Assembly: GCF_054482525.1 (NCBI RefSeq)
Contig: NZ_CM137006.1
DNA length: 64,000 nucleotides
Strand: one strand, 5' to 3'
Of the stretch, positions 1 to 64,000 are shown piece after piece. Under the pieces are notes generated by a model that saw nothing but the letters and a program-made list of their open reading frames with translations, ran no database searches and was not told the origin of the DNA. The translations under genes and the position numbers were made by a program. Positions within the stretch are counted from its first letter, which is position 1, and every line of letters starts with the position of its first letter.

Positions 1-2655
<2,655 letters not shown>

Positions 2656-2659
<4 letters not shown>

Positions 2660-3600
2660 GCGTGGGCTCCTTCATGACGACGAATGCGCGGGTCCAGCGC
2701 GGCGTTGAGCAAATCAACAATCAAATTACAGACCACAAAAACCACCACCATCATCAGCGTAAAGCACTGGATCACCGGATAGTCACGGTTAAAAATCGCC
2801 GATACCGCATAGCGCCCGACGCCCGGCCAGGCAAAGATGTTTTCGATAATCATCGTCCCGCCAATCAGTTCGCCAATGTGCATCCCCACGGCGGTGATCA
2901 TCGGCAGCGAGGCATTGCGCAGAATATGACGACGTTCGGTCTGTTTGTCGTTCAGGCCGCGTAGCCGCGCCCAGGTGACGTGACGCTGACCGGCGACGTC
3001 CAGCATACTGGCGCGCAGTAGCCGTGCATTAATCGCCAGCGACATAAAGGCAATGGAAACCGCAGGCAAAATGATGTGCTGCCAGCCGCCGTAGCCCATC
3101 GCGGGTAGCCATTGCAGATACACCGAAAACGCCATCACCAGTAAAAACGCCAGCCAGAAGTTGGGCATCGACACGCCGAGAAACGCGATGAAACGTACGG
3201 CGAAATCCGGCAGACGATCGCGATGGCGCGCCGCCCAGATACCGAGCGGTACGGAAGTGAGCAGAATTAACACCAGCGCGGCACCTGCAAGTTCCAGCGT
3301 GGCGGGCAGGAAGTTCAGCATATCGTCCAGCACCGGGCGTTGGCTGGCGAATGAGATACCAAAGTCAAGATGCAGCGCCTTCCACAACCAGGTGCCGTAC
3401 TGGACATACAGCGGCTGATCCAGCCCCAGCATGGTGCGGGTAGAAGCCAGCATCTCCGGCGTCGGCGGCAGGTTAGACAGACGCAGATAATCGAGCGCCG
3501 GGTCGCCGGTGCCGAGGCGCAGCATCAGAAAAATGATCACCGAGGCGGCGAGCACCATCGGGATCAGCAGCAGAAAGCGGCGTAATACGTAACGCAACAT
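2656..3600 (-). CDS. nikB: Nickel ABC transporter permease NikB
   Basis: 314 aa hydrophobic permease ORF; overlaps nikC by 4 nt. Confidence 0.9.
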
Positions 3601-5174
3601 TAAGGTTTCACCGGTTTAATCTGTTCGAACGGAATTTCGGTGGCGATCGGCGCGTAGGGGATGTTACCCAGCTCCGGTTTTGATACCACCATCATTGAGA
3701 TGTAACTGATAGGCAGATAAACCGCCTCGTCATGCAGACGGGTCAGAATGTCGCGATACAGCGCCTGACGTTGCGTTTCGTCATGGGTCGCCAGCACTTC
3801 GCCGATCTCTTTATCAATCAGCGGCTTGTCGGCTAATCCTTGCTGTGCCTGGAAATCAGCGTGCGACGGTACGCGCATTGAACTCAGGAAGGCGTGTGGA
3901 TCGTATGGCGCGCCCCAGGTGCGATGGAAAATCATGCCAAAACGACCGTCGCGCTGACGAGCATAGATACTGCTCTCTTCTTCGCCAACCAGTGAGACAT
4001 CTGCGCCAATCTGGCGCATATCAGCCTGAATGATTTCCGCCATCGATTTGCTTAACGCATCGGTGCCGATGAACGACAGTTCAATGCGCAGCGGCTGACC
4101 ATTTTTCTCGCGGATGTCTTTGCCCGCAGGAAGCGTCCAACCGGCTTTTTCCAGCAACGCTTTCGCTTTCTGCGGATCGTACTGGCGCGGTTTCAGGCCG
4201 AGGTTGGCGTAGGGCACAGAAGGGGCAAACAGGGTGTCGGCGACCTGCTGGGTGCCATACAACGCGTTATCAATCAGCGATTTTTTGTTTACCGCGTAAT
4301 TAAGAGCTTCACGTACGGCCAGCTCGTTGGTGGGGGCTTTGGCGGTATTGAGTGCCAGCATCACGGTTTCGATCGGCTGTGACAGTTGGGTGTGGTAAGC
4401 CGGGTTCTGGCTAAAGCGGGCGAAGGTATCGAGCGGTAATAACCCTTCATTTCCGTACAGCAGGTCGATATCGCCAGTTTCAAACGCCACCGCGCGGGTA
4501 GTCGGGTCCGGGATCACGTTAAAGGTGATCTTTTTAATCGCTGGCTTTTCGCCCCAGTAGTTTTCGTTACGGACGAAGACATCGTACTGATTCAGTTTCG
4601 ATTCCTGTAAAACCCACGGCCCGGTGCCAATCGGCGCTTTAATTCCGTTCATGGTTTCGTGGTTTTTAAACTGCGAGGGGGCGATAAAACGGAAAGGACG
4701 GGGCAGGGCCAGTTCTTGCAGGAAAGGATAGTAGGCGCTTTTCAGGGTGATTTGCAGCTCGTTTTTACTGAGTGCTTTGACATCAACAATCTGGTTTGCC
4801 AGCTCCAGCCAGGCGTGACGTTGACGGTTATCGAGCACTGCGCGGAAGTTTTCTGCCGCCGCCTCTGCATCAAACGGTTCGCCGTTGGAGAATTTCACGT
4901 CATCACGCAGGGTGAAGGTCCAGGTTTTACCATCTTCTGAATGAGTCCAGCTTTTTGCCAGCCACGGGATCACCGAACCGTCTGCCTGATATTTCACCAA
5001 TGGTTCATAAACCATGCTCTGGGCGAACATCTGGTTAGGCGTGTAAAGGTGCGGGTTTAGTGGCCCGACATTCACCGGCCAGGCGGTGGTGATTTCATCT
5101 GGTGCAGCGGCATGGACGATAAAAGACGCACAAGCCAGCAGCGCAAATAGAGTGCGGCGGAGTGTGGAGAGCAT
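3600..5174 (-). CDS. nikA: Periplasmic nickel-binding protein NikA
   Basis: 524 aa ORF with N-terminal signal peptide ([25 protein letters not shown]), family 5 solute-binding protein; first gene of the operon. Confidence 0.9.
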
Positions 5175-5211
5175 GGTAACCCCAATGGATTAAAATAGAT
5201 GGCGGAAATAA

Positions 5212-5239
5212 GTATGACGATTTTAAGTATTCGTCATAC
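5212..5239 (-). promoter_or_regulatory. NikR operator in the nikA promoter (GTATGA-N16-TCATAC)
   Basis: Perfect inverted repeat GTATGA cgattttaagtattcg TCATAC about 40 bp upstream of the nikA start, matching the remembered NikR operator architecture. Confidence 0.7.
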
Positions 5240-5284
5240 TGATAACCTGTTCTGGATCAAAAGATGGACAGTCGGGTGGGCGGA

Positions 5285-5872
5285 TCAGTTAACTGAATCG
5301 ATCCATTGCACACTGTCGGCGGAGAGCGTAAAGGGGGTGGGAGTGCAGATCGCCAGGCTTAAATTATCAAGCTGGCAATGGCTGACCGACAGTGATGACT
5401 GATAGGTGCTGTCTACGCTGACGATTTGCCAGGCGCTGCCGCCACGTTGTTTAACGATGGCTTCTTTGCGTGTCCAGATGCGCCAGAACATTTCCAGTTG
5501 CTGATCAGGATGCACGGCGTCCATCTCAGCGTGTTCCCCGAGGCTGAACACCGCGTTCGCCAGCCAGCGCCAGTTGGCGCGCGGGCGAATCACTTCGATA
5601 TCGCAGCCGACTTCGCCTTCATCGCTCAACAGCAGGGCGATATCGTCACCGCTATGGCTTAAGTTGAACCATAGCGGCGTTTCCGGCGCGAATGCAGGTT
5701 TGCCTTGTTCGCCATAGATGATCTCCGGTAGCGGGGAAAGCGTGTGCGAAAGCAATGCACGCCCCGCCAGCCAGCGTTCGCGTCGTGGACCTTGCGGTGC
5801 TTGATCGCGTAAAGCCGGTGGCAGTGGAGCTGCGCTTAAGGTCGAAACTTTCCCCAGAACTATCCGATACAT
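5285..5872 (-). CDS. acpT: 4'-phosphopantetheinyl transferase AcpT (holo-ACP synthase family)
   Basis: ORF track gives 5285..5992; the likely true start is the internal ATG at 5872-5870 (MYRIVLGKVSTLSAAPLPP..., 195 aa). That start lies 1 nt after the stop of the upstream ketosynthase gene. Confidence 0.8.
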   Translation of the reverse strand: MYRIVLGKVSTLSAAPLPPALRDQAPQGPRRERWLAGRALLSHTLSPLPEIIYGEQGKPAFAPETPLWFNLSHSGDDIALLLSDEGEVGCDIEVIRPRANWRWLANAVFSLGEHAEMDAVHPDQQLEMFWRIWTRKEAIVKQRGGSAWQIVSVDSTYQSSLSVSHCQLDNLSLAICTPTPFTLSADSVQWIDSVN

Positions 5873-5873
5873 A

Positions 5874-7103
5874 TCAGGGCCAACGTTTAATGATGATGGA
5901 TGTATTAATGCCACCAAAGGCAAAGTTGTTACTCTGCAAAAACTCACAATCAACTTTGCGGGCTTCATGCATGATGTAATCCAGCGCGCCACAATTCGGG
6001 TCTGGTTTATTCAGGTTTAGCGTAGGCGCAAACCAACCTTCGCGCATCATTTGCAGACTCATCCAGGCTTCGAGCGCGCCACAGGCACCAAGCGTATGAC
6101 CAAAATAACTTTTCAGCGAGGAGAGCGGCACATTATCACCGTAAATGGTTGCTGTCGCCAGACTTTCTGCCATATCACCGCGATCGGTCGCCGTACCATG
6201 CGCTGAAATATAGCCGATATCTTGTGCGCTTAACCCGGCGATTTTCAGCGATTGCTCCATACAATACTGCATGGTTTCGCGCTGCGGCTGGGTAATATGT
6301 GCCGCGTCGCAGTTAGTCGCAAAGCCGACGATTTCACCGTAAATGGTCGCGCCGCGCGCTTTGGCGTGCTCCAGTTCTTCGAGAATGAGCGTACCTGCGC
6401 CTTCACCAATCACCAGCCCGTCGCGGTTTTCATCGAACGGTGAAGGTGTGGTTTTCGGCGCATCATTGTGCTGGCTGGTGGCGAAAAGCGTATCAAATAC
6501 CGCTGCTTCTGAAGGGCATAACTCTTCGGCACCACCAGCAACCATCACCGTTTGATAACCGTGGCGAATGGCTTCCCACGCATAACCGATTGCCTGGCTG
6601 CCGGAGGTACAGGCGCTGGAGGTTGGAATCACCCGCCCGCGCAGGCCGAAAAAGAGGCCAGTATTAACGGCGGTGGTGTGTGGCATCATCTGCACATAGG
6701 TGGTGCCAGTGATGTTGTTCGTGTGCTTTTCCGTCAGCATGGTGGCGAACTCGCTCACCGGGCCGGTACTGCCGGTCGATGAACCGTACGCAATGCCCGT
6801 TTCGCCGCTGGTTAATATCGGATCGCCAATCAACCCTGCCTGCTCTAATGCCAGCTCTGTCGCACGGGTCGACATTTGCGACACGCGGCCCATCGCACGG
6901 ATACGCTTGCGGGTGTAATGCTCCGGCAGCGTAAAATCATCAACAGGCGCGCCAAGCAGGGTGTGCAGACCATCGTAGACCTGCCACTCCGGCATTTTGC
7001 GCACTGCATTCTCATACGCCAGCAGACGCGCGGAAACGTCCTGCCAGTTTTCACCAAAGGCAGTCACGCCGCCCATTCCTGTAATCACTACGCGACGTGT
7101 CAT
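5874..7103 (-). CDS. Beta-ketoacyl-ACP synthase (KS) with Cys-His-His active site; by gene order apeR-like
   Basis: 409 aa ORF with active-site Cys in SSACTSG and His motifs SAHGTATDRGD and FGHTLGACG; FabB/FabF fold. Confidence 0.85.
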   Translation of the reverse strand: MTRRVVITGMGGVTAFGENWQDVSARLLAYENAVRKMPEWQVYDGLHTLLGAPVDDFTLPEHYTRKRIRAMGRVSQMSTRATELALEQAGLIGDPILTSGETGIAYGSSTGSTGPVSEFATMLTEKHTNNITGTTYVQMMPHTTAVNTGLFFGLRGRVIPTSSACTSGSQAIGYAWEAIRHGYQTVMVAGGAEELCPSEAAVFDTLFATSQHNDAPKTTPSPFDENRDGLVIGEGAGTLILEELEHAKARGATIYGEIVGFATNCDAAHITQPQRETMQYCMEQSLKIAGLSAQDIGYISAHGTATDRGDMAESLATATIYGDNVPLSSLKSYFGHTLGACGALEAWMSLQMMREGWFAPTLNLNKPDPNCGALDYIMHEARKVDCEFLQSNNFAFGGINTSIIIKRWP

Positions 7104-7831
7104 AACATCCCTCCGTTGATGGAAATAACCTGGCGGGTGACGTAACCCGCAATATCAGACATTAAATAGCTGGCAAGCCCGGCAACTTCTTCCGCCTGGC
7201 CCATGCGTTTCATGGGGATCATCGACATTGCCTCTTTCAGAGCGCTCTCTTCCATTTCGATCATCCCGGTATCAATAAGCCCCGGCGCGATGCAGTTGAC
7301 GGTGATTTTGCGCTTCGCGAGTTCGATAGCCAGTGCTTTTGTTGCGCCGATAATTCCGGCTTTGGCAGCGCTGTAGTTCACCTGTCCGCGATTGCCCATC
7401 ACGCCGGAAACCGAGGACAGCGTGATGATTCGTCCACCCTGGCGTGCGCCGATCATCGGCATAATGCACGGCTGAATGACGTTGTAGAAACTGTCGAGGT
7501 TGGTGTGGATCACCGCATCCCAGTCGTCATCGCTTAAAGCCGGAAAAGCGGCATCGCGGGCGATCCCGGCGTTACTAACCACGCCGTACCAGGCACCGTG
7601 TTGCGCGATCTCGTGCTCCAGCACTTCCCGACACTGTTCGCGGTTTGCGACGTCGAAACTGAGCAAACGCCCGTTACCACCGTTAGCGACAATGGCATTC
7701 AGCGTTTCCTGAGCGCCTGCGGCGTCACGGTGATAGTGAACGCCAATGTTAAAACCGTCTGCCGCCAATTGGCAGGCGATGGCGCGACCAATGCCTTTGC
7801 TGGCACCAGTAACCAGAACTGAACGACTCAT
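7100..7831 (-). CDS. 3-oxoacyl-ACP reductase, FabG-like SDR (KR); apeQ-like
   Basis: 243 aa ORF with N-terminal TGASKGIGRAIA Rossmann motif and SDR catalytic region (YSAAKAG). Confidence 0.85.
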   Translation of the reverse strand: MSRSVLVTGASKGIGRAIACQLAADGFNIGVHYHRDAAGAQETLNAIVANGGNGRLLSFDVANREQCREVLEHEIAQHGAWYGVVSNAGIARDAAFPALSDDDWDAVIHTNLDSFYNVIQPCIMPMIGARQGGRIITLSSVSGVMGNRGQVNYSAAKAGIIGATKALAIELAKRKITVNCIAPGLIDTGMIEMEESALKEAMSMIPMKRMGQAEEVAGLASYLMSDIAGYVTRQVISINGGML

Positions 7832-8295
7832 CAGGACGCTCCTTGTTGAAACAGGGTGGTAAGTTCTTCCGCGGTCGGCTGGAAGGTGTTAATGCGGCCC
7901 GTTGCTTCGCCGTCGTTGATACTGCACTCAAAACTGCCGAAGCGATCGTCTTGCATCAGGAGTTTGACGGTAATGGTCAGCGTCTGGCCTGCGGGCAGAA
8001 TGCCAGCGGCGCAAAGCAATTCACGTGCGCCCAGTACCATCCCTAACTCAATACTGTTTTTGCCCTGCTGGTGGCGATGCCAGCCAGACCAGACGCCGAC
8101 GGTTTGCGCCATCAATTCAAGGGCAAACCAGCCAGGGAGATTGCCGTCCGGGTCGAGAAACGGTGCCAGTACGCCACTGGGCGAAACCGTCACGCGGCAC
8201 ACCGCGCTGTCATCGCTGACGCTCACCACGTCTTCCAGCAGTAACATGGGCGCGTCGTGGGGCAGATAAGCGCCGGGGGATAAATAGTGGCTCAC
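7831..8295 (-). CDS. Hotdog-fold dehydratase (DH); apeP-like
   Basis: 154 aa ORF, tightly coupled between the KR and KS genes; size and position fit a FabA/FabZ-like hotdog dehydratase. Confidence 0.7.
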   Translation of the reverse strand: MSHYLSPGAYLPHDAPMLLLEDVVSVSDDSAVCRVTVSPSGVLAPFLDPDGNLPGWFALELMAQTVGVWSGWHRHQQGKNSIELGMVLGARELLCAAGILPAGQTLTITVKLLMQDDRFGSFECSINDGEATGRINTFQPTAEELTTLFQQGAS

Positions 8296-9470
8296 GAAAC
8301 CCTCCCGAGCAGAATGCTGGCGTTATTGCCGCCAAAGGCGAAGGAATTGGACAGGATCACCGGACGTGCCAGCGGCTGTGGTTGTTCGATAATGCCGCAC
8401 GGTGGCAGCGTGGGATCGCGCGGCGACAGGCTGAAGTCCTGAGCGAGCAGCGGTAAATCACGCTGTAAAATCAACATGCTGATTGCCGCCTCGGTAATGC
8501 CCGCCGCGCCCAGCGTGTGTCCGGTCAAATGTTTGGTGGAACTGCAAGGTACGCGTTCGCCAAACAGGGCGTTAACCACCATCGATTCAATCTGGTCGTT
8601 GAGTTGTGTGGCGGTACCGTGCAGGTTGATATAGCCGACGTCATCTGGCGTAAGCTGCGCATCGGTCAGCGCCTGGTTAATGGCGCGGATCGCCCCTTCG
8701 CCCTGCGGATGCGGGGCCGAAATATGGTAAGCGTCGCTCGATTCACCAACGCCCAGTAACGCGATGGGCTGCGGTTCACGGGTTAATAACATCAGTCCCG
8801 CCCCTTCGCCAATGGTGATACCTGCGCGGTCACGACCAAACGGCTGACATAAGGTGGGCGAGAGCGATTCGAGGCTGTGAAAACCGTTAATCGGCATCCG
8901 GCTCAGAGTATCTGCGCCACCCACAATGGCGGCATCGACCAGCCCCGCTTCGATAAGCCTGCGCCCGCTGATCATCGCTCTGGCGCTGGAAGAGCAAGCG
9001 GTTGAAAGGGTATAAGCCGGGCCATCGAGCGCCAGCCAGTGGCTGAGAAAGCGCGACGGATCGCCAAGTTCCTGTTGCGCGTAGTGCCATGTGGTGCTCG
9101 GCTGTCCGTTGGTGCGCAGGTTAACGTGCGTGTCGCCCTCATGCAGGCCGGAGGTGCTGGTGCCAAGTACAATCGCGATGCGCTCGTGACCATATTTCGC
9201 GATAGCGTCATCAACCTGCGGCTGGATCTGCGCCAGCGCCGCCAGCAGGATCTGATTGTTGCGCGAGCGGTGCGCAGCGAATTTTTCGGGGATAAGCGGA
9301 AGCTCGCCATCCACGCCAGCCAGGACCGCCTGCGGATGCCCCTGCAACCAGCCTGCGCGCGGACGCATGCCGGGAGCGACACCGCGAGTCAGGTTGGCTG
9401 CGATCTCATCAAGGTTATTTCCCAGGGCGTTGATCATGCCGACGGCGGAAATATAAATCATATCAGTCAC
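8292..9470 (-). CDS. Beta-ketoacyl-ACP synthase (KS); apeO-like
   Basis: 392 aa ORF with TACSSSARAM (active Cys), LHGTATQLND and TGHTLGAAG His motifs. Confidence 0.85.
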   Translation of the reverse strand: MTDMIYISAVGMINALGNNLDEIAANLTRGVAPGMRPRAGWLQGHPQAVLAGVDGELPLIPEKFAAHRSRNNQILLAALAQIQPQVDDAIAKYGHERIAIVLGTSTSGLHEGDTHVNLRTNGQPSTTWHYAQQELGDPSRFLSHWLALDGPAYTLSTACSSSARAMISGRRLIEAGLVDAAIVGGADTLSRMPINGFHSLESLSPTLCQPFGRDRAGITIGEGAGLMLLTREPQPIALLGVGESSDAYHISAPHPQGEGAIRAINQALTDAQLTPDDVGYINLHGTATQLNDQIESMVVNALFGERVPCSSTKHLTGHTLGAAGITEAAISMLILQRDLPLLAQDFSLSPRDPTLPPCGIIEQPQPLARPVILSNSFAFGGNNASILLGRVS

Positions 9471-10047
9471 CTAAGTATTGAATGGTGATGTGGTATTTAA
9501 AGACATGCTGCTCAATGCTGATTGGCACGCGTTTGCCCTTGCGATTCAAATAGGTGATTTCCGTGACCAGCTTGCCGCTGGCGTTACGCAGCTCGCGTTT
9601 GTCACCGTTGTCGCGAAGTGTCCAGCCAGTGGGAAGTTGCGGCTGCCAGGCGCTAATCGGCCAGTGGCTGAGCATCACGTCAGCCAGTACCTGACTTGCG
9701 GGCGGTAACTGTGGGACGACGATCGATTGCTCGGCGCGTAGCCCTTGCGCATCGTAGGTCACCAGAAACAGGCGAATGCCGACCGACGACAGTCCGGCAA
9801 GGGTGATTTTCTGGTCGTCGGCGTTAAGCATCACTAGCAGCGACTGGGTTTTGCCGTTGAAGCTGCCGGTCAACAGTTGCTGGGAATTGACGGCGGGTGA
9901 AATCCCCGGCGCAGGCAGCGTGATGCGCGTGCCAGGTTGCAGCCACGCTTGCGGGCGGCCTTCCTGTTCTGGTTGCGAGTGGCTACAGCCGGTGAGGATA
10001 AGCGTAGCGGTCAGGGCGAACGCTCGCCAGAATGTGGGTTTGATCAT
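9463..10047 (-). CDS. Lipoprotein of unknown function, DUF3261-like; apeN-like
   Basis: 194 aa ORF with signal peptide and lipobox LTGC; overlaps neighbouring genes at both ends. Confidence 0.7.
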   Translation of the reverse strand: MIKPTFWRAFALTATLILTGCSHSQPEQEGRPQAWLQPGTRITLPAPGISPAVNSQQLLTGSFNGKTQSLLVMLNADDQKITLAGLSSVGIRLFLVTYDAQGLRAEQSIVVPQLPPASQVLADVMLSHWPISAWQPQLPTGWTLRDNGDKRELRNASGKLVTEITYLNRKGKRVPISIEQHVFKYHITIQYLGD

Positions 10048-12362
10048 TTTTTTGTTCTCTTTTTATCGGGCATGGCCAGCGGCGAAAGCAGGAAGGCGGT
10101 GAAAATACCGCTCACCAGCACAATGCCAAAACTGCTGATGGCCTGGGTGGCGCTGAATACCAGCATTCCCAGCGTCAGCAAGGTGGTGAGCATTGCCAGC
10201 GTGATCGCCAGTAGCGAAGTTAATGGTGTGCCGCGCGGATTACTGAAAAACAGCGTGTAGTTGATGCCGATGCCAAGCACCAGTACCAGCGCCAGCAGCG
10301 AAAAGAGATTCACCGCCTGCCCGCTCATCGCCAGCACCGCCAGACCGCAGCCCAGTGAAAGCACCGAAGGCACCAGGCTGATAAACCCTTTGCGCCAGCC
10401 GAGGCGGGCCACTGCGCCGCAGGCAATTACTGCCAGCGCCACCAGCAACAAGCCGGTTAACACATAACGGTAAAGTGCGAACAATTCATCAAAGGTGTTT
10501 TTGCGATCAACCCAGGCAATGCCACAAGGGTAATAGCTGGAGATTTCCTGTAGCGCCGCGCTATTTTTAACCCCTTCAACCGGCACCAGCACGCCGCTTG
10601 CGCCATTTTCCAGCGTCAGCCACAGCAGACGCCAGCCTTCACTGGCGGGGCTTGCCAGCCATTCATCAACCTTCACTGGCATGGCGTTAAGATCCGGGTT
10701 CACCGCCGTCAGCCCGGCATTTTGCAGTGCTTTTGTTACCGTCGGGGCAGCCGTTTTCAGCAGGTCTAAATCTTCCTCCTGCCGCGCCAGGGAGTTCAGC
10801 GGAATGGTGCGGTAGTTGCTGATAAGGCCGTCTTTTTTCGCTTTCTCCAGCGAGGTGGTAAATGTCTCCAGCCGTCCCAAGGTTTGCTGTGACGAATCGC
10901 CGTAAACCACAAACCATTTTTGATCGACGCTTTGTCCGGTCAGGGCGGTGATGGCTTTCTCCTGCGCCAGAATATGCTGCGGTAGCGCCTGTAACTGCGA
11001 GATATCGTCATCGACGCACAGCATTGACATCCCCGCCAGCGAAAACAGCGCCAGCGCGACGGGCAGACCCCGCGACAGTTTTTTATTACGCCGCCACGCT
11101 GCCAGCCAGCGCAGCATCAGCGCCATCGCTGGAACCGGACGCACCGGCAGGCCACGGCACAGCCACGGATGCCAGAACAGGACGGTCAGACAGGAGGCGC
11201 TCAACCCGACGGCGGCAAAAATCGCCATCTGGCGAATGCCGGGGAAGGGGGCGAGCATCATAATCAGATACGCCGCCACGGTGGTGAGCAGCGCCAGCAG
11301 CAGGGCATTGCGCACTTTCGCCAGGCTTTGCCACGGCGAAACGTCATTGCCGTGCACCATCCGCTCGGTGAGGTAATAGAGCGTGTAGTCAGCGGAAATG
11401 CCGATAACGCTCATGCTCATCACCAGCGTCATCAGGTGTAATTCGCCGAAAATCAACAAGGTGGCGACCGTTCCCGCCAGCGCGCCGATGCCGATGGAAA
11501 TCACACACATCAGCAACGGGCGCAAAGAGCGGAACACCGCCACAATCAGCAATATCACCCCCAGCAGCGTTGCCACGCCCAGGGTGGAGATATCCTGCTT
11601 CGCCTGTTGGCTGGCGTAATCGCTGTAAAACACCGTGCCGCGTGAGAGCAACTGAGCCTGCGGGTAACGCGTTTTCAGATCCTTTTCCAGCGTATTCAGG
11701 GTCGTGATGAGCTGGTGGGTTTGCTGCATATCAAACGACGATCCCGCCAGTTCGCCGTGCAGCAGATACCAGTAGTTGCCCTGGGGATCCTGCGTCACCA
11801 GCCAGCCGTCCATCAGCCGCAAACGCTGGCCGTTTTTCGCCATCGCCAGCTGCGAGCCACGCATTAACATCAGCGGATCGTTTTGCAGCTCCTTACCGCT
11901 TACCCCGGAGAACGCAGAATAAAGCTGGGAGAGGATCCACTGCGCCTGCGCTTCGCCGCCGTTTTGCAGGCGCGCGCGGGTGTCGGGGTCAATCAGACCG
12001 TTGCGATGCTGCCAGAAAAACGCTCCCCACGCCTGCTGGCTGGCGGCATCCATTGGCCCTTTAACGTCGCCGAGCGCAGCGGATTTTTGCAGCAGCGTCA
12101 GCCACTCCTGAGCGACCCTGGGATTAGCCTCTTTACCGGGGCTGACCAGCCACACCAGTTGGCGGTCCAGACGCTGCATAAAGCCGTCATTCAGCGCTGG
12201 GGGAATATCGCCCATCGCCTGTTTGGGTAACATAGCCAGTACGCTACTGTTCAGTCGTGATTGCGGCAACAGGATCAGCAACGCCGCCGCCATGACCAGG
12301 CAGACGATCCCCCATAACAGCGCCGGGCGTTTACTGGGCGGCAAAACGTTGGCGTTCGTCAT
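10044..12362 (-). CDS. MMPL/RND-superfamily membrane exporter; apeM-like
   Basis: 772 aa ORF with two blocks of transmembrane helices separated by soluble domains, typical of MMPL lipid exporters. Confidence 0.8.
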   Translation of the reverse strand: MTNANVLPPSKRPALLWGIVCLVMAAALLILLPQSRLNSSVLAMLPKQAMGDIPPALNDGFMQRLDRQLVWLVSPGKEANPRVAQEWLTLLQKSAALGDVKGPMDAASQQAWGAFFWQHRNGLIDPDTRARLQNGGEAQAQWILSQLYSAFSGVSGKELQNDPLMLMRGSQLAMAKNGQRLRLMDGWLVTQDPQGNYWYLLHGELAGSSFDMQQTHQLITTLNTLEKDLKTRYPQAQLLSRGTVFYSDYASQQAKQDISTLGVATLLGVILLIVAVFRSLRPLLMCVISIGIGALAGTVATLLIFGELHLMTLVMSMSVIGISADYTLYYLTERMVHGNDVSPWQSLAKVRNALLLALLTTVAAYLIMMLAPFPGIRQMAIFAAVGLSASCLTVLFWHPWLCRGLPVRPVPAMALMLRWLAAWRRNKKLSRGLPVALALFSLAGMSMLCVDDDISQLQALPQHILAQEKAITALTGQSVDQKWFVVYGDSSQQTLGRLETFTTSLEKAKKDGLISNYRTIPLNSLARQEEDLDLLKTAAPTVTKALQNAGLTAVNPDLNAMPVKVDEWLASPASEGWRLLWLTLENGASGVLVPVEGVKNSAALQEISSYYPCGIAWVDRKNTFDELFALYRYVLTGLLLVALAVIACGAVARLGWRKGFISLVPSVLSLGCGLAVLAMSGQAVNLFSLLALVLVLGIGINYTLFFSNPRGTPLTSLLAITLAMLTTLLTLGMLVFSATQAISSFGIVLVSGIFTAFLLSPLAMPDKKRTKK

Positions 12363-12936
12363 CGGTCAGTTGCGCTGGCGTCAGTTGATGTTGGGTAAGA
12401 GCGATATCGGTGCGATCGCCCTGTTTATCATTAAGCTGAATGCTCTCCAGATAGGTTTGCCCGGCGAGATCGATGGTGTTGAAAATTTTATCCAGCGGCG
12501 TGGTGGTCGGCGTCAGGCGCAGTGTCCAGCGGCCTTCGCCTTTGTCAGCAAATTCGACGCGGAAGTTTTGTTCCAGCACTTTGCGATCGGCCTGGAACAG
12601 CGCGCGCAGCAGGTGGTTAAACTGGAACATCTGCGGGTTATTTTCTGCCGTGATAATTTGCGGCGGCTGACCGTTGATCACCTGCACCATGCGTTTATCG
12701 TCCAGCAATAGTTGCATGGGGAACGGTGAGGTTTGATCCCACAACAGCCCCTGGTCGCGGGCGATCAACATCTGGCCCTGAGATCGTAGCGGCTGCGGCA
12801 GATCTTTAATCGTCCGGGTTTGATCGAAATGGGCGCGGATCACTGGCTGTTCGGTAAAGCGTTGCTGAAGATCGTCCAGGTTCAGGGCGCTCACAAACGG
12901 GCTAATCAGCAGCGCCAGCAGCGGTAAAAATTTCAT
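12331..12936 (-). CDS. LolA-like outer-membrane lipoprotein carrier protein; apeL-like
   Basis: 201 aa ORF with signal peptide (MKFLPLLALLISPFVSA); size and composition fit the LolA/LolB fold. Confidence 0.7.
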   Translation of the reverse strand: MKFLPLLALLISPFVSALNLDDLQQRFTEQPVIRAHFDQTRTIKDLPQPLRSQGQMLIARDQGLLWDQTSPFPMQLLLDDKRMVQVINGQPPQIITAENNPQMFQFNHLLRALFQADRKVLEQNFRVEFADKGEGRWTLRLTPTTTPLDKIFNTIDLAGQTYLESIQLNDKQGDRTDIALTQHQLTPAQLTDDERQRFAAQ

Positions 12937-13355
12937 GGTTTGACTCCCATGCGTTCAAACAGAATATCGGGGCTGACAAAGCACAGTTCGCGGCTTTGCT
13001 CGTCGACCGCGACCTGAATGGTGTATCCGGTGGTGGCGCGTTTTCCCGTTTCGGCATCGAAAATCTGATAGCCAATCCGCAGACGGTTTTCGAACTCTTC
13101 GATATGCGCACGCACGCGGATGCGTTGCTCAAAGGTGAGGGCGTGGCGATATTTCACCCTCGCATCGACCACTGGCCACAAATAACCGGACTCTTTCATC
13201 TGCCGATAGCCGTAATTGAACTGGTTGAGCAGCGCCTCGCGGGCCACTTCAAAGTAGCGAAAATAGTTACCGTGCCAGGCCACGCCCATCATATCGACGT
13301 CGTGAAAGGGAATGGTCAGCTCGACTTCAGCGGTAAATCGGGGATCGTTAAGCAC
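12933..13355 (-). CDS. Acyl-CoA/acyl-ACP thioesterase, 4HBT/YbgC hotdog family; apeK-like
   Basis: 140 aa ORF with the N-terminal ...ELTIPFHDVDMMGVAWHGNYFRYFE... motif typical of 4HBT-type thioesterases. Confidence 0.75.
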   Translation of the reverse strand: MLNDPRFTAEVELTIPFHDVDMMGVAWHGNYFRYFEVAREALLNQFNYGYRQMKESGYLWPVVDARVKYRHALTFEQRIRVRAHIEEFENRLRIGYQIFDAETGKRATTGYTIQVAVDEQSRELCFVSPDILFERMGVKP

Positions 13356-13358
13356 CCT

Positions 13359-15035
13359 TTACTCCTTGTCCTGGACTTCCGGCAGTTGCCAGAAATCGAA
13401 AAAATTAAACCAGTCGAGGGGGGACTGGAGCGCGTAATATTCCAGACGCGCGGCGTAATGATCGATAGCGTTTTGCAGCGCCTGCTGGCGTTCGCCACGC
13501 GGCAACAGCAGCGGGTCGGCAAAGGTTTCGCAGTGAATATGCAGCTTGCCGTGCTGGCGCAGCGCGAAAATCAGATTCACCGGGCAGCGCAAAATAGACG
13601 CAAGAATAAACGGCCCCTGCGGGAAGGGCGCAGGCTGGCCCATAAACGGACTCCAGCAGACTCGCCAGTCGCCGCCGCGTTGCGGGTTGACGGCGATGCG
13701 GTCACCGACAATCGCCACCCATTCGCCGTTATCCAGCTTCTCTTTGAGCAGGATGGCGGTTTCTGGGCCGATATCCGTCACCGGGAGCAGGTTGATGCCT
13801 GCCTGCGGGGCCATCTCCTGCATTATCTGTTTAAAGCGTTGGGCGTTTTCGCTAAACACCAGCGCGTTAATGGTTTTGTAGCCCTGAATTTTTGCCAGCG
13901 CCCGGCACACTTCCACATCGCCAAGATGCGAGGCCAGCAGCAATTTGCCGCGCGGATCGCTGACGTTAAGTGCCGCTTCTGCGCCTGGTGCAAACAGCAC
14001 ATCACGCCCGAGTTGCAGCTCGCCGCGCCAGCTGGCGATTTTGTCGAGCATGGCGTTGCCGAAACGTAGAAAGTGCTGATAGCTGTTGATTTTTGCTGCC
14101 AGTGGTTGTTGTTGGCGCACACGGGCGAGCCAGGCTTGCGACGCTTTACGCGCACGAGCAGCGGTGAGCCAGTAGACGCCCACCACCGGGTAAAGCAGCG
14201 CGGTAAACGCAGTTCTTCCCAGCAGACGCCAGACCAGCAGCATCAGGCGCATTCCCCATAATCCTTTCACTTCGCTCTGCCGCGCCCAGTGGCTGGAAGA
14301 GCTGCGCATCAGCAGTGAAGGAATACGCGGCAACATGCCGAAAAACAGACGTGTGTGCATGAGCGAGATGCGGACGTTATCTTTCAGGGCATCAAAATGC
14401 GAAAGCCCGTCCAGTGGATAGGTGACGCGGGTCGGCACGAAATAGCTGGTGTTTCCCTGCCAGTAGAGGCGCACCATCACTTCAGTGTCGAAATCCATCC
14501 GCTTGCCGATGGTGGCGTATTTTGCCAGTTGCAGCGTTGGCGCAACCGGATAAACGCGAAAGCCGCACATGCTGTCTTTCAGTTGCAGGGAGAGCGTTTC
14601 GATCCATACCCAGACGTGGGTGACCCAGCGCCCGTACAGCCGTGAGCGGGGGATGGAGTCATCGTAAATCGGCTGGCCGGAGATCAGCGCCGCAGGCTGC
14701 TGTTCAGCGAGTGCCAGCAGTTTAGGGATGTCTTCAATCGCGTGCTGACCGTCAGCATCCACCTGTACCGCATGGCTGAAGCCCGCGTCTGCCGCCGCCT
14801 GTAAGCCGCGCATTACCGCCGCGCCTTTGCCTGCGTTTTCTGCCAGGCGAATTAAGGTCACGCCAGGCTGTTCGGCAACCAGATTATCCAGTTGCTGTTG
14901 CGTGGCGGCATCGCTGCCGTCATCCACCACAATACAGGGCAGATTAAATGGCTTAAGACGCGCCAGCACGCCCGGCATCATCGCACCGTGGTTGTAGCAG
15001 GGGATCAACACACAGGGAGAAAAGTTTACCGACAT
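13359..15035 (-). CDS. Two-domain protein: family 2 glycosyltransferase (N-terminal) fused to a lipid-A-type acyltransferase domain (C-terminal); apeJ-like
   Basis: 558 aa ORF; N-terminus CVLIPCYNHG...VVDDGSDA...VDADGQH is the GT2 signature (DxD-type); C-terminal half resembles LpxL/HtrB-like acyltransferases. Confidence 0.7.
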   Translation of the reverse strand: MSVNFSPCVLIPCYNHGAMMPGVLARLKPFNLPCIVVDDGSDAATQQQLDNLVAEQPGVTLIRLAENAGKGAAVMRGLQAAADAGFSHAVQVDADGQHAIEDIPKLLALAEQQPAALISGQPIYDDSIPRSRLYGRWVTHVWVWIETLSLQLKDSMCGFRVYPVAPTLQLAKYATIGKRMDFDTEVMVRLYWQGNTSYFVPTRVTYPLDGLSHFDALKDNVRISLMHTRLFFGMLPRIPSLLMRSSSSHWARQSEVKGLWGMRLMLLVWRLLGRTAFTALLYPVVGVYWLTAARARKASQAWLARVRQQQPLAAKINSYQHFLRFGNAMLDKIASWRGELQLGRDVLFAPGAEAALNVSDPRGKLLLASHLGDVEVCRALAKIQGYKTINALVFSENAQRFKQIMQEMAPQAGINLLPVTDIGPETAILLKEKLDNGEWVAIVGDRIAVNPQRGGDWRVCWSPFMGQPAPFPQGPFILASILRCPVNLIFALRQHGKLHIHCETFADPLLLPRGERQQALQNAIDHYAARLEYYALQSPLDWFNFFDFWQLPEVQDKE

Positions 15036-15409
15036 AGGCGGATCTTCCCGCTACTGGCGGTGTGGCGGGCGTCACCGTCGTGACGCTGATAGCTAAAGCT
15101 CAGAATCTGGCGTTCTTCCTGCCAGTTAAGCGTGAGCGTGACGCGGTTTTCCGGCAGCAACGGGGACTGGAATTTGATGTTCTGAATAGAGTGAAAACGC
15201 CAGCCAGGCGCGAGCAGGGCAAGCGCGTAGCTCATCGCCCAGTCGATTTGTGCAACTCCTGGAAGTAACGGCTGCACGGCAAAATGACCGCGAAACCAGA
15301 ACAGATCCGCCCTGAGATGCAGAACAATTTCAAGGTGATTCGCTTGTGCCTGATGGCGCTCGATTTCATGGGGCTTCATGAAATAACTCCTGTAATTGCG
15401 CATAGACAC
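15026..15409 (-). CDS. Hotdog-fold dehydratase, FabA/FabZ-like (DH); apeI-like
   Basis: 127 aa ORF (true start possibly the internal Met at about 15379); small hotdog protein overlapping both neighbours. Confidence 0.6.
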   Translation of the reverse strand: MSMRNYRSYFMKPHEIERHQAQANHLEIVLHLRADLFWFRGHFAVQPLLPGVAQIDWAMSYALALLAPGWRFHSIQNIKFQSPLLPENRVTLTLNWQEERQILSFSYQRHDGDARHTASSGKIRLCR

Positions 15410-16766
15410 GCTTGTTCATACTGTTTACTGGCATTTCATCAATAACGCGCCAGTAACGCGGAATAGCAACTGGCTCCAGGGTCGGGCGCAGTAATCGCCG
15501 CCAGGTCATTTCCTGGCTATGCCCGCCGCCGTTCTGCCATTGCAGATGAGCTTCGTCATCCAGCACCAGCAAAACGCCGATGCTCTGACGCCCGCCGCGC
15601 GTAACGGGAACTGCCGCCGCCTCGCGAATGCCGTCCAGCGCCAGCAGACGTTGTTCTACTTCCTGGAGTGAAATACGTTTTTCTTCAATCTTAACGATGC
15701 GCCCACGACGCCCCATCAGATGGAACTGACCGTCCTGGCTAAACTGCAAGAGATCGTCGAGCAACAGGCCGTTATCTTCCGCTATCAGCGGTGAAAAGAG
15801 GCGAAATGCTTCACCTTCGACCTGGAAGTGCATACCTGGAAAGGGCCGCCAGCGGCGTTGCTCTTGTTCGCGGTAACGCCAGGCAATGACGCCGGTTTCC
15901 GTGCTGCCGAAGATTTCATCAGGCCAGACGCGCAGCCAGCTCTCGGTATATTGTACGTCCTGCCACGGCAGCTCACCGCCAGCAGAGAGAAGCACCTGAA
16001 CAGGCGGCGGGGATAGCTGAGCATCCAGACGCTTCAAAAATGCCGGGCTGCTGATGAAGATATAGCGATGCTGGTGACTCAATGCGGCAAACTGTTCGAC
16101 ATACCAGAGCATGGCGGCGTGCAGCGGTAATCCCAGCGCCATTGGCAGGAAAACGCGAAAAGTCAGGCCGTACAAATGCTGCGGCAAAACGGAACCGACG
16201 ACACGACATCCGGCAAGACGTGCGCCTAATCGTTCAGCCAGCAGTTCTGCTTCACGGTCCAGCAAATGAACAGGCTTAATTACCCGCTTTGGCTGCCCCG
16301 TAGAACCGGAGGTAAACAGCTCGATATAAGCGTCTGGCGCTATAGCGGCAAAGGTGAATGATTGTGTCGCGACTTGTGGGGAACTTGCTACCAACAGCAA
16401 TGAACCTTGCCAGTTAAGTTCGCTGTCGCTAAGTACACCATCGAACAGTTCACGTTGCTCATTAAGCTGGATGACACGGTTATGCCCCGGAAGCACCGGC
16501 GTTTTTCCGGCGTGTAGCGTGGCGAGCAGGGCAACGATAAATAGATAGCTGTTCTCAAAGCACAGCGCCCAGCGTTCACCCGGCTGTTGCTGCAAGCGGC
16601 AGATAAGTTGCGCGACATCGTGACGCAAATCGCCCAGTGTCCACGAGCTTTCGTCCAGCCACGCAATGGGCGTGTCATCAGGGCGTGGCGCAGTCAGCCA
16701 GCGTGCAAGCGGTAAGGTCTGCTTCATGAGCGATCTCTTTTTATCACCTGACGGCGCACCAGCCAT
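15366..16766 (-). CDS. AMP-dependent ligase (acyl-ACP/CoA synthetase-like adenylating enzyme); apeH-like
   Basis: 466 aa ORF with AMP-binding core motif TSGSTGQPKRV; the start may be the internal Met (MKQTLPL...) at about 16727. Confidence 0.8.
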   Translation of the reverse strand: MAGAPSGDKKRSLMKQTLPLARWLTAPRPDDTPIAWLDESSWTLGDLRHDVAQLICRLQQQPGERWALCFENSYLFIVALLATLHAGKTPVLPGHNRVIQLNEQRELFDGVLSDSELNWQGSLLLVASSPQVATQSFTFAAIAPDAYIELFTSGSTGQPKRVIKPVHLLDREAELLAERLGARLAGCRVVGSVLPQHLYGLTFRVFLPMALGLPLHAAMLWYVEQFAALSHQHRYIFISSPAFLKRLDAQLSPPPVQVLLSAGGELPWQDVQYTESWLRVWPDEIFGSTETGVIAWRYREQEQRRWRPFPGMHFQVEGEAFRLFSPLIAEDNGLLLDDLLQFSQDGQFHLMGRRGRIVKIEEKRISLQEVEQRLLALDGIREAAAVPVTRGGRQSIGVLLVLDDEAHLQWQNGGGHSQEMTWRRLLRPTLEPVAIPRYWRVIDEMPVNSMNKRVYAQLQELFHEAP

Positions 16767-17305
16767 TCACCTGCCATTAACGTTCCCATCAACAAATAAG
16801 CAATCATGCCGTTCCAGGCGGTCCATAACGACATATCGCCATAAAGCGCGGTAAAGAGGGCAATTCCGCCGTTAATGATGAAAAAGCCGCACCAGATTTG
16901 CGTGACACGGCGGGTATAGCGCACGCCCTTTTCCGGGAGGTCTGGCTCCTGCAAACGTGCCAGCCGCTCAACTATCGGCATTGTCGACCACAGCGAACCG
17001 CCAAAAACCGCCAGCATGATCGCGTTAACCACTACCGGGTAAAACAGCAGTAGCTGGTGCGTTTTCAACAGAAAGCTGGCGACACACAATGCGATGCCCA
17101 CGACAGCGACGATTTGTGTGACGGCTTGTAGCGGCCCCGCCCGGCGACGGGTCTGGCGCAGGCGCAACAAAAGCAGCAACGCTATTAGCGGCAACAACCA
17201 GTGCAGGCCGTTATGCGCCAGGCCAAACCAAATCACAAACGGCCAGGCGAGCAGCAATAATCCAGTCAGCAGCTTAATCATCGGTAGCGAGCGAATGCCC
17301 GACAT
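16724..17305 (-). CDS. Small integral membrane protein of unknown function; apeG-like
   Basis: 193 aa ORF with several hydrophobic helices; coding-dense position inside the cluster. Confidence 0.6.
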   Translation of the reverse strand: MSGIRSLPMIKLLTGLLLLAWPFVIWFGLAHNGLHWLLPLIALLLLLRLRQTRRRAGPLQAVTQIVAVVGIALCVASFLLKTHQLLLFYPVVVNAIMLAVFGGSLWSTMPIVERLARLQEPDLPEKGVRYTRRVTQIWCGFFIINGGIALFTALYGDMSLWTAWNGMIAYLLMGTLMAGEWLVRRQVIKRDRS

Positions 17306-17309
17306 CAGA

Positions 17310-17561
17310 TCAGGCTTCTTGTAGCAGGCGTTCTACAGCCTCTACGACATCCTGAACTGTGCGCACTGCTTTAAACTCTTCCGGCTTGATTTTCTTACCG
17401 GTTTTCTTTTGCAGGTGCACAATCATGTCAACGGCGTCGATGCTGTCCAGTTCCAGATCTTCGTACAGGCGCGCTTCAGGTTTGATGTCCTGCGGATCGA
17501 TTTCAAACAGCTTAACCAGCAGGGCTGAGACTTCCTGATAGACGGTTTGTTGTTCTGTCAT
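17310..17561 (-). CDS. Acyl carrier protein; apeF-like
   Basis: 83 aa acidic ORF with the phosphopantetheine attachment motif LELDSIDAVDMI. Confidence 0.85.
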   Translation of the reverse strand: MTEQQTVYQEVSALLVKLFEIDPQDIKPEARLYEDLELDSIDAVDMIVHLQKKTGKKIKPEEFKAVRTVQDVVEAVERLLQEA

Positions 17562-17572
17562 GATGGCTTTCC

Positions 17573-17830
17573 TCAGGCACGTTGCGCAGCAATGAAAGAG
17601 GCCAGAGTGGCGACGGAGAAAAAGTGCTGACGCATCTCTTCACTTTCCGCAGAAAGTACAACGCCATATTGATTTTTCACTGCCAGCCCCAGTTCCAGGG
17701 CATCGATGGAATCCAGTCCTAAACCGTCGCCGAACAGCGGCGCATCGGTCTCGATATCATCAGGAGTCAACTCGTCCAGATTGAGGGTACTGATGATGAG
17801 GTTTTTAATTTCCAGATAAAGCGCTTGCAT
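17573..17830 (-). CDS. Acyl carrier protein; apeE-like
   Basis: 85 aa ORF with LGLDSIDALELG attachment motif; tandem with the second ACP gene. Confidence 0.85.
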   Translation of the reverse strand: MQALYLEIKNLIISTLNLDELTPDDIETDAPLFGDGLGLDSIDALELGLAVKNQYGVVLSAESEEMRQHFFSVATLASFIAAQRA

Positions 17831-18644
17831 TATTTATTCCTGAGAGAGGTAAACAACCTTGTTGTAATTGAAGCAAAAGATGCCGGTTTAACTGCCTTGC
17901 TGCCAGCGCCGGTTCTTGTGAAGTTGCATCGTAAAATTTATTGATTTCAACCCGACCATGGACTTCAACCGTAAAAAACGGCCGGTCAGGTGGAACGTCA
18001 TACCATTTACTTTGTTTATCCAGCAGATGCTCGCTACAGCCGATCGTCACGATGCGTAAATCGCTGGCACAGCGCACGGCAATATTCGCCGCCCCGCGCT
18101 GCAGCGTCATTTTTTCACCGGGCTTCGTTCGCGTGCCTTCGGGGAAAATCAGGATAGTGTCACCCTGTGCCAGTCGCTGTTGGCAGCGGGGTAACAGGGT
18201 TTCAGCTTCGCTGTTGATTAAATAATCTGCCGCCCGCACGACGCCGCCAAGAAAAGGATTTTTTAACAGCGCGCTTTTCACCAGGCAGTCAGTTTCTGGC
18301 ATGACTGACGCCAGCAGCACGTAATCGATCAGCGTGGGATGATTGGCTACGACGAGGCAACCGCGTTCCTGACGTAAAATTTCAGCGCCATCAATACGAT
18401 AATCCAGCACGCCAAGCCCTTTCGCGACAGTTAAAAACAGGCGAAAACTGGCGGCAATGCTGCGACGCGCCAAACGACGGCGGCGGGAAGTATCCCACAC
18501 CAAAACTAACAATATGTTAAACCACACGACAGAAAGCAGCAGGCCGCCGAGACCAAACAGGGCAAAACATAACCCGGTCATGACCAGTCGCCAGGTCCAC
18601 TCCAGACGTGACATCAGCTTACTCATCTGCGGCTCCAGCGCCAT
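17805..18644 (-). CDS. Lysophospholipid (PlsC-type) acyltransferase; apeD-like
   Basis: 279 aa ORF with N-terminal transmembrane segment and H(X)4D-type motif NHPTLID; likely start at the Met giving an ATGA overlap with the upstream stop near 18626. Confidence 0.75.
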   Translation of the reverse strand: MALEPQMSKLMSRLEWTWRLVMTGLCFALFGLGGLLLSVVWFNILLVLVWDTSRRRRLARRSIAASFRLFLTVAKGLGVLDYRIDGAEILRQERGCLVVANHPTLIDYVLLASVMPETDCLVKSALLKNPFLGGVVRAADYLINSEAETLLPRCQQRLAQGDTILIFPEGTRTKPGEKMTLQRGAANIAVRCASDLRIVTIGCSEHLLDKQSKWYDVPPDRPFFTVEVHGRVEINKFYDATSQEPALAARQLNRHLLLQLQQGCLPLSGINNASALSGN

Positions 18645-19345
18645 TGCACGCGCTCGCCAGGCAGTGAAAATGCGTCTGCATTTTGTAAATAGTGCTGTAA
18701 AAACAACATGCTTTGCGGCAGTGATGTTTCATTGCCCGCAATGGCTGACTGCGTTTCACATTGCCAGTCATCGCCAGCTTCAATCACCAGCGCGACGGCG
18801 TACGGCCAGGTCGGCATTTCTGATGGCAGTTGTGGGTGATAAAACTCAGGCAGAAAGCCATCAAAATCGACCATCAGCACGCGCTGGTATCCCGCTTGTA
18901 ACAGGCTAAGCACTTCACACAAACCTTGCTGGAAAGTGTCGCGACCAGCAGAAAGCGATGACGAAACGATCGGCTGTTTGGCCGCAATGGTCAGGTTACC
19001 CACGGAAGAGTTGTGTACGGAGAGCGCGAAGTCGGTCGGAGAAAGCGCCTGTTCAGTTGCCAGTGCATGAACAATGCGGTAATTGCGCTCCAGTTCGCCA
19101 TGACGACTGGTATACAAAACGGCGTCTGGCTGATGGCGGCGTAGCATTGCCAGACCGCATTCAACAGCCAGTTTGCTGCCTGAACTAAGGCGGCGGGCGG
19201 TCATCATTGGCAGTTCACTTAATTTTGCCAACGGCGCGGCAGGGTCAATCGCCCACGGCTGGCGCGACCATGCTTGCCATTGCTGCGCTTCGCTAAGTCC
19301 AGGCGCCAGTGCCTGCCAGTCGGTAATATTTAATGTAAATTTCAT
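18623..19345 (-). CDS. Beta-ketoacyl synthase N-terminal-domain protein lacking the catalytic Cys (chain-length-factor-like); apeC-like
   Basis: ORF track gives 18623..19369 (248 aa); probable start MKFTLNITDW at about 19345. About half the size of a full KS with no active-site Cys motif recognisable. Confidence 0.6.
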   Translation of the reverse strand: MKFTLNITDWQALAPGLSEAQQWQAWSRQPWAIDPAAPLAKLSELPMMTARRLSSGSKLAVECGLAMLRRHQPDAVLYTSRHGELERNYRIVHALATEQALSPTDFALSVHNSSVGNLTIAAKQPIVSSSLSAGRDTFQQGLCEVLSLLQAGYQRVLMVDFDGFLPEFYHPQLPSEMPTWPYAVALVIEAGDDWQCETQSAIAGNETSLPQSMLFLQHYLQNADAFSLPGERVQWRWSRR

Positions 19346-19385
19346 CAACGCGCGCCCGCGGTAAACCAAAATTATTAAGTGACGA

Positions 19386-20453
19386 TTATTTCTTTTGGCA
19401 TATCAAAAGTGTATGCCCAACGCCTAAATTATCGTGGCGCTCTGCTACCTGGAATCCTGCTTTATTCAGATAGTCGTAAAATTTCTCTGCACTATAGAAA
19501 CGGCTGTTACCGTTTGCCATGCAGGTAAAATAAAGTGAGGACGCGTTCAGGCTAAATGATGCTGCTTCAAACCGCTGCGCATCCCAGAACAACTCCATGA
19601 TGCAAACTTTTGCGCCAGGCTTCATTACGCTGGCGATTTTGCTGAGTATGCTAATTATTTGTTCGGGTGAAAAACAGTCTAAAAATTGGCTCATCCACCA
19701 GATATCAGCCTCGCCCGGTAATGGGGCATCGCTTAGCATATCCACCGCATGGAAATCTATGCGATCAGAAAAACCTGCATTCGCGATATTTTCTTTCGCT
19801 AGTACGATTTGTTGTGGCAGATCTAATAACGTCACGGCGATGTTTTCATTGTATTTGCAGCAACGCAAAGCCCACTTACCCGTATTGCCGCCTACATCGT
19901 ACAATGTTGTGGGGTTGTTGGCGAATACATAAGGCAGTGCGGCGTTAAATGCGCCATCTGAATAGTAATGATCAAACGCAAACCAGCTTTCACGAGCGGC
20001 GTCTGGTAATTGTGAAAGTGCCGGATATATCGTCGGCCAGTCGCCAAATACTTTTAACCCGGACGGTTTTCCTTCATTGAGTGAATCGGCGAGGAAGAAG
20101 AGCCCCTGGTAACAGACATCCTGGGTGAAATCCATATTCACGCGAGTCATAGTGTCATGCAGGAGGTAATGACCGATTTTCGCCAGGTAATACATTCCCT
20201 CTTTACAGGTAATAATTCGCCCGCTTAAGCCCATATCTAACAGAACGCTGGCCGCATATTCGTTGATATGGCTATGTTCGGTGATATCAGCCAGCGTTGC
20301 GCCATGTTTGCCTTGCCGATCCAGATATGAAAGTACACCCGCATTACGTAGGCAGAGTGCTGTTTGAAAAAGCATAGGGGCAAAGGCAATGCGTTGAGCT
20401 TCGGTAATCGCATCCAGTGCGCTAAGAGAATCCTGTTCGTACATGTTGGGCAC
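19386..20453 (-). CDS. SAM-dependent methyltransferase (O-methyltransferase family); apeB-like
   Basis: 355 aa ORF with glycine-rich SAM-binding motif LYDVGGNTGKWAL and C-terminal catalytic region. Confidence 0.8.
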   Translation of the reverse strand: MPNMYEQDSLSALDAITEAQRIAFAPMLFQTALCLRNAGVLSYLDRQGKHGATLADITEHSHINEYAASVLLDMGLSGRIITCKEGMYYLAKIGHYLLHDTMTRVNMDFTQDVCYQGLFFLADSLNEGKPSGLKVFGDWPTIYPALSQLPDAARESWFAFDHYYSDGAFNAALPYVFANNPTTLYDVGGNTGKWALRCCKYNENIAVTLLDLPQQIVLAKENIANAGFSDRIDFHAVDMLSDAPLPGEADIWWMSQFLDCFSPEQIISILSKIASVMKPGAKVCIMELFWDAQRFEAASFSLNASSLYFTCMANGNSRFYSAEKFYDYLNKAGFQVAERHDNLGVGHTLLICQKK

Positions 20454-20512
20454 AACCTGTTAAGAGGGAATTAAATTATTATCGGACCGCAGCGGCCCGA
20501 CTTTAGGAAGAA

Positions 20513-20902
20513 TTATAAATCTGCGCCCGCTGACAAATTCAGTTGAATATCTTTGTCGAGATTGCGGACCCAGCGATTGTAGTTTTTATGAATTTGTCCG
20601 CCTGACGCTTGTAGGTTCTGGCTATTTTCATAATTGATATCGTAGCTGGATGCCGTGTAGTTAATGCGAATTTCGGCTGAATGATCGCGTGACTGTTGAC
20701 GTGCTTTAATTACGCCTTGTCCGGCTTCGGACATAATCCATTTGCGTTCAACGCCAGCTTTCAGAATCGCTTTTTTCACTTGTTCCTGGGTATGACCAGC
20801 GCTGACGGTTGAGTGAACCTGATCAATTGGCGCAGTACGCGCGCAACCCGCTAAAGCACCCACAACAGCAATAGCCGCAAACCATTTCATGTAATGTCTC
20901 AT
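20513..20902 (-). CDS. Small lipoprotein of unknown function; first gene of the cluster
   Basis: 129 aa ORF with signal peptide and lipobox LAGC; its start codon lies inside the IS1 target duplication. True start may be the second Met (MKWFAA...). Confidence 0.6.
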   Translation of the reverse strand: MRHYMKWFAAIAVVGALAGCARTAPIDQVHSTVSAGHTQEQVKKAILKAGVERKWIMSEAGQGVIKARQQSRDHSAEIRINYTASSYDINYENSQNLQASGGQIHKNYNRWVRNLDKDIQLNLSAGADL

Positions 20903-20904
20903 TA
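20896..20904. repeat. IS1 target-site duplication, left copy (gtctcatta)
   Basis: 9 bp direct repeat identical to 21673-21681, directly flanking the IS1 ends. Confidence 0.85.
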
Positions 20905-20919
20905 GGTAATGACTCCAAC

Positions 20920-21423
20920 TTATTGATAGTGTTTTATGTTCAGATAATGCCCGATGACTTTGTCATGCAGCTCCACCGATTTTGAAAACGACAGCGACTT
21001 CCGTCCCAGCCGTGCCAGGTGCTGCCTCAGATTCAGGTTATGCCGCTCAATTCGCTGCGTATATCGCTTGCTGATTACGTGCAGCTTTCCCTTCAGGCGG
21101 GATTCATACAGCGGCCAGCCATCCGTCATCCATATCACCACGTCAAAGGGTGACAGCAGGCTCATAAGACGCCCCAGCGTCGCCATAGTGCGTTCACCGA
21201 ATACGTGCGCAACAACCGTCTTCCGGAGCCTGTCATACGCGTAAAACAGCCAGCGCTGGCGCGATTTAGCCCCGACGTATCCCCACTGTTCGTCCATTTC
21301 CGCGCAGACGATGACGTCACTGCCCGGCTGTATGCGCGAGGTTACCGACTGCGGCCTGAGTTTTTTAAGTGACGTAAAATCGTGTTGAGGCCAACGCCCA
21401 TAATGCGGGCGGTTGCCCGGCAT
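20920..21423 (-). CDS. insB: IS1 transposase InsB
   Basis: 167 aa ORF matching IS1 InsB (…[54 protein letters not shown]…). Confidence 0.9.
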
Positions 21424-21617
21424 CCAACGCCATTCATGGCCATATCAATGATTTTCTGGTGCGTACCGGGTTGAGAAGCGGTGTAAGTGAACTGCAGTTG
21501 CCATGTTTTACGGCAGTGAGAGCAGAGATAGCGCTGATGTCCGGCGGTGCTTTTGCCGTTACGCACCACTCCGTCAGTAGCTGAACAGGAGGGACAGCTG
21601 ATAGAAACAGAAGCCAC
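21342..21617 (-). CDS. insA: IS1 protein InsA
   Basis: 91 aa [46 protein letters not shown]... matching IS1 InsA. Confidence 0.9.
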
Positions 21618-21672
21618 TGGAGCACCTCAAAAACACCATCATACACTAAATCAGTAAGTTGGCAGCATCACC

Positions 21673-21681
21673 GTCTCATTA
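21673..21681. repeat. IS1 target-site duplication, right copy (gtctcatta)
   Basis: Identical to 20896-20904. Confidence 0.85.
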
Positions 21682-32228: not shown

Positions 32229-32897
32229 ATGATTCGCTTTGAACATGTCAGCAAGGCTTATCTCGGTGGGAGACAGGCGCTGCAGGGCGTTACGTTCCAT
32301 ATGCAGCCGGGTGAGATGGCGTTTCTGACCGGTCATTCCGGCGCAGGGAAAAGTACCCTCCTGAAGCTGATCTGTGGGATTGAGCGGCCCAGCGCCGGGA
32401 AAATCTGGTTTAGCGGCCATGACATCACGCGTCTGAAAAACCGTGAAGTTCCGTTTCTGCGCCGCCAGATTGGCATGATTTTCCAGGATCACCATCTCCT
32501 GATGGACCGTACTGTCTACGATAATGTGGCGATCCCGCTGATTATCGCCGGTGCCAGCGGTGACGATATTCGTCGCCGGGTGTCGGCGGCACTGGATAAA
32601 GTCGGGCTACTGGACAAAGCGAAGAACTTCCCTATTCAACTTTCGGGCGGTGAACAACAGCGTGTTGGCATTGCCCGCGCGGTGGTGAACAAGCCCGCGG
32701 TACTGCTGGCGGACGAACCGACTGGTAACCTGGACGACGCGTTGTCGGAAGGCATTTTACGTCTGTTTGAAGAGTTTAACCGCGTTGGGGTAACCGTATT
32801 GATGGCAACGCACGACATCAACCTGATTTCACGGCGTTCCTATCGCATGCTCACCCTGAGCGATGGTCACTTGCATGGAGGCGTGGGCCATGAATAA
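32229..32897 (+). CDS. ftsE: Cell-division ABC ATPase FtsE
   Basis: 222 aa ORF with Walker [10 protein letters not shown] and signature LSGGEQQRV. Confidence 0.95.
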
Positions 32898-33948
32898 GCG
32901 CGATGCAATCAATCATATTCGGCAGTTTGGCGGGCGTCTGGATCGCTTCCGTAAATCGGTCGGCGGCTCAGGCGACGGCGGTCGTAACGCGCCGAAACGC
33001 GCGAAATCCTCGCCAAAACCGGTAAATCGCAAAACCAACGTTTTCAACGAACAGGTGCGCTATGCCTTCCACGGCGCATTGCAGGATCTGAAAAGCAAAC
33101 CGTTCGCCACGTTTTTAACGGTGATGGTTATCGCCATCTCTCTGACGCTGCCCAGCGTCTGTTATATGGTGTACAAAAACGTTAACCAGGCGGCGACGCA
33201 GTATTATCCGTCACCGCAAATCACTGTTTATCTGCAAAAAACGCTGGACGATGACGCTGCTGCGGGCGTGGTGGCACAGTTGCAGGCCGAGCAAGGCGTG
33301 GAGAAAGTGAACTATCTTTCTCGTGAAGACGCGCTGGGCGAGTTCCGTAACTGGTCTGGTTTTGGTGGTGCGCTGGATATGCTGGAAGAAAACCCGCTTC
33401 CGGCAGTGGCGGTGGTGATCCCGAAACTCGATTTTCAGGGGACAGAATCACTGAATACGCTGCGTGATCGTATCACCCAGATCAACGGCATTGACGAAGT
33501 GCGGATGGATGACAGCTGGTTTGCCCGTCTGGCGGCGTTAACCGGGCTGGTCGGGCGCGTTTCCGCGATGATCGGCGTGTTGATGGTGGCAGCAGTGTTT
33601 CTCGTCATCGGCAACAGTGTGCGTCTGAGCATCTTTGCTCGCCGTGACTCCATTAACGTGCAGAAACTGATTGGTGCGACGGATGGATTCATCCTGCGCC
33701 CGTTCCTGTACGGAGGCGCATTGCTGGGATTTTCTGGCGCATTGCTGTCATTAATTTTGTCAGAAATTCTGGTACTGCGTTTGTCATCGGCGGTTGCGGA
33801 AGTGGCACAGGTTTTCGGAACAAAGTTTGATATCAATGGCTTATCGTTCGATGAATGCCTGCTGTTGCTGCTGGTATGCTCGATGATTGGCTGGGTGGCA
33901 GCGTGGCTTGCCACGGTACAACATTTACGCCACTTTACGCCTGAATAA
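32890..33948 (+). CDS. ftsX: Cell-division ABC permease-like protein FtsX
   Basis: ORF track 32863..33948; likely start [15 protein letters not shown] at 32890 (352 aa), overlapping the ftsE stop. Confidence 0.9.
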
Positions 33949-34072
33949 TAAAAGCGTGTTATACTCTTTCCCTGCAATGGGTTCCGTAGCAGGGAAAGAG
34001 ACCCCGTTGTCTCTTCCCGGTATTTCATCTCTATGTCACATTTTGTGCGTAATTTATTCACAGCGTTGCATT

Positions 34073-34099
34073 GAACTTGTGGATAAAATCACTGTCTGA
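34073..34099 (+). promoter_or_regulatory. Sigma-E-type promoter upstream of rpoH (GAACTT-N16-TCTGA)
   Basis: gaactt at 34073-34078 and tctga at 34095-34099 with a 16 nt spacer, about 95 bp upstream of the rpoH ATG; matches the extracytoplasmic sigma-factor consensus. Confidence 0.65.
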
Positions 34100-34192
34100 T
34101 AAAACAGTGAATGATAACCTCGTTGCTCTTAAGCTCTGGCACAGTTGTTGCTGCCACTGAAGCGCCAGAAGATATCGATTGAGAGGATTTGA

Positions 34193-35047
34193 ATGACTGA
34201 CAAAATGCAAAGTTTAGCTTTAGCCCCTGTTGGCAACCTGGATTCCTACATCCGGGCAGCTAACGCGTGGCCGATGTTGTCGGCTGACGAGGAGCGGGCG
34301 CTGGCTGAAAAGCTGCATTACCATGGCGATCTGGAAGCAGCTAAAACGCTGATCCTGTCTCACCTGCGGTTTGTTGTTCATATTGCTCGTAATTATGCGG
34401 GCTATGGCCTGCCACAGGCGGATTTGATTCAGGAAGGTAACATCGGCCTGATGAAAGCAGTGCGCCGTTTTAACCCGGAAGTGGGTGTGCGCCTGGTCTC
34501 CTTCGCCGTCCACTGGATCAAAGCAGAGATCCACGAATACGTTCTGCGTAACTGGCGTATCGTCAAAGTTGCGACCACCAAAGCGCAGCGCAAACTGTTC
34601 TTCAACCTGCGTAAAACCAAGCAGCGTCTGGGCTGGTTTAACCAGGATGAAGTCGAAATGGTGGCCCGTGAACTGGGCGTAACCAGCAAAGACGTACGTG
34701 AGATGGAGTCGCGTATGGCGGCACAGGACATGACCTTTGACCTGTCTTCCGACGACGATTCCGATAGCCAGCCGATGGCTCCGGTGCTCTATCTGCAGGA
34801 TAAATCATCTAACTTTGCTGACGGCATCGAAGATGATAACTGGGAAGAGCAGGCGGCAAACCGTCTGACCGACGCGATGCAAGGTCTGGACGAGCGTAGC
34901 CAGGATATCATCCGCGCGCGCTGGCTGGATGAAGACAACAAGTCCACGTTGCAGGAACTGGCTGACCGTTACGGTGTTTCCGCTGAGCGTGTGCGCCAGC
35001 TGGAAAAGAACGCGATGAAAAAACTTCGCGCTGCCATTGAAGCGTAA
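34193..35047 (+). CDS. rpoH: RNA polymerase sigma-32 (heat-shock sigma factor RpoH)
   Basis: 284 aa [65 protein letters not shown]... with sigma-70 regions 2 and 4. Confidence 0.95.
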
Positions 35048-35066
35048 TTTCCGCTACTCAGCAGAG

Positions 35067-35100
35067 AACCCTGGATGAGAATCCGGGGTTTTTGTTTTTT
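35067..35100 (+). terminator. Putative rho-independent terminator after rpoH
   Basis: Hairpin aaccctgg-N8-ccggggtt (one G-U pair) followed by tttttgtttttt. Confidence 0.55.
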
Positions 35101-35318
35101 GGACCTCTGCAATAATCAGTTTCCCCCTCCGGCAAAACGCCAATCCCCACGCAGATTGTTAATAAACTGTCAAAATAGCTATTCCAATATCATAAAAATG
35201 GGGTATGTTTTAGCAGAGTATGCTGCTAAAGCACGGGTAGTCATGCATAAAACGAAATAAAGTGCTGAATCACAACACCACAACACACGTAATAACCAGA
35301 AGAATGGGGATTCTCAGG

Positions 35319-36422
35319 ATGAATATAAAGGGTAAAGCGTTACTGGCAGGATGTATCGCGCTGGCATTCAGCAATATGGCTCTGGCAGAAGATATTAAAG
35401 TCGCGGTCGTGGGCGCGATGTCTGGTCCGGTGGCCCAGTACGGTGACCAGGAGTTCACTGGCGCAGAGCAGGCAGTAGCGGATATCAATGCTAAAGGTGG
35501 TATCAAAGGCAACAAACTGCAAATCGTAAAATATGACGATGCCTGTGACCCGAAACAGGCGGTTGCGGTGGCGAACAAAGTCGTTAACGACGGCATTAAA
35601 TATGTGATTGGTCACCTCTGTTCTTCATCAACGCAGCCAGCGTCAGACATCTATGAAGATGAAGGCATTTTAATGATCACCCCAGCGGCAACCGCGCCGG
35701 AGCTGACCGCCCGTGGCTATCAGCTGATCCTGCGCACTACCGGCCTGGACTCCGACCAGGGGCCGACGGCGGCGAAATATATTCTTGAGAAAGTGAAACC
35801 GCAGCGTATTGCTATCGTCCACGACAAACAGCAGTACGGCGAAGGTCTGGCGCGTGCGGTGCAGGACGGCCTGAAGAAAGGCAATGCTAACGTGGTGTTC
35901 TTTGATGGTATCACCGCTGGGGAAAAAGATTTCTCAACGCTGGTGGCGCGTCTGAAAAAAGAGAATATCGACTTCGTTTACTACGGCGGTTATCACCCGG
36001 AAATGGGGCAGATCCTGCGTCAGGCACGCGCGGCAGGGCTGAAAACTCAGTTTATGGGGCCGGAAGGCGTAGCTAACGTCTCGCTGTCTAACATTGCGGG
36101 CGAATCAGCGGAAGGGCTGCTGGTGACCAAGCCGAAGAACTACGATCAGGTTCCGGCGAACAAACCCATTGTTGATGCGATCAAAGCGAAAAAACAGGAC
36201 CCAAGCGGCGCATTCGTTTGGACCACCTACGCCGCGCTGCAATCTTTGCAGGCGGGCCTGAATCAGTCTGACGATCCGGCAGAAATCGCCAAATACCTGA
36301 AAGCGAACTCCGTGGATACCGTGATGGGACCGCTGACCTGGGATGAGAAAGGCGATCTGAAAGGCTTTGAGTTCGGCGTATTTGACTGGCACGCCAACGG
36401 CACGGCGACCGATGCGAAGTAA
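35319..36422 (+). CDS. livJ: Leu/Ile/Val periplasmic binding protein LivJ
   Basis: ORF track 35262..36422; likely start [23 protein letters not shown] at 35319 (367 aa); paralogous to the livK product in this window. Confidence 0.9.
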
Positions 36423-36481
36423 TCATTAATCGGCAACTTTGGGTTGCCGCCAAATTGCTAATATCGAGTACGTTGCTTCAT

Positions 36482-36581
36482 GCCGGATGCGGCGTAAATG
36501 CCTTATCCGGCCTACAAAATCCAAAGAAATCAGTAAATTGCAACACACGTTGTAGGCCTGATAAGCGTAGCGCATCAGGCA
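36482..36581. repeat. REP/BIME cluster (two inverted palindromic units) downstream of livJ
   Basis: gccggatgcggcgtaaatgccttatccggcctac and tgtaggcctgataagcgtagcgcatcaggca match the REP consensus. Confidence 0.75.
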
Positions 36582-36621
36582 ATTTCTCGTTGGTCATCAC
36601 TTTTGAAATCAAACTTTACGA

Positions 36622-37005
36622 TTAACGCTTCTCCCAGCCGCCCTGTTGTGCCGTAAACCCCAGTGCCTGCATAAACGCCGTCATCACACCGCGATCTTCC
36701 ACGCCTGCATCCGCCATCCACCAGCATGAAACGCCAGGATTGTTACGCAAAACCTCTTCCAGCAGATATTGCCCCACACCGCGACGGCGGGTGACTTCCC
36801 TAACACGCAGGGAATCCAGTGCGCCCTCCGTGCCGCTTAAGGTTACCCGCACGGCCGCGAGAAGGCGCTCGTTAAAACGCGCGGCGTAGATACGGTGGTT
36901 ATCGTCAACCTGTAACGAGGAAGGGGAATACTCCGGCCAGATCTTTTGCAGGTCAATCCGGTCCTGGTCGCTAAAGTTTTCTAATCGAATGATGGTCAGC
37001 TTCAT
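36622..37005 (-). CDS. panM: PanD maturation/regulatory factor PanM (PanZ), GNAT fold
   Basis: 127 aa ORF MKLTIIRLENFSDQDRIDLQKIWPEYSPSSLQVDD... located between livJ and livK. Confidence 0.85.
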   Translation of the reverse strand: MKLTIIRLENFSDQDRIDLQKIWPEYSPSSLQVDDNHRIYAARFNERLLAAVRVTLSGTEGALDSLRVREVTRRRGVGQYLLEEVLRNNPGVSCWWMADAGVEDRGVMTAFMQALGFTAQQGGWEKR

Positions 37006-37428
37006 GGGGAACCCGTGTAAATCACAAAAGTGGAACCAGTGTAGCGAAATAATTTAATCGGAGGCTTTCTCTTTTTTAATTCTTTTGGCAGGTGATTAAT
37101 TTTTTAACAGCAATAATTACAAAGTTAAAACATTAGAGAATGAAAAATACCCAGCATAATCCCCTGAATGGTAGTGAATTATTCCGCCCTTTGTGCCGTT
37201 ATTTTATGCTGACAAAGGCACTTTTTTCTGTTTATCTATCAATAAATTCAGAATATTATCTGTTCTTAATCGACTGAAAAATAGGGGTTTTAATCGCTAT
37301 TATCACAAAATACTGCGCTAAACCCTTAATCAGACAGGCAAAAACAGTGCAGTATAAAAAAAGAACAGTCTGATTTGTTAACACATAAAAACAAAGCAAC
37401 ACAACATCACGAATGGGGATTTTTGACT

Positions 37429-38538
37429 ATGAAACGGAATGCGAAACCTATCATCGCAGGGATGATTGCACTGGCAATTTCACACACCGCTATGGCTGAC
37501 GATATTAAAGTCGCCGTTGTCGGCGCGATGTCCGGCCCGATTGCCCAGTGGGGCGATATGGAATTTAACGGCGCGCGTCAGGCGATTAAAGACATTAATG
37601 CCAAAGGGGGAATTAAAGGCGATAAGCTGGTTGGCATGGAATATGACGACGCCTGCGACCCGAAACAAGCCGTTGCGGTCGCCAACAAAATCGTTAACGA
37701 CGGCATTAAATACGTTATTGGGCACCTGTGTTCCTCCTCTACCCAACCTGCATCAGATATCTACGAAGACGAAGGTATTCTGATGATTTCGCCGGGAGCG
37801 ACCAACCCGGAGCTGACCCAACGCGGTTATCAATACATCATGCGTACTGCCGGGCTGGACTCTTCCCAGGGGCCAACGGCGGCAAAATACATTCTTGAGA
37901 CGGTGAAGCCCCAGCGCATCGCCATCATTCACGACAAACAACAGTATGGCGAAGGGCTGGCACGTTCGGTGCAGGACGGGCTGAAAGCGGCTAACGCCAA
38001 CGTCGTCTTCTTCGACGGCATTACCGCTGGCGAGAAAGATTTCTCCGCACTGATCGCTCGTCTGAAAAAAGAAAACATCGACTTCGTTTACTACGGCGGT
38101 TACTACCCGGAAATGGGGCAGATGCTGCGCCAGGCCCGTTCCGTTGGCCTGAAAACCCAGTTTATGGGGCCGGAAGGTGTGGGTAACGCATCATTGTCGA
38201 ACATTGCCGGTGATGCTGCCGAAGGCATGTTGGTCACTATGCCAAAACGCTATGACCAGGACCCGGCAAACCAGGGCATCGTTGATGCGCTGAAAGCAGA
38301 CAAGAAAGATCCGTCCGGGCCTTATGTCTGGATCACTTATGCGGCGGTGCAATCTCTGGCAACTGCCCTTGAGCGTACCGGCAGCGATGAGCCGCTGGCG
38401 CTGGTGAAAGATTTAAAAGCTAACGGTGCAAACACCGTGATTGGGCCGCTGAACTGGGATGAAAAAGGCGATCTTAAGGGATTTGATTTTGGTGTCTTCC
38501 AGTGGCACGCCGACGGTTCATCCACGGCAGCCAAGTGA
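37429..38538 (+). CDS. livK: Leucine-specific periplasmic binding protein LivK
   Basis: ORF track 37375..38538; likely start [23 protein letters not shown] at 37429 (369 aa); first gene of livKHMGF. Confidence 0.9.
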
Positions 38539-38585
38539 TCATCCCACCGCCCGTGAAAAACGGGCGGGTTTAGAAAGGTTACCTT

Positions 38586-39512
38586 ATGTCTGAGCAGTTT
38601 TTGTATTTCTTGCAGCAGATGTTTAACGGCGTCACGCTGGGCAGTACCTACGCGCTGATAGCCATCGGCTACACCATGGTTTACGGCATTATCGGCATGA
38701 TCAACTTCGCCCACGGCGAGGTTTATATGATTGGCAGCTATGTCTCATTTATGATCATCGCCGCGCTGATGATGATGGGCATTGATACCGGCTGGCTACT
38801 GGTGGCGGCTGGATTCGTCGGCGCAATCGTCATTGCCAGCGCCTACGGCTGGAGTATCGAACGGGTAGCCTATCGCCCGGTGCGTAACTCTAAGCGCCTG
38901 ATTGCGCTCATCTCGGCAATCGGTATGTCCATCTTCCTGCAAAACTACGTCAGCCTGACCGAAGGTTCGCGCGACGTGGCGCTGCCGAGCCTGTTTAACG
39001 GTCAGTGGGTGGTGGGTCATAGCGAAAACTTCTCTGCCTCTATTACCACCATGCAGGCGGTGATCTGGATTGTTACTTTCCTCGCCATGCTGGCGCTGAC
39101 GATTTTCATTCGTTATTCCCGTATGGGGCGCGCCTGCCGTGCCTGCGCGGAAGATCTGAAAATGGCGAGTCTGCTTGGCATTAACACCGACCGGGTGATT
39201 GCGCTGACCTTTGTGATTGGCGCGGCGATGGCGGCGGTGGCGGGTGTGCTGCTCGGTCAGTTCTACGGCGTCATTAACCCCTACATCGGCTTTATGGCCG
39301 GGATGAAAGCCTTTACCGCTGCGGTGCTCGGTGGGATTGGCAGCATTCCGGGAGCGATGATTGGCGGCCTGATTCTGGGGATTGCGGAGGCGCTCTCTTC
39401 TGCCTATCTGAGTACGGAATATAAAGATGTGGTCTCATTCGCCCTGCTGATTCTGGTGTTGCTGGTGATGCCGACCGGTATTCTGGGTCGCCCGGAGGTA
39501 GAGAAAGTATGA
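38586..39512 (+). CDS. livH: Branched-chain amino acid ABC permease LivH
   Basis: 308 aa hydrophobic permease ORF. Confidence 0.9.
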
Positions 39513-40786
39513 AACCGATGCATATTGCAATGGCGCTGCTTTCTGCCGCGATGTTCTTTGTCCTCGCTGGCGTCTTTATGGGCGTGCAACTGGAGCTGGA
39601 TGGCACCAAACTGGTGGTCGATAGCGCTTCGGATGTCCGTTGGCAGTGGGTGTTTATCGGCACGGCGGTGGTCTTTTTCTTCCAGCTTTTGCGACCGGCT
39701 TTCCAGAAAGGGTTGAAAAGCATTTCCGGACCGAAGTTTATTCTGCCCGCCATTGATGGCTCCACGGTGAAGCAAAAGCTGTTTCTCGTGGCGCTGCTGG
39801 TGCTTGCGGTGGCGTGGCCGTTTATGGTCTCACGCGGGACGGTGGATATCGCCACTCTGACCATGATCTACATTATTCTTGGTCTCGGGCTGAACGTGGT
39901 GGTAGGGCTTTCTGGTCTGCTGGTGCTCGGTTACGGCGGCTTTTACGCCATCGGCGCTTACACCTTTGCGCTGCTCAATCACTATTACGGTCTGGGGTTC
40001 TGGACCTGTCTGCCCATTGCCGGGTTAATGGCAGCGGCGGCGGGCTTCCTGCTCGGCTTCCCGGTGTTGCGTTTACGTGGCGACTATCTGGCGATCGTTA
40101 CCCTCGGTTTCGGCGAAATTGTGCGCATATTGCTGCTCAATAACACTGAAATCACCGGCGGCCCGAACGGAATCAGTCAGATCCCGAAACCGACGCTCTT
40201 CGGACTCGAGTTCAGCCGTACCGCCCGTGAAGGCGGCTGGGACACGTTCAGTAATTTCTTTGGCCTGAAATACGATCCCTCCGATCGCGTCATTTTCCTC
40301 TACCTGGTGGCGTTGCTGCTGGTGGTGTTAAGCCTGTTTGTCATTAACCGCCTGCTGCGGATGCCGTTGGGTCGTGCGTGGGAAGCGTTGCGTGAAGACG
40401 AAATTGCCTGCCGTTCGCTGGGCTTAAGCCCGCGTCGTATCAAGCTGACCGCCTTTACCATCAGCGCCGCGTTTGCCGGTTTTGCCGGAACGCTGTTTGC
40501 TGCGCGTCAGGGCTTTGTCAGCCCGGAATCCTTCACCTTTGCCGAATCAGCCTTTGTGCTGGCAATAGTGGTGCTCGGCGGTATGGGTTCGCAATTTGCA
40601 GTGATTCTGGCGGCAGTTCTGCTGGTGGTGTCGCGCGAATTGATGCGCGACTTTAACGAATACAGCATGTTAATGCTCGGTGGTTTGATGGTGCTGATGA
40701 TGATCTGGCGTCCGCAGGGCTTGCTGCCCATGACGCGCCCGCAACTCAAGCTGAAAAACGGCGCAGCGAAAGGAGAGCAGGCATGA
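39509..40786 (+). CDS. livM: Branched-chain amino acid ABC permease LivM
   Basis: 425 aa hydrophobic permease ORF overlapping livH and livG. Confidence 0.9.
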
Positions 40787-41550
40787 GTCAGCCATTATTA
40801 TCTGTTAACGGCCTGATGATGCGCTTCGGCGGCCTGCTGGCGGTGAACAACGTCAATCTTGAACTGTACCCGCAGGAGATCGTCTCGTTAATCGGCCCTA
40901 ACGGTGCCGGAAAAACCACGGTCTTCAACTGCCTGACCGGATTCTACAAACCTACCGGCGGCACCATTTTACTGCGCGATCAGCATCTGGAAGGTTTACC
41001 GGGGCAGCAAATCGCCCGCATGGGCGTGGTGCGCACCTTCCAGCATGTGCGTCTGTTCCGTGAAATGACGGTGATTGAAAACCTGCTGGTGGCACAGCAT
41101 CAGCAACTGAAAACCGGGCTGTTCTCCGGCCTGTTGAAAACACCCTCTTTCCGTCGCGCCCAGAGTGAAGCACTCGACCGCGCCGCCACCTGGCTTGAGC
41201 GTATTGGTTTGCTGGAACACGCCAACCGCCAGGCGAGCAACCTGGCCTATGGCGACCAGCGTCGTCTGGAGATCGCCCGCTGCATGGTGACGCAGCCGGA
41301 GATTTTAATGCTCGACGAACCGGCAGCAGGTCTTAACCCAAAAGAGACGAAAGAGCTGGATGAGCTGATTGCCGAACTGCGTAACCATCACAACACCACT
41401 ATCTTGTTGATTGAACACGATATGAAGCTGGTGATGGGGATTTCAGACAGAATTTACGTGGTCAACCAGGGGACGCCGCTGGCAAACGGTACGCCGGAGC
41501 AGATCCGTAATAACCCGGACGTGATCCGTGCCTATTTAGGTGAGGCATAA
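40783..41550 (+). CDS. livG: Branched-chain amino acid ABC ATPase LivG
   Basis: 255 aa ORF with Walker [10 protein letters not shown]. Confidence 0.9.
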
Positions 41551-41551
41551 G

Positions 41552-42265
41552 ATGGAAAAAGTCATGTTGTCCTTTGACAAAGTCAGCGCCCACTACGGCA
41601 AAATCCAGGCGCTGCATGAGGTGAGCCTGCATATCAATCAGGGCGAGATTGTCACCCTCATTGGCGCGAACGGCGCGGGGAAAACCACCTTGCTCGGCAC
41701 GTTATGCGGCGACCCACGCGCCACCAGCGGGCGAATTGTGTTTGATGATAAAGACATTACCGACTGGCAGACGGCGAAAATCATGCGCGAAGCGGTGGCG
41801 ATTGTCCCGGAAGGGCGTCGTGTTTTCTCGCGGATGACGGTGGAAGAGAACCTGGCGATGGGCGGTTTTTTTGCTGAACGTGACCAGTTCCAGGAACGCA
41901 TAAAGTGGGTGTATGAACTGTTTCCGCGTCTCCATGAACGCCGTGTTCAGCGGGCGGGCACCATGTCCGGCGGTGAGCAGCAGATGCTGGCGATTGGTCG
42001 CGCGCTGATGAGCAACCCGCGTTTATTGTTGCTTGATGAGCCATCGCTCGGTCTTGCGCCGATTATCATCCAGCAGATTTTCGACACCATCGAGCAGCTG
42101 CGCGAGCAGGGGATGACCATCTTCCTCGTCGAGCAGAACGCCAACCAGGCGCTAAAGCTGGCGGATCGCGGCTACGTGCTGGAAAACGGCCATGTTGTGC
42201 TCTCCGATACCGGCGATACGCTGCTGGCGAATGAAGCGGTGAGAAGTGCGTATTTAGGCGGGTAA
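41552..42265 (+). CDS. livF: Branched-chain amino acid ABC ATPase LivF
   Basis: ORF track 41540..42265; likely start MEKVMLSFDKVSAHYG at 41552 (237 aa); Walker A GANGAGKTT. Confidence 0.9.
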   Translation: MEKVMLSFDKVSAHYGKIQALHEVSLHINQGEIVTLIGANGAGKTTLLGTLCGDPRATSGRIVFDDKDITDWQTAKIMREAVAIVPEGRRVFSRMTVEENLAMGGFFAERDQFQERIKWVYELFPRLHERRVQRAGTMSGGEQQMLAIGRALMSNPRLLLLDEPSLGLAPIIIQQIFDTIEQLREQGMTIFLVEQNANQALKLADRGYVLENGHVVLSDTGDTLLANEAVRSAYLGG

Positions 42266-42285
42266 TAACACGTTGATTGATAAGG

Positions 42286-42304
42286 AGTCAAAAGACTCCT
42301 TTGA
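42286..42304 (+). terminator. Putative rho-independent terminator after livF
   Basis: Hairpin ggagtc-aaaa-gactcc followed by ttt, about 20 bp after the livF stop. Confidence 0.5.
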
Positions 42305-42325
42305 GACAGGTGACAAATGTAAAAT

Positions 42326-42355
42326 TGCCTGATGCGCTGCGCTTATCAGGCCTAC
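42326..42355. repeat. REP palindromic unit
   Basis: tgcctgatgcgctgcgcttatcaggcctac matches the REP consensus. Confidence 0.75.
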
Positions 42356-42413
42356 TGGGTGAGTTGCAATATATTGAATTTGCACGATCTTGTAGGCCGG
42401 ATAAGGCGTTTAC

Positions 42414-43318
<905 letters not shown>

Positions 43319-43960
43319 TTTTCCAGGAGATGCTCCTGCATGGCTTTCAGATATGCATTTTCTGCGCGAAGATAACGCAGCTCATTCTTCATCTCTTCCG
43401 GCGTCATGTTTGCCTCGTTTTCATGGGTATCATCAGAACGGGTCATGCTTTTCTCCTTCCTGCGCCTGATAAAGGCCTCATTACCAGATTTGCGGTAGCC
43501 TTTTATCCAGTTTTTAACCGTGTTGTGGCTGGGAATGTTAAACCGGGCAGCTACCCGGGGTAGAGACTCAGAATGCCCGAGAGCATAAAGAACCACGCAA
43601 AGTTTATCTTCAGGAGAATAGCTACGCTTGTGTCTGCAATCCAGTGCCCGAGGACCGTGAAGAAGAAAAAGATTAATCCAGTGTGAGAGGCTGGTGTGAG
43701 AAAGTTGAAAGAGTTTTGCCGTAGAAATGATGCCTGCATGACCAGCCAGGTAGTGATTTACAGCGGCAAGTTTTACTTCAAATGAATGTTTCATAAACTG
43801 CACCTTCAGATGTCAGATTATGTCCAACATTTGGGGTGCAGTTCATACGCCGCATCCGGCATGAAACGATGAGCAATCTGTAGAGTTTGATTCAGACCTT
43901 CTATTTTTCCCGCTTATCCGTGCCCCATCTCCCATTTTCCCTCACACGTACCGTCACCGC

Positions 43961-44037
43961 CTTGTCATCTTTCTGACACCTTACTATCTTACAAATGTAA
44001 CAAAAAAGTTATTTTTCTGTAATTCGAGCATGTCATG
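43961..44037 (+). promoter_or_regulatory. ugpB promoter region with Pho-box-like direct repeats
   Basis: cTTGTCATctttCTGACAC and CTGTAATtcgagcaTGTCAT resemble PhoB-binding repeats (CTGTCAT-type 7 bp repeats spaced by 4 bp), 60-140 bp upstream of ugpB. Confidence 0.45.
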
Positions 44038-44097
44038 TTACCCCGCGAGCATAAAACGCGTGAATTCGCGCATTCGGTACAACAAGAGAGATAAACG

Positions 44098-45414
44098 ATG
44101 AAACCGTTACATTATACAGCTTCAGCACTGGCGCTCGGACTGGCGTTAATGGGGAATGCACAGGCAGTGACGACCATTCCGTTCTGGCATTCTATGGAAG
44201 GGGAACTGGGTAAAGAGGTGGATTCTCTGGCCCAACGTTTTAACGCCGAAAACCCGGATTACAAAATTGTACCGACCTATAAAGGCAACTACGAACAGAA
44301 TTTAAGCGCGGGGATTGCCGCATTTCGTACCGGCAACGCGCCTGCTATTTTGCAGGTTTATGAAGTTGGCACCGCCACCATGATGGCGTCGAAGGCCATT
44401 AAACCGGTGTATGACGTGTTTAAAGAGGCGGGGATTCAGTTCGATGAGTCGCAGTTTGTGCCGACGGTTTCAGGCTACTACTCCGACAGCAAAACCGGCC
44501 ACTTACTCTCCCAGCCGTTCAACAGCTCGACTCCCGTTCTCTATTACAACAAAGACGCCTTCAAGAAAGCCGGTTTAGACCCGGATCAGCCGCCGAAAAC
44601 CTGGCAGGATCTGGCGGACTATGCCGCAAAACTGAAAGCCTCCGGTATGAAGTGCGGCTACGCCAGCGGCTGGCAGGGCTGGATCCAACTGGAAAACTTT
44701 AGCGCCTGGAACGGTCTGCCGTTTGCCAGCAAAAACAACGGCTTTGACGGCACAGACGCGGTGCTGGAGTTCAACAAGCCGGAGCAGGTGAAACACATCG
44801 CTATGCTCGAAGAGATGAACAAGAAGGGCGATTTCAGCTACGTCGGGCGTAAGGATGAATCCACTGAGAAGTTCTATAACGGTGATTGCGCGATGACCAC
44901 CGCCTCTTCCGGTTCTCTCGCCAACATTCGCGAGTACGCCAAATTTAACTACGGCGTAGGCATGATGCCTTACGACGCCGATGCGAAAGATGCGCCACAA
45001 AACGCCATTATCGGCGGAGCCAGCTTGTGGGTAATGCAGGGTAAAGATAAAGAAACTTATACGGGTGTGGCGAAGTTCCTCGACTTCCTCGCGAAGCCAG
45101 AAAACGCTGCCGAGTGGCATCAGAAAACTGGTTATCTGCCAATCACCAAAGCGGCGTATGACCTGACCCGTGAGCAGGGTTTTTATGAGAAAAACCCAGG
45201 GGCGGATACCGCGACGCGTCAGATGCTGAATAAGCCGCCGTTACCGTTCACCAAAGGGCTGCGTCTGGGCAACATGCCGCAGATCCGCGTGATTGTGGAT
45301 GAAGAGCTGGAGAGCGTGTGGACCGGTAAGAAGACGCCACAGCAGGCGCTGGATACCGCCGTTGAGCGTGGGAATCAGTTACTGCGCCGCTTTGAGCAGT
45401 CTACGAAGTCTTAA
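44098..45414 (+). CDS. ugpB: sn-glycerol-3-phosphate periplasmic binding protein UgpB
   Basis: 438 aa ORF with signal peptide [23 protein letters not shown]. Confidence 0.95.
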
Positions 45415-45420
45415 TTCTCT

Positions 45421-45575
45421 TACCCTCACCCTAACCCTCTCCCAAAGGGAGAGGGGACCGATCGGCGTGGTATCCAGGTGCCGTGTCGGTTTGCAACTTC
45501 GCTCGGTGGGAAAGTATGCACCGCCTTTCTCCCTCGCCCCTCTGGGGAGAGGGCCGGGGTGAGGGGAACACAACA
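45421..45575. repeat. GC-rich intergenic palindromic repeat (boxC-like), long copy with two inverted arms
   Basis: Left arm ccctcaccctaaccctctccc and right arm gggagagggccggggtgagggg are inverted copies; the left part matches the element at 26250-26300. Confidence 0.5.
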
Positions 45576-45589
45576 CGAAGAGTTTAACT

Positions 45590-46477
45590 ATGTCATCATC
45601 CCGTCCGGTGTTCCGCTCGCGCTGGCTGCCCTATTTGCTGGTCGCGCCGCAGCTCATCATCACCGTTATCTTTTTTATCTGGCCTGCGGGCGAAGCGTTG
45701 TGGTACTCGCTGCAAAGCGTCGATCCGTTTGGTTTCTCCAGCCAGTTTGTCGGCCTGGATAACTTCGTCACGCTGTTTCATGACAGCTACTATCTCGACT
45801 CCTTCTGGACGACGATAAAATTCAGCACCTTTGTCACCGTCAGTGGTTTGCTGGTGTCGCTGTTCTTTGCGGCGCTGGTGGAGTACATCGTGCGCGGCAG
45901 CCGTTTCTATCAAACCTTGATGCTGCTGCCGTATGCCGTGGCTCCCGCCGTTGCCGCCGTATTGTGGATCTTCCTGTTTAACCCTGGTCGCGGGCTGATC
46001 ACCCATTTTCTCGCTGAGTTCGGCTACGACTGGAACCACGCGCAAAACAGCGGTCAGGCGATGTTTCTGGTGGTGTTTGCCTCGGTGTGGAAGCAAATCA
46101 GCTACAACTTCCTGTTCTTCTATGCCGCGCTGCAATCCATTCCCCGTTCGTTGATCGAAGCCGCAGCCATCGACGGTGCAGGCCCGATTCGCCGCTTCTT
46201 TAAGATTGCGCTGCCGCTTATCGCTCCGGTGAGTTTCTTCCTGCTGGTGGTGAACCTGGTATACGCCTTCTTCGACACCTTCCCGGTGATCGACGCCGCC
46301 ACGTCCGGCGGGCCGGTTCAGGCCACCACGACGCTGATTTATAAGATTTACCGCGAAGGCTTTACCGGACTGGATCTGGCTTCGTCTGCCGCGCAGTCGG
46401 TGGTGTTGATGTTCCTCGTCATCGTGCTGACGGTGGTGCAGTTCCGCTATGTTGAAAGCAAGGTGCGTTACCAATGA
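45590..46477 (+). CDS. ugpA: Glycerol-3-phosphate ABC permease UgpA
   Basis: 295 aa hydrophobic permease ORF. Confidence 0.9.
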
Positions 46478-47319
46478 TTGAGAACCGTCCGTGGCTGACA
46501 ATATTCAGCCATACCATGTTGATCCTCGGGATCGCGGTGATCCTCTTCCCGCTGTACGTGGCGTTTGTCGCGGCGACGCTGGATAAACAGGCCGTCTATG
46601 CCGCGCCGATGACGCTCATCCCCGGCACACATCTGCTGGAAAATATCCACAACATCTGGGTGAACGGGGTAGGCACGAATAGTGCGCCTTTCTGGCGGAT
46701 GTTGCTTAACAGCTTTGTGATGGCGTTCAGCATTACGCTCGGCAAAATTACCGTCTCGATGCTCTCGGCATTTGCCATTGTCTGGTTTCGTTTTCCGCTG
46801 CGTAACCTCTTCTTCTGGATGATTTTTATCACTCTGATGTTGCCGGTTGAAGTGCGTATTTTCCCGACGGTGGAAGTCATCGCCAATCTGAAGATGCTCG
46901 ACAGCTACGCCGGCTTAACGCTGCCGCTGATGGCCTCGGCGACCGCCACCTTCCTGTTCCGCCAGTTCTTTATGACGCTGCCGGATGAGCTGGTGGAAGC
47001 TGCGCGGATCGACGGCGCGTCACCAATGCGTTTCTTTTGCGACATCGTTTTTCCGCTGTCCAAAACCAATCTGGCGGCGCTGTTTGTGATCACCTTTATC
47101 TACGGCTGGAACCAGTATTTGTGGCCGTTGTTGATTATTACCGATGTGGATCTCGGCACCACCGTAGCAGGGATTAAAGGGATGATCGCCACAGGCGAAG
47201 GCACCACGGAATGGAACTCGGTGATGGCGGCGATGTTGTTAACCCTGATCCCACCAGTAGTGATTGTTTTAGTGATGCAGCGTGCCTTCGTGCGCGGCCT
47301 GGTCGATAGTGAGAAATAA
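46474..47319 (+). CDS. ugpE: Glycerol-3-phosphate ABC permease UgpE
   Basis: 281 aa hydrophobic permease ORF; 4 nt overlap with ugpA. Confidence 0.9.
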
Positions 47320-47320
47320 G

Positions 47321-48391
47321 ATGGCAGGACTGAAATTACAGGCAGTAACCAAAAGCTGGGATGGCAAAACCCAGGTCATTAAACCGCTGACCCTTGATGT
47401 GGCGGATGGCGAATTTATCGTGATGGTCGGGCCGTCTGGCTGCGGGAAATCGACGTTATTGCGAATGGTGGCCGGACTGGAGCGGGTAACGACGGGCGAT
47501 ATCTGGATCGACCGCAAGCGTGTCACCGAAATGGAGCCGAAAGATCGCGGGATTGCGATGGTGTTTCAGAACTACGCGCTTTATCCGCATATGAGCGTCG
47601 AAGAAAACATGGCGTGGGGGCTGAAAATTCGCGGCATGGGCAAGCAGCAAATTGCCGAGCGCGTTAAAGAAGCGGCGCGCATTCTGGAGCTGGACGGCCT
47701 GCTTAAGCGCCGCCCGCGTGAGCTATCTGGCGGTCAGCGTCAGCGTGTGGCGATGGGGCGTGCGATTGTGCGTGAGCCGGCAGTGTTCCTGTTTGATGAG
47801 CCGCTCTCTAACCTCGATGCCAAGCTGCGCGTACAGATGCGTCTTGAACTGCAACAGCTGCACCGTCGCCTGAAAACGACTTCACTCTACGTTACTCACG
47901 ATCAGGTTGAGGCGATGACGCTCGCCCAGCGAGTAATGGTGATGAACGGCGGCGTTGCCGAACAGATTGGCACGCCAGTTGAAGTCTACGAAAAGCCCGC
48001 CAGCCTGTTTGTGGCGAGTTTTATTGGCAGTCCGGCGATGAATCTGCTGACAGGCCGCGTGAATAATGAAGGCACGCATTTTGAACTGGACGGCGGTATC
48101 GTGCTACCGCTAAACGGTGGCTACCGTCAGTATGCCGGGCGTAAAATGACTCTCGGCATTCGCCCGGAACATATTGCGCTAAGCTCGCAGGCAGAAGGCG
48201 GCGTACCGCTGGTGATGGACACGCTGGAGATCCTCGGCGCTGATAATCTGGCGCACGGACGCTGGGGCGAACAGAAGCTGGTGGTGCGACTGGCGCATCA
48301 GGAGCGCCCGACGGCAGGCAGCACGCTGTGGCTGCATCTGCCGGAAAATCAGCTGCATCTTTTTGATGGTGAAACAGGACAACGAGTATGA
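47321..48391 (+). CDS. ugpC: Glycerol-3-phosphate ABC ATPase UgpC
   Basis: ORF track 47282..48391; likely start [21 protein letters not shown] at 47321 (356 aa); Walker [10 protein letters not shown]. Confidence 0.9.
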
Positions 48392-49131
48392 GTAACTGGC
48401 CTTATCCCCGCATCGTCGCCCATCGTGGCGGCGGTAAACTGGCCCCGGAAAACACCCTGGCGGCAATCGACGTGGGGGCAAAATACGGTCATAAGATGAT
48501 CGAATTTGACGCGAAGTTATCGAAAGATGGCGAGATCTTCCTGCTCCATGACGACAATCTCGAACGTACCAGCAACGGCTGGGGCGTCGCGGGTGAACTG
48601 AACTGGCAGGATTTACTGCGCGTGGATGCGGGCAGTTGGTACAGCAAAGCGTTTAAAGGTGAGCCGCTGCCGTTGCTTTCGCAGGTGGCGGAACGCTGTC
48701 GTGAACACGGGATGATGGCGAATATCGAAATCAAGCCCACCACTGGCACCGGGCCATTAACGGGCAAAATGGTGGCGCTGGCGGCACGCGAACTGTGGGC
48801 CGATATGACGCCGCCGCTGCTGTCATCGTTTGAGATTGATGCTTTAGAAGCTGCACAACAGGCTGCACCGGAACTGCCGCGCGGTTTGTTGTTGGATGAG
48901 TGGCGCGACGACTGGCGAGAACTGACCGCGCGACTGGGCTGCGTCTCTATTCATCTCAATCATAAGTTGCTTGATAAAGCGCGAGTGATGCAGTTGAAAG
49001 ACGCCGGATTACGGATTCTGGTTTATACCGTCAATAAACCCCAGCGCGCGGCAGAGTTGCTGCGCTGGGGCGTGGATTGCATCTGCACCGATGCGATTGA
49101 CGTGATTGGTCCGAACTTTACGGCCCAATAG
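48388..49131 (+). CDS. ugpQ: Glycerophosphodiester phosphodiesterase UgpQ
   Basis: 247 aa ORF with the GDPD-family N-terminus (IVAHRGGG...ENTLAA). Confidence 0.9.
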
Positions 49132-49558
49132 TTTTCAACGGAATGTCAGGCTGCGGCGTGCTGGGCTGATTCAGCATGTCGCCGTTTCTCCTCTCCGGCA
49201 GCATATGCTGCTGATTCAACGAACTATCCGGATTACGGTTGCTGTTTAACATCCCGCCGTTGGTGTTGGGCAGCATTTGCTGCCGGGCGGGATTTCGCTC
49301 CCCCGGCTGCGACTGCAACACCCGCTGGGAGTTGTTGTTTATCTGGTTTTCTAAATGCTGCTGTTGCAGCTGCGTTTGCGTTTTCAGTTGCTGGTTCAGC
49401 ATCCCTTTTTGCTGGATTTGCTGCGTCTGCATTTGAGTCTGCATCCGCTGCTGGCTGGGGATCTGATATCCCGGCTGGTTGGGGTTGTTCAGAGTATTAA
49501 TGGGCTGTGCAAAGCCGACAAACGGCAGGAGTGCCGTAAGAATCAGAAGTCGTTTCAT
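49118..49558 (-). CDS. yhhA: Gln-rich secreted protein YhhA (DUF2756)
   Basis: 146 aa ORF with signal peptide [19 protein letters not shown] and a long Q/N-rich low-complexity region; convergent with ugpQ, 14 nt 3' overlap. Confidence 0.8.
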
Positions 49559-49677
49559 CGCGTATCCTCCTCTGAAGATATCCTTTAAGTTTACTCGCTT
49601 CCCGGCAAAACGATGATTAATTCAGAGTTATATACCAGGCTTAGCTGGGGTTGCCCCTTAATCTCTGGAGAATAACG

Positions 49678-51420
49678 ATGATAAAACCGACGTTTTTACG
49701 CCGGGTGGCCATTGCTGCTCTGCTCTCAGGAAGTTGTTTTAGCGCCGCCGCCGCGCCTCCTCCGCCACCTGTTTCTTATGGCGTGGAGGAAGATGTCTTC
49801 CATCCGGTACGCGCGAAACAGGGGATGGTGGCGTCTGTAGATGCTACTGCCACTCAGGTGGGGGTGGATATCCTCAAGGAGGGCGGGAATGCCGTTGATG
49901 CCGCCGTGGCTGTGGGCTACGCGCTGGCGGTAACGCATCCGCAGGCAGGGAATCTGGGCGGTGGTGGTTTTATGCTGATCCGCTCGAAAAATGGCAATAC
50001 CACCGCTATCGATTTCCGCGAAATGGCACCCGCCAAAGCGACCCGCGATATGTTCCTCGATGACCAGGGCAACCCGGACAGCAAAAAATCACTCACTTCG
50101 CATCTGGCCTCCGGTACGCCAGGTACGGTCGCAGGTTTCTCGCAGGCGCTGGAGAAGTACGGCACCATGCCGTTAAATAAAGTGGTGCAGCCGGCGTTTA
50201 AACTGGCACGCGATGGTTTTATCGTTAATGACGCGCTGGCTGACGATCTCAAAACCTACGGTAGCGAAGTGTTGCCGAATCACGAAAACAGCAAGGCTAT
50301 CTTCTGGAAAGAGGGCGCGCCGCTGAAAAAGGGCGACAAGCTGGTGCAGGCGAACCTGGCAAAGAGCCTGGAGATGATTGCCGAAAACGGCCCGGACGAA
50401 TTCTACAAAGGCACAATAGCGGAGCAGATCGCTCAGGAGATGCAGAAAAACGGTGGCTTGATCACTAAAGAAGATTTAGCGGCGTATAAAGCGGTCGAAC
50501 GTACACCGATTAGCGGCGAATATCGCGGGTATCAGGTTTACTCGATGCCACCGCCATCTTCCGGTGGGATTCATATCGTGCAGATCCTCAATATCCTGGA
50601 AAACTTCGATATGCAGAAATACGGCTTTGGCAGCGCCGATGCGATGCAAATCATGGCAGAAGCGGAGAAATACGCCTACGCCGACCGCTCGGAATATCTT
50701 GGCGATCCGGATTTTGTGAAAGTCCCGTGGCAGGCGCTGACCAATAAAGCCTATGCCAAATCTATTGCCGATCAAATCGATATCAATAAAGCGAAGCCAT
50801 CCAGCGAAATTCGCCCCGGCAAGCTTGCGCCTTATGAGAGTAATCAAACTACCCATTACTCAGTGGTGGATAAAGACGGCAACGCGGTAGCGGTGACCTA
50901 TACGCTGAACACCACCTTCGGTACGGGCATTGTCGCGGGTGATAGCGGTATTCTGCTTAATAACCAAATGGATGATTTCTCCGCCAAACCTGGCGTACCG
51001 AACGTTTACGGGCTGGTGGGCGGTGACGCCAACGCGGTCGGGCCGAATAAACGCCCGCTGTCGTCGATGTCCCCAACCATTGTGGTGAAAGACGGTAAAA
51101 CCTGGCTGGTTACCGGTAGCCCTGGCGGGAGCCGGATTATCACCACCGTGCTGCAAATGGTAGTGAATAGTATCGATTATGGCATGAACGTCGCCGAAGC
51201 GACCAATGCGCCGCGTTTCCACCATCAGTGGTTGCCGGACGAGCTGCGTGTCGAAAAAGGGTTTAGCCCGGATACGATCAAGCTGCTGGAAGCAAAAGGT
51301 CAGAAAGTGGCGCTGAAAGAGGCGATGGGCAGTACACAAAGCATTATGGTTGGGCCTGACGGTGAGCTGTACGGTGCATCTGACCCGCGCTCGGTAGATG
51401 ATTTAACGGCGGGGTATTAA
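49678..51420 (+). CDS. ggt: Gamma-glutamyltranspeptidase
   Basis: ORF track 49651..51420; likely start MIKPTFLRRVAIAALLSGSCFSAAAA at 49678 (580 aa); catalytic Thr region present (...NQTTHYSVVDKDGNAVAVTYTLNTTFGTG...). Confidence 0.9.
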   Translation: MIKPTFLRRVAIAALLSGSCFSAAAAPPPPPVSYGVEEDVFHPVRAKQGMVASVDATATQVGVDILKEGGNAVDAAVAVGYALAVTHPQAGNLGGGGFMLIRSKNGNTTAIDFREMAPAKATRDMFLDDQGNPDSKKSLTSHLASGTPGTVAGFSQALEKYGTMPLNKVVQPAFKLARDGFIVNDALADDLKTYGSEVLPNHENSKAIFWKEGAPLKKGDKLVQANLAKSLEMIAENGPDEFYKGTIAEQIAQEMQKNGGLITKEDLAAYKAVERTPISGEYRGYQVYSMPPPSSGGIHIVQILNILENFDMQKYGFGSADAMQIMAEAEKYAYADRSEYLGDPDFVKVPWQALTNKAYAKSIADQIDINKAKPSSEIRPGKLAPYESNQTTHYSVVDKDGNAVAVTYTLNTTFGTGIVAGDSGILLNNQMDDFSAKPGVPNVYGLVGGDANAVGPNKRPLSSMSPTIVVKDGKTWLVTGSPGGSRIITTVLQMVVNSIDYGMNVAEATNAPRFHHQWLPDELRVEKGFSPDTIKLLEAKGQKVALKEAMGSTQSIMVGPDGELYGASDPRSVDDLTAGY

Positions 51421-51424
51421 TATC

Positions 51425-51455
51425 TTAAGCCCTCTCCCGATAGGCGAGGGCTTAA
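51425..51455. terminator. Putative bidirectional terminator hairpin between convergent ggt and yhhY
   Basis: ttaagccctctcc-cgatag-gcgagggcttaa inverted repeat in the 60 bp gap. Confidence 0.5.
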
Positions 51456-51480
51456 ATGACAAACTTAGATTGCAAATTCT

Positions 51481-51969
51481 CTATTTCACCCGCGCCATAT
51501 AATACGCATCGACATATTCACCATTACGTAATGCGTACTTCTTGCCAGTCCCTTCAATCTCAAATCCAAATTTTTTATAGACCTTAATTGCTGGCGCGTT
51601 ATCGACGAACACCGTTAGCTCAATACGATCTACCCGCAACCAGTTGTCGCACATTTCAATCATCTCTCGCATCAGGGCGCTGGCGACGCCGCGATTCTTC
51701 CAACGGGAGTCGACACAAATACCAAAATCGGCAACATGACTGCGGCGTGGGCGCTGTTGCACGTCAATGGTGAGGTGACCCACGACGGTTCCATCAATAC
51801 AGGCAACTAACTGTTTGATGCCGGGACGATCGGCGAGTCGCTCCTGCCACATATGATCGGAAGGATGAGGCACCTGTAGTGTGTTGCAATACACCTCCGG
51901 CTGGGCGTGAATCTGCCTGATGGCCTCGTAATCGCGCGTTTCAGCATGGCGTATCACTATCTCACTCAT
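51481..51969 (-). CDS. yhhY: GNAT-family N-acetyltransferase YhhY
   Basis: ORF track 51481..52047; likely start MSEIVIRHAETRDYEAIRQ at 51969 (162 aa); acetyl-CoA binding motif RWKNRGVASAL. Confidence 0.8.
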   Translation of the reverse strand: MSEIVIRHAETRDYEAIRQIHAQPEVYCNTLQVPHPSDHMWQERLADRPGIKQLVACIDGTVVGHLTIDVQQRPRRSHVADFGICVDSRWKNRGVASALMREMIEMCDNWLRVDRIELTVFVDNAPAIKVYKKFGFEIEGTGKKYALRNGEYVDAYYMARVK

Positions 51970-52065
51970 TCCTTTGTCCTCTTTGGGGTAAATGTCCCTT
52001 TCAACATCATTGACTTTCCAATGCGAGTCAAATGCATTTTTTTGCAAAAAGTGTTGGACAAGTGC

Positions 52066-52088
52066 GAATGAGAATGATTATTATTGTC
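52066..52088 (+). promoter_or_regulatory. Fur-box-like operator in the ryhB promoter
   Basis: AT-rich tgagaatgattattattgtc immediately upstream of the ryhB +1 resembles the Fur consensus (GATAATGATAATCATTATC). Confidence 0.55.
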
Positions 52089-52090
52089 TC

Positions 52091-52180
52091 GCGATCAGGA
52101 AGACCCTCGCGGAGAACCTGAAAGCACGACATTGCTCACATTGCTTCCAGTATTACTTAGCCAGCCGGGTGCTGGCTTTT
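52091..52180 (+). ncRNA. ryhB: Iron-responsive small regulatory RNA RyhB
   Basis: The 90 nt sequence gcgatcaggaagaccctcgcggagaacctgaaagcacgacattgctcacattgcttccagtattacttagccagccgggtgctggctttt matches RyhB as I remember it, ending in a terminator hairpin (gccagccgggtgctggc) plus U-run; lies between yhhY and yhhX. Confidence 0.9.
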
Positions 52181-52301
52181 TTTTGATCTTTCGTTTTCAA
52201 TTTATCCACGGGAAGTGCTTGTGTTCGTTATGCGCACTCCAGTAGGAACCACGTCCGCTTTGCGCTAAGGTGTAAATAATCACCTTAAAAAGGACGAAAT
52301 C

Positions 52302-53339
52302 ATGGTCATCAACTGCGCCTTTATTGGCTTCGGCAAAAGCACCACCCGTTACCATCTGCCGTATGTACTTAACCGCAAGGATAGCTGGCATGTCGCGCAT
52401 ATTTTTCGCCGCCATGCGAAGCCGGAAGAACAGGCCCCCATTTACTCTCATATCCATTTCACCAGCGATCTCGACGAAGTACTAAACGATCCCGATGTTA
52501 AGCTGGTTGTGGTCTGCACCCATGCAGACAGCCACTTCGAGTACGCGAAGCGCGCGCTGGAAGCCGGGAAAAATGTGCTGGTCGAAAAACCGTTCACCCC
52601 GACGCTTGCGCAGGCGAAAGAGCTGTTTGCTCTGGCGAAAAGTAAAGGGCTGACCGTCACGCCATATCAGAATCGTCGCTTTGATTCCTGCTTCCTGACG
52701 GCGAAAAAAGCGATTGAAAGCGGCAAGCTGGGAGAGATTGTCGAAGTGGAAAGCCATTTTGACTATTACCGCCCGGTGGCAGAAACCAAACCTGGGCTGC
52801 CGCAGGATGGCGCGTTCTATGGCCTTGGTGTGCATACGATGGACCAGATTATTTCTCTGTTCGGTCGCCCGGATCACGTCGCTTATGACATCCGCAGCCT
52901 GCGTAATAAAGCCAATCCTGACGACACCTTTGAAGCGCAGCTGTTTTATGGCGACCTGAAAGCCATCGTCAAAACCAGCCATCTGGTGAAAATCGATTAT
53001 CCGAAATTTATCGTTCACGGTAAGAAAGGTTCGTTTATTAAATACGGTATCGACCAGCAGGAAACCAGCCTCAAGGCTAATATTATGCCGGGCGAACCGG
53101 GATTCGCGGCGGATGATTCGGTCGGTGTGCTGGAGTATGTCAATGACGAGGGCGTGACGGTCAGAGAAGAGATAAAGCCGGAGATGGGCGATTACGGGCG
53201 CGTTTATGATGCGTTGTATCAAACCATCACTAACGGTGCGCCAAATTACGTCAAGGAATCTGAAGTTCTTACCAATCTGGAAATCCTTGAACGAGGATTT
53301 GAGCAAGCCTCTCCCTCCACAGTGACTCTCGCGAAGTAA
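52302..53339 (+). CDS. yhhX: Gfo/Idh/MocA-family NAD(P)-dependent oxidoreductase YhhX
   Basis: 345 aa ORF with N-terminal Rossmann motif CAFIGFGKSTTRYHLPYV. Confidence 0.85.
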   Translation: MVINCAFIGFGKSTTRYHLPYVLNRKDSWHVAHIFRRHAKPEEQAPIYSHIHFTSDLDEVLNDPDVKLVVVCTHADSHFEYAKRALEAGKNVLVEKPFTPTLAQAKELFALAKSKGLTVTPYQNRRFDSCFLTAKKAIESGKLGEIVEVESHFDYYRPVAETKPGLPQDGAFYGLGVHTMDQIISLFGRPDHVAYDIRSLRNKANPDDTFEAQLFYGDLKAIVKTSHLVKIDYPKFIVHGKKGSFIKYGIDQQETSLKANIMPGEPGFAADDSVGVLEYVNDEGVTVREEIKPEMGDYGRVYDALYQTITNGAPNYVKESEVLTNLEILERGFEQASPSTVTLAK

Positions 53340-53348
53340 GTTTGATGG

Positions 53349-53383
53349 CCCCTCGAATAGTTCAATTTTTTTGAACAGAGGGG
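53349..53383 (+). terminator. Putative rho-independent terminator after yhhX
   Basis: Inverted repeat cccctcgaatagttcaa-tttttt-tgaacagagggg 10 bp after the yhhX stop. Confidence 0.45.
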
Positions 53384-53461
53384 TCAATTTTCACCCTCTA
53401 TCATCCCAGGCAGATCGGGTCCACACTAAGCCCATCGAAATCATTCAGGGGGCGAATACAA

Positions 53462-54157
53462 ATGATCTACTTACGCAAAGCAAATGAACGTGGCCATGCA
53501 AATCATGGCTGGCTGGACTCCTGGCATACTTTCTCTTTTGCCAACTATTACGATCCGAACTTTATGGGCTTCTCCGCGCTGCGCGTGATTAACGACGACG
53601 TGATTGAAGCAGGGCAGGGCTTCGGCACTCACCCGCATAAAGATATGGAAATTTTGACCTACGTGCTGGAAGGTACTGTTGAGCATCAGGACAGCATGGG
53701 CAATAAAGAGCAGGTTCCGGCGGGTGAGTTCCAGATTATGAGTGCGGGTACGGGTATTCGTCACTCAGAGTACAACCCAAGCAGCACCGAGCGTCTGCAT
53801 CTGTATCAAATCTGGATCATGCCGGAAGAAAACGGTATTACGCCGCGTTATGAACAGTGTCGCTTCGATGCCGTACAGGGCAAACAGCTGGTGCTCTCGC
53901 CGGATGCGCGAGATGGTTCGCTGAAAGTGCATCAGGATATGGAACTGTATCGTTGGGCATTGCTGAAAGATGAGCAGTCGGTGCATCAGATTGCCGCTGA
54001 ACGCCGCGTCTGGATCCAGGTGGTGAAAGGCAATGTCACCATTAACGGCGTGAAAGCCTCGACCAGCGATGGTCTGGCAATCTGGGATGAGCAGGCAATC
54101 TCCATTCATGCGGATAGCGACAGCGAAGTGTTACTGTTCGATCTGCCGCCGGTTTAA
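53462..54157 (+). CDS. yhhW: Pirin-like cupin protein (quercetin 2,3-dioxygenase) YhhW
   Basis: 231 aa ORF with cupin metal-binding His motifs (GFGTHPHKDMEILTYVLEG). Confidence 0.85.
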   Translation: MIYLRKANERGHANHGWLDSWHTFSFANYYDPNFMGFSALRVINDDVIEAGQGFGTHPHKDMEILTYVLEGTVEHQDSMGNKEQVPAGEFQIMSAGTGIRHSEYNPSSTERLHLYQIWIMPEENGITPRYEQCRFDAVQGKQLVLSPDARDGSLKVHQDMELYRWALLKDEQSVHQIAAERRVWIQVVKGNVTINGVKASTSDGLAIWDEQAISIHADSDSEVLLFDLPPV

Positions 54158-54380
54158 AACTCAACGGCATCTTTGAAGCCTGCCTTTTTGCAGGCTTCCT
54201 CGCTCGCTCCGGTCGCGTGCTGATGTACGCTTCCGGGGTTTTGCCGCGTCGTTAGCACAATGCGATGCAATTGATTTAGTGTATATCTAATAATTGTAAA
54301 CAAGCACTGTTTTCCCCGGGAAGGTTCTGATGCGTCCGTGTTAAACTAAGAGAATCTATCTCTTTTGTACCTTCAGGACG

Positions 54381-55376
54381 ATGAAAAAGAAAAGACCCGT
54401 ACTTCAGGATGTGGCTGACCGTGTAGGCGTGACCAAAATGACGGTCAGCCGCTTTTTGCGTAACCCGGAGCAGGTTTCCGTCGCTCTACGCGGCAAGATT
54501 GCCGCCGCTCTTGATGAACTGGGTTATATTCCCAATCGCGCACCCGATATCCTCTCTAACGCCACCAGCCGGGCGATTGGCGTCCTGTTACCTTCTCTCA
54601 CCAACCAGGTTTTCGCGGAAGTATTACGCGGAATCGAAAGCGTCACCGACGCGCACGGTTATCAGACCATGCTGGCCCACTACGGTTATAAACCGGAAAT
54701 GGAGCAAGAACGCCTCGAATCAATGCTCTCATGGAATATCGACGGACTGATCCTCACCGAACGTACCCACACGCCGCGCACCTTAAAGATGATTGAAGTG
54801 GCGGGGATTCCGGTGGTGGAGTTGATGGACAGCAAGTCGCCGTGCCTCGATATTGCCGTCGGTTTTGATAACTTTGAAGCGGCACGCCAGATGACCACCG
54901 CCATTATTGCTCGCGGGCATCGCCACATTGCCTATCTCGGCGCACGTCTCGACGAACGTACTATCATCAAACAGAAGGGATACGAACAGGCGATGCTGGA
55001 TGCAGGCCTGGTGCCATATAGCGTGATGGTTGAGCAATCTTCTTCTTACTCTTCCGGTATTGAACTGATTCGCCAGGCGAGGCGGGAATATCCGCAGCTG
55101 GATGGCGTGTTCTGTACTAATGATGACCTGGCGGTCGGCGCGGCGTTTGAATGCCAGCGTCTGGGGTTAAAAGTTCCTGACGATATGGCGATTGCCGGTT
55201 TCCATGGTCATGACATTGGTCAGGTGATGGAACCACGGTTGGCGAGCGTACTGACGCCGCGTGAGCGGATGGGCAGTATTGGCGCTGAACGCCTGCTGGC
55301 GCGTATTCGTGGCGAATCTGTGACACCGAAAATGTTAGATTTAGGTTTCACCTTGTCACCGGGCGGATCTATTTAA
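54381..55376 (+). CDS. gntR: LacI-family gluconate repressor GntR
   Basis: 331 aa ORF with N-terminal HTH (VLQDVADRVGVTKMTVSRFL) and periplasmic-binding-like C-terminal domain. Confidence 0.9.
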   Translation: MKKKRPVLQDVADRVGVTKMTVSRFLRNPEQVSVALRGKIAAALDELGYIPNRAPDILSNATSRAIGVLLPSLTNQVFAEVLRGIESVTDAHGYQTMLAHYGYKPEMEQERLESMLSWNIDGLILTERTHTPRTLKMIEVAGIPVVELMDSKSPCLDIAVGFDNFEAARQMTTAIIARGHRHIAYLGARLDERTIIKQKGYEQAMLDAGLVPYSVMVEQSSSYSSGIELIRQARREYPQLDGVFCTNDDLAVGAAFECQRLGLKVPDDMAIAGFHGHDIGQVMEPRLASVLTPRERMGSIGAERLLARIRGESVTPKMLDLGFTLSPGGSI

Positions 55377-55455
55377 GCCCACAAATTTGAAGTAGCTCAC
55401 ACTTATACACTTAAGGCACGGATGGATATTGCTTCTGATATTGTCCGGCTGGACA

Positions 55456-55484
55456 ATGTTACCGATAACAGTTACCCGTAACAT
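55456..55484 (+). promoter_or_regulatory. GntR operator(s) in the gntK promoter
   Basis: aatgttaccgataacagttacccgtaacat contains two overlapping near-palindromes of the ATGTTACCnnTAACAT type, 30-60 bp upstream of gntK. Confidence 0.6.
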
Positions 55485-55513
55485 TTTTATTTCTTGTATT
55501 GTGGGGGCACCAC

Positions 55514-56042
55514 TTTGAGCACGACTAACCATGATCACCACATTTACGTTCTGATGGGCGTCTCAGGCAGCGGCAAATCTGCGGTCGCCAGTGAAGTGGC
55601 GCATCAACTTCATGCCGCGTTTCTTGATGGCGATTTCCTCCATCCGCGCTGCAATATCGAAAAAATGGCGTCTGGCGAACCGCTGAATGACGACGATCGC
55701 AAACCGTGGTTGCAGGCGCTGAACGACGCCGCGTTTGCTATGCAGCGCACTAATAAAGTGTCGCTGATTGTCTGTTCTGCACTGAAAAAACACTATCGCG
55801 ACCTGCTACGCGCGGGTAATCCGAATCTCTCGTTCATCTACCTGAAAGGCGATTTTGATGTGATTGAAAACCGCCTGAAAGCGCGCAAAGGCCATTTCTT
55901 TAAAACCCAAATGTTGGTGACGCAGTTTGAAACGCTGCAGGAGCCGGGTGCGGACGAAACCGATGTACTGGTGGTAGATATCGATCAACCGCTGGAAGGT
56001 GTTGTGGCAAGCACCATTGAGGTTATTAAAAAAGGCAAATAA
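55514..56042 (+). CDS. gntK: Gluconate kinase (thermoresistant) GntK
   Basis: ORF track 55494..56042; likely TTG start giving MSTTNHDHHIYVLMGVSGSGKSAV (175 aa); P-loop GVSGSGKS. Confidence 0.85.
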
Positions 56043-56045
56043 GTA

Positions 56046-57386
56046 GTGACTACATTAACGCTTGTTTTAACAGCAGTAGGGTCTGTTTTACTGCTGCTGT
56101 TTTTAGTCATGAAGGCGCGTATGCACGCTTTCCTGGCTTTGATGGTGGTGTCCATGGGGGCTGGCCTTTTTTCCGGTATGCCGCTCGATAAAATCGCAGC
56201 GACGATGGAAAAAGGGATGGGAGGCACCCTCGGCTTCCTGGCGGTGGTTGTCGCCCTGGGAGCTATGTTTGGCAAGATCTTACATGAAACCGGCGCAGTC
56301 GATCAGATTGCCGTCAAAATGCTCAAATCCTTCGGTCACAGCCGCGCACATTATGCCATCGGCCTTGCGGGGCTGGTTTGTGCACTACCGCTGTTCTTTG
56401 AAGTGGCGATTGTTCTGCTGATTAGCGTTGCTTTCTCAATGGCGCGCCACACCGGTACGAACCTGGTGAAGCTGGTAATCCCATTATTCGCAGGCGTGGC
56501 GGCCGCGGCTGCGTTCCTGGTGCCTGGACCAGCGCCAATGCTGCTGGCATCGCAGATGAATGCCGACTTTGGCTGGATGATCCTGATTGGCCTGTGTGCG
56601 GCAATTCCGGGAATGATTATTGCCGGGCCGCTGTGGGGTAATTTCATCAGCCGCTACGTGGAGTTGCATATTCCTGACGACATCAGCGAACCACATCTCG
56701 GTGAAGGCAAAATGCCGTCCTTCGGATTCAGCCTGTCGCTGATCCTGTTGCCACTGGTGCTGGTGGGGCTGAAAACCATTGCCGCGCGTTTTGTGCCAGA
56801 AGGCTCTACCGCTTACGAATGGTTCGAGTTTATTGGTCATCCGTTTACCGCGATTCTGGTTGCTTGTCTGGTAGCGATTTATGGCCTGGCAATGCGTCAG
56901 GGCATGCCAAAAGACAAAGTGATGGAGATTTGCGGTCACGCGCTGCAACCGGCGGGGATCATTCTGCTGGTGATTGGTGCAGGCGGCGTGTTCAAACAGG
57001 TGCTGGTTGACTCTGGCGTAGGTCCGGCACTGGGCGAAGCGTTAACCGGCATGGGCCTGCCGATTGCCATCACCTGCTTCGTGCTGGCAGCTGCAGTGCG
57101 CATCATTCAGGGTTCTGCCACCGTTGCCTGTTTAACGGCGGTGGGACTGGTGATGCCGGTTATTGAACAACTGAACTATTCCGGAGCGCAAATGGCGGCG
57201 CTGTCGATTTGTATCGCCGGTGGTTCGATTGTTGTCAGCCACGTTAACGACGCCGGTTTCTGGTTGTTCGGTAAATTTACCGGCGCGACTGAAGCCGAAA
57301 CACTGAAAACCTGGACCATGATGGAAACCATCCTCGGCACTGTCGGTGCCATCGTTGGGATGATTGCGTTCCAGCTGTTGAGTTAA
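56046..57386 (+). CDS. gntU: Low-affinity gluconate transporter GntU
   Basis: 446 aa hydrophobic GntP-family ORF with GTG start, immediately after gntK. Confidence 0.85.
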   Translation: MTTLTLVLTAVGSVLLLLFLVMKARMHAFLALMVVSMGAGLFSGMPLDKIAATMEKGMGGTLGFLAVVVALGAMFGKILHETGAVDQIAVKMLKSFGHSRAHYAIGLAGLVCALPLFFEVAIVLLISVAFSMARHTGTNLVKLVIPLFAGVAAAAAFLVPGPAPMLLASQMNADFGWMILIGLCAAIPGMIIAGPLWGNFISRYVELHIPDDISEPHLGEGKMPSFGFSLSLILLPLVLVGLKTIAARFVPEGSTAYEWFEFIGHPFTAILVACLVAIYGLAMRQGMPKDKVMEICGHALQPAGIILLVIGAGGVFKQVLVDSGVGPALGEALTGMGLPIAITCFVLAAAVRIIQGSATVACLTAVGLVMPVIEQLNYSGAQMAALSICIAGGSIVVSHVNDAGFWLFGKFTGATEAETLKTWTMMETILGTVGAIVGMIAFQLLS

Positions 57387-57388
57387 GT

Positions 57389-57422
57389 TTGTTCGCCCGG
57401 TAGTTGTGACGCTACCGGGCTC
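57389..57422 (+). terminator. Putative rho-independent terminator after gntU
   Basis: gcccggtag-ttgtgacg-ctaccgggc hairpin followed by tcttttcg. Confidence 0.6.
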
Positions 57423-57442
57423 TTTTCGAAAAACTCTCCTCG

Positions 57443-58036
57443 TTACCCCTTCATCCACATTCGAATGCCGTCGAGGAACATCTGAGTTGCCATCATCACC
57501 AGAATCAATCCCATCAGGCGTTCAAGTGCGTTCACCCCTTTCTCGCCCAGCAGACGTAAAAATAGCGAAGACTGTAGCAGGATGACAAAGGTGCCGCCCC
57601 AGGCCAGTAGCAGAGCAATTACCAGATGTCCCATCTGATTCGGGTACTGATGAGACAACAACATCAGCGTGGCGAGAATAGTCGGCCCGGCGACTAACGG
57701 AATTGCCAACGGCACGATAAACGGCTCTTCACCTGCCGGAAGCCCGCTGCTATTTCCTGAAGCACTGGGGAAAATCATCTTAATGGCGATCAGAAACAGA
57801 ATGATGCCGCCAGAAATGGAGACGGTTTCTGCCCGCAGGCTAAGAAATGCCAGAATTTTCTCACCCGCAAACAGGAACACCAGCATCACCAGGAGAGCAA
57901 TAAGCAACTCTCGCACCATGATTGCCCGCCGTCTTTTCGGTTCAGTATGTTTCAGTACGGACATGAAAATAGGTAGGTTTCCGAGCGGATCCATAATCAG
58001 GATCAATAAAACTGCTGCAGAAATGATTTCATTCAT
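57443..58036 (-). CDS. yhgN: MarC-family (UPF0056) inner-membrane protein YhgN
   Basis: 197 aa hydrophobic ORF MNEIISAAVLLILIMDPLGNLPIFMSVL... Confidence 0.85.
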   Translation of the reverse strand: MNEIISAAVLLILIMDPLGNLPIFMSVLKHTEPKRRRAIMVRELLIALLVMLVFLFAGEKILAFLSLRAETVSISGGIILFLIAIKMIFPSASGNSSGLPAGEEPFIVPLAIPLVAGPTILATLMLLSHQYPNQMGHLVIALLLAWGGTFVILLQSSLFLRLLGEKGVNALERLMGLILVMMATQMFLDGIRMWMKG

Positions 58037-58227
58037 AACTCAAATTCCCTGATAATTGCCGCGGACTTTCTGCGTGCTAACAAAGCAGGATAAGTCGCAT
58101 TACTGATGGCTTCGCTATCATTGATTAATTTCACTTGCGACTTTGGCTGCTTTTTGTATGGTGAAAGATGTGCCAAGAGGAGACCGGCACATTTATACAG
58201 CACACATCTTTGCAGGAAAAAACGCTT

Positions 58228-59331
58228 ATGAAAAATGTTGGTTTTATCGGCTGGCGCGGTATGGTCGGCTCCGTTCTCATGCAACGCATGGTTGAAGAGC
58301 GCGACTTCGACGCCATTCGCCCTGTCTTCTTTTCTACTTCTCAGCTTGGTCAGGCTGCGCCGTCTTTTGGCGGAACCACTGGCACACTTCAGGATGCCTT
58401 TGATCTGGAGGCGCTAAAGGCCCTCGATATCATTGTGACCTGTCAGGGCGGCGATTATACCAACGAAATCTATCCAAAGCTTCGTGAAAGCGGATGGCAA
58501 GGTTACTGGATTGACGCAGCATCATCTCTGCGCATGAAAGATGACGCCATCATCATTCTTGACCCCGTCAATCAGGACGTCATTACCGACGGATTAAATA
58601 ATGGCATCAGGACTTTTGTTGGCGGTAACTGTACCGTAAGCCTGATGTTGATGTCGTTGGGTGGTTTATTCGCCAATGATCTTGTTGATTGGGTGTCCGT
58701 TGCAACCTACCAGGCCGCTTCCGGCGGTGGTGCGCGACATATGCGTGAGTTATTAACCCAGATGGGCCATCTGTATAGCCATGTGGCAGATGAACTCGCG
58801 ACCCCGTCCTCTGCTATTCTCGATATCGAACGCAAAGTCACAACCTTAACCCGTAGCGGTGAGCTGCCGGTGGATAACTTTGGCGTGCCGCTGGCGGGTA
58901 GCCTGATTCCGTGGATCGACAAACAGCTTGATAACGGTCAGAGCCGCGAAGAGTGGAAAGGGCAGGCGGAAACCAACAAGATCCTCAACACATCTTCCGT
59001 AATTCCGGTAGATGGTTTATGTGTGCGTGTCGGGGCATTGCGCTGCCACAGCCAGGCATTCACTATTAAATTGAAAAAAGATGTGTCTATTCCGACCGTG
59101 GAAGAACTGCTGGCTGCGCACAATCCGTGGGCGAAAGTCGTTCCGAACGATCGGGAAATCACTATGCGTGAGCTAACCCCAGCTGCCGTTACCGGCACGC
59201 TGACCACGCCGGTAGGCCGCCTGCGTAAGCTGAATATGGGACCAGAGTTCCTGTCAGCCTTTACCGTGGGCGACCAGCTGCTGTGGGGGGCCGCGGAGCC
59301 GCTACGTCGGATGCTTCGTCAACTGGCGTAA
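58228..59331 (+). CDS. asd: Aspartate-semialdehyde dehydrogenase
   Basis: ORF track 58168..59331; likely start [21 protein letters not shown] at 58228 (367 aa); active-site Cys in GGNCTVSLM. Confidence 0.95.
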
Positions 59332-59603
59332 TCTTTATTCATTAAATCTGGGGCGCGATGCCGCCCCTGTTAGTGCGTAATACAGGAGTAAGCGCAGATG
59401 TTTCATGATTTACCGGGAGTTAAATAGAGCATTGGCTATTCTTTAAGGGTGGCTGAATACATGAGTATTCACAGCCTTACCTGAAGTGAGGACGACGCAG
59501 AGAGGATGCACAGAGTGCTGCGCCGTTCAGGTCAAAAAAATGTCACAACCAGAAGTCAAAAATCCAGTTGGATGGGGTGACACAATAAAACAGGAAGACA
59601 AGC

Positions 59604-61790
59604 ATGTCCGATCGTATCGATAGAGACGTGATTAACGCGCTAATTGCAGGCCATTTTGCGGATCCTTTTTCCGTACTGGGAATGCATAAAACCACCGCGG
59701 GACTGGAAGTCCGTGCCCTTTTACCCGACGCTACCGATGTGTGGGTGATTGAACCGAAAACCGGGCGCAAACTCGCAAAACTGGAGTGTCTCGACTCCCG
59801 TGGATTCTTTAGCGGTGTCATTCCGCGACGTAAGAATTTTTTCCGCTATCAACTGGCTGTTGTCTGGCATGGTCAGCAAAACCTGATAGATGATCCTTAC
59901 CGTTTTGGTCCGCTAATCCAGGAAATGGATGCCTGGCTATTATCTGAAGGTACTCACCTGCGCCCGTATGAAACCTTAGGCGCGCATGCAGATACTATGG
60001 ATGGCGTCACAGGTACGCGTTTTTCTGTCTGGGCTCCAAACGCCCGTCGGGTCTCGGTGGTTGGGCAATTCAACTACTGGGACGGTCGCCGTCATCCGAT
60101 GCGCCTGCGTAAAGAGAGCGGCATCTGGGAACTGTTTATCCCTGGTGCGCATAACGGTCAGCTCTATAAATATGAGATGATTGATGCTAATGGCAACTTG
60201 CGTCTGAAGTCCGACCCTTATGCCTTCGAAGCGCAAATGCGCCCGGAAACCGCGTCTCTTATTTGCGGGCTACCGGAAAAGGTTGTGCAGACTGAAGAGC
60301 GCAAAAAAGCGAATCAGTTTGATGCGCCAATCTCTATTTATGAAGTTCACCTGGGCTCCTGGCGTCGCCACACCGACAACAATTTCTGGTTAAGCTACCG
60401 CGAGCTGGCCGATCAACTGGTGCCTTATGCTAAATGGATGGGCTTTACCCACCTCGAACTGCTGCCCATTAACGAGCATCCGTTCGATGGCAGTTGGGGT
60501 TATCAGCCAACCGGCCTGTATGCACCGACCCGCCGTTTTGGTACCCGCGACGACTTCCGTTATTTCATTGATGCCGCACACGCAGCTGGTCTGAACGTGA
60601 TTCTCGACTGGGTGCCAGGCCACTTCCCGACCGATGACTTTGCGCTTGCCGAATTTGATGGCACGAACTTGTATGAACACAGCGATCCGCGCGAAGGCTA
60701 TCATCAGGACTGGAATACGCTGATCTACAACTATGGTCGCCGTGAAGTCAGTAACTTCCTTGTCGGTAACGCGCTTTACTGGATTGAACGTTTTGGTATT
60801 GATGCGCTGCGCGTCGATGCGGTGGCGTCAATGATTTATCGCGACTACAGCCGTAAAGAGGGGGAGTGGATCCCGAACGAATTTGGCGGGCGCGAGAATC
60901 TTGAAGCGATTGAATTCTTGCGTAATACCAACCGTATTCTTGGTGAGCAGGTTTCCGGTGCGGTGACAATGGCGGAGGAGTCTACCGATTTCCCTGGCGT
61001 TTCTCGTCCGCAGGACATGGGCGGTCTGGGCTTCTGGTACAAGTGGAACCTAGGCTGGATGCATGACACCCTGGACTACATGAAGCTCGACCCGGTTTAT
61101 CGTCAGTATCATCACGATAAACTGACCTTCGGGATGCTCTACAACTACACTGAAAACTTCGTCCTGCCGTTGTCGCATGATGAAGTGGTCCACGGTAAAA
61201 AATCGATTCTCGACCGGATGCCGGGCGACGCATGGCAGAAATTCGCTAACCTGCGCGCCTACTACGGCTGGATGTGGGCATTCCCGGGCAAGAAATTGCT
61301 GTTCATGGGGAACGAATTTGCCCAGGGCCGCGAGTGGAACCATGACGCCAGCCTCGACTGGCATCTGTTGGAAGGCGGCGATAACTGGCACCACGGTGTC
61401 CAGCGTCTGGTGCGCGATCTGAACCTCACCTACCGCCACCATAAAGCAATGCATGAACTGGATTTTGACCCGTACGGCTTTGAATGGCTGGTGGTGGATG
61501 ACAAAGAACGCTCGGTGCTGATCTTTGTGCGTCGCGATAAAGAGGGTAACGAAATCATCGTTGCCAGTAACTTTACTCCGGTGCCGCGTCATGATTATCG
61601 CTTCGGCATTAACCAGCCGGGCAAATGGCGTGAAATCCTCAATACCGATTCCATGCACTATCACGGCAGTAATGCCGGCAATGGCGGCACGGTACACAGC
61701 GATGAGATTGCCAGCCACGGTCGTCAGCATTCACTAAGCCTGACACTACCACCGCTGGCCACTATCTGGCTGGTTCGGGAGGCAGAATGA
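59604..61790 (+). CDS. glgB: 1,4-alpha-glucan branching enzyme GlgB
   Basis: 728 aa ORF with GH13 catalytic motifs ([30 protein letters not shown]). Confidence 0.95.
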
Positions 61791-63760
61791 CACAACTCGC
61801 CATTGGCAAACCCGCACCCCTCGGCGCGCATTACGACGGTCAGGGCGTCAACTTCACACTTTTCTCCGCTCATGCCGAGCGGGTAGAACTGTGTATCTTT
61901 GACGCCAATGGCCAGGAACATCGCTATGACTTGCCAGGGCACAGTGGCGACATTTGGCACGGTTATCTGCCGGATGCGCGTCCGGGTTTGCGTTATGGTT
62001 ATCGCGTTCATGGCCCCTGGCAACCCGCCGAGGGGCATCGCTTTAACCCGGCGAAGTTGTTGATTGATCCTTGCGCGCGGCAAATTGACGGGGAATTTAA
62101 AGATAACCCGCTGCTGCACGCCGGTCATAATGAACCTGACTATCGCGACAACGCCGCCATTGCGCCGAAATGCGTAGTGGTGGTTGATCACTATGACTGG
62201 GAGGATGATGCTCCGCCGCGCACGCCGTGGGGCAGTACCATCATTTATGAAGCCCATGTCAAAGGATTAACGTACCTGCACCCGGAGATCCCGGTCGAGA
62301 TCCGTGGCACTTATAAAGCCCTGGGGCATCCGGTGATGATCAACTATTTGAAACAGTTGGGCATTACCGCGCTGGAACTGCTGCCGGTGGCGCAGTTTGC
62401 CAGCGAACCACGCCTGCAACGTATGGGTCTAAGTAACTACTGGGGTTATAACCCGGTGGCGATGTTTGCGCTGCATCCGGCGTATGCCTGCTCCCCAGAA
62501 ACGGCGCTGGATGAGTTTCGCGATGCAATCAAAGCACTGCATAAAGCGGGTATCGAAGTCATTCTTGATATCGTGCTCAACCATAGTGCGGAACTGGACC
62601 TCGACGGCCCGTTATTCTCTCTGCGTGGGATCGACAACCGTAGCTATTATTGGATAAGAGAAGACGGCAATTATCACAACTGGACCGGTTGTGGCAACAC
62701 GCTCAATTTGAGTCATCCGGCGGTGGTGGATTATGCCAGCGCCTGCCTGCGTTATTGGGTAGAAACCTGCCACGTCGATGGTTTCCGCTTTGATCTGGCG
62801 GCAGTCATGGGCCGTACGCCAGAGTTCCGTCAGGATGCGCCGTTGTTTACCGCTATCCAGAACTGCCCGGTGCTCTCGCAGGTGAAGTTAATTGCTGAAC
62901 CGTGGGATATTGCTCCTGGTGGTTATCAGGTGGGAAATTTCCCGCCGCTGTTTGCCGAGTGGAACGATCATTTCCGCGATGCTGCCCGTCGTTTCTGGCT
63001 TCATTATGATTTGCCTCTGGGGGCGTTTGCCGGGCGTTTTGCTGCCTCCAGCGATGTTTTTAAACGTAATGGTCGTCTGCCGAGTGCCGCGATTAATCTC
63101 GTCACCGCGCATGACGGTTTTACGCTTCGCGACTGCGTTTGCTTCAACCATAAACATAATGAAGCAAACGGAGAAGAAAATCGCGACGGGACCAACAACA
63201 ATTACAGTAACAATCATGGTAAAGAAGGGTTAGGCGGTACTCTTGACCTGGTTGAACGGCGTCGCGACAGCATTCACGCCCTGTTAACAACGTTGTTGCT
63301 CTCCCAGGGTACGCCGATGTTACTGGCCGGTGACGAACATGGTCACAGCCAGCATGGCAATAACAATGCCTACTGTCAGGATAACCAATTAACCTGGTTG
63401 GACTGGTCGCAGGCAAGCAGTGGTTTAACCGCATTTACCGCCGCGTTAATCCATCTGCGCAAGCGCATTCCCGCTTTGGTGGAGAATCGCTGGTGGGAAG
63501 AAGGCGACGGCAATGTCCGTTGGCTAAATCGATATGCTCAACCTTTAAGCACGGATGAGTGGCAAAACGGGCCGAAACAGCTGCAAATTCTGCTCTCGGA
63601 TCGCTTTTTGATCGCAATTAACGCCACGCTTGAGGTAACAGAGATTGTTTTACCTGCTGGGGAGTGGCACGCCATTCCCCCATTCGCTGGAGAGGATAAC
63701 CCAGTGATTACGGCTGTCTGGCAGGGACCTGCACACGGATTGTGTGTGTTCCAGAGATGA
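61787..63760 (+). CDS. glgX: Glycogen debranching enzyme GlgX
   Basis: 657 aa GH13 ORF ([28 protein letters not shown]), 4 nt overlap with glgB. Confidence 0.95.
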
Positions 63761-63777
63761 TAAAAAAGGAGTTAGTC

Positions 63778-64000
63778 ATGGTTAGTTTAGAGAAGAACGA
63801 TCACTTAATGTTGGCGCGCCAGCTGCCATTGAAATCTGTTGCCCTGATACTGGCGGGAGGACGTGGTACCCGCCTGAAGGATTTAACCAATAAGCGAGCA
63901 AAACCGGCCGTACACTTCGGCGGTAAGTTCCGCATTATCGACTTTGCGCTGTCTAACTGCATCAACTCCGGGATCCGTCGTATGGGCGTGATCACCCAGT
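63778..64000 (+). CDS. glgC: Glucose-1-phosphate adenylyltransferase GlgC, 5' part; runs off the window end
   Basis: ATG at 63778 preceded by aaggag; reads [56 protein letters not shown]...; not in the ORF track because no stop is reached. Confidence 0.9.

Follow-up and report, generated by a model that had tools for sequence, protein, structure and literature searches.

The heptamer A_AAA_AAG at positions 43321-43315 is very probably where an intact copy of IS1397, an element of the IS150 group of the IS3 family, carries its programmed −1 ribosomal frameshift site. It lies on the minus strand of the window, by which we mean the whole 64-kb stretch of DNA that was analysed (contig NZ_CM137006.1 of RefSeq assembly GCF_054482525.1). 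The feature itself is ordinary: public records already contain it, with the correct annotation. What may be new is the departure of IS1397 from the layout that its IS150-group relatives conserve around this site.

The complete element occupies 42414..43845 on the minus strand (1432 bp, TG...CA termini), with bounds given by its inverted repeats and by reconstruction of the empty site. The left repeat (IRL, 43821..43845, minus strand, TGAACTGCACCCCAAATGTTGGACA) and the right repeat (IRR, 42414..42438, minus strand, reading TGAACTGAACCCCAAAACCTGGACA on the plus strand) are each 25 nt long, start with TGAAC and are 84% complementary as a pair. As is characteristic of the IS3 family, the TG...CA ends are bordered by a 3-bp direct repeat, one copy at 42411..42413 (TAC on the plus strand, GTA on the minus strand) and the other at 43846..43848 (TAC on the plus strand). 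Removing the IS together with one TAC restores a K-12-type empty site exactly, which shows that the insertion interrupts the loop of a REP palindromic unit (PU), GCCGGATAAGGCGTT-TAC-GCCGCATCCGGC. The halves of this split unit are found at 42396..42413 (GCCGGATAAGGCGTTTAC) and 43846..43860 (TACGCCGCATCCGGC) and form an inverted repeat spanning the IS, wherein 42396-42409 pairs with 43847-43860; the intact unit is visible in an empty site, locus L082. Insertion in a PU loop with duplication of 3-4 bp, here TAC, is the target pattern of IS1397.

The element is located between livF and ugpB and lies within a BIME, where a second palindromic unit (GCCTGATGCGCTGCGCTTATCAGGCCTAC, about 42330-42358) adjoins the split one. 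This second unit gives weak Rfam matches to the sRNA families ES036 and naRNA4, both of which we take to be REP-derived. The ugpB promoter region (43960-44097) is intact, and transcription of the IS is directed away from ugpB. Further along the window, the ugpB-ugpA intergenic region (45420-45570) contains a G/C-rich boxC-like repeat in two inverted copies (ccctcaccctaaccctctcccaaagggagagggg ... cccctctggggagagggccggggtgagggg), which account for spurious ORFs on both strands, and a full-length RyhB small RNA gene is present at 52120-52184 on the plus strand (Rfam RF00057, 83 bits versus a gathering score of 55).

At least 25 RefSeq loci bearing the annotation 'IS3-like element IS1397 family transposase' match the element at 100% across its 1432 bp, and such loci occur in many complete E. 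coli genomes; by way of these annotated loci the element is IS1397, of the IS3 family and IS150 group. Comparison of its length, its 449-aa frameshifted transposase, its PU-loop target and its 3-bp duplication with those of IS1397 revealed no difference. PMC1525189, together with the titles in its reference list, reports PU-specific insertion and activity in K-12 for IS1397; the activity is named in the title of Clement et al. 1999, and the IS1397 work cited there is that of Bachellier, Clement, Wilde and Hofnung. The same paper describes ISKpn1, a REP-specific IS3-family element of Klebsiella pneumoniae for which PU insertion is reported and whose transposase sets the choice of target (PMC1525189). 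ISKpn1 was absent from the protein homologues listed and from the plasmids and genome contigs searched.

Translation of the minus strand reveals two ORFs that follow one another and overlap; orfB is in the −1 frame and the overlap holds the slippery motif, an arrangement typical of the IS3 family. The first of these, orfA (43273..43794, minus strand), encodes 173 amino acids before its stop codon. Its ATG at 43794 is the start chosen by PGAP, and its product carries HTH DNA-binding domains (Pfam HTH_28/HTH_Tnp_1) followed by a Leu-rich coiled-coil region at the C terminus. The −1 frame is open from about IS position 465, roughly 60 nt upstream of the motif, to a stop codon at 42446-42448. For a conceptual −1 fusion, AAG was translated and its G was then used a second time, to begin the codon GCG. 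The 449-aa OrfAB so obtained corresponds to join(43794..43315, 43315..42446) on the minus strand, with G43315 read twice and a second segment of 289 amino acids plus stop (42446..43315, minus strand). For a shift at this heptamer, the predicted junction peptide is ...HLLEKKAPGAGEK....

The first-pass annotation had proposed that the product be translated across the site and compared with IS3-family OrfAB proteins. The fusion proves to match, letter for letter, the NCBI protein "IS3-like element IS1397 family transposase", which is seen on 71 contigs. At this locus in Escherichia coli PCN033, the two-piece PGAP coding sequence WP_100190663.1, labelled 'programmed frameshift', has the same start, end and length. 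The fusion scores 387 bits with the NCBIfam model transpos_IS3 (NF033516), for which the cut-off is 160, and also matches the Pfam families HTH_28, HTH_21, rve (residues 286-384, 75.7 bits) and rve_2. Its DD(35)E core is complete, with 59/35 spacing; the 35-residue interval and the lysine seven residues after the glutamate mark the IS3 family. The catalytic codons, all on the minus strand, are those for D295 (42911..42913, in the context WVTDITE and within the rve match), D355 (42731..42733, LHSDQG) and E391 (42623..42625, NAVMENFFGHLK), the last of which is 35 residues past D355 and is followed at E+7 by K398. The same annotation had held that the slippery site is intact and that both frames are open, a claim at risk from any stop codon lying in the −1 frame ahead of the DDE domain. 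Translation bears the claim out, as no stop falls between the heptamer and the catalytic codons, and it adds the minus-strand orientation, which had gone unstated.

The flagged interval, 43311-43324, reads GGCGCTTTTTTTCC on the plus strand and GGAAAAAAAGCGCC on the minus strand. Here the heptamer (IS positions 525-531) comprises the 3′ part of a run of seven A residues and the G that follows. Its first A occupies the third position of an orfA codon (GAA AAA AAG), which is the phase needed for tandem slippage, and no other X_XXY_YYZ heptamer is in frame anywhere in orfA. The orfA stop is 39 nt downstream, which puts the site within the orfA/orfB overlap, as had originally been noted. The string AAAAAAG is not rare in the window (21 occurrences observed versus 12.5 expected), whereas about 0.006 in-frame occurrences are expected by chance in the overlap of approximately 36 codons. 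Because the bare 7-mer is common, the significance of this one derives from its phase and context.

The motif has the form and phase of the shift-prone X_XXZ_ZZN heptamers defined by Sharma et al. 2014 (PMC4066793). According to that study, the shift-prone tRNA-Lys(UUU) makes A_AAA_AAG one of the three −1 motifs that work most efficiently in E. coli, and 72% of the heptamers in IS1/IS3-family elements are either A_AAA_AAG or A_AAA_AAA. Frameshifting at A_AAA_AAG is about 0.3% without stimulators and much higher with them (PMC4066793).

The arrangement of frames and signals points to the following sequence of events. Most ribosomes translating orfA would terminate 13 codons past the heptamer and release the 173-aa DNA-binding protein OrfA. 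A minority would pause with tRNA-Lys on AAA in the P site and on AAG in the A site, whereupon both tRNAs could slip back by one base onto AAA AAA, leaving GCG as the next codon in the −1 frame. The slip itself and its efficiency are inferred here; it would be favoured because a single tRNA-Lys(UUU) decodes both lysine codons in E. coli and pairs weakly with AAG. Pairing of a GGAG sequence 12 nt upstream with 16S rRNA probably helps, and a modest downstream hairpin possibly does so too. The product would be the 449-aa OrfAB, which joins the HTH part of OrfA to HTH_21 and the DD(35)E core, and which is expected to move the element by IS3-type copy-out/paste-in into the loops of REP palindromic units, leaving 3-bp duplications. 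Transposition in the IS3 family proceeds through figure-eight and minicircle intermediates.

Candidate stimulators were judged by rules that Sharma et al. 2014 derived empirically (PMC4066793), with the hairpin rules re-implemented here. An upstream Shine-Dalgarno (SD)-like element has been shown experimentally to stimulate frameshifting from a distance of 6-17 nt (PMC4066793). The IS1397 sequence places GGAG (43333..43336, minus strand) 12 nt upstream of the heptamer and AGGA at 13 nt, both within this range. The GGAG also forms part of a small upstream hairpin, CAGGAG-CAU-CUCCUG (43324..43338, minus strand, −8.0 kcal/mol), whose z score of −2.0 is not significant. Downstream hairpins are expected to span 17-140 nt, to begin after a spacer of 4-10 nt, to be closed by a G-C pair, to include at least 4 consecutive pairs and to have a stability of at least 7.6 kcal/mol (PMC4066793), and no hairpin that satisfies these rules was found downstream of the IS1397 heptamer. 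Of the downstream stem-loop or pseudoknot anticipated by the first-pass annotation, only a weaker hairpin candidate survives. This 48-nt structure with internal loops (43268..43315, minus strand, −17.6 kcal/mol) begins its pairing at the G of AAG and hence leaves no spacer, and its z score of −3.25 applies to bounds picked after the fold was seen. The inner part of the structure, past a 4-nt spacer, retains −9.8 kcal/mol (z −1.75), and the fold of the whole 122-nt downstream segment is not unusual (z −1.4). No complement of at least 5 nt to the hairpin loop, as a pseudoknot would involve, occurs in the next 140 nt, and Rfam frameshift-element families gave no match at E<=10.

Among five natural variants of IS1397 (98-100% identical), the heptamer and GGAG are invariant; one variant converts a U.G pair to U-A in the inner stem and breaks a C-G pair to C.A in the outer stem. 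These sequences are too alike to put the hairpin to the test. Taken as they stand in the sequence, the signals make the upstream GGAG the likeliest stimulator in IS1397, with the downstream hairpin as a weaker and atypically placed candidate. The dnaX and IS911 signals combine the same A_AAA_AAG with an SD-like element upstream and a stem-loop downstream, and the IS1397 GGAG is within the stimulatory range of 6-17 nt, whereas its downstream structure departs from the spacing and stem rules that were derived from such signals.

A scan of species-representative genomes uncovered 80 loci encoding relatives with 38-57% identity in the best aligned segment, and the frameshift cassettes of 53 distinct IS150-group relatives were compared; IS150 and ISKpn8, at about 43% identity, were taken from plasmids. 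All 53 carry A_AAA_AAG, or in a minority A_AAA_AAA, at the conserved codons for E-N-A-Y-L-K-K. In 47 of the 53, a 10-bp stem of the GCCUUAGUUC/GAACUAAGGC type with at least 9 of 10 pairs starts exactly 6 nt past the heptamer, and its 3′ arm is held at a nearly fixed distance. The stem covaries, as seen in compensatory changes such as GCCUUAACGC/GCGUUAAGGC, ACUUUAGUUC/GAACUAAAGU and GCCUUGACCC/GGGUUAAGGC. The hairpins range from 48 to 113 nt and from −12 to −33 kcal/mol, and when the hairpin rules of Sharma et al. 2014 were applied, IS150 and 13 of 15 relatives tested passed.

IS150 and ISKpn8 share with IS1397 the order of orfA, a −1 shift at A_AAA_AAG and orfB, the same domains, about 43% amino acid identity over OrfAB, and, close to the site, a hairpin of 48 nt and about −17 kcal/mol (in IS150, 48 nt, −17.0 kcal/mol, z −5.2). 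They differ in that their heptamer is at Y-L-K-K and, 6 nt beyond it, a perfect 10-bp stem begins (GCCUUAGCUC/GAGCUAAGGC), while the IS1397 hairpin has internal loops, no spacer and no such stem. IS150 is also not REP-specific. Alignment of the OrfA C termini places the IS1397 heptamer 9 codons further 3′ (ENAYLKAMQEHLLE-KK) than that of the relatives. At the relatives' position IS1397 instead has codons for Y-L-K-A (TAT CTG AAA GCC, 43342..43353, minus strand), which are not slippery. The 10-bp stem 6 nt past the heptamer is absent from IS1397, where the best alternative is 8 of 10 pairs at a spacer of 3-4 nt. Because the heptamer is off the conserved position, homology does not directly vouch for the exact site in IS1397.

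A GGAG at the 12-nt spacing seen in IS1397 is present in 37 of the 53 relatives. The glutamate codon of E-N-A-Y-L-K-K from which it arises is GAG in 41 of 53, compared with 39% GAG at the other glutamate codons of those elements (Fisher p 4e-8, a value that is overstated since the sequences are related). This pattern suggests that the GGAG is a conserved SD-like stimulator across the IS150 group. In the relatives it stands 12 nt ahead of the motif's second base, and the displaced heptamer of IS1397 has a GGAG at the same 12-nt spacing. The codons under the 3′ arm of the IS1397 hairpin (V-I-x-x-L-R in the −1 frame) are homologous to those under the 3′ arm in the relatives, which suggests that the structure formed anew around the displaced site.

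From these comparisons we put at about even odds the proposal that the IS1397 cassette has been rebuilt: relative to the 53 relatives, the heptamer would have moved 27 nt downstream, the covarying hairpin would have been lost, GGAG would have been re-created at 12 nt, and a new, weaker hairpin would reuse the position of the old 3′ arm. We considered loss of the ancestral heptamer by a 9-nt deletion (compare IS150, TATCT[AAAAAAGCT]GAAAGCC) and set it aside, as substitution together with one extra codon would explain the protein alignment just as well. By eye, the segment at 43285-43340 on the minus strand has the look of an imperfect tandem repeat, both in DNA (CAGGAGCATCTCCTGGAAAAAAAGCGC / CAGGAGCTGGAGAAAAAACGAAAG) and in protein (QEHLLEKKR / QELEKKRK), and a local duplication could be the origin of the new slippery site.

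Neither a plasmid tblastn search nor the scan of genome contigs yielded relatives at 57%-99% identity, and the best 120 protein homologues comprise IS1397 variants at 99-100% only, with no intermediates for covariation analysis. Some relatives carry OrfA-like and OrfB-like sequences in one continuous frame, including loci L002 (at 1459-2878), L003, L005 and L006 from Pseudomonas asuensis and loci L042 and L045 from P. oryzihabitans and P. rhizoryzae. Such a frame would yield the full transposase without frameshifting.

Other routes to the transposase were weighed against a ribosomal shift at the flagged heptamer. Ribosomes might instead shift mainly, or additionally, at a second run of six A residues 22 nt downstream (43299-43294, minus strand, GAG AAA AAA CGA), which would give the junction ...RQELEKKTKVI.... 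The run is within the overlap, the −1 frame is open there and a GGAG lies 9 nt upstream, and A_AAA tetramers shift measurably if stimulated (PMC4066793), which makes this run a possible minor alternative shift site. However, it contains no canonical in-phase X_XXY_YYZ heptamer, A_AA.A is the weakest of the active tetramers while A_AAA_AAG is among the best heptamers (PMC4066793), and the first site is the one adopted by PGAP and in the NCBI proteins, so we consider this reading very unlikely. We give still less credence to transcriptional slippage, by which RNA polymerase would add an extra A on the run of seven and thereby bring orfA and orfB into one frame in the mRNA. The motif does reside in such a run, and realignment of this kind is used by some IS3-family members, such as the IS1447 group (PMC6211511). 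Yet the phase of the run is exactly the one that tandem tRNA slippage requires and a G closes it, as is characteristic of a ribosomal motif, and the relatives keep A6G or A7 in phase together with a hairpin spaced by 6 nt, which is a translational signal. Efficient transcriptional slippage in bacteria, moreover, generally needs runs of about 8-9 or more, which counts against slippage on A7.

Least probable of all is that this copy is an inert relic in which the heptamer is merely two lysine codons, with no transposase made and no movement. Such decay does occur, as shown by two degraded copies and by the many genomes with partial matches only, and no sigma-70-like promoter within the element reached the scan threshold. 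IS3-family promoters are typically weak, so a failed scan for consensus promoters is uninformative. Against decay, the copy has no stop or indel, its inverted repeats and duplication are intact, copies at other loci, one of them in the same genome, match it at 100%, and its insertion is confined to 10 of 5,426 genomes. Programmed ribosomal frameshifting at A_AAA_AAG in an intact element remains the reading that we favour.

The distribution of IS1397 bears on whether this element can move. Some match to IS1397 is present in 3,485 of the 5,426 complete genomes, full-length in 1,707 and partial only in 1,778. The two decayed examples are locus L034 (E. coli SCPM-O-B-8794), where an internal deletion joins OrfA residue ~139 to the middle of OrfB, and locus L090 (E. 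coli TUM14771), an annotated pseudogene with an internal stop. The window is 100% identical to E. coli PCN033 over 2,832 bp that take in livF, the IS and ugpB, and the 10 genomes mentioned above are the only ones with an IS at this site. Between caiF and caiE, PCN033 holds a further copy that is 100% identical, and another strain carries a copy between cysE and trmL. Both of these copies are likewise in PU loops and oriented in the same way with respect to the PU, and each has a 3-bp duplication of its own (TGG and AAT). Three independent copies in PU loops, two of them identical within PCN033, thus bear different duplications. The genome searches report IS1397 at 6-7 places in PCN033. Recent movement of IS1397 is plausible because the livF-ugpB insertion is so restricted and because a second identical copy exists. 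The first-pass suggestion that the element can still make its transposase and be active gains support from the intact frames and inverted repeats, the duplication and the identical copies.

These findings leave the genome annotation unchanged, as they concern a textbook IS3-family frameshift in a named element that RefSeq already describes correctly. The livF-ugpB insertion, found in 10 of 5,426 genomes, is a rare marker of a PCN033-like lineage, and an intact, apparently recently mobile, REP-targeting IS bears on ongoing genome plasticity in the strain. On a small scale, IS1397 could also act as a natural experiment on the importance of individual stimulators for A_AAA_AAG frameshifting in E. 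coli. Provided that ribosomes do shift at the new position, the element would offer a natural example of a recoding signal that relocated within an overlap while its upstream stimulator was kept.

Follow-up and report, generated by a model that had tools for sequence, protein, structure and literature searches.

What is the long palindrome that separates ugpB from ugpA in an Escherichia coli chromosome, and could it act on the expression of the operon in which it lies? The window analysed here, a stretch of 64,000 nucleotides of contig NZ_CM137006.1 (assembly GCF_054482525.1), is part of an E. coli chromosome; the queried 401 nt were 100% identical to several complete genomes, e.g., those of strains 1190 and PCN033. 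An original prediction, made from the letters of the sequence, had placed two inverted arms around about 100 nt between the two genes, had seen in them a copy of a GC-rich repeat, and had proposed that a large stem-loop in the operon transcript affects the mRNA stability of the binding-protein gene versus the permease genes.

An inverted BoxC pair between ugpB and ugpA

The stop codon of ugpB occupies 45412-45414 and the ATG of ugpA starts at 45590 (Table 1). An inverted-repeat search of the sequence recovered the arm pair together with a perfect 9-bp hairpin (45435-45443/45447-45455). The left arm, ccctcaccctaaccctctccc, spans 45423-45443 and the right arm, gggagagggccggggtgagggg, 45545-45566; the arms were thus found exactly, 101 nt apart, and the palindrome fills the spacer. 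It is indeed a repeat copy: with up to 3 mismatches, the 21-mer of the arm is present at three sites in the window (45423; 45545 on the minus strand; 26255) against 0 expected from shuffles. The family had gone unrecognised in the original prediction. It is BoxC, later renamed PIT (potential intrastrand triplex) and then TM_ECO (Bergler 1992; Hoyne and Maher 2000; Holder et al. 2015, PMC4666352).

The palindrome is an inverted pair of these repeats, one unit of type A and one of type B. The consensus CCCTCNCCC-N3-6-GGGNGAGGG-N3-GGGNGAGGG, taken from PMC4666352, was matched twice in the 64 kb, by the two ugp units, with 0 matches expected from 100 shuffles. The type is set by the second loop, TTA in A and CCG in B (PMC4666352), and the ugp pair has one loop of each kind. 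The same combination is seen in strain K-12, where 23 TM_ECO units include five sites with inverted pairs, each of type A plus type B (Holder et al. 2015, PMC4666352). BoxC is always intergenic, which holds for this pair too, bounded as it is by ugpB and ugpA, and E. coli genomes have short BoxC units at 18 places each (median), in keeping with a multicopy family. Both the family and its inverted-pair arrangement are already known, so the ugp copy is a further member, which may be among the 63 TM_ECO loci catalogued by Holder et al. 2015 (PMC4666352). The REP consensus (GCCGGATG...CATCCGGC, GTAGGCC-type motifs) is not present in the spacer, which was classed as BoxC by motif count. The K-12 repeat listing also includes an approximately 150-nt "RSA" repeat. 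An Rfam scan of the whole window at the gathering threshold gave no hit in the spacer, the permissive best in the spacer reaching 17.7 bits against a threshold of 37; the only gathering-threshold hit of the window was the small RNA RyhB at 52120-52184 (83.1 bits).

Table 1. Coordinates of the ugpB-ugpA junction, of its repeat units and predicted helices, and of the separate BoxC copy in the window
Feature	Position	Strand	Basis or remark
ugpB (periplasmic sn-glycerol-3-phosphate binding protein), upstream cistron	44098-45414	+	ORF; 100% match to annotated ugpB of E. coli strain 1190
ugpB-ugpA intercistronic spacer, 175 nt, BoxC-pair allele	45415-45589	+	
BoxC/TM_ECO unit, type A	45423-45455	-	minus strand CCCTCTCCC-TTT-GGGAGAGGG-TTA-GGGTGAGGG; exact consensus match
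Outer closing helix, 5' strand	45423-45432	+	pairs with 45556-45565; begins 8 nt past the ugpB stop codon
Local 9-bp GC-rich hairpin of the type A unit, CCCUCUCCC-AAA-GGGAGAGGG	45435-45455	+	arms 100% complementary
Composite interior: hairpin 45456-45491 (ACCGATCGGCG...GCCGTGTCGGT) and hairpin 45505-45525 (CGGTG...CACCG)	45456-45530	+	predicted fold
BoxC/TM_ECO unit, type B, one mismatch	45531-45566	+	CCCTCGCCC-CTCTG-GGGAGAGGG-CCG-GGGTGAGGG-G; exact consensus match (45531-45565)
Outer closing helix, 3' strand	45556-45565	+	end 24 nt upstream of the ugpA ATG
ugpA translation start region	45574-45592	+	weak GAAGAG Shine-Dalgarno, then ATG 45590
ugpA (permease), downstream cistron	45590-46477	+	ORF and annotation match
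Separate single BoxC copy, zntA-tusA spacer	26255-26330	+	ortholog of K-12 TM_ECO no. 16; match and Table 1 of PMC4666352

The third arm site belongs to the single BoxC copy of the zntA-tusA spacer. That copy has lost the strict triplex motif by a single base change (GGGGCG to GGAGCG), and a second conserved hairpin (ACCGATCGCG...GCGATCGGT) lies downstream. The 5' part of the ugp composite interior is similar to the extension of this copy at 26292-26325. The best full-length match to the ugp composite elsewhere was the lldD-trmL pair, 71% identical.

Two other readings of the spacer were tried and rejected. The composite has the terminal inverted repeats of a MITE, but as a whole unit it is not multicopy: its 76-nt interior was found at the ugp locus only, as a single copy in each of 316 E. 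coli genomes. The flanks, TTCTCTTA and GAACACAA, have no common direct repeat that would represent a target-site duplication. With a single-copy interior and no visible target-site duplication, an active multicopy MITE was dismissed. A pattern scan of 45415-45589 (for terminators on either strand) returned no terminator-like or promoter-like site, and with the scan empty there a terminator or promoter was discarded as well. The right arm is followed by AACACAACACG, without the U-tract of an intrinsic terminator.

Alleles of the junction in E. coli and in other genera

Strain K-12 has a different ugpB-ugpA spacer, 97 nt long and with a classical REP. From stop codon to ATG the BoxC-pair spacer and the K-12 REP spacer have no homology, and the Shine-Dalgarno region of ugpA also differs by allele, being GAAGAG with the BoxC pair and CAGGAA with the REP. 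Among 5426 complete E. coli genomes, 5105 (94%) have the K-12-type REP spacer at ≥95% identity, whereas the BoxC pair at ≥98.7% identity is present in 316-317 (about 6%). Together the two cover 5422 of the 5426 genomes; E. coli is thus cleanly dimorphic at this junction, with either a REP or a BoxC pair. Carriers of the BoxC pair were at least 98.8% identical over the 401-nt query, in contrast to at most 97.4% in the flanks of non-carriers, and since the flanking haplotype is common to the carriers and distinct from non-carriers, it points to one carrier lineage. Carrier strain names such as ST70 O7:H15, PCN033 and O78:H4 APEC may indicate phylogroups D and G. Variation in the sampled carriers was confined to three sites, one in a loop, one that keeps a G-U pair and one in an interior stem, and no length variants were present. 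A third Escherichia allele was met in a GTDB representative labelled E. coli SCPM-O-B-8794 (L006:3318-3417), whose 100-nt REP spacer is about 70% identical to that of K-12 and by eye resembles the version of Citrobacter youngae, with flanking genes 95% identical to K-12.

The window diverges from K-12 by 2-5% along its full length, the identity per kb being 94.5 to 99.6%, without a step at the spacer. UgpB shares 99% identity with the E. coli representative and 98% with that of E. albertii, and at most 92% with those of other genera. A recent recombinational import of the BoxC allele was rejected on these grounds, i.e., the missing identity step at the spacer and a UgpB of normal Escherichia closeness.

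Elsewhere the window departs from K-12 by larger insertions and losses. A 1.43-kb insertion (42414-43846) lies between livF and ugpB, its end 252 nt ahead of the ugpB ATG. The HTH transposase and rve integrase domains of its two minus-strand ORFs identify it as an insertion sequence of the IS3 family; strain 1190, otherwise identical at the ugp spacer, lacks it. This insertion could affect the upstream ugp promoter region. A 16-kb segment adjoining acpT (5892-22063), absent from K-12, encodes ketosynthases, a ketoreductase, an MMPL-type transporter, a family-2 glycosyltransferase, an AMP-ligase, an acyltransferase and an O-methyltransferase, and presumably resembles the aryl-polyene-type lipid gene cluster of some E. 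coli. At 20905-21672 lies an IS1 copy with 99.2% identity to IS1E. Between ggt and yhhY, the 3.4-kb K-12 segment 3581628-3585081 (yhhZ, yrhA with IS1E, yrhD, yrhB) is missing, and about 58 nt (51420-51478) stand in its place.

A UgpB scan of species-representative genomes yielded 80 Enterobacterales loci, and spacers were extracted from 79; these and the window spacer, 80 in all, were classified by motif. BoxC-type were 15 of the 80, the window and 14 representatives of other genera: Pseudocitrobacter, Superficieibacter, Phytobacter (two), Kluyvera, Pluralibacter, Enterobacter (three), Leclercia, strain RIT691, Buttiauxella (two) and Serratia grimesii (L067), the last with a single BoxC unit and no pair. 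Kosakonia oryzendophytica (L035) has a further, degenerate BoxC pair. A BoxC pair at ugpB-ugpA thus occurs in at least 13 species representatives from other genera, and recurs across at least 10 genera. REP or BIME sequences were found in 24 of the 80 spacers and other hairpins in 40, including short non-repeat hairpins in taxa without repeats. One spacer, that of Leclercia adecarboxylata (L032:2846-3000), is chimeric, with a BoxC-like hairpin CCCTCATCCCAACCCTCTCCCACAGGGAGAGGG between the two REPs of a BIME.

The position of the pair is nearly the same in all of these genera. In the 13 measured pairs, the left arm starts 7-15 nt past the ugpB stop codon; on the other side, the end of the right arm is 21-30 nt (once 42) upstream of the ugpA ATG. 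The interior ranges from 5 nt, where the pair has shrunk to one hairpin, to 233 nt, where an inner module is duplicated in tandem. Two species (L018, L025) have the A and B units in inverted order. The collapsed pairs of L029 and L016 form one perfect hairpin each. Tandem duplications of the inner module (GGGGAC-NGTYCGG...CGG-NGCCGTCTTTCTCC) were located at L009:3318-3625, L025:3318-3571, L047:3309-3496 and L019:3318-3535, the carriers being Superficieibacter, Enterobacter sp. CC120223-11, Buttiauxella A111 and Kluyvera, with spacers of up to 308 nt. Across the BoxC alleles the long-range arm pairs were 99.2% intact with 3 compensatory pair changes, a result reached by 2 of 500 column shuffles; the complementarity of the arms could also be explained by palindrome-internal gene conversion or concerted evolution without selection on the RNA. 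The K-12-type REP spacer (L002:113-209) is 89.7% identical to that of Pseudocitrobacter faecalis (L050:3318-3414), as against about 71% at third codon positions of the flanking ugpB and ugpA, which suggests, from the comparison of sequences, constraint on the spacer or horizontal exchange. A fixed linkage of the REP allele to the CAGGAA Shine-Dalgarno was considered and weakened, as REP alleles of Buttiauxella and Cedecea keep the AAGAG type.

Predicted structure and candidate function

The large stem-loop expected in the operon transcript is borne out by the computed folds, in which it is very stable. The RNA of the spacer (45415-45589) folds at -83.9 kcal/mol (z = -4.1), a value matched by 0 of 200 dinucleotide shuffles; the minus-strand RNA gives -84.0 (z -5.0). 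Two iso-energetic topologies were obtained, a long hairpin (-83.9 kcal/mol) and an outer helix around several local hairpins (-82.9 kcal/mol), and the 10-bp helix 45423-45432/45556-45565 closes both. Upon prefix folding in 5'-to-3' direction the local hairpins form first, the earliest being 45435-45455 with -18.4 kcal/mol. In the minimum-energy fold a weak stem extension, 45417-45421, pairs with the GAAGAG Shine-Dalgarno; it is missing from the centroid structure, and in the predicted ensemble the mean probability of being unpaired is 0.53 for the ugpA Shine-Dalgarno and 0.77 for the AUG. The spacer RNA is therefore predicted to be a compound GC-rich hairpin of -83 to -84 kcal/mol with a mostly open ugpA ribosome-binding site. 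Irrespective of the repeat present, 70 of the 80 ugpB-ugpA spacers fold with z < -2, the median being -4.6.

The classical REP cases are junctions of binding-protein and permease genes. REPs have been reported to stabilise upstream mRNA, among others at pstS, another binding-protein gene of the Pho regulon, and also to attenuate transcription and to bind several proteins (PMC3333891). As best explanation we propose, at an even chance of being correct, that the BoxC pair has taken the slot of the REP, forms a stable RNA hairpin and has a REP-like effect on ugpB versus ugpAEC mRNA. The pair lies within the ugpBAECQ transcript, and read-through is expected because a U-tract is lacking. The hairpin would begin 8 nt past the ugpB stop codon and end 24 nt before the ugpA AUG. 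Once an endonuclease had cut downstream, the hairpin would stop 3'-to-5' exonucleases, so that the ugpB part of the message would decay later than the ugpAEC part and binding protein would be produced in excess of the membrane subunits. As for its origin, the element probably came in, and has been maintained, as a repeat of the genome prone to recombination, with any RNA role co-opted. The REP-like role draws its main support from the near-universal presence of a strong hairpin at the junction. The differential stability of the ugpB and ugpAEC mRNA, as put forward originally, is plausible, given the analogy to REPs and the comparative pattern. That REP and BoxC pair are interchangeable modules, an old cross-genus dimorphism selected for a 3' hairpin behind the binding-protein gene, is a broader claim which we rather doubt.

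The recurrence of palindromic repeats in the spacer could mean just a tolerated landing site. A neutral repeat, i.e., a BoxC pair without role in ugp expression in a spacer that tolerates insertion, expansion and exchange of palindromes, is possible, if on the unlikely side. The content of the spacer turns over between REP, BoxC pair, REP with nested BoxC hairpin, collapsed hairpins and others, close relatives differ, interiors of 5 to 233 nt occur, some duplicated in tandem, and Holder et al. saw neither a consistent relation of TM_ECO positions to ORFs or operons nor a functional bias (PMC4666352). Against neutrality stand a strong hairpin kept in nearly all lineages (z < -2 in 70 of 80), short non-repeat hairpins included, element edges at constant distances from stop codon and ATG, and a REP allele conserved above synonymous sites. 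The cause may also be sought in the DNA: an intrastrand triplex on single-stranded DNA, or a hairpin or cruciform, would stall replication or repair and create a rearrangement hotspot, with the dimorphism as consequence. We consider this unlikely as the explanation of the locus. The isolated G-rich consensus strand adopts an intrastrand purine-motif triplex in vitro, stable in the consensus oligonucleotides for which it was shown; TM_ECO loci are far more variable among E. coli strains than control spacers, and palindromic pairs show characteristic partial deletions (PMC4666352). The junction itself presents collapse (L029, L016), A/B inversion (L018, L025) and duplications (L009, L025, L047), and the single-stranded DNA of the spacer is predicted to fold at -41.3 kcal/mol (z -4.3). 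Against it stand in vivo footprinting without sign of a stable triplex (PMC4666352) and the stability of the allele within E. coli, where 316 genomes are ≥98.7% identical and the sampled carriers have no length variants; moreover, DNA instability explains variability, but not the retention of a hairpin at the junction. It is compatible with an RNA role, the two not being mutually exclusive.

The sign of the effect could also be the opposite. The outer helix lies within the footprint of the terminating ribosome and could lower rather than raise UgpB output, on the basis of REPs close to stop codons, which reportedly do so according to Liang, Rudd and Deutscher in 2015. A structure that attenuates transcription into ugpAEC, or disturbs the termination of ugpB translation or the initiation of ugpA translation, seems quite improbable to us. 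The start of the outer helix so close behind the stop codon, the weak pairing of 45417-45421 with the Shine-Dalgarno and the difference of the Shine-Dalgarno region between the two E. coli alleles speak for such damping, and BIME-associated transcription attenuation is on record as far as the reference list of PMC3333891 goes. Yet the spacer has neither U-tract nor terminator pattern, and the occluding extension is not part of the centroid, Shine-Dalgarno and AUG being mostly unpaired in the ensemble. In earlier tests PIT elements acted neither as promoter nor as terminator and left RNA polymerase unaffected, which, like the lack of a consistent relation of TM_ECO positions to ORFs or operons, counts against the REP-like reading too; the properties reported as tested did not include mRNA decay (PMC4666352).

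A REP-like function of the BoxC pair would be the first RNA-level role of BoxC, a repeat whose function has been unknown since the 1990s. A search of the literature on the function of the ugp REP or of BoxC returned nothing beyond Holder 2015 and general REP reviews. As far as found, the REP/BoxC dimorphism at one E. coli junction is apparently undescribed, and so is the recurrence of a BoxC pair at ugpB-ugpA across at least 10 genera. BoxC/PIT/TM_ECO repeats are abundant in enterobacteria, and so far they have been linked to one property only, the variability of the genome around them; here a pair sits at exactly the place where REPs are believed to tune the amount of binding protein against that of the membrane subunits in ABC-transporter operons. 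With the REP version in about 5100 complete genomes and the BoxC version in about 316, E. coli offers a natural allele-swap test of a REP-like BoxC function. Should BoxC have no such RNA role, the locus would still show cleanly how repeats turn over at one fixed operon junction in many genera.

Comparison with known repeat systems

Among the BoxC pairs of K-12, that of lldD-trmL is alike in its outward-facing architecture and has a related interior. The ugp pair differs from the K-12 pairs in the distance of the cores, 75 nt compared to 16-59 nt, in its location inside an operon between two cistrons, at a locus where K-12 has none, and in its single-copy interior. With MITE-, ERIC- and IRU-type repeats the ugp composite has in common a length of about 145 nt, terminal inverted repeats and a long hairpin when transcribed, but it shows no visible target-site duplication and only its BoxC ends are multicopy. 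To our knowledge, neither a dedicated transposase of BoxC nor a partner transposase of the BoxC composite is known, while REPs have RAYT/TnpA-REP. We likewise know of no demonstration of an mRNA-stabilising activity of BoxC.

Other close counterparts are the REP and BIME elements of malE-malF, hisJ-hisQ, pstS-pstC and K-12 ugpB-ugpA, whose slot the BoxC pair fills identically in the ugp operon. Both kinds of element follow the stop codon by a few nucleotides, form a stable GC-rich stem-loop without U-tract, are dispersed palindromic repeats and are polymorphic between strains. They differ in having no sequence similarity and in the predicted fold, about -84 kcal/mol for the BoxC pair and about -50 kcal/mol for the REP.

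Follow-up and report, generated by a model that had tools for sequence, protein, structure and literature searches.

The Gln/Asn-rich gene yhhA of Escherichia coli and its convergent overlap with ugpQ

In the 64,000-nt stretch of E. coli DNA analyzed here (the window), a low-complexity ORF rich in glutamine and asparagine codons runs tail to tail into the neighboring gene on the opposite strand, and the two coding sequences share their last nucleotides. This arrangement raises two questions: whether such an ORF encodes a protein that matters to the cell, and whether the shared 3' ends form a regulatory device. The initial annotation named the ORF yhhA, described its product as a secreted protein of unassigned function, and proposed that the overlap could allow antisense interference. 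The ORF lies on the minus strand (49118..49558) and comprises 146 codons plus a stop. Its partner, on the plus strand (48388..49131), is ugpQ, which encodes a glycerophosphodiester phosphodiesterase and is the final gene of the ugpBAECQ operon. The overlap itself, TTACGGCCCAATAG, occupies 49118..49131, which bears out the 14 nt originally reported.

The segment from 48900 to 49700 is 100% identical to E. coli strain PCN033 and is matched in 5424 of the 5426 complete E. coli genomes, in every case on the chromosome. The RefSeq annotation of PCN033 places yhhA and ugpQ at matching coordinates, with ugpA, ugpE, ugpC and ugpQ sharing a strand, yhhA running opposite to them and ggt coming next. In the window, yhhA likewise adjoins ggt and ugpQ and thus holds the orthologous position, as in PCN033 and in all 80 related loci. 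The product matches Pfam DUF2756 (PF10956) over its full length (202.9 bits against a cut-off of 21, E = 1.1e-60), and does the same with the equivalog model PRK10350 of NCBIfam (NF007675; 265 bits against a cut-off of 136, E = 1.5e-79). A strong Shine-Dalgarno sequence, GAGGAGGA (49565..49572, minus strand), lies 6 nt 5' of the ATG. Given both family matches and this ribosome binding site, the ORF is not a chance one. The two family models and the match to annotated PCN033 identify it as yhhA, a gene long since catalogued in E. coli, and its overlap is an ordinary one. The gene, its membership of DUF2756, its regulation by stress and the overlap of its transcript with that of ugpQ are all on record.

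The DUF2756 family is tiny. A profile search (E up to 0.001) of 1.84 billion representative proteins returned 80 clusters, and GTDB genomes yielded 80 loci, every one of them from Enterobacteriaceae and spread over many genera; yhhA is restricted to this family and close relatives. Between genera, residues 17–78 are near-invariant while the codons vary freely, with mixtures of CAG and CAA at conserved glutamines and up to six leucine codons at an invariant leucine. Whole-gene dN/dS is ∼0.05–0.13 in 8 of 10 comparisons and 0.24–0.28 against Klebsiella and Leclercia. Because amino acids are conserved while synonymous sites vary, and because both RNA and protein have been detected in published work, we conclude that yhhA is a real protein-coding gene. 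Its low-complexity sequence is under strong constraint at the protein level.

This constraint is not uniform along the protein. The C-terminal tail differs far more from one lineage to another, and Klebsiella and Raoultella, with proteins of only 92–108 aa, lack it. Distant relatives of 80–117 aa share the overall plan, in which a signal peptide is followed in turn by QPGYNPSQQRMQ, a Q-rich segment and the motif QRVLxSQPG. Within E. coli, natural in-frame indels are rare and fall mainly in the segment of residues 34–82, where isolates tolerate deletions of 10–50 residues. We also considered a synonymous hot spot in codons 20–82, where the Nei-Gojobori dS is ∼1.0 as compared to 0.1–0.25 in the tail. 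It was rejected, because Q/N codons, being two-fold, are over-counted by this method and because a sliding comparison was unremarkable: in 60-nt windows, divergence at codons 20–82 is 10–15%, inside the local range of 0–22%.

The N-terminus carries a signal peptide, as had been claimed at the outset, and it is of the Sec type. Residues 1–17 (49508..49558, minus strand) begin with MKR, continue with a hydrophobic core and end in GFA. We judged the signal peptide by eye and placed its cleavage site, before Q18, by the –3/–1 rule; the positive n-region, the hydrophobic core and the small residues at –1 and –3 all point to cleavage between GFA and QP, and A17-Q18-P19 is invariant throughout the family alignment. 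YhhA contains no cysteine and hence no lipobox, so the mature protein is expected to be periplasmic and soluble. These features bear on a preprint that presents YhhA as a validated type III secreted effector of EPEC (bioRxiv 10.1101/364117), a role in which it would mimic the S/TQ-cluster substrates of host ATM-family kinases. An effector of this kind should be confined to T3SS-bearing strains and should lack a cleavable Sec signal. YhhA has a classical cleavable one, and its gene belongs to the core genome, being present in nearly every complete E. coli genome, K-12 included, and in many environmental genera. With 22% Gln, moreover, a protein should contain S/TQ motifs by chance. These data make a role as an effector extremely unlikely.

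Assuming cleavage after residue 17, mature YhhA has 129 residues, of which 47 (36%) are Gln or Asn, as the description of the protein as Gln/Asn-rich implied. It contains 10% Pro and 5.4% Gly, lacks Cys, Trp and Phe, has 10 Lys plus Arg against 6 Asp plus Glu, and is very hydrophilic (GRAVY –1.40). Both Q-rich strings quoted in the initial annotation are present, although to call them long repeats was an overstatement: Tandem Repeats Finder reports no array in yhhA, and the only direct repeats are short (13–17 nt) and imperfect. At the protein level, short motifs do recur, among them MQTQ (twice) and x-M-L-(N/P)-x (five times, at residues 53, 95, 103, 119 and 128, the last four in the tail). 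The region is therefore best described as low-complexity sequence with recurring short motifs, and is not a repeat array.

Three parts can be distinguished in the mature protein. The first is a conserved N-terminal motif starting with QP(I/L) (residues 18–34; 49457..49507, minus strand), which can also be recognized in distant relatives. It is followed by a proline-free, Q-rich segment (residues 34–82; 49313..49459, minus strand), which an AlphaFold2 model built on an alignment of 25 sequences shows as a single long helix (pLDDT 74–88); 20 Gln fall within residues 35–84. The remainder (residues 83–146; 49121..49312, minus strand) is a predicted disordered tail rich in N, Q, P and G, with IPLKTIGP at its C-terminus; outside the helix pLDDT is below 50, as it is for all residues beyond 86. 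One caveat is that the helix may reflect a habit of AlphaFold2 of drawing Gln-rich tracts as helical. We also considered a coiled coil or an amphipathic helix and rejected both, as the hydrophobic moment was not above that of shuffled sequences, being equalled by 974 of 2000 shuffles at 100 degrees and by 1481 of 2000 at 102.9 degrees; the helix is thus neither amphipathic nor built on heptads. A search of the PDB with the family profile gave no match at E up to 1, and a lax Pfam scan (E up to 10) returned only noise besides DUF2756 (ThsA_Macro, E = 0.088; CemA, E = 0.57).

Composition of this sort invites the idea that YhhA self-assembles in the periplasm, as a prion-like protein, a functional amyloid or a condensate, forming a gel or fiber under stress in the manner of curli subunits. 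Michelitsch and Weissman are said to have defined a Q/N-rich domain, in 2000, as one with at least 30 Q/N per 80 residues; the best 80-residue stretch of YhhA, residues 21–100, has 36. In keeping with assembly, the 50-residue core is free of proline and carries few charges, the predicted helix is strongly conserved on all faces, and the protein shares Sec export and RpoS control with curli. However, YhhA matches neither the curlin repeat nor any other Pfam family, AlphaFold2 draws a helix rather than a β-solenoid, prolines are frequent in the mature protein and flank the core, and E. coli isolates dispense with 10–50 residues of that core. We regard self-assembly as improbable on balance, and its specific form, in which the conserved polar Gln helix would drive a condensate, gel or fiber during RpoS-controlled stress, as a distinctly improbable one. 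If it were true, YhhA would be an uncommon bacterial example of an extracytoplasmic prion-like domain, and the rare in-frame indels of E. coli would tune its assembly.

When is the protein made? A divergent spacer of 119 nt (49559..49677) separates yhhA from ggt, and within it lies a –10-like element, TGGTATATAAC (49627–49637, minus strand), which was found by eye and marks a putative promoter position. A scan of 48700–49800 with the σ70 consensus gave no promoter match. The promoter is probably of the RpoS type; in K-12, a SELEX peak of RpoS holoenzyme maps to the ggt/yhhA spacer (PMC5493296). Published data sets indicate that yhhA responds broadly to stress. Among the genes that many different stresses upregulate, it stands out as a hub (PMC9501238), its RNA rises after an acid shift (PMC2270276, PMC7824302), and a list of genes that respond to a LolCDE inhibitor by induction includes it, beside Rcs and RpoS genes, at values of 5.59 and 9.91 (PMC5105897). 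The protein, too, has been seen. YhhA is named in a top-15 abundance figure for envelope/periplasm-leak extracts of stationary-phase STEC, accompanied by HdeB, Ivy, ZraP, YmgD, PsiF and SodC (PMC9731836), and it has been quantified in the Salmonella proteome (PMC4265081). The initial annotation had named a complete lack of expression, under any condition, as the observation that would count against it; with stress-induced RNA, and protein in STEC and Salmonella proteomes, this is not what is found. Both yhhA and ugpQ are induced by starvation.

Given its fixed position, YhhA could conceivably work with its neighbors, for example by assisting the periplasmic γ-glutamyltransferase Ggt or serving as its substrate, or as part of the phosphate/carbon starvation program of the ugp operon. 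The order ggt, yhhA, ugpQ is kept in all 80 loci, with ggt divergent from yhhA and ugpQ convergent to it, and the association extends to distant members of the family. In addition, ggt and yhhA share the divergent spacer and each encodes a periplasmic product, and Gln makes up 22% of YhhA. Against this, gene order is generally stable in Enterobacteriaceae, which makes its conservation weak evidence, and Ggt acts on γ-glutamyl compounds, not on the Gln side chains of proteins. A search for co-expression or interaction data came back empty. We consider a partnership with the neighbors very improbable.

We then turn to the 3' ends. The two genes are neighbors on opposite strands with their 3' ends facing each other, and the state of the junction could be scored in the 79 loci in which both stop codons can be placed. 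The coding sequences overlap by 4–20 nt in 61 of these and are separated by a gap of 7–284 nt in the other 18. An overlap of 4 nt is seen in 36 loci, followed by overlaps of 14 nt (8 loci), 17 nt (7), 20 nt (6), 11 nt (2), 7 nt (1) and 9 nt (1). The widest gaps involve disrupted genes, and those between intact pairs reach 96 nt at most. The 14-nt state of the window is found in Escherichia and in a few species of Buttiauxella, Cedecea and Enterobacter. In UgpQ, the overlap sits in a short and variable C-terminal extension, beyond the conserved IGP(D/N)F. In distant members of the family, too, a GDPD gene faces the yhhA relative tail to tail, across a gap of 1 nt in two loci (L082 and L084) and 35 nt in a third (L085), and in one distant member another gene lies between the two. 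The variety of overlap states, together with the variable extension of UgpQ, indicates that tail-to-tail packing is conserved while the overlap drifts with the position of the stop codons.

Since there is no intergenic DNA between yhhA and ugpQ, the termination signals of each must lie within its partner, and we found a candidate on each strand. On the plus strand, a terminator-like hairpin of 12–13 bp (49153–49182) is followed by CGUUUCUCCU (feature 49153..49192) and may terminate the ugp operon. It begins 22 nt past the ugpQ stop, within yhhA codons ∼123–136, and has a predicted folding energy of –27.4 kcal/mol (z = –1.9). Its three G-U pairs become A-C mismatches in RNA of the yhhA sense, as would be expected of a terminator that serves the ugp operon. 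The hairpin is retained in Escherichia and Citrobacter, with a better U tract in the latter.

On the minus strand, the hairpin (G)CCCCAGCGC...GCGCUGGGG(U), followed by UUAUU (49033..49071), is a candidate terminator for yhhA. It lies 47–85 nt past the yhhA stop, within ugpQ codons 216–228, and has a predicted folding energy of ∼–21.6 kcal/mol (z = –2.3). The 8 bp of its core pair in at least 90% of the 79 sequences. The stem is largely fixed by the codons for PQR...RWG, and covariation is weak. Two observations are of use here. First, 66 of 73 loci encode Pro218 of UgpQ with CCC, a rare codon whose share in the remainder of ugpQ is 12%, as compared to 64% for CCG, and the third base of this codon pairs in the stem. 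Second, in nine loci a change in the stem leaves a G-U pair that can form only in RNA of the yhhA sense. The codon bias and the nine G-U changes suggest some selection on the stem. The U tract is present only where residue 217 of UgpQ is Lys.

As terminators, both hairpins are putative, with modest z-scores and weak U tracts. Term-seq data from three conditions contain no 3' end labelled ugpQ and none at either hairpin (PMC7815308, supplements). The entry for yhhA in the same data is an ORF-internal 3' end only, ∼51 nt into the ORF (PMC7815308). An Rfam search of both strands of 48300–49900 identified no RNA family. If both hairpins do terminate transcription, the two mRNAs should overlap by ∼160 nt, which is consistent with a 2025 survey of RNA-seq data with ExcludonFinder that counts this pair among the convergent excludons of E. 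coli MG1655, 165 in all (PMC12288877). In that survey, overlapping yhhA-ugpQ transcripts were present in at least 50% of 58 MG1655 samples (PMC12288877).

Does the overlap act as a switch? In a functional excludon, the Pho-regulated ugp operon and the RpoS-dependent yhhA would interfere, each going down when the other is on, either because polymerases collide or because RNase III cuts the duplex formed by the 3' ends. The overlap of convergent coding sequences, which leaves no room for a terminator between the genes, the RNA duplex predicted from the candidate terminators, the place of the pair among the MG1655 excludons (PMC12288877) and the tail-to-tail layout shared by the family and its distant relatives all fit such a mechanism. 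Several observations do not. The length of the overlap is not conserved and a gap takes its place in 18 of 79 loci, the excludon listing derives from RNA-seq coverage alone (PMC12288877), and Term-seq or Rho-termination features in the overlap have not been reported (PMC7815308). Moreover, ugpB and yhhA increase together in one published acid-shift time course, and both are starvation-induced, a poor fit to mutual exclusion. The interference originally envisaged is thus physically plausible, and the overlapping transcripts it calls for are published, but the idea that the overlap is maintained for this purpose fares less well, as the overlap varies in length, falls within a variable extension of UgpQ and joins two transcription units that rise together after an acid shift. 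We consider a dedicated excludon unlikely; most likely, the overlap is incidental and not a dedicated switch.

The reading we favor, and to which we would give somewhat better than even chances, is that yhhA is a real, expressed gene for a periplasmic stress protein with a role as protectant or binder, and that its overlap with ugpQ is an incidental product of compaction. YhhA would be exported by Sec and its signal peptide cut after residue 17. The mature protein would be basic and very hydrophilic, and would consist of the conserved N-terminal motif, a polar, Gln-rich helix of ∼50 residues and a disordered tail bearing ML[N/P] motifs. Transcription would start in the ggt-yhhA spacer, under the response to RpoS and envelope stress, and YhhA would accumulate in stationary phase. 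Judging from its composition and co-regulation, it may serve in the periplasm as a disordered protectant or binder when cells meet starvation, acid or envelope stress. Periplasmic stress protection is our best guess as to its role. The overlap with ugpQ would have arisen by tail-to-tail compaction of the genome, and the two mRNAs, overlapping at their 3' ends, may allow some mutual interference.

No element of a new kind is found at this locus. The contributions of this analysis are the demonstration of protein-level constraint despite low complexity, the very limited spread of the family and its link with the junction of ggt and ugpQ, and the spectrum of overlap states, of which 14 nt is one in a drifting tail-to-tail junction. 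To these can be added the candidate terminators, each apparently written into the codons of the partner gene, and the rare in-frame length variants of yhhA in E. coli. Such observations offer concrete and cheap handles on the function of the protein and on the excludon idea.

How does YhhA compare with known systems? Among extracytoplasmic assemblies, CsgA of curli is, like YhhA, exported and linked to RpoS. YhhA differs in being predicted helical, and a search with the Curlin_rpt HMM gave no match, even at E up to 10. With Q/N-rich prion-like domains it shares a Q/N density above the census threshold of 30 per 80 residues. Hydrophilins are characterized by a mean hydrophilicity above 1 and a Gly content above 6%. 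YhhA resembles these and LEA-like proteins in its extreme hydrophilicity, predicted disorder and induction by stress, and its hydrophilicity is in the required range; its Gly content, 5.4%, is just below 6%, which places it outside the class. It is also exported rather than cytoplasmic, and Q/N-rich rather than charged or Gly-rich.

The convergent excludons are alike in layout, being convergent neighbors with no intergenic DNA, and overlapping transcripts have been reported for this pair in MG1655. An excludon draws its regulatory meaning from antagonistic expression and dependence on RNase III, whereas yhhA-ugpQ is likened to the class by layout and transcript overlap, and the length of its overlap drifts between species. 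A further group comprises Spy, CpxP, ZraP, HdeB, YmgD, YbgS and PsiF, which, like YhhA, are small, Sec-exported and induced by stress or in stationary phase, and which co-occur with it in envelope extracts and stress lists. Searches revealed no sequence relationship of YhhA to these proteins (an HMM for the LTXXQ family of CpxP/Spy/ZraP chaperones gave no match at E up to 10), and its Q/N-rich, largely disordered make-up is unusual among them. Finally, YhhA of K-12 (b3448) comes from this very gene. Over its first 61 nt, as given in the Term-seq table, the ORF of K-12 is identical to the window, and the full-length HMM matches and the neighbors agree, with no difference of substance; the PCN033 allele is 100% identical to that of the window.

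In-frame duplications and deletions give the YhhA variants annotated as E. coli (proteins P0001-P0035, P0092 and P0107) lengths of between 96 and 163 aa. The duplications span 10–17 aa (17 aa in one example) and the deletions 10–50 aa. These changes lie mainly in the Q-rich segment (window 49313-49459, yhhA codons ∼34–82) and are flanked by short Gln-codon microhomologies, and each length variant is rare, being found in 1–7 contigs. Three further E. coli-like products of 103–116 aa (P0080, P0096 and P0116) match the window protein exactly up to residue ∼86–91 and continue in another frame beyond that point; one cluster among them comprises 25 member sequences. These products represent either frameshift alleles or assembly errors. 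Much longer forms of YhhA are seen in some other lineages, including Franconibacter (181 aa, locus L018), Kosakonia (172 aa in L059 and 164 aa in L063) and Salmonella (167 aa, P0083). In the Salmonella protein, a block of 29 residues (SQQRMQ...QTQAR) is duplicated internally.

Antisense to yhhA lie two Leu/Cys-rich ORFs, 49239-49436 (+) and 49355-49588 (+), of 65 and 77 aa, respectively. Neither is taken as evidence for a gene: the CAG and CAA codons of yhhA read CTG and TTG on the opposite strand, and hence these ORFs are a by-product of codon composition.

For MG1655, published Term-seq data (PMC7815308, supplementary files 1 and 3) place an ORF-internal, Rho-independent RNA 3' end in yhhA at 3586994 (+), and the curated table of 3' ends lists it twice. 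In the window, this end falls at ∼49507 (−), roughly 51 nt from the beginning of the ORF and within the region coding for the signal peptide, and it is immediately preceded by the small hairpins ACGGCAcuccUGCCGU and GCCGuuuguCGGC. Premature termination could account for the RNA end, as could processing that leaves a 5' fragment.

Within ugpQ, Pro218 (window 49039-49041) is specified by the rare codon CCC in 66 of the 73 Enterobacteriaceae loci, whereas CCG accounts for 64% of Pro codons elsewhere in the gene. In the candidate yhhA terminator (49033-49071, −), a hairpin antisense to ugpQ, the base at the third position of this codon is paired with the codon for Trp227. Apart from Pro218, the conserved Pro columns of ugpQ avoid CCG only at codons 5 and 7, close to the ugpC-ugpQ junction. 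At this junction, the ugpQ start overlaps the ugpC stop by 4 nt (ATGA, window 48388-48391), a layout typical of translationally coupled genes in operons. Also within ugpQ, between yhhA and ugpC, is a binding peak of the sigma-28 (FliA) holoenzyme, seen by genomic SELEX at K-12 coordinate 3585866 (PMC5493296).

Distant DUF2756 members of 88–99 aa, from genomes and metagenomes, are likewise convergent to a GDPD (ugpQ-like) gene. Such genes occur in L082 (3501-3800), where the DUF2756 gene additionally adjoins ggt, in L084 (1461-1760), in L085 (168-449) and in L086 (592-858), where an Asp/Glu racemase gene lies between the DUF2756 gene and the GDPD gene.

Follow-up and report, generated by a model that had tools for sequence, protein, structure and literature searches.

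In E. coli K-12, the genes ggt and yhhY flank a segment that comprises yhhZ, yrhA (split by IS1E), yrhD and yrhB; in MG1655 and in MC1061, a K-12 derivative, the stop codons of yhhY and ggt are 3,454 bp apart. YhhZ has been classed as an Hcp-family His-Me/HNH nuclease (PMC5714182), and HNH toxins of the Hcp-ET1 type have been validated as T6SS effectors in other E. coli; laboratory strains of E. coli B and K-12 are apparently listed as exceptions without T6SS genes (PMC6730261). Our Pfam searches assigned YrhB to the Imm35 immunity family (PF15567) and identified in YhhZ an Hcp domain (PF05638), together with an HNH match that is weak and below threshold. Disregarding the IS1, the K-12 segment has a GC content of 33.7% compared to 51-55% for ggt, yhhY and yhhX, thus pointing to horizontal acquisition. 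In the literature on yhhZ together with Hcp we found no paper describing the ggt-yhhY site as such, and the feature analysed here is of an already known kind, an ordinary presence/absence polymorphism of the accessory genome.

The DNA studied was a 64-kb stretch, hereafter the window. A 1,201-bp query across its ggt-yhhY junction was 100% identical to E. coli PCN033 (NZ_CP006632.1), and only 4 of 5,427 records showed at least 99% identity over this query. In the 13,201 bp compared, a single base differed between the window and the RefSeq record of PCN033; this position, 53858 in yhhW, is T in the window and C in NZ_CP006632.1. PCN033 is a porcine ExPEC of serotype O11 and phylogroup D with an ANI of 97.56% to MG1655 (PMC4578781). 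The original prediction held that the strain is not K-12, and since the window matches PCN033, a phylogroup D strain, and yhhZ-yrhA::IS1E-yrhD-yrhB is absent at the site, this proved correct. Its statement that yhhZ, yrhA, an IS1 and yrhB lie between ggt and yhhY in K-12 also agrees with MG1655, yrhD being the one gene it did not name, and the same ggt-yhhY adjacency in K-12, which it had named as counter-evidence, is not the arrangement of MG1655 or MC1061.

The gene ggt encodes a gamma-glutamyltransferase of 580 aa on the + strand (49678..51420), within an ORF spanning 49651-51420; the RefSeq start is the ATG at 49678 and the stop codon is TAA at 51418-51420. The identity of the product was established by an NCBIfam profile search (gamma-glutamyltransferase equivalog NF007187, 1304 bits) and by the RefSeq annotation of PCN033. 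On the - strand, yhhY (51481..51969) encodes a GNAT N-acetyltransferase of 162 aa with a TAG stop at 51481-51483, likewise identified from its ORF, the RefSeq annotation and the profile search (N-acetyltransferase equivalog NF007527, 371 bits). Both genes are intact, their products showing 97-100% protein identity to E. coli orthologues, and they are convergent, tail to tail, with an intergenic spacer of exactly 60 bp (51421-51480) between the stop codons that was delimited from the sequence, by comparison with K-12 and by a genome census. The predicted gap of 60 bp is thus accurate to the base given stops at 51420 and 51481, and ORFs, annotation and folds all recovered the convergent genes with a single hairpin between them that had been described.

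Neither YhhZ, YrhA, YrhB and YrhD nor the DUF4225 protein of O157 gave any tblastn match within the 64-kb window, in line with the claim that the window lacks the K-12 segment, and blastn against the K-12, IHE3034, O157 and DC71 inserts detected no islet remnants in the 60 bp. Homology to K-12 spans window positions 45590-51420 and 51478-58107, so that it breaks no more than 3 bp from both stop codons. A full-length IS1 is located at 20905-21672, away from the ggt-yhhY site; over 768 bp it shares 99.2% identity with the IS1E of MG1655. An Rfam scan of 49000-54000 returned RyhB only, with no match in the spacer; the gene of this sRNA (52120-52184, + strand; RF00057, 83 bits) is situated, as in MG1655, between yhhY and yhhX and has a canonical terminator of its own at 52159-52177.

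Folding of both strands identified a hairpin at 51425-51455 with a 10-bp stem (TTAAGCCCTC/GAGGGCTTAA) and an 11-nt loop containing a 2-bp inner stem. Four nucleotides separate the stem from the ggt stop and 25 nt separate it from the yhhY stop; its predicted stability is -19 kcal/mol (+ strand; z = -3.8, 0/200 shuffles as stable) and -21.9 kcal/mol (- strand; z = -3.3). A U-rich tract (at least 5/8) directly 3' of the stem is absent on both strands, the tails being TTAAATGA (+) and TTAAGATA (-). A canonical intrinsic terminator was rejected, as the terminator scan did not call the hairpin and there is no T-run. When outgroup spacers were folded, a GC-rich hairpin was present in 29 of 29 despite their differing sequences. 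Among seven Escherichia spacers 92% of cells were paired, and covariation was not significant, as the single compensatory change (A-U replaced by C-G in E. whittamii) was reached in 80 of 500 shuffles; in the MAFFT alignment used here, the hairpin of APEC E12049 is mis-registered by one column. The position of the hairpin and its presence in every species examined suggest that it serves as a shared 3' end, or as a weak bidirectional terminator or RNA-stabilising structure, for the ggt and yhhY mRNAs, a role to which we give about an even chance. As the hairpin lacks a T-run, we infer a terminator role rather than assign it.

Alternatively, the hairpin could be no more than a degenerate copy of one of the dispersed palindromic repeats of enterobacteria, that with the core CCCTCTCCC...GGGAGAGGG, and have no role in ending transcription, which we regard as possible though somewhat doubtful. 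This palindromic family is one that we take to be BoxC-like. The missing T-run fits such an origin, and so does the occurrence of REP-like and CCCTCACCC/CCCTCTCCC-type palindromes that fill the spacer in Enterobacter, Lelliottia, Klebsiella and Citrobacter, full copies of the CCCTCTCCC...GGGAGAGGG repeat occupying it in Enterobacter and Lelliottia. Moreover, a full composite copy is found in the window itself between ugpB and ugpA (45415-45590), and the core of the hairpin, GCCCTCTCCC...GAGGGC, is an imperfect match to CCCTCTCCC-loop-GGGAGAGGG; because of this resemblance the ggt-yhhY hairpin may have descended from such a repeat. However, a 72-bp junction query matched at a median of 1 and a maximum of 2 positions per genome in our E. 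coli census; the junction, being single-copy, is thus no dispersed repeat itself. The retention of a hairpin in 29/29 outgroup spacers of differing sequence also argues against mere decay, and a repeat origin would in any case be compatible with use as a 3'-end structure. The composite GC-rich palindromic repeat in the ugpB-ugpA intergenic region (CCCTCACCCTAACCCTCTCCC...GGGAGAGGGG ... GGGGAGAGGGCCGGGGTGAGGGG) is of the same type as that filling the ggt-yhhY spacer in Enterobacter and Lelliottia; the ugpB-ugpA spacer measures about 175 bp in the window compared to about 97 bp in K-12 and O157, and homology breaks there.

The polarity of the difference from K-12 was determined by outgroup comparison. 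Scanning one genome per species with YhhY gave 40 loci, of which L046 and L047 (distant YhhY homologues with no ggt nearby) were set aside, leaving 38. In these loci of other species ggt was convergent with and adjacent to yhhY, the exception being Franconibacter pulveris with approximately 2.9 kb between the genes; adjacency was thus seen in E. albertii, E. whittamii, Escherichia sp. E1V33, Citrobacter, Enterobacter, Klebsiella, Lelliottia, Pluralibacter and Huaxiibacter. None of yhhZ, yrhA and yrhB was found in the scanned loci of other species, apart from the only islet-bearing locus of the scan (L010), which represents E. coli-like contamination in a MAG contig. The ggt-yhhY spacer measured 34-122 bp in 29 outgroup loci and 59-70 bp in non-coli Escherichia, and for three of the latter (E. 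albertii, Escherichia sp. E1V33 and locus L013) it could be aligned over its whole length with that of the window, L013 showing 4 differences in 60. Because the outgroups nearly all have adjacent genes without the islet and the Escherichia spacers align with that of the window, the compact ggt-yhhY arrangement is, as judged from this sequence comparison, the ancestral state, and what K-12 carries is an insertion derived within E. coli. Hence, the compact arrangement is not a loss peculiar to PCN033, and this polarity is what our analysis adds to a known polymorphism.

We surveyed the junction types in 5,426 complete E. coli genomes. The yhhY-yhhZ junction, i.e., the islet with or without IS1, was present in about 3,793 genomes (70%), and the 60-bp spacer of the window, which includes that of the ST131 strain EC958, in about 911 (17%). 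An O157:H7-type insert of 1.86 kb with a DUF4225 gene was found in 343 genomes, a yrhB-only form of 431 bp in 233, and a compact variant of 59 bp with a K-12-type hairpin, represented by APEC E12049, in about 75; in the latter, the K-12-type hairpin is joined to a window-type distal half of the spacer. A rare form, HS-02, carries a 385-bp replacement truncating yhhY. In agreement with these counts, a 1.2-kb query was nearly contiguous in 1,242 genomes, the yrhB-only form included. Phylogroup B2 holds both states, ST131 being compact and IHE3034 carrying the islet, and therefore allele exchange or repeated loss has occurred.

Some further variation was noted around the site in these genomes. 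YhhY is unusually polymorphic within E. coli; that of APEC E12049 (locus L005, 9036-9524) has 84.6% protein identity to the YhhY of the window, which is approximately the level of Citrobacter and Enterobacter, while the neighbouring Ggt and YhhX of this strain are 98% identical to those of the window, a discrepancy that suggests import of the E12049 yhhY allele from another species. O157:H7 PA20 (locus L004, 18052-21378) has an extra segment of approximately 3.3 kb between gntU and yhgN, encompassing dprA and a RecQ-family helicase gene with a frameshift, that is absent from the window and from K-12. In DCE7 (locus L007, 7425-9045), an IS4-family element annotated as ISEc13 resides in the loop of the ggt-yhhY hairpin, with a duplicated stretch of about 10 bp (CCGGTAGGTG) on either side.

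Looking for signatures of the insertion, we compared the boundaries of the K-12, IHE3034, O157, DC71 and E12049 forms. The starting nucleotide, which follows ...GAAGAGGGC, is common to the K-12-type, O157 DUF4225-type and yrhB-only inserts; 36 bp at the left boundary, T-run included, recur in both the K-12 and the O157 form, and DC71 and O157 are 73% identical over one stretch. In these five forms we found no target duplication, att site, recombinase or conserved right boundary at the insertion. Given the common left boundary and these shared stretches, a single ancestral insertion, altered later by internal replacement or by decay, is more economical than three independent insertions into a hot spot. 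The common start of the three insert types, together with the ISEc13-annotated element in the hairpin loop of another strain, bears on a more speculative proposal, namely that integrase-free T6SS effector/immunity cassettes enter preferentially at the base of the ggt terminator hairpin and that compact strains such as PCN033 and ST131, being without yrhA/yrhB, could be sensitive to Hcp-HNH attackers; we find this improbable. With regard to the flanks, DNA divergence of the window from K-12 is about 4% across ugpA-ggt, 6-7% in yhhY and 1-2% beyond yhhX, so that the flanks of the variable site are more diverged than the genome-wide average of about 2.4% (ANI 97.56%, PMC4578781). Both this raised divergence and the coexistence of the two states in B2 fit a spread of the islet by homologous recombination through the flanks, which we infer to have been its probable route.

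A different history would have the PCN033 lineage once possessing the yhhZ-yrhB islet and losing it by a clean deletion that left 60 bp. The islet is carried by about 70% of complete E. coli genomes, and deletion derivatives do exist, namely the yrhB-only form (233 genomes) and HS-02 with its truncated yhhY, while the 59-bp form of E12049 with its K-12-type hairpin (about 75 genomes) could be either a deletion or a recombinant. However, the islet-bearing forms all carry another allele of the ggt-side hairpin (GGCCCTCTTCGTGGGAAGAGGGC) than the window and also differ from it in the yhhY-proximal sequence, and therefore the spacer of the window is not what a deletion from the K-12 form would leave. 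The window instead has a hairpin and tail of the outgroup type, and its spacer aligns base for base with other Escherichia spacers, so that a deletion would have to have re-created the ancestral 60 bp exactly. Replacement of an islet by recombination with an empty allele is conceivable, yet the allele now present would still be the ancestral one. Altogether, secondary loss appears very unlikely. That the islet was merely collapsed out of the PCN033 assembly has practically no probability, as we found no evidence supporting it, the flanks are contiguous with ggt and yhhY both intact, and the same 72-bp junction occurs once per genome in 911 independently assembled complete E. coli genomes.

We thus consider it highly probable that PCN033 has kept an ancestral, never occupied junction and that the islet was inserted and spread within E. 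coli. According to this reconstruction, the ancestral junction of the Enterobacteriaceae would have consisted of two convergent housekeeping genes sharing one GC-rich palindromic hairpin, which, as a weak terminator working in both directions, may mark or stabilise the two mRNAs at their 3' ends. Directly 3' of this hairpin, a low-GC islet composed of yhhZ (Hcp domain and weak HNH match), the presumed immunity gene yrhA, yrhD and the orphan Imm35 gene yrhB would have been inserted in one E. coli lineage, and would have reached about 70% of the sequenced E. coli, presumably spreading by homologous recombination via the flanks; among them is K-12, where IS1E probably split yrhA later. PCN033, like ST131 and about 17% of complete genomes, would have retained the unoccupied allele.

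The junction provides a clean marker separating K-12-like strains from PCN033- or ST131-like strains. It also implies that part of the K-12 map which is frequently regarded as standard is a low-GC islet, acquired horizontally and with a predicted toxin/immunity content; in the other Enterobacteriaceae examined, the site is compact. Where the allele is compact, yrhA/yrhB are missing from this site, which could affect T6SS-mediated competition; otherwise, the difference represents routine variation of the accessory genome.

Compared to K-12 MG1655 (b3441-b3447), the window has the same flanking gene order and orientation, with ugpBAECQ, yhhA and ggt on one side and yhhY, ryhB, yhhX, yhhW and gntRKU on the other, and the proteins bordering the site are closely similar (98.3% identity for Ggt and 98.8% for YhhY). 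In contrast, the stop codons are separated by 3,454 bp in MG1655 and by 60 bp in the window, and the ggt-proximal hairpin of K-12 is another allele with a T-run behind it. The cargo occupying the K-12 site is of the kind known from Hcp-ET1-type T6SS effector/immunity modules (Ma et al. 2017, as reviewed in PMC6730261); this likeness, which is a predicted one, is to the K-12 proteins YhhZ (Hcp and weak HNH) and YrhB (Imm35), whereas the window holds no such module.

Within E. coli, a close counterpart is the compact junction of ST131 (e.g., EC958) and other strains, which has the same 60-bp spacer and hairpin with 95.8% identity over the 72-bp query, although the 1.2-kb flanks of ST131 and other compact E. 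coli are only about 95% identical to those of the window. Outside E. coli, the convergent adjacent genes and a hairpin with a GCCCTCT...AGAGGGC core are shared with E. albertii, E. whittamii and Escherichia sp. E1V33, and an alignable 3' part ending ...TTGCAAATTCT is shared with E. albertii and E1V33, E. whittamii being the exception. On the other hand, loop sequence and stem length vary among these species, and in E. albertii the orientation of the loop is opposite to that in the window. The hairpin of E. albertii (spacer at 6457-6518 of locus L012) fits the reverse complement of window positions 51425-51455 better than the direct orientation, its loop GCCTACCGG corresponding to CCGATAGGC of the window, and therefore the loop appears to have been flipped within conserved palindromic stems.

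Follow-up and report, generated by a model that had tools for sequence, protein, structure and literature searches.

The 64,000-nucleotide stretch of DNA analysed here, which we call the window, is from E. coli and is colinear with strain PCN033 at 99.99% identity, save for one IS1 insertion far from the locus considered below. A gap of 332 nt separates the divergent reading frames of yhhY (51481-51969, minus strand; an N-acetyltransferase of 162 aa) and yhhX (52302-53339, plus strand; an oxidoreductase of 345 aa). In this gap, at 52091-52184 on the plus strand, sits ryhB, the gene for the small RNA RyhB, with yhhY as its divergent neighbour and yhhX downstream on its own strand. Both the list of open reading frames and the annotation of PCN033 and K-12 support this location, which a preliminary description made from the letters of the sequence had proposed. 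The curated record of K-12 MG1655 likewise places ryhB (b4451) between yhhX and yhhY, and the same setting has been reported in the literature (PMC2189734, PMC3415461). The preliminary description had assigned the gene a span of 90 nt, from 52091 to 52180. When the whole T tail is counted, as in the K-12 annotation, the end is 52184, not 52180, and the length becomes 94 nt.

Several lines of evidence identify the gene. A search of the full 64 kb, both strands, against Rfam 15 with cmscan gave RF00057, the RyhB family, as the sole match above the gathering score. The match occupies 52120-52184 on the plus strand, covers the full model (positions 1-67) and scores 83.1 bits against a gathering score of 55 (E 3.6e-14). 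An Infernal/Rfam search without a RyhB match at 52091-52180 had been named beforehand as the result that would overturn the assignment; the match was there. It begins at 52120, 29 nt inside the gene, because the Rfam model spans only the conserved 3' two-thirds (67 positions) of the E. coli RNA. Scanned permissively with Rfam, the interval 51400-52400 showed no RNA family besides RyhB on either strand. The 5' part, which lies outside the model, is covered by alignment with K-12: 52091-52184 equals MG1655 ryhB (NC_000913.3 3580922-3581016, minus strand) but for eight T in place of nine, and the identity extends over promoter and gene together (52052-52184, comprising the -35, the Fur box, the -10 and the RNA) with that single T of the tail as the only difference. 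The two loci also share the terminator hairpin and the orientation relative to yhhY and yhhX. All the sequence-level criteria that were tested place the window copy in the RyhB family, and it represents the canonical, syntenic ryhB and not a second paralogue. The family score and the near-identity to b4451 thus bear out the 90-nt RyhB of the preliminary description, and the curated K-12 gene confirms its remark that this sRNA is a known one; there is nothing unusual in the window copy. RyhB is among the best-characterised bacterial sRNAs and is switched on at low iron.

The locus is nearly universal in the species. A segment of 361 nt around it has matches in 5424 of 5426 complete E. coli genomes, at 100% identity in PCN033 and nine others. 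The 131 nt of promoter and gene (52060-52190) are likewise found in 5424 of the 5426, with 4355 at 99% identity or above. This shorter segment matches 5429 places in the 5424 genomes, a few of which carry two or three ryhB copies. Two complete E. coli genomes have no match to it, and the match in NZ_CP195448.1 reaches only 92% identity and extends over about 10 nt more. Neither PCN033 nor any of the other 23 E. coli genomes listed has a ryhB feature in its RefSeq automatic annotation; of the genomes looked at, the curated K-12 record alone has one. Since ryhB is unannotated in these 24 genomes though present in 5424 of 5426, the earlier remark that such a non-coding gene is invisible to gene calling is fair. 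The companion statement that ryhB is absent from the track of open reading frames holds for any sensible gene track, but not for the raw list, in which reading frames of 64 aa and 53 aa overlap the gene. The locus exposes a gap in RefSeq automatic annotation. It adds no new biology; its value is that of a positive control for reading raw sequence, which in this case gave exact coordinates for a non-coding gene of 90 nt, for its terminator and for the site that regulates it.

What controls the gene? The promoter scan found a sigma-70 promoter on the plus strand with 10 of 12 matches, composed of a -35 hexamer TGGACA (52055-52060), a spacer of 18 nt and a -10 hexamer TATTAT (52079-52084). It is the sole promoter-like site in 51900-52350, where shuffled sequences gave a mean of 0.4. 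The first base of the K-12-annotated RNA, G52091, lies 7 nt past the last base of the -10 hexamer, and the -35 hexamer is aligned with TTTACA or TAGACA at orthologous loci of other genera. Just upstream of the -35 there is an A/T-rich block, TTTTTTTGCAAAAA (52036-52049), which is a candidate UP-like element of the promoter. Fur boxes were scored across the whole window as matches to the 19-mer consensus GATAATGATAATCATTATC and, in addition, with the 7-1-7 motif. The best 19-mer match in the window, at 52070-52088 (16/19 on the minus strand, 15/19 on the plus strand), overlaps the -10 hexamer of ryhB and is in turn overlapped by a 14/19 match at 52064-52082; the top three scores of the window all fall in this cluster. 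So do the two best 7-1-7 matches, at 52069-52083 and 52075-52089. Together the overlapping predicted sites occupy 52064-52089 and cover the spacer and the -10 of the promoter. Sites with at most three mismatches number one in the window against 0.03 expected from shuffles, which substantiates the Fur-box-like sequence that had been noticed upstream of the gene. The other Fur-like matches in the window (25178/25184 and 23782) reach 14/19, which is chance level; mapping of coordinates to PCN033 places the pair 25178/25184 at the 3' end of yhhQ. The centre of the site at 52069-52083 is at -15 relative to ryhB, and Chen et al. 2007 described a gel-shift-confirmed Fur cluster of 25.2 bits at the -15 position, first attributed to yhhX (PMC2189734). 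Judged by its letters, the ryhB site of the window is a Fur box, and this allele is identical to the K-12 site bound in those gel shifts (PMC2189734).

At the other end of the gene, the terminator scan located a Rho-independent terminator at 52159-52184 on the plus strand, as the preliminary description had anticipated. It is formed by a stem of 7 bp (five G-C pairs) with a 5-nt loop (AGCCAGC-CGGGT-GCTGGCT, 52159-52177) followed by a run of eight T (52177-52184). T-runs of eight or nine occur in 26 of 28 syntenic orthologues. Within E. coli, a sample of 12 spread matches consists mostly of the 132-nt form with the K-12-like T9, so the T8 of the window is probably a minority allele in the species. 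The Hfq-binding module of such sRNAs has been defined as the hairpin, a long T tail, typically of more than seven T, and a preceding U-rich stretch (PMC4509938); the eight T at 52177-52184 fall within this range. By analogy with that module, the A/U-rich stretch at 52149-52158, which is unpaired in both the minimum free energy and the consensus structures, is a putative part of the Hfq module here.

The remainder of the RNA is folded less conspicuously. Its minimum free energy of -24.1 kcal/mol corresponds to z = -0.59 against shuffles and indicates no unusual stability; folding energy alone would therefore have missed ryhB. The consensus fold computed with RNAalifold retains a small core hairpin and the terminator only. 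Across 22 distinct orthologues these stems are invariant or vary on one side; neither RNAalifold nor the counting of pairs yielded useful covariation, because the core and the terminator do not vary. Of 500 shuffles, 28 attained the covariation score of the orthologues. The 5' domain, outside the Rfam model, gives a different picture when it is folded alone. In the window it forms a stem-loop at 52095-52121, closed by UCAGG/CCUGA, and in 26 of the 28 syntenic orthologues a closing stem is likewise made from the two ends of the domain. This stem reads UUCAGG/CCUGAA (52095-52099 with 52117-52121 here), with the variants UUCUG/CAGAA and, in Pantoea, UCCCGG/CCGGGA. Formal counting on the unadjusted alignment lends this stem little support: 84% of its cells are paired and one pair has two-sided changes in three sequences. 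The MAFFT alignment mis-registers the variable stem in Pantoea-like sequences, and folding each sequence separately, a comparison that carries no statistical test, is more informative.

Between the 5' domain and the putative Hfq module lies the conserved single-stranded core (52127-52148, plus strand), the target-pairing region of the RNA, in which CATTGCT occurs twice (at 52130 and 52139). Between RyhB and K-12 sodB (from -60 to +30), perfect complementarity extends over at most 9 nt and joins GACATTGCT (52128-52136) with AGCAATGTC across the start codon. Shuffled sequences equalled this length in 7 of 300 cases, which makes it modestly unlikely on its own, and it is the same 9-nt RyhB-sodB duplex that was determined experimentally (PMC1807950). 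The complement was obtained by a search for exact matches, used in place of RNAduplex. The latter, given full-length RyhB and sodB from -60 to +30, ignores intramolecular structure and returned a meaningless zipper of 69 nt, which 29 of 500 shuffles matched or bettered.

The core is also the part of the gene that can be followed furthest. On contigs representing one genome per species, the exact 22-nt core CGACATTGCTCACATTGCTTCC was found at at least 120 loci in Enterobacterales (from Escherichia to Yersinia, Proteus and Photorhabdus), Vibrionaceae and Aeromonadaceae (Aeromonas), 116 of which were usable for upstream analysis. A Fur box of at least 14/19 lies within 85 nt upstream in 87% of these 116 listed loci, compared with 0.3% of 2320 control windows drawn from the same RyhB-core loci; those listed without one are mostly from Vibrio, in which the RNA is much longer at its 5' side (PMC1807950). 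Copies in other Gammaproteobacteria (Salmonella, Klebsiella, Yersinia, Vibrio) have in common with the window the exact core, the upstream Fur box and an intrinsic terminator. The RNA of Vibrio cholerae, at about 225 nt, possesses a much longer 5' region than the RNA of about 90 nt encoded here, and the Vibrio and E. coli RNAs cross-regulate each other's sodB (PMC1807950). The second copies known from Salmonella, Klebsiella and Yersinia (ryhB-2, PMC3415461) occupy non-syntenic loci, unlike the syntenic copy of the window. Many Enterobacterales genomes contain two exact-core loci, only one of which is beside yhhY (for example the locus pairs L004/L005, L007/L008 and L012/L013). In Salinivibrio sharmensis two core copies, separated by 306 nt, share one contig, and a Fur-box match accompanies each of them.

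The alignment of the 28 syntenic orthologues separates fixed from changeable parts of the locus. The block from about 52067 to 52085 (most of the Fur box together with the -10), the core and the terminator stem are invariant, whereas the 5' 30-45 nt of RyhB and the terminator loop are variable and bear indels. This pattern decides against the idea that the region encodes a small protein instead of a non-coding RNA. The one point in favour of that idea is the presence, in the mechanical six-frame list, of two reading frames that overlap ryhB, at 51992-52186 (64 aa) and 52084-52245 (53 aa). Conservation follows a promoter and an RNA, not a protein: no reading frame survives from genus to genus across the indel-rich 5' part of the RNA, and both listed frames run through promoter and terminator. 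Nor is a coding sequence annotated at ryhB in the genomes examined (PCN033, K-12 and the listed E. coli). Invariant regulatory parts next to a 5' part rich in indels are the mark of a regulated RNA gene rather than of a coding frame, which disposes of the 64-aa and 53-aa frames. We regard the small-protein reading as having practically no chance of being right; the conservation pattern and the absence of a coding annotation effectively refute it.

Based on these observations, we interpret the stretch as the chromosomal ryhB of an E. coli near-identical to PCN033, working as a Fur-repressed, Hfq-bound, iron-sparing small RNA, and we hold this to be very nearly certain; nothing of weight speaks against it. 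The identity of the gene, the anatomy of promoter, Fur box and terminator, the conservation and the complementarity to sodB are our own observations; the binding of Fur and Hfq, the iron-dependent expression and the decay of targets are taken from the literature. For K-12, published work shows that RyhB accumulates under iron limitation or in a fur mutant, that it depends on Hfq and that it lowers sodB and sdh mRNA. How would such a locus operate? Because the Fur cluster spans the spacer and the -10 of the promoter, we infer that Fe(II)-Fur seated on the boxes at 52064-52089 would shut out RNA polymerase as long as iron is sufficient. When iron becomes scarce, Fur would leave the DNA, and transcription would start at G52091 and end at the terminator at 52159-52184, yielding an RNA of about 90 nt. 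Hfq would bind the terminator hairpin with its U tail and the A/U-rich stretch that precedes it. The core at 52127-52148 would then pair with mRNAs that encode non-essential, iron-using proteins, among them sodB and sdhCDAB, at their ribosome-binding regions. Pairing would block translation and trigger decay by RNase E, and in this manner iron would be spared.

Does the promoter serve the small RNA alone? The preliminary description spoke of a divergent promoter region. This is right as far as the divergent yhhY is concerned, but the ryhB promoter has been suggested to feed yhhX as well, by read-through (PMC8896160, PMC4509938). In its strong form this suggestion makes the stretch mainly a Fur-controlled promoter and the 5' leader of a ryhB-yhhX transcript, with read-through of the terminator turning yhhX into an iron-starvation gene. 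The layout of the locus is favourable to it: yhhX begins 118 nt past the ryhB terminator on the same strand, and the promoter scan finds no other consensus promoter between the two. About 20% read-through of the ryhB terminator has been measured on a plasmid (PMC4509938), the yhhX transcript rises on iron depletion and loses this rise when ryhB and its promoter are deleted (PMC8896160), and the original isolate of the locus was a Fur-titrating 'yhhX' fragment (PMC2189734). A further point is that yhhX follows the core in 15 listed loci, every one of them in the Escherichia-Citrobacter-Enterobacter-Klebsiella portion of the sample. Against this stand the statement that co-transcription of ryhB and yhhX 'has not been shown experimentally' and the finding that termination at ryhB is enhanced under the very stress that induces it (both PMC4509938). 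Moreover, yhhX is downstream of the core in none of the listed loci of Pantoea, Mixta, Serratia and Yersinia, where ryhB stays beside yhhY. On balance we consider a primary role as leader of yhhX unlikely, although it is the most plausible of the alternatives. A dual operon of small RNA and mRNA, resembling sgrS-setA, would in any case add to the role of the sRNA and not replace it. SgrS-setA is indeed a close parallel, as there, too, an Hfq-dependent sRNA with a long T-tract terminator is followed by a protein gene on the same strand, and read-through has been measured for both; co-transcription is only suggested in the case of ryhB-yhhX (PMC4509938). An elaboration of the same scheme, in which ryhB and yhhX form a Fur-controlled operon, the level of YhhX is set by read-through and the choice between T8 and T9 tunes the split between Hfq-competent RyhB and yhhX mRNA, we rate as improbable. 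The parallel has a further limit, given that SgrS encodes the protein SgrT and RyhB is without coding function.

The opposite neighbour raises a similar issue. If the Fur cluster were shared and also repressed the divergent yhhY, an acetyltransferase that detoxifies aminoacyl nucleotides would be tied to iron starvation. The arrangement itself could be read in this way, since yhhY is divergent from the RyhB core, at near-constant spacing, in 27 listed loci from Escherichia to Yersinia, Serratia, Pantoea and Mixta, and only 121 nt lie between the ATG of yhhY and the +1 of ryhB. The details of the sequence speak otherwise. On the yhhY strand a single -35-like element is conserved, TTGAC(T), which is complementary to 52026-52031; it is about 33 nt off the nearest edge of the Fur box, and Fur would therefore not occlude it. 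The promoter scan detects no consensus promoter on the minus strand of 51900-52350, and in a full-text literature search on yhhY with Fur and iron no title or abstract suggested control of yhhY by Fur. A Fur box shared with yhhY is thus unlikely, and Fur repression that ties yhhY to iron starvation we deem very improbable. Across 15 genera the GTCAA at 52026-52031 (TTGAC when read on the strand of yhhY) does not vary, and TTGAC(T) is a candidate for the -35 hexamer of yhhY.

A few features elsewhere in the window deserve mention. On the far side of yhhY, just 60 nt (51421-51480) separate the ggt stop from the yhhY stop, where K-12 has about 3.4 kb comprising yhhZ, yrhA interrupted by IS1E, yrhD and yrhB; the strain of the window therefore does without this K-12 segment, which is outside the sRNA locus. 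Mapping of the PCN033 annotation reveals, at about 42446-43794, an IS1397 transposase of the IS3 family with a programmed frameshift, between ugpB and livF. It also places a gene cluster of the fatty-acid/polyketide type, about 15 kb in size, between yhhT and acpT (about 5874-20890, minus strand). The cluster codes for ketosynthases, a chain-length factor, two carrier proteins, FabZ- and FabG-like enzymes, an AMP-binding protein, a glycosyltransferase, and MMPL and LolA-like proteins. It may resemble an aryl-polyene-type cluster, and presumably K-12 is without it at the yhhT-acpT position. The only structural difference between the window and PCN033 is found at its edge: a 768-bp IS1 at 20905-21672 on the minus strand, 99.2% identical to K-12 IS1E and flanked at 20896-20904 and 21673-21681 by the 9-bp target duplication GTCTCATTA. 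The first reading frame of the cluster has its start codon (about 20890, minus strand) a few bases downstream of the element, which may therefore separate this gene from its promoter.

Follow-up and report, generated by a model that had tools for sequence, protein, structure and literature searches.

The 29-bp element between gntR and gntK of Escherichia coli is very probably the known double GntR operator of the gntKU promoter

The 138-bp gap between gntR and gntK in an Escherichia coli chromosome holds a 29-bp element, ATGTTACCGATAACAGTTACCCGTAACAT, at positions 55456-55484 of the 64-kb window (the whole stretch of DNA that was analysed). We put the probability that this element is the already described double GntR operator of the gntKU promoter at about 0.92. 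It consists of two 16-bp palindromes, each matching the GntR operator consensus, whose starts lie 13 bp apart. A double operator at gntK is already known and ordinary, and as a textbook element in the regulation of E. coli gluconate metabolism, at its expected place, it carries little weight as a discovery. It does illustrate that a real operator is recognisable from raw sequence, and the element is in practical use as part of gluconate-responsive switches. The signs of selection on both registers, and a shared base that is only ever A or T, also bear on how LacI-family dimers use sites placed 13 bp apart.

Results

Two consensus matches overlap by three bases upstream of gntK

We scanned the window with the consensus ATGTTA-N4-TAACAT (ATGTTANNNNTAACAT), scoring 12 positions and allowing at most two mismatches. 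Only two matches were found in all 64 kb, and both lie inside 55456-55484. Site 1, at 55456-55471 (no strand assigned), reads ATGTTACCGATAACAG, with a central CG at 55463-55464 and one mismatch in 12. Site 2, at 55469-55484 (again no strand assigned), reads CAGTTACCCGTAACAT, with two mismatches in 12. Three base pairs, 55469-55471, are common to both. A CG at the centre is typical of even LacI-family palindromes. Site 2 carries CC there, like the gntT operator and the published consensus, so that GntR would not strictly require CG. A repeat finder described the same architecture in two ways: as a 13-nt direct repeat with a spacing of 13 nt (55458-55470 and 55471-55483), and as an inverted repeat centred on 55470 with 15-nt arms (55455-55469 and 55471-55485) that are 87% complementary. 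Its distance is 80 bp from the gntR stop codon, which it follows, and 59 bp from the gntK start codon, which the double site precedes.

The raw number of consensus matches is unremarkable, since 43 of 100 shuffled 64-kb sequences contained at least two anywhere along their length. We report scores from a symmetrised weight matrix trained on four sites of K-12 MG1655, two from gntT and one each from edd and idnD/idnK, with the gntK sites left out. The training sites, ATGTTACCCGTATCAT, ACGTTACCCATAACAA, ATGTTACCGGTAAAAT and ATGTTACGCATAACGT, come from the intergenic regions upstream of these genes; the last is the idnD/idnK site and is of the same type as the gntK sites, and the first is also quoted in the literature as an E. 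coli GntR operator. Site 1 scored 19.0 bits and site 2 scored 16.6 bits, ranking first and second among the 63,985 positions of the window. In 1000 first-order Markov sequences of 64 kb, the mean number of matches per sequence was 0.006 at or above the score of site 1 and 0.052 at the score of site 2, and none of the 1000 contained two matches within 40 bp. Score, pairing and position together, rather than the raw match count, lead us to reject chance occurrence. The initial annotation had described two palindromes resembling GntR operators that overlap upstream of gntK and had staked that description on how well they match the GntR consensus when formally scored; two consensus matches were indeed present, and they were the two best-scoring positions in the window.

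The third-best matrix match, CCGGTACCCATAACAT at 43112-43127, scored 13.4 bits, well below both operator sites, and probably reflects chance.

The element lies between the gluconate repressor gene and gntKU

All three genes around the element are on the + strand and were identified by NCBIfam models. The upstream gene, gntR (54381-55376), encodes a 331-aa gluconate repressor of the LacI/GalR family and matches the equivalog model PRK14987, titled 'gluconate operon transcriptional repressor GntR', with 776 bits against a cut-off of 433. RefSeq annotation of gntR was taken from 100%-identical E. coli matches. Downstream, gntK (55515-56042) encodes a gluconokinase of 175 aa with a TTG start, which matches PRK11545 over residues 1-174 (372 bits, cut-off 265), and gntU (56046-57386) encodes a 446-aa low-affinity gluconate transporter matching PRK10472 (916 bits, cut-off 625); both carry the same identities in RefSeq. 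The segment 54300-56100 was matched at 95-100% identity by 5,424 of 5,426 complete E. coli genomes, where it is annotated as gntR, gntK and gntU.

The repressor contains the Pfam LacI helix-turn-helix domain PF00356 and Peripla_BP_1, a domain of the periplasmic-binding-protein fold, a combination that identifies GntR as a LacI/GalR-family repressor despite its name. We rejected the possibility that the element is the operator of a winged-helix regulator of the GntR/FadR family, because the regulator encoded next to it has the LacI-type helix-turn-helix PF00356. That E. coli GntR and the winged-helix 'GntR family' have a name in common is a historical coincidence. The alignment of GntR with LacI stops at about residue 316 of 360, and GntR itself ends at residue 331, which indicates that it does not have the tetramerisation tail of LacI; from this comparison of protein sequences, GntR would be expected to work as a dimer, as PurR does. 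A search of PDB sequences returned apo or heterologous relatives of GntR, with no GntR-operator complex among the matches.

A mechanical list of open reading frames stretches gntK to an in-frame TTG at 55494, giving 182 aa. The 175-aa product of the TTG at 55515 matches the full gluconokinase model, and the stretch of leader between the two codons is unconserved across genera, which supports 55515 rather than 55494 as the likely start.

Both registers of the element are conserved while the flanks diverge

The 29-mer is identical in K-12 MG1655. Only two bases of the 138-bp intergenic region differ from K-12, at 55419 and 55490, and both lie outside the 29-mer. A slightly longer 35-mer (55452-55486) was matched in 5,351 of the 5,426 complete E. 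coli genomes, and 5,313 of the matching records had at least 99% identity over the aligned stretch.

To look beyond the species, we used a scan for GntK with one genome per species, which yielded 80 loci from about 25 genera, with GntK proteins 89-99% identical; the scan returned Enterobacteriaceae only, and these loci are phylogenetically related, so that counts among them are not counts of independent events. The double site was found upstream of gntK in all 80. A gntR homologue lies just upstream in 79, and the remaining locus offers only 141 bases of flank. When the sequences were anchored on the element, mean information was 1.93 of 2 bits over the 29-mer, compared with 0.89 in the preceding 17-bp stretch and 0.30 in the leader. 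The two sites were equally invariant (1.93 bits for site 1 and 1.88 bits for site 2).

Just two columns of 55456-55484 vary substantially, 55470 and 55484. At the outer one, 55484, Escherichia has T and most of the remaining genera have A, the base found in 70 of the 80 sequences. The inner one, 55470, is the middle base of the three that the sites share; it is position 15 of site 1, where the consensus has A, and position 2 of site 2, where the consensus has T. Of the 80 sequences, 49 have A here and 31 have T; G and C do not occur. On either side of this base, C55469, a consensus base of site 1, and G55471, a consensus base of site 2, are invariant, and the whole stretch 55471-55483 is invariant or nearly so. 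Citrobacter, Kluyvera and Enterobacter each contain both states of 55470, and hence the switch between A and T happened repeatedly. Related as the loci are, we read these patterns as evidence that both overlapping registers are under selection.

Conserved hexamers suggest a weak promoter that site 1 overlaps

The same 80 sequences contain two further conserved blocks on the + strand upstream of gntK. TTGCTT at 55429-55434 is a candidate -35 hexamer of the gntKU promoter (1.95 of 2 bits; three of six bases agree with TTGACA), and GACAAT at 55452-55457 is a candidate -10 hexamer (1.92 bits; four of six agree with the consensus). Exactly 17 bp of freely varying spacer separate them (0.89 bits, as above). 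The sole variable position in GACAAT is its third base, which is C in 74 sequences, G in three and A in three; the third base is the least constrained position of -10 hexamers. A consensus promoter scan returned no + strand promoter at its threshold, and the weakness of the hexamers explains why such a scan missed it. We infer that TTGCTT and GACAAT form a weak sigma-70 promoter, which is placed here purely by phylogenetic footprint.

If so, the gntK start point would fall at about 55464-55465, some 7 nt after the -10 hexamer. Operator site 1 opens with the last two bases of GACAAT. Given this start point, site 1 would span the end of the -10 hexamer and the start point itself, and site 2 would extend from about +5 to +20.

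Farther upstream, TTTGAAGTAGCTCACA at 55386-55401 (22-mer 55383-55404, no strand assigned) has one mismatch in 10 to the CRP-binding consensus TGTGA-N6-TCACA and shows moderate to high conservation from genus to genus. Price et al. (2008, PMC2395238) give this very sequence as the CRP site of K-12 gntKU, with 13.1 bits. With a start at 55464-55465, the CRP site would be centred near -71, a class I position.

The element corresponds to the operator described in K-12

According to Ravcheev et al. (2014, PMC4052901), the GntR sites upstream of E. coli gntKU, which overlap at a distance of about 13 bp, have been "demonstrated" to be functional, with Tsunedomi et al. 2003a as the source. Compared with the K-12 gntKU promoter-operator elements (Izu et al. 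1997; Tsunedomi et al. 2003a, as cited by Ravcheev et al. 2014), all 29 bp are identical. The position between gntR and gntK, the overlap at 13 bp and the upstream CRP site are likewise the same, and nothing differs within the element. The ATGTTACCGATAACAG 16-mer has also been used as a gluconate-responsive recognition site for GntR fusions in synthetic switches (Teixeira et al. 2023, PMC10450161). More generally, the sites match the palindrome, lie in a gluconate-regulon promoter next to the cognate repressor gene, and are conserved amid diverging flanks, as GntR operators are. The initial annotation had placed the palindromes between gntR and gntK and had judged that they fit the known repression of gntKU by GntR. 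The gene models and RefSeq annotation bear out the location, and the account of Tsunedomi et al. (2003) given by Ravcheev et al. (2014), together with retention of the double site in 80 of 80 loci, agrees with the regulatory reading.

The operators of gntT, edd and idnD/idnK in E. coli are of the same ATGTTAC-N2-GTAACAT 16-bp palindrome type and scored 16-20 bits with matrices that left out one promoter at a time. They differ from gntKU in arrangement, being single or far apart. Ravcheev et al. (2014) described a class of LacI-family sites in tandem at 13 bp, upstream of 110 operons, with the same offset of even palindromes and with conservation across orthologous promoters. The starts at 55456 and 55469 and the repeat spacing of 13 place the present element in that class; that paper cites gntKU as its experimentally supported example, and we see no difference between it and the class. 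The overlapping arrangement at 13 bp is conserved in more than half of the GntR-regulated operons in gamma-proteobacteria (Ravcheev et al. 2014, PMC4052901).

There is also a likeness to LacI at the lac operator O1: a LacI-family repressor, a palindrome over the start point (the candidate one, in our case), relief by a sugar ligand, and a CRP site upstream. In contrast to that system, GntR does not have the C-terminal tetramerisation segment, and gntKU has two sites overlapping by 3 bp in place of distant looping operators.

Discussion

Do both sites work?

The alternative that survives best, improbable as we consider it, is that the element has a single working operator and that the other 16-mer is a by-product of symmetry or a decaying duplicate. 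The gap of 16.6 versus 19.0 bits between site 2 and site 1 is in its favour, as is the finding that the site 1 16-mer alone suffices for gluconate-responsive binding in a heterologous system (PMC10450161). Precedent within E. coli could be read the same way: edd and idnD/idnK each have one site above threshold and gntT has two that are 141 bp apart, not 13, which leaves gntKU as the only one of the four promoters with an overlapping pair at 13 bp. A single working site is nevertheless hard to reconcile with the 80 sequences, in which the two registers are equally invariant, including G55471 and the bases 55472-55483 that lie outside site 1, and have been kept while the adjoining leader decayed to 0.30 bits. 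The only base that toggles at the overlap, 55470, does so between the base that satisfies one site and the base that satisfies the other. The literature points in the same direction, in that both overlapping sites are given as functional and the 13-bp arrangement as recurring in GntR regulons (Ravcheev et al. 2014). Two working GntR registers thus remain the reading that we prefer.

Which repressor binds, and at which level?

We regard it as very improbable that the element is chiefly a target of the paralogue IdnR (GntH) instead of GntR. Such a role would be compatible with the idnD/idnK site ATGTTACGCATAACGT being of the same type, with the listing of gntR and idnR as paralogues with shared binding sites (Price 2008, PMC2395238), and with the idn-like central GC found in site 1 of one of the 80 loci. 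On the other hand, the element adjoins gntR in 79 of 80 loci, and gntKU is a textbook GntR target. Tsunedomi and co-workers are said to have defined two GntR-binding elements in the gntKU promoter-operator by mutation and to have found that these are targets of GntH/IdnR as well; GntH, when highly expressed, reportedly also represses gntKU through them. Even so, cross-regulation by IdnR would add to control by GntR and not replace it.

The weakest alternative, which we rejected and consider hardly credible, is that the 31-nt inverted repeat works at the RNA level as a hairpin, a terminator or attenuator of read-through transcripts from gntR: its largely complementary arms and the T-rich run TTTTTATTT that directly follows at 55485-55493 would suit such a role, but the predicted fold is weak (-5.7 kcal/mol, z-score +0.45) and is equalled or bettered by 135 of 200 shuffles, a terminator scan of 55300-55600 found none, Rfam gave no match for the palindrome, the T-run is unconserved outside Escherichia while the palindrome is conserved, and the A at 55484 breaks the outermost pair in most genera.

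A model for repression and relief

With GntR as the cognate repressor, each of the overlapping 16-bp palindromes would serve as the recognition site for one GntR dimer. Repressor bound over the candidate -10 hexamer and start point would keep RNA polymerase from forming, or from leaving, an open complex at gntKp. Binding of gluconate to GntR would release the repressor from the operator, and cAMP-CRP at its site about 71 bp upstream could then activate the intrinsically weak gntKU promoter. In addition, bound GntR probably forms a roadblock for read-through transcription from gntR, a role that we infer because no terminator was found between gntR and gntK.

How the two sites are occupied is a separate question. 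Known structures do not easily accommodate two LacI-type dimers bound at a distance of 13 bp, and simultaneous binding at this offset has already been raised as an open puzzle (Ravcheev et al. 2014, PMC4052901). We lean slightly towards the two registers being alternative positions for one dimer, as opposed to places for two dimers at once. Either register alone would block the promoter, and the pair would raise total occupancy. That two GntR dimers occupy the overlapping sites simultaneously, in a geometry unseen in any LacI-family structure, seems to us rather doubtful, but the rigid spacing of 13 bp, the absence of any change in the C and G beside the shared base, and the restriction of that base to A or T could mean just that.

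Variant loci and other observations

Several observations made along the way concern individual genomes or loci. Of the 5,426 complete E. coli genomes, 5,424 contain the gntR-gntK segment, yet 75 yielded no megablast match to the 35-mer. A substitution interrupting the 28-base seed word is the probable reason, and natural operator variants may thus exist in about 1% of E. coli strains.

In Intestinirhabdus alba, the central CG of site 1 is replaced by GC, giving ATGTTACGCATAAC, in the column of 55463-55464. The double change keeps the symmetry of the site, and the resulting core is the same as that of the E. coli idnD/idnK site.

The Buttiauxella gaviniae locus (L080) appeared to be without an operator in the MAFFT alignment. 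We rejected this absence as an artefact: an insertion of about 120 bp in the leader had misled the alignment, and the double site is present at 1822-1850 of that locus. The extra DNA, which lies between the operator and the gntK start codon (1851-2000 of the locus), folds into a long hairpin with imperfect pairing (-36.7 kcal/mol, z -1.7) and looks similar to small ERIC-type intergenic repeats. Six loci of Klebsiella and Raoultella have an insert of about 50-70 bp in the same interval. The operator itself is intact in all of these loci with inserts.

One record, CACSKA010000004.1, is titled 'Chryseobacterium sp. 18061' and contains a gntR-gntK locus of the Enterobacteriaceae type, with a GntK 91% identical to the E. 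coli protein. Its upstream region is almost the same as that of 'Citrobacter sp. 18056' from the same study, and the assembly is probably mislabelled or contaminated.

Elsewhere in the window, the small RNA RyhB was found at 52120-52184 on the + strand (Rfam RF00057, 83 bits), the only Rfam family to reach its gathering score there; it lies upstream of yhhX, as it does in K-12.
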